A DNA stretch of 41,074 nt from positions 1 through 41,074 of the IMG/VR virus record IMGVR_UViG_3300030376_006036, one strand, 5' to 3'. Origin of the DNA: a virus (Duplodnaviria; Caudoviricetes). The notes under the pieces were generated by a model, which saw nothing but the letters and a program-made list of their open reading frames with translations, was not told the DNA's origin and searched no databases. Each line of letters begins with the position of its first letter. The stretch's first letter is position 1. Shown in pieces: positions 1 to 41,074 of this stretch. A program made the translations under genes and the position numbers.

Positions 1-1841
1 CCCATATTATCATCTGCATTAGTATCTTCAATGGTGAGTTTTGGTTTGGTTGATGTTGAAGATTTTAAATGAAGCATTGTTGAAGGACTTGATGTGCCGA
101 TGCCTAACTTATCAGCAATAAAACCTTGAGCAAACGAACCGGTTGATGTTGCTGAACCACTTATTTGATTTGAGGTATTTATAACTAACGGTTCATTTCC
201 TCCCATTGTGAATGCAAGTTTTCCTACATTTGTCGAACCACCATAGACTGCAGATATACCTGCGTCATATGAAGCAACTCTAAAACCAACGGAAGCATGT
301 GCATCATTGGTGGTGTTTATATTCTCAATACTTAAACCATTGAACGGTGCATTATCAGCGCCAGTATGGGTTGTATGTGATGTAGCATCGTTGATGTAAG
401 CACTATAAGGTGCAATAGCATTTGAAATTGTACCACCACTACTTAAATAATTAACTTGAAATTTACGAGCTTTAGCTATACCAAACGAACCAGTTGAGGT
501 TGATGAACCACTTACGTTTCCAAGAAATGTAGCATTGTTACTTGCATCAAGTGTTAGTGTACTTAAACTCTCTCCACCACCCAAGACCATTATTGCACTA
601 GCCCTATTTGTTCTCATTCTAAAAGAATTTGCAGCATAATTCCACTTTGCCAAAACTGCTCTATTTAAACTTACACTTCCCCAACCAATTCCCATGTCAT
701 TTGCATCGGGGCCAATTAAAGTCATTCCTGTATTTCCACTACTTTCTATAATTAAATCATCGTTTTCTGAATTAGCAGTAACCGTACCAGCACTACCATT
801 GAATACATGAAGCTTTCCATCAGGAACTGTGGTGCCGATACCGACCTTACCTGAACCATTTACAACTAAATCACTAAAAGTAGAATCGTGACGGCCAACA
901 ATCAATGGATAACTTGATGAATTTTTAGCCCCTACTACCAATCCATGTTGGTCTGCTTCATTTCTTTTATTAACTATTGTAACAGATGCTCCATGAGTAG
1001 ATAATCCAGCACTTGATTCAATAGCTCCACCTACTGTTATAGAAACGGCATCTGTTGCTGGAGCTGCAAATGTAGAAACACCACTAACATCTACTCCTGC
1101 ACCTACATCTAAGTTAGCAGCTACATTTACACCACCACCAGTCGCATCAATTGTAATTGGTGAACCACCATAGGCAACTGAGGCTATTTCTAATATATTA
1201 GCACCACTATTGAATATTCTCCATTTTTCAGTCGTACCCGCACCACCTGATAAAAAATTTATATAATGTGACTGTGGTACTTGTATTTTACCAAACGAAC
1301 CGGTTGATTTTGCTGAACCACTTATTAGGGAATCTCCATTAAATACAACATGAGTTTGAGATGTATTACCTATTACAGTTTGATTATCTGCTGTAGCAGC
1401 AGCATCATGTCCTATTACAATTCTGTTTGCGGCTGAAGTAGAACCTAAATCTGCACCCTGACCTATTCCGATATTGAAATTACCCGATTGTAGTGCATCA
1501 ACTGCATTTCTTCCGATTCCGACATTACCAATTCCTGTAGTGACTCCTTTCAATGCTCTATAACCAACGGCAGTATTACCTGTGGAATTTCCACCAGTAA
1601 GGTTTTGATAACCAACTCCTACATTTTGGTCACCTGTGGTTATTTGACTACCGACAGTAAATCCAACAAAGATATTACCAACAGCTCCAGTTGTGAGATT
1701 CTGTCCTGTACCTCCGAATCCAATTGAAACATTATTAGTACCTCTTGTGAAATCCAGTTTAGCCATCCCATCGGATGAAACCAATTCTAATATACCAAGC
1801 GAGCCTGTTGAAGTTATCGAACCTGAAACGAACATTGACAT
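1..1841 (-). CDS. Tail fibre/adhesin-like protein, partial (runs off the left edge, about 613 codons in window)
   Basis: Missing from the ORF track, presumably because its stop lies outside the window. The ATG at 1841-1839 overlaps the upstream TAA (TAATG) and AGGAG lies at 1856-1852. Manual translation gives MSMFVSGSITSTGSLGILELVSSDG, then YadA-head-like repeats (NIFVG, NVGVG, NTAVG, NVGIG, NIGIG) and SGSxxSTGSF repeats at 1291, 481 and 130. Confidence 0.85.
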   Translation of the reverse strand, partial: MSMFVSGSITSTGSLGILELVSSDGMAKLDFTRGTNNVSIGFGGTGQNLTTGAVGNIFVGFTVGSQITTGDQNVGVGYQNLTGGNSTGNTAVGYRALKGVTTGIGNVGIGRNAVDALQSGNFNIGIGQGADLGSTSAANRIVIGHDAAATADNQTVIGNTSQTHVVFNGDSLISGSAKSTGSFGKIQVPQSHYINFLSGGAGTTEKWRIFNSGANILEIASVAYGGSPITIDATGGGVNVAANLDVGAGVDVSGVSTFAAPATDAVSITVGGAIESSAGLSTHGASVTIVNKRNEADQHGLVVGAKNSSSYPLIVGRHDSTFSDLVVNGSGKVGIGTTVPDGKLHVFNGSAGTVTANSENDDLIIESSGNTGMTLIGPDANDMGIGWGSVSLNRAVLAKWNYAANSFRMRTNRASAIMVLGGGESLSTLTLDASNNATFLGNVSGSSTSTGSFGIAKARKFQVNYLSSGGTISNAIAPYSAYINDATSHTTHTGADNAPFNGLSIENINTTNDAHASVGFRVASYDAGISAVYGGSTNVGKLAFTMGGNEPLVINTSNQISGSATSTGSFAQGFIADKLGIGTSSPSTMLHLKSSTSTKPKLTIEDTNADDNM

Positions 1842-4800
1842 TATTTTTTATCTCCTGATTTACTATAATTATTAAGTTTCCTAAGTTCTTTGACTTCATC
1901 TGATAATTCTTTTACTGCTTCTAACAACACTGCGGTTATTCTTGTGTAAGACATCGCAGTTACATCCCCATCTTCATTTTTCGCAACGAGTTCAGGAAAT
2001 ATTTCATTTACTTCCTCTGCAATCATACCAATACTGTGTTCTTTAGTTTTTTTATAATCAAATTCTACACCACGAAGTTTTGTTATCTTTTCTAACGGAC
2101 TTTCTATTTGTCTCACATTTTCTTTGTATGCAATAGAAGATGCCTCTACCACACTACCTATGGTAGCCTGACCTGGTACGGATAATGCACCAAACGAACC
2201 AGTTGTAATAGATGAACCACTTACTTTTGTATCTGCTATAGTTAATTGTTTATGTGCAGTATTAGCATTTCTAAATTCAAGTTCATTATTATTATCGTGT
2301 CTAATCTGATTTACATTAGCCCCTTTGTAAATAGAGAACACACCACCCCTTAATGTTATACCATCCCCAAGACTCATACTCGAACCTGTTATATGACCGT
2401 TGATACTAACATTATATCCAGCTGCAATTAACTCTCCACCATTATTTATTGAAAGAGCACCAAACGAACCAGTTGAGGTTGATGAACCGCTTATATCACC
2501 ATCAACTGTTAGTTTTGCACCTGGTGTTAATAATCCATCACCTATTCCGATATTTCCATTTGTACCAACAATTAACCTATCTTGACCATTATCACTATCT
2601 CTAATTTCAAAACGACCACCATTTGACTTTAAATCATAAGTTCTTCCATTTGTAGTACCAACTAATCTAAATACACCGACTGCATCTGTTGAAGCGATTA
2701 TACCCGCGACATCTAATGGATATGATGGAGTCGCGTCTCCGATGCCAACATTTCCGTTTTCTAATATTCTTACCTTTTCTGAGTTGGCAACATCAAATCT
2801 AATATAACCGGTGCCAGCATTATTAATATCAGCAGAAAATTCTAAGCCAGCGTTTCCACCCCCTAAAATTCTATGTTTTAAGTTAGAGACATTAGTATCG
2901 TGAAGATTTATTATTGGAGACTGTGCAGTAATATTGACTTCAGATCCAGTTACATTTAAAGATCCAGTAAACTGATGAACGTCATCTTGAGTATCACCGA
3001 ATATGGTTGAACCACTGCTAAATGATGCAGTTATATGACTGACTGAAGAACTAACAACCAATCTGTTTGCAATTATATCTCCTGTAGCCCTTATATCACC
3101 TACAACATGCAGTTTATGACCAGGAGTCGCAGTTCCAATACCGACATTGCCTGAACTATTAACTCTAGCAAATTCTGTTCCATTTCCTTGTATAATTAAA
3201 GGATGATAACCACTTGCTCCATTTACAGTCAATCCAGCACCTGTCATCTGTAAGGTAGTTATAGCCGCAACACCACTTCTTTTAATTCCAATAGTATCTT
3301 CTACGGTTAATTTATTTGAAGGACTTGTGGTCCCGATGCCGACATTACCGCTATTGTTAATTCTTAACCTTTCACTCCAACTTATATCATTTCCTGCAGT
3401 TCCACTTCCAGCTGTATAAAATCTATGTTCACCATTAAGTTGTTGATACATGCTAGCTTCATCAGTTACTATATATTCCCAAGAATCATCTGTATCTATA
3501 TGGGAATTATGATTTAATGCTAAAAATCCACCAGCTGATGTTCCTGAATTTGATGTTAGAGTTGTTAAACCGCCCAGGGTTAAATTTCTAAAATTTGTGT
3601 GTGTAGCAACAGGAGTTGTTCCAATGCCGAAATTACCTGAAGCATCTATTCTAACTCTTTCAGTATTTGATGTACCAGTATGAAATGTAAGGAAACCTGA
3701 TTGTAATTTCATCTGAGCACCAGCATTTGTAGCACCATATACATGGTTTAAAGTAACAACTGTCAAACCAGAATTATTATGTGTAATATTTAATCCTGCC
3801 CCACCACCTATTTGAATATCTCCGTTTGCAGTTCCAAATTGAGCATTGTCTGCTATTTCTAATCTACCAAACGAACCAGTTGATGTTGATGAGCCACTTA
3901 TTTTTGTATTTGCGTATGGAAATTCAACATTACTCCCATCAATCTTCATCATAACATTTTCATTATTTCCAATAACATCTGTCGTATGTGCTATTGAAAA
4001 ACTTTTTTCATGATCAAAGTATTGTTTTATTGCACCATTTGATGAAAATACAGTATGGAATTGAGTTGCTTGATTACCTCCGGTATTATCTTTTAACATT
4101 AATACAGGATTAGGGCCTTCAACAATAATTTGATTATCAAAACCAGCTTGTTTAGTTGTTGTTCCTAAAAGTAAACTATTAGCACCGTGAACCATAGCAA
4201 ACGAACCCGTTGAGGTTGATGAACCACTTACATCACCCCCAAATTCAACGTTTTGACTAGCATCTATGACAATAGCATCTGTATTATTAGTTCTTATATG
4301 TAATGGAATAGCTCCTGTAGACGCTACATAGTTTTTTGCATTTTGTGCTCCACCTAAAGCAAGAAAAGTACTATTTCCAGCACCATCTTCTAAAACCAAT
4401 TCACCTTTTATTTGAACTACTCTATTTGCACCTGCTAACTGTTGTGAAGGACTTGTTGTATTGATACCGATATCGCCATCACTTTCAACTGAAAATCTTT
4501 TAGTAGTACTACCATTAGTCAAAATATACATCCTATCATCAGATTGGTCATATCCAACTACACCTCTGTCTGCATCCTCAGAACACCCAAACTGTATTTG
4601 ACCATGAGCTGTAGTACCGCTTAATAAATTAATAGAAGTAGCAGCACTATTTTCTACCACCAATTGTGCATCAGTATGACCAGAAATTGAACCAGCACTT
4701 GCCTTATGAATGTGTAAATTTGTGTCAGGTGTTGTGGTCCCGATGCCGACATTACCAGTTGTATCTATTGTCATAGCAGTTGTTATTGAACTAGCAGTTC

Positions 4801-7800
4801 CATCCTCACTTACACTAAATTGAATCTCACCACTATCGTTATTACTACCGTGTCCTGAAAAGGCAGCTATTCTTGCTACATTATCACCACTATTTCTAAA
4901 TACTATTTGAGAACTATCATTTGTTGATGTTCTTGCACCCTCTAAAACGATAACGGCAGCATCATCTGCTTTTCCATTTTCAATATGAATACCCGTATTT
5001 CCAAATGAAGAATCATCTTCAAATATATAAAGCTTTGCTGCTTGGTCTCCACCTAAAGTTGATGTCCCTATAGAGACATTGCCTGTGGATAAAACTGAAC
5101 CAAACGAACCGGTTGAGGTTACTGAACCACTTATGTTTCCACTACCTGTAATGTGAATTACATTTTTGATTGAATTACTATTTAAATCTAAATCTTGTGT
5201 CGCGGTGTGATTACCTAAGTTATCTGCACTACCACCACCACCAGCACCTACTTGTGAACCACCTACAAACAATTTACCGGCGACATCAATTCTACCAAAA
5301 GAACCAGTTGAGGTTGCTGAACCACTTATTTTTGCAATATCAGTTCCAAACTCTGCGGTATTACTTGTTAATGAAAATACAGGTGCTGAACTAGCCGCTG
5401 CTGTAAATTCCATTCTATTGATAGCGTGATCATAATCAATCATACCTATATTATCGTCTTGAGCATCTGCAAAATATATTACACCATTTGCATTGTTTGC
5501 ACTTATTATTGATATACCAGCATTTCCATTATTTTCGATAGCTAATTGAGTATCGGTATTCGGTGCTATTGAGGGATCACCATCAGAAATGTGCAGTTTG
5601 ACATCGGGATCAGTAAGTCCGATACCGACATTGCCTGAACTATTTATAGCCATGCGTAGAGTACCAGTAGTTGTTGTATTATTTGCTGATGTGTAAAATT
5701 TTATATCTTTTGCCGAATTGTATGTTCCAGTACCACCACCGATTTCTACGATAGCATGATTTCCATCACTATAACCACTAAGCATAAGAAAATCTTCTTC
5801 TGCTACTGTAGAGTGAGGAATAAGTATTCTTCCACCATTTGGATTACCATTTGTTCTACCATTAGCTTTACCACCTAATAATATATCATCTCCAAAAATA
5901 TCCAAAGCATATTCAGGTGTTCCAGTTCCAATACCCATTATACCAAACGAACCAGTTGAGGTTGCTGAACCACTTATTTTAGTGGCTGTAATGTCTAATA
6001 TATCTACACCACCTGCTGAAACTTTAATGTTATCGGCCGATGATTCTCTTAAATGTGTGTTTCCACCACCATCTAAATAAAGTTTTGAAGTAGCACTAAC
6101 ACCAGCTCCTGTTGATAGAAAATCCCACATTGTTGTACCACCAACGGAAACTCGTATATCATTAGCAGAATGTTCATATATGTAAGTATCACCACCACCA
6201 TCTAGATATATCTTTTGTGTTGCTGGTACACCCATTCCAGCTGCTACAAAGAAAGCAGATTCAGTTTCTCCAACAACCATACGAACATCATTATTGGTTT
6301 TTTCATAGAGAAATGTTCCACCATTACTGTCTAAAACTAATTTACCTGTTTGTGGTAATCTCAGTTGACCAAACGAACCGGTTGAGGTTGCTGAACCACT
6401 TACTGTTCCTGTATGAAGTGTAGCTCCAACATCTTCACTCATATAAATGTCTGTGATATTATCACCACCAATTGTAGCAGTATTTGAACCTTTACCAGTT
6501 GCTGTTCCTAATACTATTTCACCATTAGCATTTGTAGTGCCTGTTTGAGCATATTGTCCTAAATAGACACCATTTTCAGTTGTAGTGTTTGTTACTCCAT
6601 TTCCTGTTCCTGCAAAAGTTCCAATTGCAACATTACGAGCACTATCGGTAAGTGTATTGCCTGCCCTATCTCCGATAATAACATTAGCTATACTCTGTTG
6701 ACCAGCAGTTCCCGCGGCATTACCAATAAAAACATTACCATCCGCATTTGTGCTGTTTATATTAAGTCCAGTACTCAATCCGATGAAAACATTCTTATCA
6801 CCGAAATCATCACCATCTGTTCCACCGGCACTTGTTCCTATAACAACATTGTCATCACCACGAGTTCTTAATTTAGCCGCATTCTTTCCTATGTAAACAT
6901 TTCCACCAAAATCAGCCATAGCAGTTCCAGCATTAGAACCAATCGCAACATTAATTTTATTTACACTATCACCAAGAAAAGCACTACCAGCATTTGTTCC
7001 AAAAGCAAAACTTTCACCAGTAGAATTTACCTGCGGAAAGTGTTTTCCATTTTGCATTACCGAACCAAAAGAACCGGTTGATGTTGATGAACCACTTATG
7101 TTTCCACTAGCTATTACATTTCCAGATTCAACTTCTAAATTACCATTTTCTACAGATACACCAACAGTAGCTTTTATTCTAAATACATCTTGACCACCCA
7201 TTCTAAACTCAATTTCATTTGCACCTTTTCTTTTAATGCTTGAGTCTGTATCAGTACCGAATGCTAAAGCATCAGGTATCAGTAAACTACCACCGAAATT
7301 ACCTGAAGAATCTGTAATACCATTCGCATGAACAACACCAAACGAACCAGTTGAGGTTGATGAACCACTTATGTTACCAGTAATTGATAATGAACCAGTA
7401 AATCGATGTGTATCGGTAGTAGTATCACCAAAAATTGTTGAGCCACTTGAAAAACTTGAAGTAATATGACTTACCGAAGAACTGATTACATACCTTTTTG
7501 CAATAACATCACCAGTAGCCCTTATATCACCGATAACATCTAAATCAAATTGGGGATCAATTCTGTTTATTCCAACTTTATTTGCAGAAGAATCAACATA
7601 TAATACGTTAGTATCAACAGCTAAGTTACCACTTATACTCGTATTTTTAAGTAGACTAATTGCAGATGTTGTTAGACTAATTACTTTAGTTCCACCACCG
7701 GCATACAAATCTAAATCCCCACTACCAATTATAGGAACTGTGGTTGTTAAAGCACTTGTTGATAAAGTTATCTCATCAGAACCAGCACCCGCATCTAATA

Positions 7801-9573
7801 CTAAATTCGTACCAGCACCAGATTGTAGTGTTAATGCTCCGGCTGAAAATACAAATCCACCATTTGCTACCTGTACATTTCCATTGAATATTGCATTACC
7901 ACCCTCGGACATATCTAATTGTAATGCAGTTATTGTAGAGCTACCATCGACTCCTTTGAATAAGATGTCATTATTATTACTTATTGATTTTATAACTAAG
8001 TCTGAAGAAACTCTACTTATCCTACCGAACTCTGTTCCACCGTCCTGTAATCTGATTTGTGCACCATCAGCATCAAGTATCATATTACCTGAAGTCGTAA
8101 TATTACCACTTCCAACAGACAACTTTCCGAATGAACCAGTTGAGGTTGCTGAACCACTTATGTTACCAGCTATTTCTAAATTACCACTACCTGTTATATT
8201 TTGTGTAAATGATGTTCCGTTTGTAGGACTAAAAGTTGCATGAGTTGTATTTCCACTATTTGTATAGAATATTAAATCAGTATTTGAGTATCCTGTAATT
8301 CCATATCTAGCACCGATTCTAGTTTGAAATTGTACTTCGCTTTTATCCGAAACTATATTAACTGTACTGGTATGAGGATCAACCTCGAAGTAACCTTTAT
8401 AATTTTCAAGTCTTATACCTGCAGTAGTAGCGTTTCCGTATACTGCCATTGGAGCTGAATTTGATTGACCAAGCTCAACTCTACCAAACGAACCAGTTGA
8501 GGTTGCTGAACCACTTATTTTTGCATTAGCAATCTCACTAAAAATATCTCCTGTTTCATTAATTTTGAAAAAGGTTTGTCCATCTCCTTTAAATATTTCT
8601 AAAGTCGGATCATTACCCACATCTTTAAATTCTAAGAAGTTTTGTGTATCATTAAATCTTTCAATGACAAATAACTCCGTGTCTCTTGCTATTCCCTTTA
8701 TCTCTAGCTCAGCATCTGGATTAGATGTACCTATGCCTAACTTATTATCAATATAACCAGCGCCAAACGAACCGGTTGAGGTTGATGAACCACTTATGTT
8801 ACCAGCTATTTCTAAATTACCACTACCTGTTATATTTCCACTTGCCTTAATATTTCCTGTTACGGATAATTTTTCACTTGGGCTTGTATCTCCGATGCCG
8901 ACATTACTATTGATAACTGTCATAAATCTACTACCACCACCATGAAATCTCCACTCATCCGTAGCATGTTGATATTCTAATTGAGCAGCATAAGCTTGAG
9001 CACCACTTGTACCATCAGCCATCAATATAGCTGATATTCCGTTTGTGTTTGTAGCAATTGTTAAATAATTAGCAGAAGCTTGAAATGTTACCAATGGAGA
9101 ATTGAAATAAGAGCTTGGACTTGCTGTTCCGATGCCCAAATTTGTACCATCAAATACTAGATTCGCTTCCGCATTAGCATTTGTAGAATCTACAGAAGTT
9201 AAAATTCTATTATTTGAACTATTGGCTACTGTATATGATGATGGTAAATTACTAAGGTCTGATGCATCACCCAATAATTTTCCAAACGAACCTGTTGATG
9301 TTGCTGAACCACTTACATATGCACCACCCAATAGTTCCAAACCTGCTTGTCTAATTACAGCAGTTGGAGCTCCATTTGCTGAAATTCCTATTTCATTGGT
9401 AGCATATTTGTAAATTCCATTTCCACCTGAATTTATAACAAATCCTGGTTTAGTCGCAGTTCCATCAAATTTTAATCTTATAGGTGAGAAAAATTGATTT
9501 TGTTGAAAACCATTAGCAGTAGAACCAGCTATTATTGAACCAAACGAACCGGTTGAGGATGCTGAACCACTTA
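130..9573 (-). repeat. Dispersed in-frame 34-bp direct repeat family (coding consensus TAAGTGGTTCAKCAACMTCAACYGGTTCGTTTGG, peptide [IV]SGS[AS]TSTGSFG), 18 copies
   Basis: Copies start (+ coordinates) at about 130, 481, 1291, 2190, 2460, 3867, 4197, 5100, 5295, 5943, 6369, 7065, 7338, 8127, 8484, 8763, 9282 and 9540. Spacings within each gene are multiples of 3. Two copies extend into a 52-bp identity (8150-8201 = 8786-8837). Confidence 0.95.
828..8906 (-). repeat. GC-rich repeat family encoding GNVGIGT (coding GGTAATGTCGGCATCGGGACCACAA), left cluster
   Basis: Identical 25-bp copies at 3325-3349 and 4732-4756. Related copies at about 828, 2736, 3138, 5622 and 8889; the 3138 and 5622 copies share 23 bp. 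Confidence 0.85.
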
Positions 9574-9646
9574 CATTACCTGAAGAAGTTATGTGATTCA
9601 GTGCAGCATTACTTCCAGATGTTATTACTTTTTTCCAACTTGGCAT
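1841..9646 (-). CDS. Giant modular tail fibre / receptor-binding protein (2601 aa) with C-terminal Peptidase_S74 intramolecular chaperone
   Basis: Ser/Gly/Thr-rich, with 15 SGSxTSTGSF linkers, many GNVGIGT motifs and a YadA-like N-x-x-IG repeat block. The C-terminus SSIAYKENV...LRGVEFDYK...IGMIAEEV..IFPELV...LLEAVKEL is typical of S74 chaperones. AGGAG at 9659-9655. Confidence 0.85.
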   Translation of the reverse strand: MPSWKKVITSGSNAALNHITSSGNVSGSASSTGSFGSIIAGSTANGFQQNQFFSPIRLKFDGTATKPGFVINSGGNGIYKYATNEIGISANGAPTAVIRQAGLELLGGAYVSGSATSTGSFGKLLGDASDLSNLPSSYTVANSSNNRILTSVDSTNANAEANLVFDGTNLGIGTASPSSYFNSPLVTFQASANYLTIATNTNGISAILMADGTSGAQAYAAQLEYQHATDEWRFHGGGSRFMTVINSNVGIGDTSPSEKLSVTGNIKASGNITGSGNLEIAGNISGSSTSTGSFGAGYIDNKLGIGTSNPDAELEIKGIARDTELFVIERFNDTQNFLEFKDVGNDPTLEIFKGDGQTFFKINETGDIFSEIANAKISGSATSTGSFGRVELGQSNSAPMAVYGNATTAGIRLENYKGYFEVDPHTSTVNIVSDKSEVQFQTRIGARYGITGYSNTDLIFYTNSGNTTHATFSPTNGTSFTQNITGSGNLEIAGNISGSATSTGSFGKLSVGSGNITTSGNMILDADGAQIRLQDGGTEFGRISRVSSDLVIKSISNNNDILFKGVDGSSTITALQLDMSEGGNAIFNGNVQVANGGFVFSAGALTLQSGAGTNLVLDAGAGSDEITLSTSALTTTVPIIGSGDLDLYAGGGTKVISLTTSAISLLKNTSISGNLAVDTNVLYVDSSANKVGINRIDPQFDLDVIGDIRATGDVIAKRYVISSSVSHITSSFSSGSTIFGDTTTDTHRFTGSLSITGNISGSSTSTGSFGVVHANGITDSSGNFGGSLLIPDALAFGTDTDSSIKRKGANEIEFRMGGQDVFRIKATVGVSVENGNLEVESGNVIASGNISGSSTSTGSFGSVMQNGKHFPQVNSTGESFAFGTNAGSAFLGDSVNKINVAIGSNAGTAMADFGGNVYIGKNAAKLRTRGDDNVVIGTSAGGTDGDDFGDKNVFIGLSTGLNINSTNADGNVFIGNAAGTAGQQSIANVIIGDRAGNTLTDSARNVAIGTFAGTGNGVTNTTTENGVYLGQYAQTGTTNANGEIVLGTATGKGSNTATIGGDNITDIYMSEDVGATLHTGTVSGSATSTGSFGQLRLPQTGKLVLDSNGGTFLYEKTNNDVRMVVGETESAFFVAAGMGVPATQKIYLDGGGDTYIYEHSANDIRVSVGGTTMWDFLSTGAGVSATSKLYLDGGGNTHLRESSADNIKVSAGGVDILDITATKISGSATSTGSFGIMGIGTGTPEYALDIFGDDILLGGKANGRTNGNPNGGRILIPHSTVAEEDFLMLSGYSDGNHAIVEIGGGTGTYNSAKDIKFYTSANNTTTTGTLRMAINSSGNVGIGLTDPDVKLHISDGDPSIAPNTDTQLAIENNGNAGISIISANNANGVIYFADAQDDNIGMIDYDHAINRMEFTAAASSAPVFSLTSNTAEFGTDIAKISGSATSTGSFGRIDVAGKLFVGGSQVGAGGGGSADNLGNHTATQDLDLNSNSIKNVIHITGSGNISGSVTSTGSFGSVLSTGNVSIGTSTLGGDQAAKLYIFEDDSSFGNTGIHIENGKADDAAVIVLEGARTSTNDSSQIVFRNSGDNVARIAAFSGHGSNNDSGEIQFSVSEDGTASSITTAMTIDTTGNVGIGTTTPDTNLHIHKASAGSISGHTDAQLVVENSAATSINLLSGTTAHGQIQFGCSEDADRGVVGYDQSDDRMYILTNGSTTKRFSVESDGDIGINTTSPSQQLAGANRVVQIKGELVLEDGAGNSTFLALGGAQNAKNYVASTGAIPLHIRTNNTDAIVIDASQNVEFGGDVSGSSTSTGSFAMVHGANSLLLGTTTKQAGFDNQIIVEGPNPVLMLKDNTGGNQATQFHTVFSSNGAIKQYFDHEKSFSIAHTTDVIGNNENVMMKIDGSNVEFPYANTKISGSSTSTGSFGRLEIADNAQFGTANGDIQIGGGAGLNITHNNSGLTVVTLNHVYGATNAGAQMKLQSGFLTFHTGTSNTERVRIDASGNFGIGTTPVATHTNFRNLTLGGLTTLTSNSGTSAGGFLALNHNSHIDTDDSWEYIVTDEASMYQQLNGEHRFYTAGSGTAGNDISWSERLRINNSGNVGIGTTSPSNKLTVEDTIGIKRSGVAAITTLQMTGAGLTVNGASGYHPLIIQGNGTEFARVNSSGNVGIGTATPGHKLHVVGDIRATGDIIANRLVVSSSVSHITASFSSGSTIFGDTQDDVHQFTGSLNVTGSEVNITAQSPIINLHDTNVSNLKHRILGGGNAGLEFSADINNAGTGYIRFDVANSEKVRILENGNVGIGDATPSYPLDVAGIIASTDAVGVFRLVGTTNGRTYDLKSNGGRFEIRDSDNGQDRLIVGTNGNIGIGDGLLTPGAKLTVDGDISGSSTSTGSFGALSINNGGELIAAGYNVSINGHITGSSMSLGDGITLRGGVFSIYKGANVNQIRHDNNNELEFRNANTAHKQLTIADTKVSGSSITTGSFGALSVPGQATIGSVVEASSIAYKENVRQIESPLEKITKLRGVEFDYKKTKEHSIGMIAEEVNEIFPELVAKNEDGDVTAMSYTRITAVLLEAVKELSDEVKELRKLNNYSKSGDKK

Positions 9647-9660
9647 TTACTTTACTCCTA

Positions 9661-9707
9661 ATTGTGGTTGGTTACTCTCTCGAGCCCACTTCCCATTTGG
9701 GCCAACA
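9661..9707 (-). promoter_or_regulatory. Candidate structured cis-regulatory RNA in the leader of the 2601-aa fibre gene
   Basis: GC-rich intergenic island UGUUGG-CCC AAAU GGG-AA-GUGG-GCUC GAGA GAGU-AA-CCAA-CCAC ending just before UAGGAG. Possible pairings are UUGG/CCAA, CCC/GGG, GCUC/GAGU with a GNRA loop, and GUGG/CCAC (pseudoknot). Confidence 0.5.
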
Positions 9708-9914
9708 TTAAGATTTTTGAGCATATATCTGAACTATCTCATCATACTCTTTTTTTAATTTTTCTGTGACTTTGATTACCATACCAATGTCACTACCTTT
9801 ATGATTTGTATTTGCAATCATTTTGATTAAAAATTCCAAATCCTCTAATTCGAATGGATGAACATAAGCTTTTTTATCAATTATGTTTATACCACCCTTA
9901 GTTACTAAAGCCAT
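9708..9914 (-). CDS. Small hypothetical protein (68 aa)
   Basis: Co-oriented ORF filling the gap between two structural genes; GAGG upstream; predicted helical. Confidence 0.7.
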   Translation of the reverse strand: MALVTKGGINIIDKKAYVHPFELEDLEFLIKMIANTNHKGSDIGMVIKVTEKLKKEYDEIVQIYAQKS

Positions 9915-9929
9915 ATATAACCTCTATAT

Positions 9930-11150
9930 TTACGCTGTCCTAATATAAATTTCTTGATCGTCTGTATCAACCCACATTTCACCTACACCGTAATCACCAT
10001 CAGAAGTAGTTGGTGAGGCAGTTGATGTCTTTACTGTACTAACAAATTGAAGTGGAGTTACTGCAACTGCATTTGATGCTACAGTTTTAGATACTGCCCA
10101 TCTTTCTTGTTGAATGTCATGATAAAAAGCAGATCCGGTGTCAACTGCTGCACCATGCTGTACAACTAACCCAGCATCAACATTTGCTCCAGCAGAACCA
10201 GTTGCTGCAAATATAAATTGGTCACCTACTGCTAAGTTTGTTGTTGATAAAGTTGTTGTACTACCATTGACAACCAAGTCACCTTGTATTGTTGCATTAG
10301 TGGAAACAGTTAAAGCACCTGTAATGTCTACACCAGATGAATCTACTCTCATCTTTTCTGCGTTACCCGCATCAAATACGATTACATCATCCGAAGTAAA
10401 ATCAATAGTTGTATCACTACTAGCTCTTCCGATAACTAAACCTGTATTTAAAATACTTTGTACCGAAGTAATATTCGCATCTAAATCAAAGGTAACTGTA
10501 TCCGAACCGGCATTTGTTGTAATTTTTAAACCATCGGAAGATGAAGCAAAAGTTAATGTATCAGAATTTGAATCTGCTACAATATTAGTTTGTCCACCAA
10601 CAGCCACCGTACTGAATATATTACTACCAATGGTCGAGTTTGTACTTAAATCTAAACTATTACCATCACCAACAAATGAACCTGTAAATGAACCAGTTAT
10701 TTTACTAGCTGCCACAGTTGAGTCATTTACTAATATATCTACAGTTGCATTTCCGGTATTGAGTGTCGAAGTTCCATTATCAATGTTACCAAACCCACTT
10801 GCTATTGTACCAGCTCCAAGTGTACCTACTGATGTTATTTGTGTTTGTGAAGCATCAACATTGATTACCAATGTTCCATCACCTGTAACGGCTGTTAAGC
10901 CAGTACCCGCTACATCAGATGCTGCTTCAACTGCTGGACCATTAGTTCCACCGACTATAATACTTCCGTTAGTTGTTAAGGCAAGTGAACCCACTGCATC
11001 AGTTCCACTATCTTGCGATATTAGAACTGCTTTGTCCGTCAAAGACGATGCACCAAGACCACCTTGTGCTACTGGTAACGCAGTGTCTAATTGCAAAGAA
11101 GCGAGTTCTGCAGCCGAACCACTTACAATTACTTTTTTCCAATTTGCCAT
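9930..11150 (-). CDS. Virion structural / fibre-like protein (406 aa)
   Basis: The N-terminus MANWKKVIVSGS is paralogous to MPSWKKVITSGS of the 2601-aa fibre. It contains a GDLVVNGSTTTLSTTNL module also found in the right-hand fibre. GGAG upstream. Confidence 0.75.
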   Translation of the reverse strand: MANWKKVIVSGSAAELASLQLDTALPVAQGGLGASSLTDKAVLISQDSGTDAVGSLALTTNGSIIVGGTNGPAVEAASDVAGTGLTAVTGDGTLVINVDASQTQITSVGTLGAGTIASGFGNIDNGTSTLNTGNATVDILVNDSTVAASKITGSFTGSFVGDGNSLDLSTNSTIGSNIFSTVAVGGQTNIVADSNSDTLTFASSSDGLKITTNAGSDTVTFDLDANITSVQSILNTGLVIGRASSDTTIDFTSDDVIVFDAGNAEKMRVDSSGVDITGALTVSTNATIQGDLVVNGSTTTLSTTNLAVGDQFIFAATGSAGANVDAGLVVQHGAAVDTGSAFYHDIQQERWAVSKTVASNAVAVTPLQFVSTVKTSTASPTTSDGDYGVGEMWVDTDDQEIYIRTA

Positions 11151-11180
11151 TTTACTTCTCCCTAAATGATATCATCTAAT

Positions 11181-11189
11181 TATAAATAT
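11181..11189 (-). promoter_or_regulatory. Putative late-promoter motif ATATTTATA (coding strand)
   Basis: TATAAATAT on the + strand in the intergenic gap; recurs in seven gaps. Confidence 0.55.
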
Positions 11190-11201
11190 CAGTTTTTTAA
11201 A

Positions 11202-11591
11202 TTATGAATCGAATCCAAGATACCATTCATCATCTGTATCGTAATAAATTCCCCCAGCTACCGCAGTAGGTGGAGTTGATTGTCCATTCAAAACTACAAA
11301 CCCATCTCCAACTCTGAATACTAAATCATCACTACTATTATGTACTCTTAGTAAGTCTGTTGAATCGCTTGATTTAAATGTAAATTTTGAACCCGTAAAT
11401 GTATTAGTACCGCTTGATTCTTGCCAAATACTACTACCATATCTAAACAATGTATTTAAATTTAAAGCGCCAAACGAAGCAGTTCCACTAGCACTAACCG
11501 CACTACCAGTTATATTACCTGATATATCTTTTCCATCTACTATTGAAAAATCACCAGCTGGTACAAATTGTCCTGTTACTTTTACGCTCAT
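11202..11591 (-). CDS. Small virion-associated protein (129 aa)
   Basis: Ser/Gly-rich (ISGNITGSAVSASGTASFG, a degenerate copy of the fibre linker) with a C-terminal GGIYY..WYLG motif; lies within the structural cluster. Confidence 0.7.
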   Translation of the reverse strand: MSVKVTGQFVPAGDFSIVDGKDISGNITGSAVSASGTASFGALNLNTLFRYGSSIWQESSGTNTFTGSKFTFKSSDSTDLLRVHNSSDDLVFRVGDGFVVLNGQSTPPTAVAGGIYYDTDDEWYLGFDS

Positions 11592-11601
11592 TTTACTTTC
11601 C

Positions 11602-12855
11602 TTATACTGTATCTACTAATACAGTAGCATTAGTCATTGTTAATAAATTAGTCGACCTATACACACTATAGTCTTCTTGGAATCCAACAGCATTCGTTAC
11701 TGTGACATCTGACTGTTGGTTGAAACTAAAAGGAAGATTTGTACTGTTATCCTTTAGTTGATAGTCTGTATCATTATCTCCATATCTGGCTGGTATTGCA
11801 ACTATTACAAATTGGCTTGTAAATGAACCAACCGATAGTGTGTTACCTGTTACAGAACCATCATCATATGAAGTGTTTTTGTTTGTCAATGCTTCTACAC
11901 TAGCTTCGTTATTAGTCCACGATGAACCAGTACCCCAGTAAATATAATTTCTTATCTGGTTATTAGTACTAGTCACAAAGGTAGTGGAATGTGCATCTAT
12001 ATTTTGTTCCTTACTAGCATATACAAAATAGTTTTCTGTATATCCAGCAGTATTAAGATAACTTACTGTTTCTCTCAAAGGCGTTTTAGTGGTAGCATCT
12101 GTTCTATCCATAGCAACAGTCAATCTATTTGGATTATTACCACAATATACTTGTGTAACATTTGTATCACCTGTTCTATGTGCAAATGCTAAATGGTTAG
12201 AGCTACCAATAGATAATCCGGAAAGTGTTCGTGTTGTATCAGTACCCGTAATACTATTAGCTGCTGCTAGTGTTCTTATATCTGCTTGATTGAATCCGTT
12301 GTTTTTACTCAACTCTCCGTAAACAAATTGGTTTCTAAAATATATTCTTTGGTCTGTAAAATCATCACTGGTATCACTTCCAGCAGAAGCAAATAATTTG
12401 AATCTTATATCATCGTTAGGACTTGGTGGATAAGTAATTATCATCGGATTAGTACCTAAAGTAAAACTCGAACTCAATGGAAACATATCATAGGAGCTAC
12501 TTACTGAACCATCTACGAAACCTTGAATTTTTGGTGCTCCTTCAGCACTACCATTAAACCCATCAGGTGGGCCGTTGTTATATGATGCGGTAAATTGAAG
12601 TTCTCCAATTGCCTTCCACGATCCTGTTCCAATTAATTGTGGCGAAGTTGAGTCATTCATATCAAAATCAGCTATTGTAAATACAAATGTCGTTCCTTCG
12701 TCAGCAGCTACAAATTTATTTCCATTAAATTTCAGTACTTGGTCACGACTTACAGTTAGTAAATCAAGTTCTCTTTTATTTACAGAAAGTGAACCGCTTA
12801 CTGCAAATGAACCAGTTAATTTTGGATTTAATTGTCTACTGTGTATTAGTGCCAT
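11602..12855 (-). CDS. Putative virion structural protein (417 aa) with internally duplicated beta-rich domain
   Basis: N-terminal LTGSFAVSGSL. Two similar units: RNQFVYG...GYTENYFVYAS and RNYIYWG...GFQEDYSVYRS. Confidence 0.7.
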   Translation of the reverse strand: MALIHSRQLNPKLTGSFAVSGSLSVNKRELDLLTVSRDQVLKFNGNKFVAADEGTTFVFTIADFDMNDSTSPQLIGTGSWKAIGELQFTASYNNGPPDGFNGSAEGAPKIQGFVDGSVSSSYDMFPLSSSFTLGTNPMIITYPPSPNDDIRFKLFASAGSDTSDDFTDQRIYFRNQFVYGELSKNNGFNQADIRTLAAANSITGTDTTRTLSGLSIGSSNHLAFAHRTGDTNVTQVYCGNNPNRLTVAMDRTDATTKTPLRETVSYLNTAGYTENYFVYASKEQNIDAHSTTFVTSTNNQIRNYIYWGTGSSWTNNEASVEALTNKNTSYDDGSVTGNTLSVGSFTSQFVIVAIPARYGDNDTDYQLKDNSTNLPFSFNQQSDVTVTNAVGFQEDYSVYRSTNLLTMTNATVLVDTV

Positions 12856-13114
12856 ATGTTATCTCTTTTTCTTTCCTATCTACCCACCAACTTGAAATAG
12901 ATTTAGATATCTTTTTCTTATGTTGTGTAGTTTTAGGTTGTTTCATTTTGTCAATCGTATCCATAGTAAGCTTTCTATCTGATTGGGCACAAGATTTACA
13001 AACTGAATTATTACCAACTGCTCTATCAAAAGAATCTTTTCTAGAATATGTTAGTACTTTTCCACAATCTGGACAAGGTCTATTTTTTCGATTCTTCCAA
13101 TGTCTTTTCCTCAT
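12836..13114 (-). CDS. Basic zinc-ribbon protein with NUMOD3-like motif (92 aa)
   Basis: CPDC...CKSC zinc ligands followed by RKLTMDTIDKMKQPKTTQHKKKISKS, which resembles NUMOD3 DNA-binding repeats of homing endonucleases. No nuclease motif is visible. Confidence 0.6.
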   Translation of the reverse strand: MRKRHWKNRKNRPCPDCGKVLTYSRKDSFDRAVGNNSVCKSCAQSDRKLTMDTIDKMKQPKTTQHKKKISKSISSWWVDRKEKEITYGTNTQ

Positions 13115-13117
13115 AGT

Positions 13118-13126
13118 AATAAATAT
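13118..13126 (-). promoter_or_regulatory. Putative late-promoter motif ATATTTATT
   Basis: AATAAATAT on the + strand, 3 nt from the ATG at 13114. Confidence 0.45.
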
Positions 13127-13153
13127 AAAGAAATGGTAAAAGAAAAGTGGAAT

Positions 13154-14695
13154 TTACGAATTAAATTTACCTTGAGCTATTATTTCATCATCAGATTCTA
13201 AAGAATAACCTATACTGTTTGTATCAATTAATAAAAGAAAGGTTGAACCGGTTTGTTTTATTGTCAATGCATCGTGTTCCATATACTGACCATTGATAAA
13301 AAATAAAAAGTCCTGTTCATTTGTTGTGGTAATACCCGTTGGTGCTGAAGCTGTTACGGCAGTAAAGCTTGCTGTAGATGGAATTGTAATTGAAGTTGCT
13401 TTTTTTACAAAGTTTTTTCTAAGATAATTATTAGTATCTGTGGTTGATACCCCACCTATGGCTAATGAACCCGTTACATCTAATGAACCGGTAAACCTAT
13501 GTTTATCATCTAAAGTATCTCCAAATATATTAGAACCACTGGCAAAAGAAGTTGTCATGTGAGTTACGGAAGAGGAAACGATATAATTTTCTGCTATTAT
13601 ATCTCCTTGTACAACCCAATCTGTATTTACTTGTGCTTTTCCATCCTCTCTCTGTGAAATTTCAAATGATGTCGGACCTATATGAAGAGTATTTGAAGCA
13701 CTTACGTTATTAAACTGAACTGTACTTGTGGTTCCAACATCTTGTCCTATTGCAAAAGAAAAATTACCTTCGGATGTTCCATCAAATGTACTACCACCAC
13801 CTATTGTTACTCCAGTTCCAGCGGTAAAATTAATTGGATTTTCTAAACCACCACCACCGGCTGCTCCAGCTTGCTGCACACTTATGTTAACATCTTGTCC
13901 GGTTTTCGTTATTGCTCCTAAATCAATAGATACATCATCACCGATAAGAATTCTCTTCGGAGTCATTTTTTTCTGAGTGGTAACTACTTTACTAAATTCT
14001 TCAGGTAATAAATAACCATTCATAGTTACAGAGAAAGTTGTTTTAATAATTCTTTCCTGATTTACATTAACTTCACTAGCATCTGTATAATTATCTATCT
14101 GTGTTCTAAATTTAAATTTACCATCTTCACCCCAATAAGCTCCTTCTGAATAAATTAATTTTTCAACAATAGAATTCATTTGCTCTGTATACGAAGTCCA
14201 TATTACAAAATCATAACTTAACTTTACATAATCAGGTACCGGTACTGCGTATAATTCTCTAGTAGGATTTAGTCCTTGTTGAACCGAAAATTTATCATAT
14301 CTGTTCTTATCAGAATATTGTTTTTGAAAAGTATATTGTAACTGTGGATCTTGTGGATTTAATTTATCAACAGCTAAATCATTATCTTTTTCTATAGATG
14401 TTCTTTTAAATGCAATCAAAGGTATTATCAATTGCTTCTTATTATCGTAAAGAAATCCTCTTTTCTGTACCATAGACCATCTTTCAGGATTAGCATACAT
14501 AATAGGTACTTTAATCATTTCTCCATTTTCAACTACCTGAGGTTTTATTACATTATTGAAATAAAACATGATGGTTGCATCTATATCCATTAACCCTATG
14601 GAAAAGTTTTTTACTTCATCATCTTTTCTTGATTTTTTGAAACCACGATTGAAATCTTTCCTTTTCGAACGAGGTATTGGTTTTTCACGAGCCAT
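13154..14695 (-). CDS. T4 gp15-like tail completion/terminator protein fused to a fibre-like C-terminal extension
   Basis: IKVPIMYANPERW, IIPLIAFKR and PVPDYVKLSYDFVIWTSYTEQMNSIVEKL resemble gp15 motifs, and the gene follows gp13 and gp14. The ATG at 14695 overlaps the upstream TGA and AGGAG lies at 14706-14702, so the track's TTG start at 14698 is less likely. Confidence 0.7.
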   Translation of the reverse strand: MAREKPIPRSKRKDFNRGFKKSRKDDEVKNFSIGLMDIDATIMFYFNNVIKPQVVENGEMIKVPIMYANPERWSMVQKRGFLYDNKKQLIIPLIAFKRTSIEKDNDLAVDKLNPQDPQLQYTFQKQYSDKNRYDKFSVQQGLNPTRELYAVPVPDYVKLSYDFVIWTSYTEQMNSIVEKLIYSEGAYWGEDGKFKFRTQIDNYTDASEVNVNQERIIKTTFSVTMNGYLLPEEFSKVVTTQKKMTPKRILIGDDVSIDLGAITKTGQDVNISVQQAGAAGGGGLENPINFTAGTGVTIGGGSTFDGTSEGNFSFAIGQDVGTTSTVQFNNVSASNTLHIGPTSFEISQREDGKAQVNTDWVVQGDIIAENYIVSSSVTHMTTSFASGSNIFGDTLDDKHRFTGSLDVTGSLAIGGVSTTDTNNYLRKNFVKKATSITIPSTASFTAVTASAPTGITTTNEQDFLFFINGQYMEHDALTIKQTGSTFLLLIDTNSIGYSLESDDEIIAQGKFNS

Positions 14696-15183
14696 CAAAT
14701 ACTCCTAACTCTTTCTATTTGTATAGAGCTTTTTCTAACTAAAAATGTTGTTGCAATTACTGAATAGTTTTGATCGAACATTCCACCTATCAATTGGTTT
14801 TCATTTATAGAACCTACTTCAAAATATCCATAGTTCCATTCGATTAAATCACCTATTTCTAATACCACACTGCTATCTATAAAGGATTGTCTTAAAAATG
14901 CAAATGACGCGTTTTGTCTATTGTCAACACTAAAATCATCCTGATTGTAATCAAAATCTTCAGCGTTTACTAAACAATTCATTTGAACACCATCTTTATA
15001 AATTTTATTTCCAGCATCACTTTCACCATACATATTTGTAGCTGATAAAGAAAGTGAAGGTTTATAAATCACTACTTCTTGATTTATAATACCATCTTTA
15101 TTATTTTTTTTATCACCCACAAGTTCTTTTGTAATCCTAGTTATTAAGTCTACATCTTTTTGTGGTAAGAATCTTCCAGCCAT
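14695..15183 (-). CDS. Neck / head-completion protein, T4 gp14-like (162 aa)
   Basis: Lies between the gp13-like and gp15-like genes; motifs INQEVVIYK, TNMYGES and EIGDLIEWNYGYFEV fit gp14-type head-closure proteins. Confidence 0.65.
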   Translation of the reverse strand: MAGRFLPQKDVDLITRITKELVGDKKNNKDGIINQEVVIYKPSLSLSATNMYGESDAGNKIYKDGVQMNCLVNAEDFDYNQDDFSVDNRQNASFAFLRQSFIDSSVVLEIGDLIEWNYGYFEVGSINENQLIGGMFDQNYSVIATTFLVRKSSIQIERVRSI

Positions 15184-15187
15184 CTTT

Positions 15188-16348
15188 CTATCCTATGTAT
15201 ATTGGATAAGGAACTTTTTGTAATTTTTCTTGTAAAAATTCTGCCTCATCCTTATCAGCTTCTAATAATGATTTTCTACTTGTTTGTTCTAAGATTTCTC
15301 TAAGCTGAGTCATTAAAAATTCTTTTTCAGTTGAAGCCTCAGTTCTAAGTGTATCCCCATCCAAAGTAGTTTCTGCATTTGGAATTGGTAATGAATTATA
15401 CTTACTTCTTATCTGCCCTAGTAATTCTTTACACAAAGCAAGTGCATATTTTTTAATCCATTGTTTTCCTACATCATTGATAAATTTAAACTGCATGTTA
15501 TCATATGGTGCGTTCGATATATCAGATACAACACCTGTTACCTTTCCTTGTGCAGTATTATTCCTATCATCTTTCAATAGATAATTAAAATGTAATTTAT
15601 AATTTTCTGTCGGTGGGGGAAATATCCTTAGCTTATTATTTACTAACTCAAAAGAGTATGCAGATTTTCTTATTTGGTCGTTAAATTCTATTGCCTGTAC
15701 TTTGAGTATATCCGCATACATCGGCATCATCATAAATTGTACAGCAGGTGAAAATTTTCCAAAACCAAAAGAATCTAACATATTATAAGAACCATCGCCT
15801 GTTCCAGCATATGGATCGAAATATCTTGTAATAGCAGGAGAACCTTCGTAAAATACTTTTCTGATTTCAATACCCGAACCAGATTGTGCTACACTTTCAC
15901 TTACTTGTGCCCAAGCATTTAAATCATACACCTGTGAACCACTTACTACATTTATAGAACCACTCTTAAAATCAATAGTACCACCGACTCCAGCCTCAGT
16001 ACCATACTGTTCAGATAACTGTATTGCCCTACCGAAAGTTGGTGTTACTTTTGTATGAGTTATATTAGAACCTGTAGACTGTCCTTGTAAAGATAAAATA
16101 TTATCTTTAATATTGAATTGATTTACTTGTGCACTATATTCTGTAATGGATTCTTCGTAGCAAGCATAAAATTGTGATTCTTGCAATTCTATAGCAACTA
16201 TTGGATATCCTAGTCTTTTTGCAGCCCAATTAGAGAATTTATCAACCGAATGATTACCTGAACCAGAAAACTCTGTATCTGTATCGTAAAATCCGTATGG
16301 TGTTTCTCCTGGTGAAAAAGAACTACTTCCTGGCCAAATTACTTCCAT
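15188..16348 (-). CDS. Neck / head-tail adaptor protein, T4 gp13-like (386 aa)
   Basis: KRLGYPIVAIELQESQFYACYEESITEY and WIKKYALALCKELLGQIRSKY..PIP...LDGDTLRTEA match the gp13 N- and C-terminal motifs. AGGAG at 16360-16356. Confidence 0.85.
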   Translation of the reverse strand: MEVIWPGSSSFSPGETPYGFYDTDTEFSGSGNHSVDKFSNWAAKRLGYPIVAIELQESQFYACYEESITEYSAQVNQFNIKDNILSLQGQSTGSNITHTKVTPTFGRAIQLSEQYGTEAGVGGTIDFKSGSINVVSGSQVYDLNAWAQVSESVAQSGSGIEIRKVFYEGSPAITRYFDPYAGTGDGSYNMLDSFGFGKFSPAVQFMMMPMYADILKVQAIEFNDQIRKSAYSFELVNNKLRIFPPPTENYKLHFNYLLKDDRNNTAQGKVTGVVSDISNAPYDNMQFKFINDVGKQWIKKYALALCKELLGQIRSKYNSLPIPNAETTLDGDTLRTEASTEKEFLMTQLREILEQTSRKSLLEADKDEAEFLQEKLQKVPYPIYIG

Positions 16349-16380
16349 TATTTTTCTCCTAAAGTATATAGATATTCAAT

Positions 16381-16389
16381 AATAAATAT
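16381..16389 (-). promoter_or_regulatory. Putative late-promoter motif ATATTTATT
   Basis: Lies directly downstream of the capsid-gene terminator and upstream of gp13, where a new promoter would be needed. Confidence 0.55.
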
Positions 16390-16395
16390 AAGATA

Positions 16396-16430
16396 AACAA
16401 AAAAAGGGGAAGTAAACACTTCCCCTTTTT
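16396..16430 (-). terminator. Rho-independent terminator after the major capsid gene
   Basis: Perfect 13-bp inverted repeat AAAAAGGGGAAGT-(4 nt)-ACTTCCCCTTTTT (16401-16430) followed by a T-tract on the minus strand; potentially bidirectional. Confidence 0.9.
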
Positions 16431-16456
16431 AAGTAATAAGATTAATTGATATTCAA

Positions 16457-18121
16457 TTAAACTTGATCGATGTCTGCGACAATGACTTTTCCATAGAATT
16501 CTGGACGAACCATCTTCTTTGCATATCGAGTCATTACTCCACGACGAGGTGTGAAGTTCTGAGGATCGTATACTAATGGAGTCATAATCATTGGTACATA
16601 TGGAGCATATACAGCACCGGTTTCTAAGAAATTACTTCCTCTGAAACCTACCAATATATCATTAGCAGTCATGTATGGGTTCTTATAAACAGTATATCTG
16701 TTATTAATAGAACCAACAGCTTCAACACCCATAGCATATGTCTTAGCAGATGCATCACCTGTGTTAGCCATATATCCACTTACAGATTCTAAGATTGTAG
16801 CAGTTTCAGGAGAAACAACAACAAAATTAGCACCACCACGTAGTGTTTTCTGATGGATAGCATTAGACACAGATTGTATCTTAATACCTAATGTTTGATA
16901 CCAAGAAGACTTAGTATAAGCATTAGATGCACCACTTATTTCAGACCATGCAGGAGCACCTGTTCCTGATCCGTTATACTCAAATCCAACTTTAGCTGAC
17001 CAGTATGCAGTCTTAGCTGAAGCATTTAGTGCTAACATATCTAGGATTTCTAAATCGATTTCCATAGCGATGTATTCACTTAACATTGCTGTTAATTCTG
17101 CTTCTGCATCAACTGAATGATAAGCATTTAAGTCTTGAGCTAACTCAGGAGTCCAAACAGCTTTCAACTTACGAGTCTTAGCAACGATTGGAATTGATCT
17201 TAACTGAATGTCTACTTCAGGAATCTGAAGATCATCAGCAGCAGCTGGACCAGGTACGGTGAATGAATCTTGTTCAAAATCACCACGTGCTGTTGCAGTT
17301 GGCTGTTGATGGTACATTACAGATGCTGTAGCAGTTGTGTCTACCATTGCAATATTATCATCAGCTGTGTAAGCTTCACCATGCTGTACTATAAAAGATA
17401 CATCACCGTTATTAGCTACAGTTGTATACTGAGGGAAAATTGCATCGATGAAAGAACCACTTACTTCCCAAGCTTTTGCACCGTCATTGTCAGCATTTGT
17501 AAATGCAGCTGAATCAACTGTTAACTTAGATAAGTTACCAGCAGATAAAGAAGCACTTAGGCTTGGTTCGAATTCTAACTCTTTCCATGTTGGATGTGTT
17601 AAACTGAACGTACCATTTGCAACAACAGAACCTGAGATTTGAATTGCAGTTACTTTATCGTTAATTGAATATCCAGATTTACCAGATCCGTAAAGACCTT
17701 GTGCAGGATCGCCTGAACCTGAAGTCACACCAAACACATCTGTGTTCTGTGTGTGATTTGCTTGGTTGGCAGAACCATATTTAAAATCAAGATAAAAGAT
17801 TAGACCAGAAGGTAAATTCATAGGCTGAACACTAACAAACTCTTGTGCTGAAATTTCACCAAAGATTCTACGAACCAATGGTAAAGCAACACCAGACCAT
17901 TCTTCTCTAGATCCACCAGTACCTGTACCCGAAGCTTCCTTAATAAGCTGAGTTGCCTGGTTTTCTAAAAGAACAGCCATTCCTGTTTTCTTAGTGGGTT
18001 CACTTATGTCATCTAACAATCCGGTTGGCTCCCATTTATCGACTAACTTACGAGTCTGAGCTAGGAGCTCTTGATGAGGGTTGTGTCCACCCATCAAATC
18101 GTTAATATTTAAGTCTGACAT
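16457..18121 (-). CDS. Major capsid protein, T4 gp23-like (554 aa)
   Basis: Motifs LLENQ, LPLVRR, VQPMNLPSGLIFYL, KTRKLKAVWTPELAQDLNAYHSVDAEAEL..MLS..IAMEIDLEI and YAPYVP...DPQNFTPRRGVMTRY. Probable maturation site IKE62/A63. Confidence 0.97.
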   Translation of the reverse strand: MSDLNINDLMGGHNPHQELLAQTRKLVDKWEPTGLLDDISEPTKKTGMAVLLENQATQLIKEASGTGTGGSREEWSGVALPLVRRIFGEISAQEFVSVQPMNLPSGLIFYLDFKYGSANQANHTQNTDVFGVTSGSGDPAQGLYGSGKSGYSINDKVTAIQISGSVVANGTFSLTHPTWKELEFEPSLSASLSAGNLSKLTVDSAAFTNADNDGAKAWEVSGSFIDAIFPQYTTVANNGDVSFIVQHGEAYTADDNIAMVDTTATASVMYHQQPTATARGDFEQDSFTVPGPAAADDLQIPEVDIQLRSIPIVAKTRKLKAVWTPELAQDLNAYHSVDAEAELTAMLSEYIAMEIDLEILDMLALNASAKTAYWSAKVGFEYNGSGTGAPAWSEISGASNAYTKSSWYQTLGIKIQSVSNAIHQKTLRGGANFVVVSPETATILESVSGYMANTGDASAKTYAMGVEAVGSINNRYTVYKNPYMTANDILVGFRGSNFLETGAVYAPYVPMIMTPLVYDPQNFTPRRGVMTRYAKKMVRPEFYGKVIVADIDQV

Positions 18122-18135
18122 TTTATGTCTCCCAA

Positions 18136-19203
18136 TTAAATAAGGTTAGCTAACTTCTTAAACCTATCTCTCAAATCGTTACTTTCAGTAATTACTTCTT
18201 TTTCAGATTTGGTAGACGCGACTGGCTTTGAAGCAGCTCCCTTAGATTCATTAATTTCATTTTTTCTAGAACCAAAAGACTCACCAAGTGTAGAATAAAC
18301 TAACTTGACTTCTCTAAGGTTACTAGCTCTATCGAATTGCTCAACGACTTTCATCTTCTGTTCGTTATTCAAACCATACTTTCTGAATAGTTTGTTTGTA
18401 AACAAAAGTTTAGCATTTAGCAAGTTAACTTCATTTAGCTTTACACGAAGGTCCTCAATGACAGAACGATGTTCTTTAAGATCTGATTGTAGTTTTGAAA
18501 CTTCATCCATTTCTTTTTCTTCATCTTCTTCTTCAGAAAGTGCTTTCAATACTTCTTCAAGATCTACATCTTCATCCATATCTTCTTTATCTTCACCTTC
18601 TTTTAGTTTTGCTTTTCCATCATTTCCGATTCCTGAAGAATCACCGGCTTTCTTATCAAGCTTATTATCAGATTTTCCAATACCTGAAGATACATCATTT
18701 TCATCAACGGTTTCATCCATCTCTTCTTCTTCTTCTTCATTTATTTCTGATTCTAGCTCTTTAATAACAGCTTCCAAATCAAGATCTTGATTTTCATCCA
18801 TCTCTTCATCTTCTTCTTCTGTTACCTCTTCCATTTCTTCTTCTTCTTCGGATACTACAGGTGCATACTTAACACCATCGATTTCAATCACGTTTGACTC
18901 ATCCATCTCATCTTCTTTTTCTTCATCCATCTCATCTTCGTCACCACGTTCTTCGAGTTCATCACCGTCACGATACATTTTAGAACGTTCTTCCATTTCA
19001 TCGTCACCACGTTCCTCGAGTTCATCTTCCATCTCTTCGTTTTCCATCTCATCTTCATCTTCCATTTCTGTCTGAATCTTTTTTGATAGCATGTTCTGTA
19101 GTTTAGGTGTGAAAGCCTCTTCTAAAGCTAACTTTGCATTTTCTAAAGCTGTTTCACGAACTGCTTTAGCGTCAGCAATTGCTTCTTTTAAGAGATCATC
19201 CAT
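18136..19203 (-). CDS. Prohead core / scaffolding protein (gp22-like position, 355 aa)
   Basis: Extremely acidic, coiled-coil, immediately upstream of the capsid gene. C-terminus ITESNDLRDRFKKLANL; many x-x-E protease sites; AGGAG at 19215-19211. Confidence 0.8.
   Translation of the reverse strand: MDDLLKEAIADAKAVRETALENAKLALEEAFTPKLQNMLSKKIQTEMEDEDEMENEEMEDELEERGDDEMEERSKMYRDGDELEERGDEDEMDEEKEDEMDESNVIEIDGVKYAPVVSEEEEEMEEVTEEEDEEMDENQDLDLEAVIKELESEINEEEEEEMDETVDENDVSSGIGKSDNKLDKKAGDSSGIGNDGKAKLKEGEDKEDMDEDVDLEEVLKALSEEEDEEKEMDEVSKLQSDLKEHRSVIEDLRVKLNEVNLLNAKLLFTNKLFRKYGLNNEQKMKVVEQFDRASNLREVKLVYSTLGESFGSRKNEINESKGAASKPVASTKSEKEVITESNDLRDRFKKLANLI
18938..19026 (-). repeat. 26-bp direct repeat inside the scaffold gene (DELEERGD twice)
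   Basis: 18938-18963 and 19001-19026 differ at one base. Confidence 0.85.
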
Positions 19204-19228
19204 TATTATTCTCCTATTTAGGATTTAG

Positions 19229-19294
19229 TATAGTTATTGGGAACTATAATAGAATTATTACATTCGATTACACCGTATAGGTAGGAACGGTGTA
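19229..19294 (-). promoter_or_regulatory. Two stem-loops in the 5' leader of the scaffold/capsid transcript
   Basis: TACACCGT/ACGGTGTA (19269-19276 with 19287-19294) and TATAGTT/AACTATA (19229-19235 with 19242-19248). Confidence 0.5.
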
Positions 19295-19309
19295 TTTAGT
19301 TTTGATATA

Positions 19310-19318
19310 TATAAATAT
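19310..19318 (-). promoter_or_regulatory. Putative late-promoter motif ATATTTATA
   Basis: TATAAATAT on the + strand upstream of the scaffold and capsid genes. Confidence 0.55.
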
Positions 19319-19324
19319 AAAGAA

Positions 19325-19552
19325 TTAAAATTTTCTATTCTTATTAGTGTAATCTTCTTCTAAAAGTTTGATTTTTTTCCAATGATTTCGTGCTTTTGCC
19401 TTATTTTTCATCTCTTTTTTAACGCTGGATGGCTTTTTGTAGTATTCTCTTTCCCTCAACTCATACAGAACACCGGCTTCTTTCACTTTTCTTTTGAATA
19501 TACTAATTGCTTTTTCGTAATTGTTATTCCTAACATTCACTTTTATTGACAT
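19325..19552 (-). CDS. rpsU: Phage-encoded 30S ribosomal protein bS21 (75 aa)
   Basis: IKVNVRNNNYEKAISIFKRKVKEAGVLYELREREYYKKPSSVKK matches the bS21 signature (V.V....E.A...FKR.....G...E.R.RE.Y.KPS). Basic, of typical length, with GAGGT upstream. Confidence 0.92.
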   Translation of the reverse strand: MSIKVNVRNNNYEKAISIFKRKVKEAGVLYELREREYYKKPSSVKKEMKNKAKARNHWKKIKLLEEDYTNKNRKF

Positions 19553-19561
19553 ATGAACCTC

Positions 19562-20182
19562 TTAGTCTTTTTCGTTTTTTGCCTTATAATTTCTGTCAAC
19601 ATAATTGAAGAAATCTTTCTTATCGTCAGCTGACATATCTCCTATGTCTTTGACATTAAATTTTTTCATTGCTTTTTTGAAGAATACTTTGTAATCATCC
19701 TCTTCTCTAAACATCATTTTACTGGCCTCATCCATATCTTCCGAATCTTCATTATCGTGACCTGGTATGTGAGTTTCACCTATTTCATAATATCTATTTA
19801 AAATATTACCCATATCTTCATATAAACCACCCATTCTTTGTTGTAGTGAATTTGCCTCATTAGCAACTTTACCAAATTGTTTAGATAGGTTTGTAAGTTC
19901 TTTCATATTACGACTAACCGTTACCTTATCAAAGACATCATCTGTTTCGGATAAAGTATGTTGAGCAGCACCTTCAGCAATTGAAGATAAGGTTTCTGCT
20001 ATACCTTTTAGACTATCCTTACCTGAGATAGCTTCTCCAAGTTTATTAAAACTATTTATCTGTGATACTAACTCTTTCACATTAATCTGTGGAGTGTCAT
20101 TTTGTTCTTTTACCCAAGGACTACGTGAAACAATACCACCTTGTGTTGTAGTTTCTTTTAATAAATCTTTTAACTTAATCAT
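19562..20182 (-). CDS. Hypothetical protein, probable internal head/core protein (206 aa)
   Basis: Leader MIKLKDLLKE, helical coiled-coil body, head-module context, AGGAG at 20193-20189. Confidence 0.7.
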   Translation of the reverse strand: MIKLKDLLKETTTQGGIVSRSPWVKEQNDTPQINVKELVSQINSFNKLGEAISGKDSLKGIAETLSSIAEGAAQHTLSETDDVFDKVTVSRNMKELTNLSKQFGKVANEANSLQQRMGGLYEDMGNILNRYYEIGETHIPGHDNEDSEDMDEASKMMFREEDDYKVFFKKAMKKFNVKDIGDMSADDKKDFFNYVDRNYKAKNEKD

Positions 20183-20197
20183 AATATTCTCCTTAGA

Positions 20198-20206
20198 TAT
20201 AAATAT
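20198..20206 (-). promoter_or_regulatory. Putative late-promoter motif ATATTTATA
   Basis: TATAAATAT on the + strand in a 26-nt gap; it would drive the 206-aa gene and bS21. Confidence 0.55.
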
Positions 20207-20208
20207 AT

Positions 20209-21114
20209 CTATTTCACAAATTTAAATGCAATTGACTGCATTTTTAATATTGGTAATTTTGCAAATTTCTTTTTATTAGTATTGTTAATAGCGTCATATA
20301 CTTGAATTATAGCAGATGCAGAAAATCCATCCATTCTCATTTTTCTCTTTGTCACAGGATCTTTAATCACTTGATTCTGTTTATTCTTAACTACATCTCT
20401 AATTTTTGCTATGACATCCGGATCTTTTACCTCATTTACATTATCTTTGATTGGATTGGAGGCTTTTACTCTTGCTGAAAACTCAACAAAATATCTCTTA
20501 TATAATTTCATTATCTCTAAAGCCTTCTTTCTATCCCTTTTTGCGACCTCAGTTTTTATAACATCCTTAATAATTTTATCAGCTCTATTTAACGCAATTT
20601 CAAGTTGTAATGCAATAACTTGATCTGATGTTAATTCATCTAATCTATTTTCGTGTAAATAGTATTTTTTTCTTCTTAATAAATCGTCTGTTGATAAATC
20701 TTTATCTATGAAATCGTCTGGTGCTTCATTTACACCCTCTCTCTTCTTAAATCTATCTTTAATTCTTTGAAATAAACTTTTTGCTTTCTTATGTGTTGAG
20801 GGATCTTTTTTGGCATAAGAAGATTGTCGTGCGGTATTTACAGAAACTTTGTTACCACTTTTTGCTTGAACCACCATTCTTTGTGCAGCAGCAATAGCAG
20901 CAGGATTTTCATTCAATATTGAATCATATAATTCTTTAATCTTATTAGGTAACTCATCATGTTTAGTAGCTGCGTATTTCTTTACTGACTTTTTAGTCAT
21001 TGATTTTGCAGCTTTCTGAGCAGCTTTTGAAAACTTACTAGCGGGTACATCACCCTTCTGTATCGACCTAACGATACCCATAAACTTTTGTTGTTGTTTG
21101 GAAGCTGCTGGCAC
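20209..21114 (-). CDS. Multi-module basic protein with DUF3008-like N-terminus (301 aa), probable internal head protein
   Basis: GTG start. MPAASKQQQKFMG...AAKSMTKKSVKKYAATKHDELP resembles DUF3008. Modules are separated by LNE and VNE sites. Confidence 0.65.
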   Translation of the reverse strand: MPAASKQQQKFMGIVRSIQKGDVPASKFSKAAQKAAKSMTKKSVKKYAATKHDELPNKIKELYDSILNENPAAIAAAQRMVVQAKSGNKVSVNTARQSSYAKKDPSTHKKAKSLFQRIKDRFKKREGVNEAPDDFIDKDLSTDDLLRRKKYYLHENRLDELTSDQVIALQLEIALNRADKIIKDVIKTEVAKRDRKKALEIMKLYKRYFVEFSARVKASNPIKDNVNEVKDPDVIAKIRDVVKNKQNQVIKDPVTKRKMRMDGFSASAIIQVYDAINNTNKKKFAKLPILKMQSIAFKFVK

Positions 21115-21117
21115 TTT

Positions 21118-21720
21118 CTATCCCCTCATTATATCGTTGATTACTGACTCTACCTTCCCATACTTACTATCACGAACAGGTGTGTTTTTATCAATACTTT
21201 CATTCATTGGATGAAGAAAAGCACCGTGTGTGGATGGGTTAGATACAAAATCAAAAGCAATTAATTCAAAGTCATCACCAACCTCTTGTGCACCATTCTC
21301 ATTCATCGGTTCTACAGAACCCATACCACGAGAAGAAATACCCAATTTTATTCCGTTTTTGAATAACTCTCTCAAAATGTTACCGCTTGGCGTTGTAAGT
21401 ATTTCTACTGTGCCTACTAAATCATCTCCATTAAATGCCATCTCTGTAATATTATGAGATACATTCTGTAGGTTAACAACAGATGATTCAGGATGGTCTA
21501 ACTCACCCATAGCTCTTTTCTGTTTTACGAAACCTTCGGAATACTTATTAGCCTCCCTCATTAGAATTTCTTTTGGATATACCCTACCATTTTGGTTTTT
21601 GGTATCTGCTCTTTGTAGGATACCTCTGACAACGAGTTTACCATTGTTCTCTTTCATAGCCTCATTTATTTGGTCAGGCCCTACTTCAAATGGTAGGTAA
21701 TCTACTATTAATTGTTTCAT
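21118..21720 (-). CDS. Prohead core protease, T4 gp21-like (200 aa)
   Basis: Motifs GILQRADTKNQNGRVYP, AMGELDHP, VSH, GISSRGMGS and DFVSNPS. Confidence 0.95.
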   Translation of the reverse strand: MKQLIVDYLPFEVGPDQINEAMKENNGKLVVRGILQRADTKNQNGRVYPKEILMREANKYSEGFVKQKRAMGELDHPESSVVNLQNVSHNITEMAFNGDDLVGTVEILTTPSGNILRELFKNGIKLGISSRGMGSVEPMNENGAQEVGDDFELIAFDFVSNPSTHGAFLHPMNESIDKNTPVRDSKYGKVESVINDIMRG

Positions 21721-22505
21721 TTTAGACTCCTAAATATTCTATCATAATTTTCTTTTAATATACGAGAATTAGGTTTTTTCTTTCCTTCTTTGATTGGTTT
21801 ATATGTTTTTCCATTGATTGTGATGGTTTCATCTTTACCTTTTACAATAGAATTTGCATAATCTCCCAAATCTGCCAAGGTTTCATCACCTTCACCATCC
21901 ATAGCTTTTCTTATCTTATCATCTTTAGCTAGTTTTTGTGTAGCTTCAAGTGCTTCTTCTTTACTATCAAAGTAAATCACTTCATGCCCAATACCGACAT
22001 TTATTCCATACTCAATTTTACCACCATCTTCAAAAGCAGTTACAGTCATCGCATTATCAGGTTCATCCACATCTTTACCCATAAGTTCGGCGTACATCCC
22101 ATCATCTATTTCGGATGAAACTGAATTAACGTCTAAACCATTTAAATCCATACCTTCTAAAGAGCGAATGACATCATCATTTGCATCTGCTACATTGCTT
22201 TCATCTTCGTCATCATCGTCATCTTGTTTAAATAAGTAGTTAGGATCTTCTTCACGATCATCTCCACCATCCCTATCAAAATCACTACCGCCTAACTTAT
22301 CACCATCATCCTTTTCACTATCATCACCACCTTTTTCTTGTCCACTCATCTTATCCCATGCTTGCTTTGCTGGGTGTTCTTTATCCATCTTTTTGGCAGC
22401 ACCCGCAGTCATTTCCTGAGACTCGCCATCTTTATCTTTGTATTTGATGATTTTATCGTCATCAACTTCATTGATGTTTTTTGCAATTTCAAGTAGTGAT
22501 ATCAT
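21717..22505 (-). CDS. Acidic hypothetical protein (262 aa), probable head-associated
   Basis: Leader MISLLEIAKNINE, Asp-rich low-complexity middle, C-terminal ILKENYDRIF; overlaps the protease start (ATGA). Confidence 0.7.
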   Translation of the reverse strand: MISLLEIAKNINEVDDDKIIKYKDKDGESQEMTAGAAKKMDKEHPAKQAWDKMSGQEKGGDDSEKDDGDKLGGSDFDRDGGDDREEDPNYLFKQDDDDDEDESNVADANDDVIRSLEGMDLNGLDVNSVSSEIDDGMYAELMGKDVDEPDNAMTVTAFEDGGKIEYGINVGIGHEVIYFDSKEEALEATQKLAKDDKIRKAMDGEGDETLADLGDYANSIVKGKDETITINGKTYKPIKEGKKKPNSRILKENYDRIFRSLK

Positions 22506-22690
22506 TAGTCTTTCTCCATCATAATTTCTGTTTTAAGACTTTCCAATTGTTCTATCCATTGGCCAAGCCTTCTAATCATGTAATTCTTATCTACATCTTT
22601 TTTCTGTATTTCTACCTGCCATCTTTTTAGCAAAGTCGAAATACTAAAAAGCGTGTCCATATAGGACTTCTTCTTATCTTCAAACGGCAT
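22505..22690 (-). CDS. Small hypothetical protein (61 aa)
   Basis: GGAG upstream; TAATG coupling to the next gene. Confidence 0.65.
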   Translation of the reverse strand: MPFEDKKKSYMDTLFSISTLLKRWQVEIQKKDVDKNYMIRRLGQWIEQLESLKTEIMMEKD

Positions 22691-22701
22691 AGTGACTCCA
22701 G

Positions 22702-23331
22702 TTATTGTAACTGCCCTACTTTATTCGCTAGTTTTACTAACCTCTCACTTATTTTGTTTAAAGCCTTATGTGTATTTTTCCAATATGACCTAGAATCTAC
22801 ATTTAGTTCATTTTTTAAACGTACATTCATCTTTACTAATCTATTAAGTTCATTGAGAGAATCTCTTATCTCTCTCATCGAACGTCCAATTTTTTGTTTC
22901 GGAGTCATTGACTCGTCATTTCTATAATCGTGATACTTTCCTTCATTTACAGATTCACTAACATTATCAAAAGCTCTATTTATGTATTCCATAGTGCTAT
23001 AAACTTTCAAATTAAAATCTTGTCTAGCTTTTTCGTTATTACCTCGTTTATGAAGTGAAAATACATTTTGTAATTGTTTGTTAGCTAACTTTAACAAAAG
23101 ACCTACTTGTCCTTGTTTAGCCATCTGTGGAGTTTCATTTAGAGCTTCCTTAACTACATCATATCCAGTTGAATTGGTAGAAATTTTCTTTTTCTTTTTC
23201 TTACCTTTAGCAGATTTGCCAGTAAAAGCATATGGTGTCTGATATCCAGGTGTAGCAGCAGAAGTAGAAGCTTCATCAAGCTCATCCTTAATTATTTCTC
23301 TTATGAACTCTTTGAGTTTATCTAACGACAT
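22702..23331 (-). CDS. Hypothetical protein (209 aa), probable internal head protein
   Basis: Leader LKEFIREIIKDELDE, then ASTSAATPGYQTPYAF; LNE and VNE sites; C-terminal coiled coil. Confidence 0.7.
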   Translation of the reverse strand: MSLDKLKEFIREIIKDELDEASTSAATPGYQTPYAFTGKSAKGKKKKKKISTNSTGYDVVKEALNETPQMAKQGQVGLLLKLANKQLQNVFSLHKRGNNEKARQDFNLKVYSTMEYINRAFDNVSESVNEGKYHDYRNDESMTPKQKIGRSMREIRDSLNELNRLVKMNVRLKNELNVDSRSYWKNTHKALNKISERLVKLANKVGQLQ

Positions 23332-24175
23332 CCTTTAGCTCCTTCACTAATTGATAATATCTCATAAGGGAAACAACCTGATTATCCTCAACAATCTTTC
23401 CTTTCAAAAGATTTTTGATTTGATTAATCGCTTCTTTTAATTTTATTTTTGTAACCTTATCATCTATCTCCGGTAAAAACGATTGGAGTTCTTTTTTTAT
23501 CTCAATAGATTCCTTTTCGATAAATTCCTTTAAAGAATTTGTATTAGAAATGTTGTAGATGTACTTTTTGAGTAAACTTCTTTGATTTTCACTAAGTGTC
23601 TTATACTTTTTATTGAACTTTTCAACTAAAACCGTATAGGTAAGTAGTCTCAAATCCTTTTCTTGCTTTTTATAAGATTCTATAACATTAGTTCCCTTTC
23701 TCTTTTTATTACTAGATTTGGATATAATGTTTTCTATTATAGTAAATCTACTTTCAGTTTCTATTTTCGGATCTGAAATATGAATGGACTCAAAAAGCTT
23801 ATAAATTGAAGCATGTACTTTATAGTTTGGAATTCGTGCTCTAAAAAAATCATTTACATCGTAATTATTTTTGATTTCTTTAACTAAATTATATTTTTCG
23901 TTTTTCAACTGTTTTTTATTAATTTTTTTATAAGTTTTAACAACAGCTTCTATTAAGTGATTAGCTTTACTATCGTTGCTATACTTTTCTGTGTTAAGGA
24001 TTTTATATAATTCATACTCTTTACCTAATTGAGTGCTAGGTGAGAAGAATTTTTTTAACATAATAACTGCGTCTCCATCGTTATCATTGAGGACATCAAC
24101 GGTTATCTGTCTCGTTAGTAGCTCAAAAAGAATACCTGTATTCTTAATCTTTGAGTGTTTTATTTTTGTATTCAT
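23318..24175 (-). CDS. Hypothetical protein adjacent to portal (285 aa)
   Basis: Long Lys-rich helical ORF beginning KIKHSKIKNTGILFELL; GGAG upstream. Confidence 0.8.
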   Translation of the reverse strand: MNTKIKHSKIKNTGILFELLTRQITVDVLNDNDGDAVIMLKKFFSPSTQLGKEYELYKILNTEKYSNDSKANHLIEAVVKTYKKINKKQLKNEKYNLVKEIKNNYDVNDFFRARIPNYKVHASIYKLFESIHISDPKIETESRFTIIENIISKSSNKKRKGTNVIESYKKQEKDLRLLTYTVLVEKFNKKYKTLSENQRSLLKKYIYNISNTNSLKEFIEKESIEIKKELQSFLPEIDDKVTKIKLKEAINQIKNLLKGKIVEDNQVVSLMRYYQLVKELKDVVR

Positions 24176-24211
24176 TTACAAACTCCAATCGTTTCTATAT
24201 AATACTTCATA

Positions 24212-24220
24212 TATAAATAT
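24212..24220 (-). promoter_or_regulatory. Putative late-promoter motif ATATTTATA
   Basis: TATAAATAT on the + strand in the gap downstream of the portal gene. Confidence 0.55.
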
Positions 24221-24228
24221 AAGTGTTA

Positions 24229-26043
24229 TCAATTTTTATTAGTATTAAGAGAGTTAACTTCTGATTTATACTCTTTTTCAAGCTCACTACTCTCACTCAG
24301 AAGTGATTTTCCTGTATTTCCTAAGTGTTTCAATACATTTTCATATTTTGATAAAGATTGTGTACTATATGCTTTGTTCATATCATGTGCACCCAAAGGA
24401 TCTCTACCTCTAGCACCACTATCTTTGGAGTATTTATTTGCTTCTTTCGGACGTCCAGCACCATCAAAACCACCTTCAGGTGAACCACCCTCATCATTTA
24501 ATTCATGACCTGTTCTACCCATAGCTAAATCAGATGGTGTACCTTGGGATTGTCCACTTTTTGCTGGATCGTTACCTTCGGATTCAATCTGTTGTCTTCT
24601 GAACTTAGTCTTATAATCAAACACAATTTGTTTATCCATTTCTTTAATTTCTTCATCAGAAAATTTAAATACATTTTTGTATACCCATTCTGATGAAACT
24701 AATCCATCTCTGAGCATCGAATCAGCTAATGATGTTTTGTTATTCCATAATTCAATTTTTTCTTGTTCATAAATTGTAGATGGATTTGTCAAACTTAACT
24801 CAAAGTTTACTAAATCTTGGTCTCTAAATCCCTGTGCATATAAGTGAACTACTGCAATTTTTGATAATTCACTTGTAACTATTCTTTGTATTCTTTCTAT
24901 AGTCCTTGCAAATCTAACATCTTCAGCAGCTAATGTAGCTTTAGAACCTAACCCCTCTTCGTATCCTAAGAAAGCTTTTGGAACATGTAATGATGCAAGT
25001 AATTTATTCTTTAAATATTCGATATCATCTACTGCATCGTATGATAAACCACTTAAAGTATCTATATTTGTTCCACTATCTCCGCCTCTTACAGGTAAGA
25101 AAAAATCTTCTGTAAGGTTCTGTATATTGTATCTTAAATTATAATCACCTGTTTTAGAATCCATAACTGGTGCTTTTTTCATTTTATTCATAGCTTGTTG
25201 CATGTAATTATCAACTTCAGCCGGTGGAATATTTCCTATATCTAATTTAAACACCCTCTTCTCTGGTGCTCTCATTATCCTATGTATTAACATAGCATCT
25301 TCCATAAGAGTCATTTGTTTCCACACCTTTCTACCACCTTCTAGTATAGACCTTCCATAAGGAACATAGTTGGAATCTGATAGTAATCTGAAATGTGCAA
25401 CTTCATAGTTTTCAAACATGGTTGATTCCTTACCTTTAGCAGAGTGTCTTCCACTTTTACCGCCTGTTGATTGTGGAATGAATTCAAACTGAACTAGGTT
25501 GGGGTTTTCCATATCATGACCTTCATATCTAGCTGTATCATATGGTGATAAAGGCATTACATTGGTAACGCCGTATTTCTCATTTATATCTAATTTAAGA
25601 AAGAAGTCTCCGTACTTATTCATATTACGAATCCATGGCCAAAGATTAAATTCAATGTTAATTATATCGTAAAATAAGTTATGAAGTATGTCGTGAATAT
25701 TATCATTTGAAGTTTCTATTGATAAAACTTTACCATATTCATTTTTCATTGTTGATTCATCTGAATAGATATCTAACGCTGAAGCAATAATAGCATCAGA
25801 ATCCATAGATTCATAATCTCTGAACAGTCCCAATCGCATCTGCTGTACCTGTAATAATTCGTTATACCCATACTGTTGCATGTTAGAGTATAACTTCTGA
25901 AATCTATCAACAAGATTATTTTGAGTTACAGCTTGTAATTTTCCAGTATCAACAACTTTTAATTTTTTACCACCGACATTTCTAACAATCGCGTTAGTAG
26001 AAAATAATCTTTTCAATCTTCCTAAAAATGTTGTGTCTGCCAT
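24229..26043 (-). CDS. Portal protein, T4 gp20-like (604 aa)
   Basis: EDAMLIHRIMRAPEKRVFKLDIGNIPP, EDFFLPVRGG..GTNIDTLSG and DDIEYLKNKLLASLHVP are gp20 motifs; adjacent to terminase. Confidence 0.95.
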   Translation of the reverse strand: MADTTFLGRLKRLFSTNAIVRNVGGKKLKVVDTGKLQAVTQNNLVDRFQKLYSNMQQYGYNELLQVQQMRLGLFRDYESMDSDAIIASALDIYSDESTMKNEYGKVLSIETSNDNIHDILHNLFYDIINIEFNLWPWIRNMNKYGDFFLKLDINEKYGVTNVMPLSPYDTARYEGHDMENPNLVQFEFIPQSTGGKSGRHSAKGKESTMFENYEVAHFRLLSDSNYVPYGRSILEGGRKVWKQMTLMEDAMLIHRIMRAPEKRVFKLDIGNIPPAEVDNYMQQAMNKMKKAPVMDSKTGDYNLRYNIQNLTEDFFLPVRGGDSGTNIDTLSGLSYDAVDDIEYLKNKLLASLHVPKAFLGYEEGLGSKATLAAEDVRFARTIERIQRIVTSELSKIAVVHLYAQGFRDQDLVNFELSLTNPSTIYEQEKIELWNNKTSLADSMLRDGLVSSEWVYKNVFKFSDEEIKEMDKQIVFDYKTKFRRQQIESEGNDPAKSGQSQGTPSDLAMGRTGHELNDEGGSPEGGFDGAGRPKEANKYSKDSGARGRDPLGAHDMNKAYSTQSLSKYENVLKHLGNTGKSLLSESSELEKEYKSEVNSLNTNKN

Positions 26044-26053
26044 AGTTTATTCC

Positions 26054-27631
26054 TTATCCTAAGAGCCAATCTATTCTTTCTTTTTCACCATTAGGTCCCA
26101 CTTCAATTTCCCAAGTGTCTTTATTTTCCTGTGGTGTTTGGGGTAATAATTGTGTAGAAACTCCGCTTAATGTCTTCTTCTGTAAGTCAATGCCCTCTTG
26201 TCTCAATCTAAGAGCGGTATCTCTTACCCACAAACATATAGCAAAACTCATCACTAAATCATCATTATACCCTTGCATAGCTTCGGCTTTATTGTTGTTA
26301 TATATAAATACAAAAAGTTCATCAATTAATCGATTTGAACGAACAATTACTGACTTTTCTCTAAAATATTCTTCAAGTTTAGCAATTACTAATGGTCTTG
26401 TCTTCATTGTCATTGAAAAACCAGGTACCATATTTCTATCTTGAGTTCTATATCTATTATTAACTTGTTTTTCTGTATCAACATATTGTAAATCTTTACT
26501 TGTGTAAAAAAGGTTTTCATATCCTCTGTCTATCACCTGTTGTATTGTAGCCCAACCAATGTTATTATTTTCTATAACCAACAATGCATTGTTATACTCT
26601 GTGGCGACGTTGACTAACATATTACCAAAATCTTTTGTGGATAATCTACCTTTATATTCACCAACTTGCTCCATAGTCTCCACATCCATAACGTGAAATG
26701 CAGAGTAATCTGAGCCATCACCTCTACTTACATCCGCAGAAACTATATAATCTTTTGTATAGTTTGGTGATTGCCAAACCCAAAAATTACTATCCACTCC
26801 TCTTTTTTCCAAAGGGTTGTTTATATGAATTTCTTTATACTCTTCTAATATAATACCATCTATCACAGTTTGACCTGAAGTAATAAAGTCACAGTCACAT
26901 TCTTGAGCTGCTAATGACGGACCTAATAGTTTATCTTGTTCCTTTCTCCACTCATCATTTCTTTCTGGATGTAAGTTCCAATGTAGCTTAATCCAATTCC
27001 AATCATTTGTTCCATCTTCCGCATCAACCCAAGTTCTATGAAACCAATTTCCAACACCATTAGGTGTAGATAGTGCAATACATTGTCCACCAGTAGATAA
27101 TGTCTGTGAAGCAGCTGCCCATATCGGTTCAATCTTATCAATGAAAGCGGCCTCATCCAATATTAATAATGAAAGTGCCTCAGAACGACCAGAATCTTCT
27201 CCGCTTGAGACTGCTTTAATTTGTGAACCATTTTTGTATCTCAGAGATAATTTATTATCTTCAACACAATTTTGTTTCAACCAAGAGGGTAGGTTAGCAT
27301 GCATCACTCTTACCTTTGTCACTAAATTTTTTGCGGTATCTTGTTTGGTAGCAATTACCAATATATTTTTATCCTGTCCAAATGTCATCATCCATAAAGA
27401 GTATCCAGCAGTTAAAGTTGATAATCCTAACTGTCTTGCTTTTAATATCACATTAAATCTATGCTCCTCAAATGTATTCAAAGTATTTTCTTGAAAATCC
27501 CACAAGTGAAATGGTACTTTACCTTTCATTGGGTGCTGTACTACACAATACTTTTTTAAAAAGTATGATGGGTCTTGTGCACACTTTAAATATTCTTTTT
27601 TTATTACTTCTTTTAACGGAGCAGGTTTCAT
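26054..27631 (-). CDS. terL: Terminase large subunit, T4 gp17-like (about 525 aa)
   Basis: KARQLGLST (Walker A), LILDEAAF (Walker B), STPNG (coupling motif), ADVSRGDGSDYSA and DDLVM (RNase H-like nuclease). The start is placed at ATG 27631, which overlaps the upstream TAA, rather than the track's 27667. Confidence 0.96.
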   Translation of the reverse strand: MKPAPLKEVIKKEYLKCAQDPSYFLKKYCVVQHPMKGKVPFHLWDFQENTLNTFEEHRFNVILKARQLGLSTLTAGYSLWMMTFGQDKNILVIATKQDTAKNLVTKVRVMHANLPSWLKQNCVEDNKLSLRYKNGSQIKAVSSGEDSGRSEALSLLILDEAAFIDKIEPIWAAASQTLSTGGQCIALSTPNGVGNWFHRTWVDAEDGTNDWNWIKLHWNLHPERNDEWRKEQDKLLGPSLAAQECDCDFITSGQTVIDGIILEEYKEIHINNPLEKRGVDSNFWVWQSPNYTKDYIVSADVSRGDGSDYSAFHVMDVETMEQVGEYKGRLSTKDFGNMLVNVATEYNNALLVIENNNIGWATIQQVIDRGYENLFYTSKDLQYVDTEKQVNNRYRTQDRNMVPGFSMTMKTRPLVIAKLEEYFREKSVIVRSNRLIDELFVFIYNNNKAEAMQGYNDDLVMSFAICLWVRDTALRLRQEGIDLQKKTLSGVSTQLLPQTPQENKDTWEIEVGPNGEKERIDWLLG

Positions 27632-28026
27632 TATATCTTTCCTAAAATAAACCCAATACCTAACCAAAGATATGTATTTTCATACCATTTTGGTTCAAGT
27701 GTTTTAATAAGCTCTTCATTTGTCTTTTCACGTTCCTTCAATAAAGTGATTTGTTTACTCTTTGCTTCTGATAGGACTTTTTCTACTTCAGCATACTCTT
27801 CTAATTCTTCAATGAATTCATCAGTTTCAGAAAGCATAACTTTGTAATCCTCTATCAATGAATCTGCTTTAGCTAACTTACCTTCCCATTGTGCATCACG
27901 TGCTTTTAACATTTCTAATGCTTCATCGTATGTAAATGATGTTGGTTTCTTACCACCCTTTTTTATTTCTTGTCCATCTAATATAGATAATGCAAGAAAT
28001 GCTATTAAAAAATACCTCAACATCAT
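27631..28026 (-). CDS. Membrane-anchored coiled-coil protein (signal peptide plus C-terminal hydrophobic anchor)
   Basis: N-terminal RYFLIAFLALSIL, central coiled coil, C-terminal YLWLGIGFILGKI. Confidence 0.7.
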   Translation of the reverse strand: MMLRYFLIAFLALSILDGQEIKKGGKKPTSFTYDEALEMLKARDAQWEGKLAKADSLIEDYKVMLSETDEFIEELEEYAEVEKVLSEAKSKQITLLKEREKTNEELIKTLEPKWYENTYLWLGIGFILGKI

Positions 28027-28334
28027 TTACTCTTTGCGAATTTTCTTAAAAATTCTTCTGCTGATTCAACTTCATCATTTTCATAAACCTCTTCCATCTT
28101 TTTAGTTTTCTTTTTAGATATAGTTAATTTTCTTTTAATATTTCCTATCTCTCTTTTCGATGCTTTCTTTGCGGTTTCTAATTCTTTGATTTGTTTTTCA
28201 ACTTTCTTTTCTTCTTTTTTGTTTTCATCAATAACTTTTTTAAGTTTTTGAACTTCTTTACTCTTTACTTGCTTTGCAGCAAAAAGTCCACCGACTACTC
28301 CAAAAAATGCTAATATAACTTTCCAAAGCTTCAT
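28023..28334 (-). CDS. Membrane protein with N-terminal transmembrane helix and Lys-rich coiled coil (i-spanin-like topology)
   Basis: KVILAFFGVVGGLFAAK followed by a heptad-rich charged helix. Confidence 0.65.
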   Translation of the reverse strand: MKLWKVILAFFGVVGGLFAAKQVKSKEVQKLKKVIDENKKEEKKVEKQIKELETAKKASKREIGNIKRKLTISKKKTKKMEEVYENDEVESAEEFLRKFAKSK

Positions 28335-28861
28335 CTTTCATTCTCCAATTCATTTAGGGTTTCTGTAAATTTATCTATCGCTTCATCCGCCATAGATTTA
28401 ATTTTTTCTTCATCTGTATTCCATTTTTCCTTTTCGAGCTCAGGAAAATTAACACCTACGTTATTATACCATTCTGGTGCTTTCATATTTTTCCATTCTT
28501 TAATTATTTCTATTTGCTCTTTTAAAAATGAAATTTTATTTAATCTTACTTTATTCTTTTCCCAATCATCATACTCACCATTCAATCTAAGTTTATGCTC
28601 AAATTTTATTTGACAATCAAAGCAATGATTATAAATATTCCACATTTTACTATCCAGCCTTTTCTTCATTACCTTATCACACTTAGGACAGAAAAGTGGC
28701 ATTCTAGCATCAGCCATAATTTCTGACATTTTGCTTATTCTATCACCGGTTGGTTCTTCTTTTCCTTTGTAACCAACCATTACTCTTTTTTCAGGTTCTT
28801 TCCCTGACAGTAAATCTGATAAAACTTGGTTTTGTCTTTCGGATTCTCTACTGTATCCCAT
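28331..28861 (-). CDS. Zinc-finger hypothetical protein (176 aa)
   Basis: CPKC...HCFDC; AGGAG at 28872-28868. Confidence 0.75.
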   Translation of the reverse strand: MGYSRESERQNQVLSDLLSGKEPEKRVMVGYKGKEEPTGDRISKMSEIMADARMPLFCPKCDKVMKKRLDSKMWNIYNHCFDCQIKFEHKLRLNGEYDDWEKNKVRLNKISFLKEQIEIIKEWKNMKAPEWYNNVGVNFPELEKEKWNTDEEKIKSMADEAIDKFTETLNELENER

Positions 28862-28870
28862 AACCTACTC

Positions 28871-31800
28871 CTATACGAATTTTAACATTCCCAAAATTTG
28901 ATTAGCTGGTGCAAATGCTCCTGTGTATTTATAAAGCTTTCCTTTATAAACAAATGTAATTCCTTCGGATGGTACTACAGCATTCAAGCCACCTAAAGCT
29001 TTTAATCTATCTAATTGAACTTTTAATGTATTCAATACTTTTGGGTCTTTGGATTTTTTAACTTTATTAATTGTAGATATTAAATCTTTTCTAATTTTCT
29101 GTGCAGCCTCTGATGGATTAGCTGCTATAAAGTCACTCATATTTTTAAGTATCTCAGCACCTAACTCAAAGAATAAAACTTCCCAATCTCTGATATGTTC
29201 TTTTTGTAACTTTGCATGATTCATTTTATCCGTACTCAATACCCAATCTAAAAATTTAGGATAATCTTTTAAGTCTTTTCTAATTTGTGGTATCTTATAT
29301 GATTTATCAAAGAATGCCCATCTCTTAGTTAGTTTCATTAATACTCTATTATCAGGATGTTTATAATCGGTTTGTTTACCACCATTATATATGTATTCCA
29401 TCCAATACGCTTGATGATAGTCAGCTAAAGTATCGGTATCTTTTAACTTATATTCACTTTGTAGTTTTTTCAACTTACCTAAAAAGTAACTCTGTCTTTT
29501 ACTGAAATCTTTTACCTGTGGTAAATTTGCTACAAAAGGTTTTGTAATTGTATAAGTCTTCTGTATATCTTGATTAATTTGTTTTATCATACCGGCTAAG
29601 ACGCGTGCACTTTCTCTATTCTCACCTACAGGTGAACCAAATTCATCATACTCAATTGTTCCATGAAATTGAAGTAATGATTTATCATAAGGTATGACAT
29701 TAGATGTAGCAGGATACATGACCTCTAAAGACATAAATCTCTTACCTTCTCCAAATATCTTATCCTTTTGTTTTTTACTTAGACTTTTTAATGCTTTTGA
29801 TAAATCATTCATCGCAGTAACAAAAGCTTTTTCAATGTCACCTCTACCAGAAAACATATTTTTTATTCCATCAGTATCTAATGCGTTAGCACCAAAATTT
29901 TTGATATGTCCTTTGTTTCTGGCAGCGATAAGTTTATCGTTTTTCCAACTTATCATTATATTTTGTCCATCAGTTTTTTCTGTAACCGGTCCTTCTTTAT
30001 CAAGTTTACCTTGTAACGTATTAATAATTAGTTTCTTAAAATCTGAAAACGTAAGTTTTTTATCATCAAATGGATGATTGAGATGTCCGTACGCACCTCC
30101 CTCTAAAAGTAATTCTTTTTTCCACCATTCTTTTGAAAAAGTTTTTTCTTCTAAAAATTCCATATTATCTAAATCTATAGTATCTAAAAAGCTACTGTCG
30201 ATATCCGCACTCGCACCAGCTGCAAATACACTACCGATAATATTATCCATAGCAGCAGATGTACCCATCCAATCTACAATTTGCCATCCTAAAGGTCCTA
30301 CGACATCATTTAAATGTTTTTTATATTTATTAACGGCTTTAGTTGAGCCACTTTGCTCACCATGATCCATATAAGTAAGAGGAACTGAATTGTAATGTTT
30401 TTGTCCTGGTCTACGTCTTTTATGAATATCATTAGCTTTAGCTACATTTTCTTCCGGCTTAATAATATTATTCCTTACAACATAATCTACAATTTTCCAA
30501 CCTTCCTTTTTATAAATACTTTCCAACCATTCCTTTGATGTTTTTTCGTATGCATTCAGAGTTTGATAATATGTGGAAGGACCGTCATCAAGATTACCCT
30601 TTAAAGAATCACTATACTCAAATAAAAATTCCTTAATTAAATCATCGGATATATTAATATTTTCAAATAGTTTTTTAAATTTATTTGTCATCATATTATA
30701 CACACCTTTATCAAAGTATTTGAATGTGCTTTTAAATGTTCTCTGTCTTTGTTTATCATTATATTTCGGATTACCAAGTAAATCTCTCATCTTTGTACCA
30801 CTAAGATTACCTTGCTGTGGTGCTGTAAGAATGTATCCATGATTATCAAATCCTTCTAACTTATTTTTACTTTTCAAAAAGTCTTGATAGTATGTTTTAC
30901 TACCATCTTTTTTCTTACCGCCTTTTAATCTACCAGCATCCTTCTGACCGAAAGCATATACAACAGCTGTTGTTTCAGGATTAAACTTTTTCAAAAGATT
31001 AATCGCTACATATGGTGTTTTTTCCTGTATGATTCTATTCTTAGGTATACCCATCTTTACCATATGCCTAACCTTCTCTTTAAAATCCATTGGATGTCTT
31101 GGTGGCTGTTTAATGTTAGATGTAGTTATATAAGCTTCATCCACCTTAGATGCTAACCATTTATATGTTGCTAAATGACCAGGATGAAAAGGTTGAAATC
31201 TACCACCGAATACACCGATGGTTTTTTTAATTTCTTTCTGTTCGTTTACTTTTTTGTAACCACTACCATAAGGTACAGAGGTGTTACCTTTTTTCTTCAT
31301 CTTCCTTACCATCTTACGACTTGGTGATGGTAATATACCAGCAGGTGCTCCGAACTCTTCGTTCTTAGCTTTTGTCTTCTTCTTCATCTTATTGATGTAT
31401 GCTCTATAGACAGCAGCTTGAGAAGCCTTACCCATTTCTTTAGCTCTTTGTTCCATAGCAACAGCAGCTTGTATCTTATGTGCGTGAGATTTACCACTTC
31501 CGTTTATTTTACTGACAGATGCTTTAGCATCTTTTACTGTAGCAAACTTCAACCCTTTTATTGTTCCCTTTGGATTTTCATCTGTATATAAGTCTGAATG
31601 ATTTGGTGAATTTCTATGCTGTCCTTTCTTACGAGGTTTTCGTGCAGCTTCCTTTACCATTCTAAACTTTAGTGCTGGTCTACCATTTATTAGTAAGTCT
31701 CCCTTATCATTATAATCAACAGACTTTACTACTACTTTTTTATTTTTGAACTTACCCATCAAAATAGTATCGCCGATTTCTACAGGTAATTTAATACTTT

Positions 31801-32593
31801 CAGCCATTTTTACTTTTTTCATCACAGATGGTAAATCCATCTTTTTAATAGATTGTTGTTTTTTAATCCAATCTTTTGCAATTTTATTTTTAGGTGGTTT
31901 CTTCAAAAATTTATTTAATCCTTGATTAACTAACATTTTAAATTTCTTTTCTGCTTCTTTAGCTGAAAGGAATTTATTATTATCGACTATAAGAAAGTTA
32001 GAACTTCCAAATAAACCTTGAAAAAATGCAAGATTATTTTGTACATCCTGCCAACTCTTTCTCACAATAGTTTCCGGTAACGCACGATCTCTTTGTTCAT
32101 TTCTTTGCATTGCAATATCTAAACTCGTATTTACAAACACCATATATGAATCATAACCCAAATCCATTAATTTTTTTCTTTTTTCTTTAACGGATTTAAA
32201 TTTATGTCCGGTCCCATCTATGATTACACCTAATCTACCCTCTGTGTATAATCTCAATCTTTCCTGACTTAAACTCTTTGCATAAGTTCTCAAACCACTA
32301 TAATTATCATATCCAGGATCTGTTAACTGTTTGAATAAATCTGCGGGCATATTATCTAAATCAACAGTACCGAAATACTTTTTTAGTAGCATCTCAAGTT
32401 CTGTATCTTGGTTTACCATTTTTAAACCTGTTTTCGATACATTTATCTTTTCTGGTATACCAAATAGTTGTTGTGCAACATACGATTTACCACTACCAGG
32501 TCCTCCTGCCAAAAATACAGCTTTAAAGATACCTGGATCTCTAACACCTTCGGTTAAAAATGGTTTGACGAGAAATTCTGTTAGTTTATCCAT
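28871..32593 (-). CDS. Multidomain protein (1240 aa): P-loop kinase, small basic modules, HxGH nucleotidyltransferase and ligase-like domain
   Basis: AVFLAGGPGSGKS with IIDGTG (zeta-toxin/PNK-like kinase); FGGRFQPFHPGH with LSGTKMR (cytidylyltransferase/NMNAT-like); EKTDGQN with EGITF..YK (covalent nucleotidyltransferase motifs I, IV and V). Confidence 0.8.
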   Translation of the reverse strand: MDKLTEFLVKPFLTEGVRDPGIFKAVFLAGGPGSGKSYVAQQLFGIPEKINVSKTGLKMVNQDTELEMLLKKYFGTVDLDNMPADLFKQLTDPGYDNYSGLRTYAKSLSQERLRLYTEGRLGVIIDGTGHKFKSVKEKRKKLMDLGYDSYMVFVNTSLDIAMQRNEQRDRALPETIVRKSWQDVQNNLAFFQGLFGSSNFLIVDNNKFLSAKEAEKKFKMLVNQGLNKFLKKPPKNKIAKDWIKKQQSIKKMDLPSVMKKVKMAESIKLPVEIGDTILMGKFKNKKVVVKSVDYNDKGDLLINGRPALKFRMVKEAARKPRKKGQHRNSPNHSDLYTDENPKGTIKGLKFATVKDAKASVSKINGSGKSHAHKIQAAVAMEQRAKEMGKASQAAVYRAYINKMKKKTKAKNEEFGAPAGILPSPSRKMVRKMKKKGNTSVPYGSGYKKVNEQKEIKKTIGVFGGRFQPFHPGHLATYKWLASKVDEAYITTSNIKQPPRHPMDFKEKVRHMVKMGIPKNRIIQEKTPYVAINLLKKFNPETTAVVYAFGQKDAGRLKGGKKKDGSKTYYQDFLKSKNKLEGFDNHGYILTAPQQGNLSGTKMRDLLGNPKYNDKQRQRTFKSTFKYFDKGVYNMMTNKFKKLFENINISDDLIKEFLFEYSDSLKGNLDDGPSTYYQTLNAYEKTSKEWLESIYKKEGWKIVDYVVRNNIIKPEENVAKANDIHKRRRPGQKHYNSVPLTYMDHGEQSGSTKAVNKYKKHLNDVVGPLGWQIVDWMGTSAAMDNIIGSVFAAGASADIDSSFLDTIDLDNMEFLEEKTFSKEWWKKELLLEGGAYGHLNHPFDDKKLTFSDFKKLIINTLQGKLDKEGPVTEKTDGQNIMISWKNDKLIAARNKGHIKNFGANALDTDGIKNMFSGRGDIEKAFVTAMNDLSKALKSLSKKQKDKIFGEGKRFMSLEVMYPATSNVIPYDKSLLQFHGTIEYDEFGSPVGENRESARVLAGMIKQINQDIQKTYTITKPFVANLPQVKDFSKRQSYFLGKLKKLQSEYKLKDTDTLADYHQAYWMEYIYNGGKQTDYKHPDNRVLMKLTKRWAFFDKSYKIPQIRKDLKDYPKFLDWVLSTDKMNHAKLQKEHIRDWEVLFFELGAEILKNMSDFIAANPSEAAQKIRKDLISTINKVKKSKDPKVLNTLKVQLDRLKALGGLNAVVPSEGITFVYKGKLYKYTGAFAPANQILGMLKFV

Positions 32594-32596
32594 AAT

Positions 32597-32605
32597 AATA
32601 AATAT
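32597..32605 (-). promoter_or_regulatory. Putative late-promoter motif ATATTTATT
   Basis: AATAAATAT on the + strand, 3 nt from the ATG at 32593. Confidence 0.45.
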
Positions 32606-32622
32606 CCCTTAATTTTATTTTA

Positions 32623-34227
32623 TCAAATTATTTCCATATCCACATCTATAGAATCATAATCAACACTATAGTATCCATCGGATTCTAATATTACACTATC
32701 GTTAAATCCTAACTCTAATAAATCTTGTGCCATCACACCTTTATAAGTAGTGTTTAAATCTTCTTTATAGTTAAATAAATATATTGGTATATTCATATCA
32801 CTATATCCAATTCTATCAATATTGGTTTTAAGTCTACTATCAGAACGACCTTTTGGCGGTCCACCAGGTCCAGGAGGTGGAGGAGGTGGAGGAGGTGGAG
32901 CAGATGCTACACAGTTAACAGTCATAGTACGGAAAGCAGAACCCAATTGGAGTATAACGTTTCTGTTAAAACTTCCAGCTGACATACTACTATCTGCTTC
33001 AAACTGAAATATCATAAAAATTGTATCTCCAAAAGCTCCAGCTAGGGTTACACTATTAGTTGTTCCTTGTACATTGTCTGGTGATGGGTTACTTGTCAAA
33101 CTAGCATTCCATCTAAAAACACCATTACCGCTATTACCGGTAACTGTAATTACCGGATCATACTGACCGGTAGTGTTTATTGTATTAAAATTATACTCTG
33201 CCTCTAGTACACTAGTACTTGTTCCCGTTGAGGACAATGGTGGTACAGGAATTAGTTCTGTTATTGTTGGATTGGAAGGAAAGGTAGTAATTGCAGGTAA
33301 GTGACTTATCTGTCCACCATTAAAATTTTGTGTATCACTATATGAACCGGTATCACCACCAGTACCAACTGCTTGTATCCACCAATACTTTGTATCAAAG
33401 TTACTTAAATCATCAAATGTTTGTGATGTACCAGTTACACCAGTAAGAGTAGTGGCCGCATTATTTATATCAGTGCTAGTTCCATACTTTATATTATAGG
33501 ATGAAGCACCACCACCTGGTGCTGCCCAATGAAATCTACCCGTAAGTTCTTCTTCTCCAGCGATACCATTAACACCATTATTATCTTGAAGTACAGACGA
33601 GGATAGTGATGTTGGAATGCTAGGAGCAGTGTATCCTCTTAGAGTATTTGAACTAACACCTGAGTTATTACTATTATCCTTACCAAACATCTCTATTAGT
33701 ATATTTTGATTAGCACTAACAGAAAGAGTAGTTGTAGTAATGGGTGGGGTAATAAAAGTATCGCTACCACCACCAACTGTAAAGTCACTATCTCCTGAAC
33801 CATCTACAGTTTGAAATTTGTTAGGAGCAGTACCAGAAAAACCATTCACATTTAACGTAGTACCACTTGAACCCGCGTGTTGAGAACCATTTACATCTAT
33901 AATTGTTACAAAAGTTTTAGTAGAGTTTGAAGCCTCAGTATAGTAAAATTTTATCGTAGTGGTTGAAGGTGCAACATATCTCAAATTACTTGGAGAACCA
34001 ACACCTACTTTATCATGATCGTAACTATACCATTCCGACATAGCGTGTGGAGTACTTTCATCTGGTCTGTTTGCTTCAGCATTAATTACATTTATTGTAG
34101 CTACAGTACCATCAGAAAGATTTGATAATGATATGTTTGTAGCAGAACCACCATCAGCATAATCATTTTCCGTTACTTCATTTGAGATTGCAAGTAAAGA
34201 TAATGGACCAGTACTAGGAACTGCCAT
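32623..34227 (-). CDS. Fibre-tip/adhesin-like protein (534 aa) with FN3-like domain, polyproline linker and short S74-like C-terminus
   Basis: FHWAAPGGGASSYNIKYG...YWWIQAVGTGG (FN3-like); PPPPPPPPPGPGGPP; SDSRLKTNI...IYLFNYK...YKGVMAQDL...YSVDY. AGGAG at 34239-34235. Confidence 0.75.
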   Translation of the reverse strand: MAVPSTGPLSLLAISNEVTENDYADGGSATNISLSNLSDGTVATINVINAEANRPDESTPHAMSEWYSYDHDKVGVGSPSNLRYVAPSTTTIKFYYTEASNSTKTFVTIIDVNGSQHAGSSGTTLNVNGFSGTAPNKFQTVDGSGDSDFTVGGGSDTFITPPITTTTLSVSANQNILIEMFGKDNSNNSGVSSNTLRGYTAPSIPTSLSSSVLQDNNGVNGIAGEEELTGRFHWAAPGGGASSYNIKYGTSTDINNAATTLTGVTGTSQTFDDLSNFDTKYWWIQAVGTGGDTGSYSDTQNFNGGQISHLPAITTFPSNPTITELIPVPPLSSTGTSTSVLEAEYNFNTINTTGQYDPVITVTGNSGNGVFRWNASLTSNPSPDNVQGTTNSVTLAGAFGDTIFMIFQFEADSSMSAGSFNRNVILQLGSAFRTMTVNCVASAPPPPPPPPPGPGGPPKGRSDSRLKTNIDRIGYSDMNIPIYLFNYKEDLNTTYKGVMAQDLLELGFNDSVILESDGYYSVDYDSIDVDMEII

Positions 34228-37200
34228 TTTTCAACTCCTTTACTTCAGACTTTAAATCTTCTATTTGCTTTTGTTGTTCTTTCATACCCTCAATTAGTAA
34301 ACCAACCATCTTTTCATACCTTACTCCTTTGTAACCATCTTCTCTATCTTTTACAACTTCAGGCATTACCTTTTCTATATCTTGTGCAATTACACCAACA
34401 TCATGTCCTTCATACTCATGTATATCTTCATTTCCTTCTTTCCAATCAAACTCCACACCTCTGATTTGCTTAACCTTTTCAATTGGATTTTTAATTAATT
34501 CTATATTTTCTTTCAACCTTTTATCGGAAGAGTGAAATGCTGTAACATCACCGGTAGCAGTTAGAGCACCAAAAACATCTACACCAGCAGTATCTACTTG
34601 AAATCTTTTTGTACCACTTACAGCTATTTGAATTTTGTAGGCTGCATCTGAAAATATTCCAGTATCATCTCTTCCATTGCCATGAATTACAGATCCTTGA
34701 CTACTTATCCCACCATTAAAAATAATAGCAGGAGTTGATTCATTATTGTACTGACTACCACCTACACTAATTCTAGATGGAGTAATCATACCATAATCTG
34801 CCTGTGAACTATGTCCTCTTGATGATGATAAGAAAGCACCTGCAATTGTCATTGCATTAGTACTATTATCACCCAAACCTTCACCTATTATACCATATAT
34901 CTGGTCACCTTCATCTAAAGCACTAGTGCTACCTTGTGTTACTGCTGAAAATTTTGCTGTTGAAGTTTTACCAAAGTTTCTTTTGTTATGAACCAATATA
35001 TTATTTGCAAAGTAGTTTTCGTTTTTAACTACATGAAAGTTGTAAGTGTGTATTTCATCTGTTACTTTAGTTACGGACTTAATTTTAGTCTCAATACCTT
35101 CGGATGTTAAACCTATATCTCCAACTGAAAGCTGTTCTACTTCTAGTTTATACTTCTTATATGTTTCTATAGGATCGTAAGAAGCATAACCTTTTCCAAC
35201 TACCCAATAAGGATTTGTGAATGTGTTATGATTTATTATTCCATTTTCAAATTCAATTATAATGGTATAATCATCATCTTCTCCAGTGTGAATAGTATCG
35301 TAAGCATATGCCACTTCTTCAGATATAATTTGATTTGAAACAACGTCATAAGTTTTTACTAAATCACCCACAACTATATCTTCAATGTTTTTAGTTGAGC
35401 CATTAGCCATTAGTATTTGTGTTCCAGCGATAAAACAATCAGATTCGACAGGTCGATCAAATGCACTTGATAAAGTTACACCTGCTATAGAACTTAAAGT
35501 TGAATTAGAACTATCGGCACCAGTTCCAAGATTAAAGTCTGTTGTAATCTCAACAAAAGCGTTACTAGCAGTTATAGAGGCAAAACTAGACCCTCCTAGC
35601 ATATCAAAAGCAGCTTCATTTGCAGCTGCTGGAACTGAGTTTCTTGCGATAACCATACCAGGTGTAGTACCACCGGTTTGATGTAGTACAAATCTGGAAT
35701 TAGTACCAGCAATCATTTCTATACCACTACCAGTTATAGAAGTTGCAGTAAGACCAAATCCACCAATAGCACCAGCACCTGCAGTCACAGTACCTGTCAT
35801 ACTGACATCACCATTTGCAGCAATTGTTACGTTTTGAGTATTTGATGTACCAAGTGTTATTGCACCTGATGATATTCTAAGAGCACTTTTATCTGTTGCA
35901 CTATTTCCAATTATTATACTTGAACCAAAATCTGATACAACAACTCCACCTTGCACAACACTAAAACTATCGGCATCCATTTGTACATAATCATCGGAAG
36001 CACCACCGTAAACTTTTACACCATTTGAATCTATGTTTACATATTCATTGTTACTTGTATTACCAATGGTGGTTGTAGCACCAAAAGCAGCTTGTGTCAC
36101 ACCAGCTGCAACAACATCGACACCATCTGATTTTACATCCACATAATCATCTACAGCAGCACCATATATTCTAGCACCAGCTCCATGTAAACTTATGTTA
36201 CCTATCACAGCACTTGGAGTATTTGCTGACGAAGGACCTGTAGCACCCTTTCCAATATTTATACCATCGCTTGTTATGTGTAATGTTCTTACACTAAAGT
36301 CTGAACCACCATAGAGAGAAATTTCATCTGTAAATTTAGCCGACCTATTACTAGCATGACCTGAATGGATATAGAAACCATCAGATGCTATCTTAACAAA
36401 ATCTGTATTATTATCAAATACAAAAATACCAGTACTTGGATCTATTCGAATAACATCATCGGTAGTACTTACCGATACATCAGCACCTGTAGTACCACCA
36501 AGTGCAATTTTACCCGTATTATCTATAGCCACTCTTTTGTAAGCTGTACCAGATATCTTACCTGAGTACATCGATATCGCAGTAGAGGAAATTTCAGTTC
36601 TAGCATCTGCTGCTAAACCAATTCTTGTTGTAGTGCCATATGATGCGAGACTTGTACCAGCACCTGTGTTCAATGACATTCCATCTGATGTCAGCGATAC
36701 CTGAGTAGACATATTTCCTGATGCTTCTGTTAAACCTGCGACATCTGATGCAACAGAACCACTCAATGTACTTACATCTGAAGGTGTAGCAAATCCCGTA
36801 CCGCTTGTTATGGTTATCTGACCTGAAACTGATAGGGAATTACCATCCCATACTAATTTATCACCAAGTGAAAATCTTCCACCACTATCCATAAAGAATG
36901 GTGTATTACCATCACCATGTGTGCCTGTACCACTAAACATTGAACCGGTAGCTAATGTAGTACCACCTATCTTACCACCTTTAAGTAATACAGTAGAACC
37001 TGTAATCTGTCCATTGCTTCTTAGTATAAGATTACTATTTGAACTACTGACGGTAGTAGCACTTATTCCAAATCCACCTATTGCACCAGCAGTAGCTGTA
37101 ACAGTACCAGTTAGTGTTGCACTGGTTGCAGTCATATTACCGCTTGCATCTAATGAGAAATTACCGGCATTAACTGTAAAATGATTTCCATCAAATTTTA

Positions 37201-40200
37201 TAAATTTAGAAGCATTTCCTACATTAAATTTTGCAACACCACCATCCAATCCTAAGAAACCACCTGCAGTATTATCTCCAAAACTTGTCTTTTTAACATA
37301 TAGTCCTTCTGCATTTCCTGTAGATATTAATGCGACATCATTTTTAGAAAACGAAGTTGTTGAAATTGTCCACCCAGCAATTTGATTTGATGCACCTAAT
37401 GAAACTAACAATTGAGGGGTAGAGTTGTATATTTCTAAATTTGTACCGTCAAATTGTAGCCTTTGTGCACCAGCTTTACCAACTCTAAAGTTATTTGTTG
37501 CTGCAGATGATAAGAAAAATCCATCACCTGTTGTAAAGTTTGTTGCACTTCTTATTTGTGGAGTGCCACTATTATTTTCTATAGCAATAGCACCATCACC
37601 TAATGTTATAGATTTAGCATTAGAATCAATTACTACATCTGTAGATTTTTTTATACTATTGGTGGATATTTCCCAACCAGCTGCTGTTAGAGTATTATTG
37701 ATAAATGAAAAATTTGCACCGACAAAGAATGTTGGAGTAGCAGAAGCACTTACATAGAATAAATTACTTTGTGCTGTCGCGTGTGTTTGATGAGCATTAG
37801 CTCCAAGAGCAATTGTGGCTTGGTTTCCATCTATTCTAGCAACTGTTCCACTCTTTAACTGACCAGGCACTAACTCCCAACCCGCAAGTTTCGCTTTATT
37901 TGCAGTTATCAGTATAGAAGCACTATCTTGACTACCCGAAACAGTTCCACTTCCACTAAATACAGCAAATCCATATGGAGTTTGGTCAGTTCCATCGTGT
38001 AATGGTAATTTACCTAATACTAATTTAGGTTGAGCTTCATTTACACTACCAGTCCAAATCGTTAACGATTGTGATATAGAACTTAATCTAACACTACCAA
38101 AAGTATTATCACTTTGAATATTACCAGGTACTAAATCCCATCCAGCAAGTTTTGCCTTATCTCTTGTTATCAAAACATTATATGTTAAATCATTTGTTAT
38201 GTCAGCATCAACTGTACCTGTAAACACACCGAAACCATATCTGTCATCAGAAGAACTACCATTCACTCTTGGTAACTTTCCAACAACAACCTTTGGTCTT
38301 GCATTGTCAATGGAGCCTGTAAAAATCATTAAGGATTGACTGTTTGAAGATAATGCTACACTACCATCTTGATTATCTGATTTGATTGCACCTGGCATAA
38401 TATCCCAACCAGCAATCATATTAGCACCTTCACCTAGTTCAACTAAACGATTCTCATCGTTAGTCGCAGCACCATCAAATATCTTCAATCCATAAACAGT
38501 ACCACCATCAACCTCACCTAAGTAAATTCTATCAGCAGTACCATCAGTAATCGTAATTCTTTTTGCAGATGCATCTAACGTAATGATTCCCTCTGAACTA
38601 CTGATTGCAGTATTACCTATACCCCAAGTACCTATGTTACCAGTTTTTGCATTTATTGCACCCTCGAGATAAGCAGAACCTGATGCCCATAATCCAAACT
38701 GATTCGATAAAGTTCCAAATCTTGGAGATGTGATACCTGCAAGATTACCCATACGAACAACTGCAGAACCACTTGCGGCATTTACATCAACAAAAGGACT
38801 GTTAGGTGATGATGCATCAATTGCAACCGTACCACCACTAATTCTTGCAGCAGTACCACCAACGTTTAAATTACTTAGATTACCAGCAACATTATCGACA
38901 TTATATTGTGTAAAACCACTCTGAACTGAACCACCTGTTATTGGACTTCCGTTGATTTGAAATCTTACCGCATTTATTGTTCCATTATCTTGTGCGTCTT
39001 TGAATAGTAGAATTTGGTCATCACTAAATGTAGCAGACTTATCATCCTCAAATGTTACTGTACCCGTACCTGTTGTACCGGTTGAGCCTGATATAACACC
39101 GCTATCTGAAATAAATAAAATACCATTAGTCGCTTTAACAACATCCTTTTGAAAGATATGTGTTCTTAATGTATTTCTAACAACAATATTATCAATTTCT
39201 AACAAAGTTCCATCACTACCATTATCATCTATTCTAAATCCATCACCGGTTATACCTGATATAAAAGTTGAAGTACCTAAAGTCTTTGTATCTGAAAGAG
39301 CAAAGTCTTGATGGGAAGTTGTTATGGTATTACCTAAAGTTAGTTTATTTGTACCAGCTCTTTGTAATACTAAGTCTTCATCGTATGATGATACTAGTCC
39401 GGAATCTACAATTACTTTTTTATTAAAATAGAATTGTGCCCTATCAGTTTCAATATGTGCATAACTGGTATTTTGTGGTCCTATTTGTATATAGCCGGAA
39501 TTTGTTTGAATCTTGACGGAATTTCCCCCACCTTCAAGTATTCTTGTATTAGAATCAACTAGCCTTACTTCTCCAAATGTTACTGTATCTGTGGTTTCAA
39601 CATCTTGATTCATTGCGAATAATTCATTTGCACCTTGTCCAGTATCTACTGTTGCAAATGTTACAGCATCACTAGTCCTAACGTTTTGGTTCATCAGATG
39701 AACTTCAGTTGCACCTTGACCAGTATCTACAGTTGTCGAAGTTAAAGCTGCTGTTTCAAGAGGTGCTGCCGTAATTGTTAAGTTTCCTGTACTAGCACCA
39801 GTTGCAGTTGTTGTACCAACTAAAAATCTATCTGCTGATTCATCCCATACGAATATAGCATTATCACCAGTTGAACCTCTTTCAATTACTATTCCTGAAT
39901 CATTTGCGTTTGAACTGGCACCGTTATTTAATTCTATTAAATTATCAGAAACTACCATATTTGTAGTAGCAACAGTTGTAGTAGTTCCATTTACTGTTAG
40001 ATCACCTGTTACTGTTAGATCACCTTGAACTGCTGCATCGTCGTGAACTGTTAAATATGGATTAGTTCCGATAGTAATACTATCTGTACCACCAACACCA
40101 ATGACTACTGCTGTAGCAGAATCAGTTGCTCTAATTTTAGGATTTCCTCCAGTATGAGAATATATCTCTAAATTTTTGTTATCACTTCTATTTTCAACTC

Positions 40201-41074
40201 TTATTCTAGCATGTTGGTGGGAATCAAGCATGATATTTGCATCCCAATTTGAATCATTATTTGGTGTACTATCCCCAACATACAAGAAAGGTGCACCTGC
40301 AGTTGTACTAAAAACACTTAATAAAGCTACACCGGGATTTGTGGTCCCGATGCCGACAGTGCCACCAGTAAAATAAGATGTTCCATTACTATGTATTTGT
40401 ACTTTTCCAACATCTGCCTTTAATAATTGTATATAACCATCATCAGCACTACCATTTGCTATTCTAGCAACAGCATTTACATCTCTAACTTCAATACCAT
40501 CATAATCCGTTGTTGTTTCTACTACGAATTTTTTACCTGGATTTGTGGTCCCGATACCGACATTACCCATAGCAACTAAAGCTGGTCCTGTACTATCTTG
40601 TTTGATTTTTAAAGCTGTTGTACCAGTTGCACTTGCATGGTCGTTTACTATTTCAACCAGATTCCTTGTACCTGTGTCTGAACTATTTGAACCTAAATAC
40701 AAAATTCTTCCAGTTGTTAAACTATTTGCTCCATCTACACTTAAAACAGAACCAGCAGTATTAGTTGGTTGAGGTATGTAAATACTTGAGTTTGTAGTTG
40801 CTTCTGAATCTATATAAAGTGCTGCATTATTACCATCTTGGTCTATTTCTAAACCATACTGGCCTTGATCTTGTTCAATTTTTATTCCAGATATTGCTCC
40901 AGTTGCATTTTTTACAGATAATTTAGCTGCAGTAGGATTGGTGTCTCCGATGCCGACATTATCTGTATTGTAGTAAATTTTATTACCATTAGTACTCCAA
41001 ACACTTGAACCACCACCACCACCAGAGGTTACCGCACTTCCATTTAATGTTATTGAACCACTAACATCAATTGA
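34214..41074 (-). CDS. Giant tail fibre protein, partial (at least 2286 aa, starts beyond the right edge), with Hint domain and Peptidase_S74 chaperone
   Basis: The frame stays open from the track's TTG (40702) to the window end (manual translation SIDVSGSITLNGSAVTSGGGGGSSVWSTNGNKIYYNTDNVGIGDT). It has GNVGIGT, IGGF and AGW repeats and the C-terminus SSDKRLKENI..IRGVEFDW..GVIAQDIEKVMPEVV. Confidence 0.88.
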   Translation of the reverse strand, partial: SIDVSGSITLNGSAVTSGGGGGSSVWSTNGNKIYYNTDNVGIGDTNPTAAKLSVKNATGAISGIKIEQDQGQYGLEIDQDGNNAALYIDSEATTNSSIYIPQPTNTAGSVLSVDGANSLTTGRILYLGSNSSDTGTRNLVEIVNDHASATGTTALKIKQDSTGPALVAMGNVGIGTTNPGKKFVVETTTDYDGIEVRDVNAVARIANGSADDGYIQLLKADVGKVQIHSNGTSYFTGGTVGIGTTNPGVALLSVFSTTAGAPFLYVGDSTPNNDSNWDANIMLDSHQHARIRVENRSDNKNLEIYSHTGGNPKIRATDSATAVVIGVGGTDSITIGTNPYLTVHDDAAVQGDLTVTGDLTVNGTTTTVATTNMVVSDNLIELNNGASSNANDSGIVIERGSTGDNAIFVWDESADRFLVGTTTATGASTGNLTITAAPLETAALTSTTVDTGQGATEVHLMNQNVRTSDAVTFATVDTGQGANELFAMNQDVETTDTVTFGEVRLVDSNTRILEGGGNSVKIQTNSGYIQIGPQNTSYAHIETDRAQFYFNKKVIVDSGLVSSYDEDLVLQRAGTNKLTLGNTITTSHQDFALSDTKTLGTSTFISGITGDGFRIDDNGSDGTLLEIDNIVVRNTLRTHIFQKDVVKATNGILFISDSGVISGSTGTTGTGTVTFEDDKSATFSDDQILLFKDAQDNGTINAVRFQINGSPITGGSVQSGFTQYNVDNVAGNLSNLNVGGTAARISGGTVAIDASSPNSPFVDVNAASGSAVVRMGNLAGITSPRFGTLSNQFGLWASGSAYLEGAINAKTGNIGTWGIGNTAISSSEGIITLDASAKRITITDGTADRIYLGEVDGGTVYGLKIFDGAATNDENRLVELGEGANMIAGWDIMPGAIKSDNQDGSVALSSNSQSLMIFTGSIDNARPKVVVGKLPRVNGSSSDDRYGFGVFTGTVDADITNDLTYNVLITRDKAKLAGWDLVPGNIQSDNTFGSVRLSSISQSLTIWTGSVNEAQPKLVLGKLPLHDGTDQTPYGFAVFSGSGTVSGSQDSASILITANKAKLAGWELVPGQLKSGTVARIDGNQATIALGANAHQTHATAQSNLFYVSASATPTFFVGANFSFINNTLTAAGWEISTNSIKKSTDVVIDSNAKSITLGDGAIAIENNSGTPQIRSATNFTTGDGFFLSSAATNNFRVGKAGAQRLQFDGTNLEIYNSTPQLLVSLGASNQIAGWTISTTSFSKNDVALISTGNAEGLYVKKTSFGDNTAGGFLGLDGGVAKFNVGNASKFIKFDGNHFTVNAGNFSLDASGNMTATSATLTGTVTATAGAIGGFGISATTVSSSNSNLILRSNGQITGSTVLLKGGKIGGTTLATGSMFSGTGTHGDGNTPFFMDSGGRFSLGDKLVWDGNSLSVSGQITITSGTGFATPSDVSTLSGSVASDVAGLTEASGNMSTQVSLTSDGMSLNTGAGTSLASYGTTTRIGLAADARTEISSTAISMYSGKISGTAYKRVAIDNTGKIALGGTTGADVSVSTTDDVIRIDPSTGIFVFDNNTDFVKIASDGFYIHSGHASNRSAKFTDEISLYGGSDFSVRTLHITSDGINIGKGATGPSSANTPSAVIGNISLHGAGARIYGAAVDDYVDVKSDGVDVVAAGVTQAAFGATTTIGNTSNNEYVNIDSNGVKVYGGASDDYVQMDADSFSVVQGGVVVSDFGSSIIIGNSATDKSALRISSGAITLGTSNTQNVTIAANGDVSMTGTVTAGAGAIGGFGLTATSITGSGIEMIAGTNSRFVLHQTGGTTPGMVIARNSVPAAANEAAFDMLGGSSFASITASNAFVEITTDFNLGTGADSSNSTLSSIAGVTLSSAFDRPVESDCFIAGTQILMANGSTKNIEDIVVGDLVKTYDVVSNQIISEEVAYAYDTIHTGEDDDYTIIIEFENGIINHNTFTNPYWVVGKGYASYDPIETYKKYKLEVEQLSVGDIGLTSEGIETKIKSVTKVTDEIHTYNFHVVKNENYFANNILVHNKRNFGKTSTAKFSAVTQGSTSALDEGDQIYGIIGEGLGDNSTNAMTIAGAFLSSSRGHSSQADYGMITPSRISVGGSQYNNESTPAIIFNGGISSQGSVIHGNGRDDTGIFSDAAYKIQIAVSGTKRFQVDTAGVDVFGALTATGDVTAFHSSDKRLKENIELIKNPIEKVKQIRGVEFDWKEGNEDIHEYEGHDVGVIAQDIEKVMPEVVKDREDGYKGVRYEKMVGLLIEGMKEQQKQIEDLKSEVKELKNGSS
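34985..35437 (-). other. Hint (mini-intein / bacterial intein-like) domain, 151 aa, inside the fibre gene
   Basis: CFIAGTQILMANGSTKNIEDIVVGDLV (block A) through TYNFHVVKNENYFANNILVHN (blocks F/G). The +1 residue is Lys and there is no endonuclease domain. Confidence 0.9.
40339..40961 (-). repeat. GC-rich GNVGIGT-coding repeat, right cluster
   Basis: 40543-40567 matches the 25-bp unit at 3325 and 4732 with one mismatch; 40339-40358 matches 20 bp exactly; 40944-40961 equals 8889-8906. Confidence 0.85.

Follow-up and report, generated by a model that had tools for sequence, protein, structure and literature searches.

Recombination at conserved motifs of T-even fibres is said to have been described by Tetart in 1996 and 1998. 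Integrons, shufflons and the phage fibre invertases (Gin/Cin/Min/Rci) are cassette systems, and fibres are the targets of the invertases. In T-even phages, conserved-motif recombination affects gp37 and gp38, which code for the distal tail fibre and the adhesin, gp38 having glycine-rich motifs; the accessible text of PMC3157838 invokes no dedicated recombinase and describes strict synteny of the gp38 motifs. In the T4-like phages RB49 and phi1, PeSL shuffling moves whole genes by means of intergenic promoter/terminator elements, and mini-circles were demonstrated by inverse PCR, according to the available parts of PMC2839356 and PMC4122927.

The DNA analysed here comes from an uncultured, marine, T4-like phage. 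The window, i.e. the whole stretch of 41,074 nt, represents ~28% of the phage genome by estimate and contains two fibre-like genes in which a coding linker recurs. As in the T-even case, fibre genes of a T4-like phage combine short conserved motifs with variable segments, and exchanges take place in or near the motifs. In contrast with the T-even genes and their syntenic gp38 motifs, however, a single linker with a nearly uniform DNA spelling bounds whole modules, which change order and gene. Since the linker is a motif other than the His boxes or glycine-rich motifs of gp37/gp38, this system resembles the T-even one in its working but is not a case of gp37/gp38 itself. With PeSL shuffling, as presented in the accessible parts of its reports, it shares short, dispersed direct repeats in T4-like hyperplastic regions, the gain, loss or replacement of the flanked cassette, variable crossover zones and general recombination as the presumed machinery. 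The PeSL elements are intergenic and consist of a promoter and a stem-loop, whereas the linker is in-frame coding sequence and shuffles pieces of one polypeptide. The linker system would best be read as a large-scale, in-frame version of both T-even conserved-motif fibre recombination and PeSL shuffling.

Two further systems share some features with this locus. The fibres resemble Bdellovibrio mosaic adhesive trimer (MAT) proteins and S74-chaperoned phage fibres (PMC10769870, in its available part; PDB 8ond, 8oml and 6f45) by their S74 module, by repeats similar to the GIG...P capping loop and by weak sequence matches. The available part of that report places MAT diversity mainly at the tip and describes no DNA-conserved linker; the phage proteins, in contrast, are known from sequence alone. 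The position of the arrays in two relatives, with g15 on one side and the sheath gene on the other, recalls the g15-g18 hyperplastic region of cyanomyoviruses (PMC2984593, available in part). However, that region harbours whole, often metabolic genes, whereas the arrays consist of giant fibre genes arranged in chains, and their lineage is not that of the cyanomyoviruses.

Organization of the fibre genes

The larger gene (1841..9646, minus strand) codes for a 2601-aa fibre-like protein that starts with a 24-aa N-terminal peptide, ends with a C-terminal S74 chaperone module and has 15 linkers and 14 cassettes of 53-457 aa in between. The second fibre-like gene (3..1841, minus strand; 613 aa, truncated by the window edge) contains three linkers and a degenerate copy at 1794-1829, the only further copy to emerge when both window strands were scanned with a profile. 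The upstream landmark of the fibre region is a gene for a gp15-like tail sheath stabiliser (13154..14698, minus strand). The gene for the T4-like major capsid protein gp23 is found at 16457..18121 on the minus strand, and the best named matches of its product have 47-51% identity.

The linker is 34-36 nt long, or 36 nt when framed by codons, and encodes the peptide [IV]SGSxxxTGSF[GA]. In the larger gene, linkers 1 to 15 are located at 9539..9574, 9281..9316, 8762..8797, 8483..8518, 8126..8161, 7337..7372, 7064..7099, 6368..6403, 5942..5977, 5294..5329, 5099..5134, 4196..4231, 3866..3901, 2459..2494 and 2189..2224, the last one immediately before the S74 module, and linkers 16 to 18 of the second gene are at 1290..1325, 480..515 and 129..164. 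All of them are direct, in-frame copies on the minus strand, restricted to the fibre-gene region, with a mean pairwise identity of 89% over 36 nt. There are no inverted linkers among these 18 copies, the opposite strand of the window is devoid of copies, and the linker matches lie on a single strand in five of five relatives. Start-to-start spacings range from 195 to 1407 nt; every spacing within a gene is a multiple of 3, and one of 899 nt spans the border between the two genes. The copy number, distribution and spacing given in the original prediction are thus confirmed, and so is its 52-bp identical pair, 8150-8201 and 8786-8837 being identical across exactly 52 nt.

The C-terminal module (1844..2188, minus strand) harbours a Peptidase_S74 domain (PF13884, E 1.7e-12) at residues 2503-2554, corresponding to about 1985-2140, and it has 90% nt identity to L012/L176, starting at the linker. 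The match of the 2601-aa protein to a long-tail-fibre distal subunit is confined to this S74 end. Its sequence matches in the PDB are weak, a protein-level search with the fibre stretch gave six weak matches, and the single-chain AlphaFold prediction for residues 284-1093, a monomer model, has a pLDDT of 37 and was set aside. Receptor binding by the fibre modules is predicted from S74, PHROG and PDB likeness. A promoter/terminator scan upstream of the fibre gene yielded hits at chance level.

Distribution of the linker

The exact linker is present in 36 other phage contigs, in which the cassettes are mostly unrelated. The maximal numbers of copies are 16 in a single gene and 37 across six neighbouring ORFs. 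Modules bounded by linkers range from 14 to 1219 aa, and 422 linker contexts correspond to 400 distinct junction types. A search based on neighbour genes identified the motif in 10 of 80 loci, mostly at low copy number, which indicates a patchy occurrence of the arrays in the wider group. The linker is absent from cultured phages (eight matches at E 0.1, i.e. at chance level), and among species-representative prokaryote genomes its pattern occurs in four contigs only, all of them MAG contigs. No account of this linker was found in the literature covered, which includes few subscription journals. Two independent assemblies of one phage contain the same array, with 99.97% identity over 19 kb and agreement over 21 linkers; thus, arrays do not turn over quickly in a given lineage.

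Homology between modules often ends at the linker

Several cassettes of the larger gene (all on the minus strand) have close relatives in other phages. Cassette 6 (7100..7336) has a counterpart with other neighbours in L034/L043, to which it is 97.5% identical in nucleotides along its entire length, and full-length relatives at 55-56% (aa) are found in three further phages. Cassette 7 (6404..7063) has 92.9% nt identity to a cassette of L053/L054 over 657 of 660 nt, and cassette 3 (8519..8761) 89% nt identity to one of L057/L061 over nt 19-243. Cassette 5 (7373..8125) is 92% identical to L012/L172 across nt 1-737 of 753, and the match stops at a secondary HxFTGS motif. Cassette 13 (2495..3865) is a mosaic of sub-modules delimited by GNVGIG capping-loop-like motifs, with a weak match to the Bdellovibrio MAT fibre Bd2133 (8ond, E 1.2e-7). 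Finally, L004 and L043 differ by exactly one 130-codon cassette between flanks that are 99.8% and 97.5% identical. The extra cassette has an 84% relative in another gene of L004, and the linker of L004 at this indel is unlike both L043 copies.

We compared pairs with one flank at least 85% alike at real linkers and at four sets of control points within cassettes. At linkers, 88 of 119 homologous pairs change to an unrelated neighbour, versus 19 of 199 at the control points, these pair counts not being independent events. Of the flank families that recur, 40/56 upstream families and 33/50 downstream families occur with at least two partners. When the linkers, which represent 15% of array length, were masked, homology ended at a linker in 28 of 55 cases, and identity beyond homology ends averages 33%. 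About half of the ends are internal to cassettes (27/55 in one analysis and 57/144 in another), with degenerate linkers missed by the motif pattern being tallied as internal. Secondary motifs also gather ends, namely GNVGIG (11/57, 4.4 expected) and FTGS (5/57, 1.5 expected). A null model with fixed match lengths left a modest excess at linkers, 25 and 26 of 45 versus 17.9 expected. The near-duplicate segments L040, L060 and L016 were excluded from the masked-homology and null tests and from the codon analysis of GNVGIG, and L021 from the first and last of these; later analyses merged identical contexts only, so some of their 'continuing' pairs are near-duplicate strains.

The linkers themselves are informative as to where the exchanges take place. 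Over codons 2-11, linkers of pairs that share both flanks (n=13) differ by 0.31 mismatches, those of pairs with a change in one flank by 2.5 and 3.3 (n=15 in both cases) and those of random pairs by 4.95. The first mismatch lies at nt 9-37 in upstream-shared pairs (n=10) and the last one at nt 3-36 in downstream-shared pairs (n=10). The crossover bounds are spread over the whole linker, and there is no fixed cut site. Modules recur beside other neighbours with homology ending at the linker, and crossovers occur anywhere along it. Because the same modules are found with different neighbours and break at the linker, the latter is likely the crossover point for ordinary homologous recombination. 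The proposed role of this unit in the gain and loss of modules, in their transfer from gene to gene and in their exchange among phages is supported by these data, and module order in related phages is non-collinear, with breaks at the linker.

We consider it probable that the 36-nt linker is a shared break point, likely a homologous-recombination hot spot of the T4-type machinery of the phage rather than the site of a dedicated recombinase. Speaking against a hot spot, the linker (36 nt, 87-89% identity) offers little length for UvsX; patches of <50 bp are cited for T4 recombination in a source available in part. The internal ends, the modest excess over the null model and the array common to two assemblies of one phage weigh against it as well. 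In addition, no rearrangement was caught in action in the assembled contigs of six runs (X1-X5 and X9), where, among the joints listed, the short side is at most 45 nt; assembled contigs lose rare variants, and the lack of long-sided joints is therefore no proof of absence.

Codon conservation of the linker

Conservation beyond the peptide was borne out by the alignment of the copies against background codon usage. TCG occupies codon 10 in 15 of 18 linkers, versus 2.9% of the remaining Ser codons in both fibre genes, codon 6 is ACC for 11 of 15 Thr residues (9.7% background), and codons 4 and 9 are TCA and GGT, respectively, in 18/18, although the 18 copies are not independent of one another, and binomial P values for these counts are therefore no more than indicative. 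Dicodon context was ruled out as the cause of TCG, since GSF elsewhere in the window uses it in none of six cases. RNA structure was also rejected as the cause of the linker codons (-3.8 vs -4.3 kcal/mol for synonymous controls, with RNA parameters). The probability of finding the same codon for the same residue is 0.69 in the linker, a value inflated by the gathering of most loci with a DNA pattern, compared with 0.33-0.60 in the seven other conserved motifs with at least eight copies and 0.41 in UvsX. Codon identity was explained neither by background usage nor by a single recent duplication.

The share of TCG climbs with array size, from 27% in ORFs with one linker copy (14/51) through 50/111 with two to three and 70/136 with four to seven copies to 80% with eight or more (109/136). 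In sets not selected by DNA pattern, TCG is found in 7/25 and 19/73 linkers; TCG is optional for the linker. Codons 2-4, 7 and 9 are constant also in loci gathered without the DNA pattern (GGT in 24/25 for codon 9). The linker and the GNVGIG motif share a preference for rare GC-ending codons, and this property of the fixed codons falls outside the homologous-recombination model.

The constant codons, the preference for rare GC-ending codons in both motifs and a pair break rate of 74%, high for a 36-nt stretch, would agree with a Chi-like or nicking signal in the linker, perhaps its twice-occurring GGTTC core, at which an unrecognised phage or host protein starts recombination before strand exchange spreads. 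Such a signal is nevertheless unlikely: TCG is dispensable, conserved motifs of other sequence gather ends too, the dependence of TCG on array size fits homogenisation, and a candidate gene was not found in the partial genomes.

We regard as quite unlikely a purely structural explanation, according to which exchanges happen anywhere, the survivors are those at a structural joint and codon identity is a remnant of recent duplications. The near-invariant peptide at module borders, the resemblance of the secondary motif to the MAT capping loop and the frequency of internal ends are in its favour. However, linker alleles are unlinked from the kept flank, which places the crossovers inside the linker. 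Moreover, codon identity in the linker exceeds that of equally conserved peptides, and one DNA spelling is common to 36 contigs with mostly unrelated cassettes.

Recombination genes and site-specific systems

The predicted absence of a recombinase holds for the window, ~28% of the genome, which has no match to PF00589 or PF00239. In partial genomes of at most 79% completeness, PF00589 was found in 0/11 (a set including the window), PF00239 in 0/6, and PF07508 and the reverse transcriptase PF00078 in 0/5 each; the latter result sets the locus apart from diversity-generating retroelements. A RecA/UvsX family gene adjoins a predicted gp32-like gene in two of five partial genomes of relatives, an observation of presence alone.

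The arrays have the cassette look of integrons, shufflons and invertase systems, and they share the fibre target with the latter. A short conserved site flanks the cassettes, an exact one-cassette indel was observed and the genomes searched are incomplete, all of which could fit a tyrosine or serine recombinase cutting the linker at a fixed bond. This integron- or shufflon-like mechanism is very unlikely, as it is already largely refuted by the scattered crossover bounds, which fit no single cut position. There are no inverted sites, the linker, unlike attC hairpins, folds no better than its synonymous controls (RNA parameters), and neither IntI-type PF00589 nor PF00239 and PF07508 had matches in the partial genomes. 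The occurrence of the pattern in just those four MAG contigs among species-representative prokaryote genomes also argues against it. In addition, all modules are co-translated from one continuous ORF, unlike the separate cassette ORFs of integrons. With the rare codon dispensable as well, the integron- or shufflon-like character proposed in the original prediction is unsupported.

An assembly artefact, in which repeated k-mers lead metagenome assemblers to join unrelated modules, is most improbable: although the comparison sequences are metagenome assemblies throughout and public-run contigs end inside linkers, half of them fitting two places, partners differ in both linker (2.5-3.3 mismatches) and cassette (1-15%), unlike chimeras formed via identical k-mers, the L004 linker resembles neither L043 copy, window cassettes were found in independent runs with 100% identity and even depth, single contigs span the linkers at 1290, 2189, 9281 and 9539 as well as that at 5099, and two assemblies are concordant across 21 linkers.

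Proposed mechanism and implications

Strand invasion and annealing by UvsX and gp32 are part of T4 biology. In a hot spot for homologous recombination, the linker peptide may act as a joint with structural tolerance within a trimeric, beta-helical fibre, such that in-frame exchanges would stay foldable. As the longest near-identical stretch of otherwise divergent genes, the linker would be where strand invasion or annealing resolves during replication or co-infection, and modules would thereby be deleted, duplicated, relocated to another gene or exchanged with another phage. This traffic would in turn homogenise the linker copies by concerted evolution, with those nearest the population consensus recombining most, and even rare codons might thereby become fixed in large arrays. 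The result would be a pool of adhesion modules common to the whole population, which selection by host surfaces would sort. A more speculative and rather unlikely extension is a 'protein integron' across a marine T4-like clade, in which an unrecognised initiator targets the 36-nt joint and hundreds of adhesion modules circulate among all fibre genes, possibly as excised circles.

Such genes call for caution, as they fragment or are mis-joined in short-read assemblies. The linkers may serve as polymorphic markers for the position and rate of crossovers in wild phage populations, and the modules represent a natural fibre library, already joinable in frame through evolution. The T-even principle of motif swapping would here be scaled up, with dozens of movable modules in place of a few segments. 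Thus, an abundant group of uncultured phages would obtain very long and diverse surface fibres without a recombinase, by using one coding linker as a community-wide standard joint.

Distribution of the linker

The repeat that delimits the cassettes of the two fibre-like genes, of 2601 aa (positions 1841-9646, minus strand; 15 copies) and at positions 3-1841 (minus strand; three copies), is best framed as a unit of 12 codons. The 18 in-frame copies of the original prediction, their spacing, their codon bias and a 52-nt identical pair were all recovered as described. An exact 32-nt pattern retrieved 67 loci on 36 IMG/VR contigs, on which a peptide pattern identified 307 linker copies, 220 of them with TCG at codon 10 (Ser); a second pattern built to exclude TCG yielded 62 stretches. 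In one phage, six neighbouring ORFs together contain 37 copies. In the five relatives searched whole, the copies are found on a single strand only, and in two of these the array lies between g15 and the sheath gene, an interval described as hypervariable in cyanomyoviruses in PMC2984593. In the GTDB representative set, the linker pattern occurs in only four contigs (loci L211-L217), all of them MAG contigs with unrelated labels, which are probably mis-binned phage DNA.

The arrays reside in different structural genes from one phage to another. A 2496-aa array in locus L057 is headed by an N-terminus matching that of the 129-aa gene in the window (33 of 43 residues identical). The N-termini of two short structural genes of the window, at 11202-11591 and 11602-12855 (both minus strand), head long arrays in L057 and L062 and in L009 and L048, respectively. 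A degenerate linker is present near 11453-11484 within the 129-aa gene.

Cassettes are exchanged at the linker

The 244 cassette interiors from 53 genes comprise 155 singletons and 37 full-length families, the latter with 89 members. Eight of the 17 window modules have a match of at least 80% over at least 100 nt in the fetched loci, and cassette 6 (7100-7336) matches, over its full length and at 97.5% identity, a cassette of locus L043 whose neighbours differ. L043 itself differs from locus L004 by exactly one 130-codon cassette, with flanks 99.8% and 97.5% identical, and a relative of the extra cassette (84%) sits in another L004 gene. Similarly, L019 and L049, which are 96% alike, differ in content between two linkers. 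The cleanest control for exchange at the linker is the comparison with pseudo-joints inside cassettes: breaks occur in 88 of 119 pairs at real linkers and in 19 of 199 at pseudo-joints, the pairs not being independent. When the linkers were masked, 28 of the 55 informative ends of homology fell at linkers, which represent 15% of the length; this count leaves aside nine array-edge and four read-through ends. Against a length-conditioned null the excess is only modest (25 and 26 of 45 observed versus 17.9 expected), and 57 of 144 ends are internal in a larger set. The pair breaks and the one-cassette difference between L004 and L043 bear out the proposal of cassette shuffling at the linker. We also observed a tandem cassette pair at 95% identity within L038 (4088 ORF) and a separated duplicate pair at 86% within L057 (8432 ORF).

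Chimeric assembly was considered and is countered by the mismatches inside shared linkers and by two assemblies that agree over 19 kb. In contigs of independent runs, cassettes of the window recur with 100% identity and with even depth. These contigs bridge five of the window linkers and break at the others, so that the full array order is not proven, and they contained no junction product of the array in the window itself. At 6404-7063 (cassette 7) and 1401-1618, contigs in several runs diverge from the window at many positions, with approximately double depth, which suggests related modules in co-occurring phages.

Crossovers are scattered along the linker

Crossovers were located by the polymorphic letters inside the linker. 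Linker pairs with both flanks shared have 0.31 mismatches, versus 2.5-3.3 for those with one flank changed. In ten pairs with the upstream side shared, positions of the first mismatch span nt 9-37, and in ten with the downstream side shared, those of the last span nt 3-36 (shared flank at least 97%). A fixed cut requires all first mismatches above and all last mismatches below one position; no position fits, which argues against such a cut. The gradient suggests that crossovers have recurred along the linker. Of 57 internal ends, more than expected fall at the secondary motifs GNVGIG (11 versus 4.4 expected) and FTGS (5 versus 1.5), with little enrichment at degenerate linkers (16 versus 12.8).

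Searches of the partial genomes for an integrase, a resolvase, a large serine recombinase or a reverse transcriptase gave no match; given this and the scattered crossover bounds, the integron- or shufflon-like character initially proposed for the array was not upheld. A RecA/UvsX gene is present in two of five partial genomes, and exchange at the linker may proceed by a UvsX-type mechanism.

Codon conservation

As predicted, the linker DNA is conserved beyond the peptide, but not absolutely. Across 150 sampled linkers, the same residue is encoded by the same codon with a probability of 0.69, compared with 0.33-0.60 for seven other conserved motifs of at least eight copies each, 0.71 for an eighth motif with only three copies (21 comparisons) and 0.41 for a pair of UvsX genes. 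TCG is found in 118 of 186 copies that the search pattern excludes at a different position, and in 7 of 25 and 19 of 73 copies in sets without selection for it, the background of 3-5% being well below. Its share climbs with the number of copies per ORF (27, 45, 51 and 80%), some ORFs being cut by locus ends. This pattern points to homogenisation among copies rather than to an obligatory binding site, and homogenisation would have caused the codon fixation. Rare codons are also preferred in GNVGIG (GTC in 34, GGC in 34 and ATC in 40 of 48).

The phage and its fibres

The window is a 41-kb genome fragment, estimated to be 28% complete, of a T4-like myovirus. It encodes gp17, gp20, gp21, gp23 and gp15 family proteins and a bS21 gene (19325-19552, minus strand) that shares its strand with the structural genes; the freshwater bS21 phages described in PMC9723584 have theirs on the reverse strand. 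Its capsid protein best matches those of an uncultured phage (53%), of Microcystis phage Mel-JY01 (51%) and of Flavobacterium phage immuto (47%), and most runs holding the fibre gene are labelled marine metagenome. The 2601-aa protein matches tail-fibre PHROGs, ends with an S74 chaperone and weakly matches Bdellovibrio mosaic adhesive trimer (MAT) fibres and a long-tail-fibre distal subunit. We infer that the linker-array fibres are trimeric and bind the host.

A third giant protein (34214-41074, minus strand; 2286+ aa) also ends in S74 and carries a Hint/AXH-like domain (residues 1881-1990); no linker copy was found in it. A 1240-aa protein (28871-32593, minus strand) combines an AAA_33/zeta-toxin-like kinase domain with a cytidylyltransferase-like one. 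Each linker contains two [ST]GS tripeptides. Within 1841-18121 (minus strand), these number 40 versus 8.5 expected in the fibre, 5 versus 0.4 in the neck adaptor, 4 versus 0.6 in gp15 and 3 versus 0.6 in the capsid, an enrichment that falls in predicted surface virion proteins; there are none in the portal, the terminase or the putative scaffold gene. One guess is that [ST]GS is a glycosylation sequon.

Comparison with known systems

Tests against the generally known defining features of integrons, shufflons and DGRs placed the array in none of these classes. Its mode of operation resembles the recombination of T-even fibre genes at conserved motifs (PMC3157838) and PeSL shuffling, in which mini-circles arise from crossovers between short repeats (PMC2839356; PMC4122927), but the array is not a strict member of either class. 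The GNVGIG motif resembles the capping loop of MAT fibres as presented in PMC10769870, and PMC10684548 documents, at a general level, that tail fibres show recent mosaicism. No published account of this linker was found in the literature searched. The linker system is real; its principle is ordinary, and its scale is unusual.
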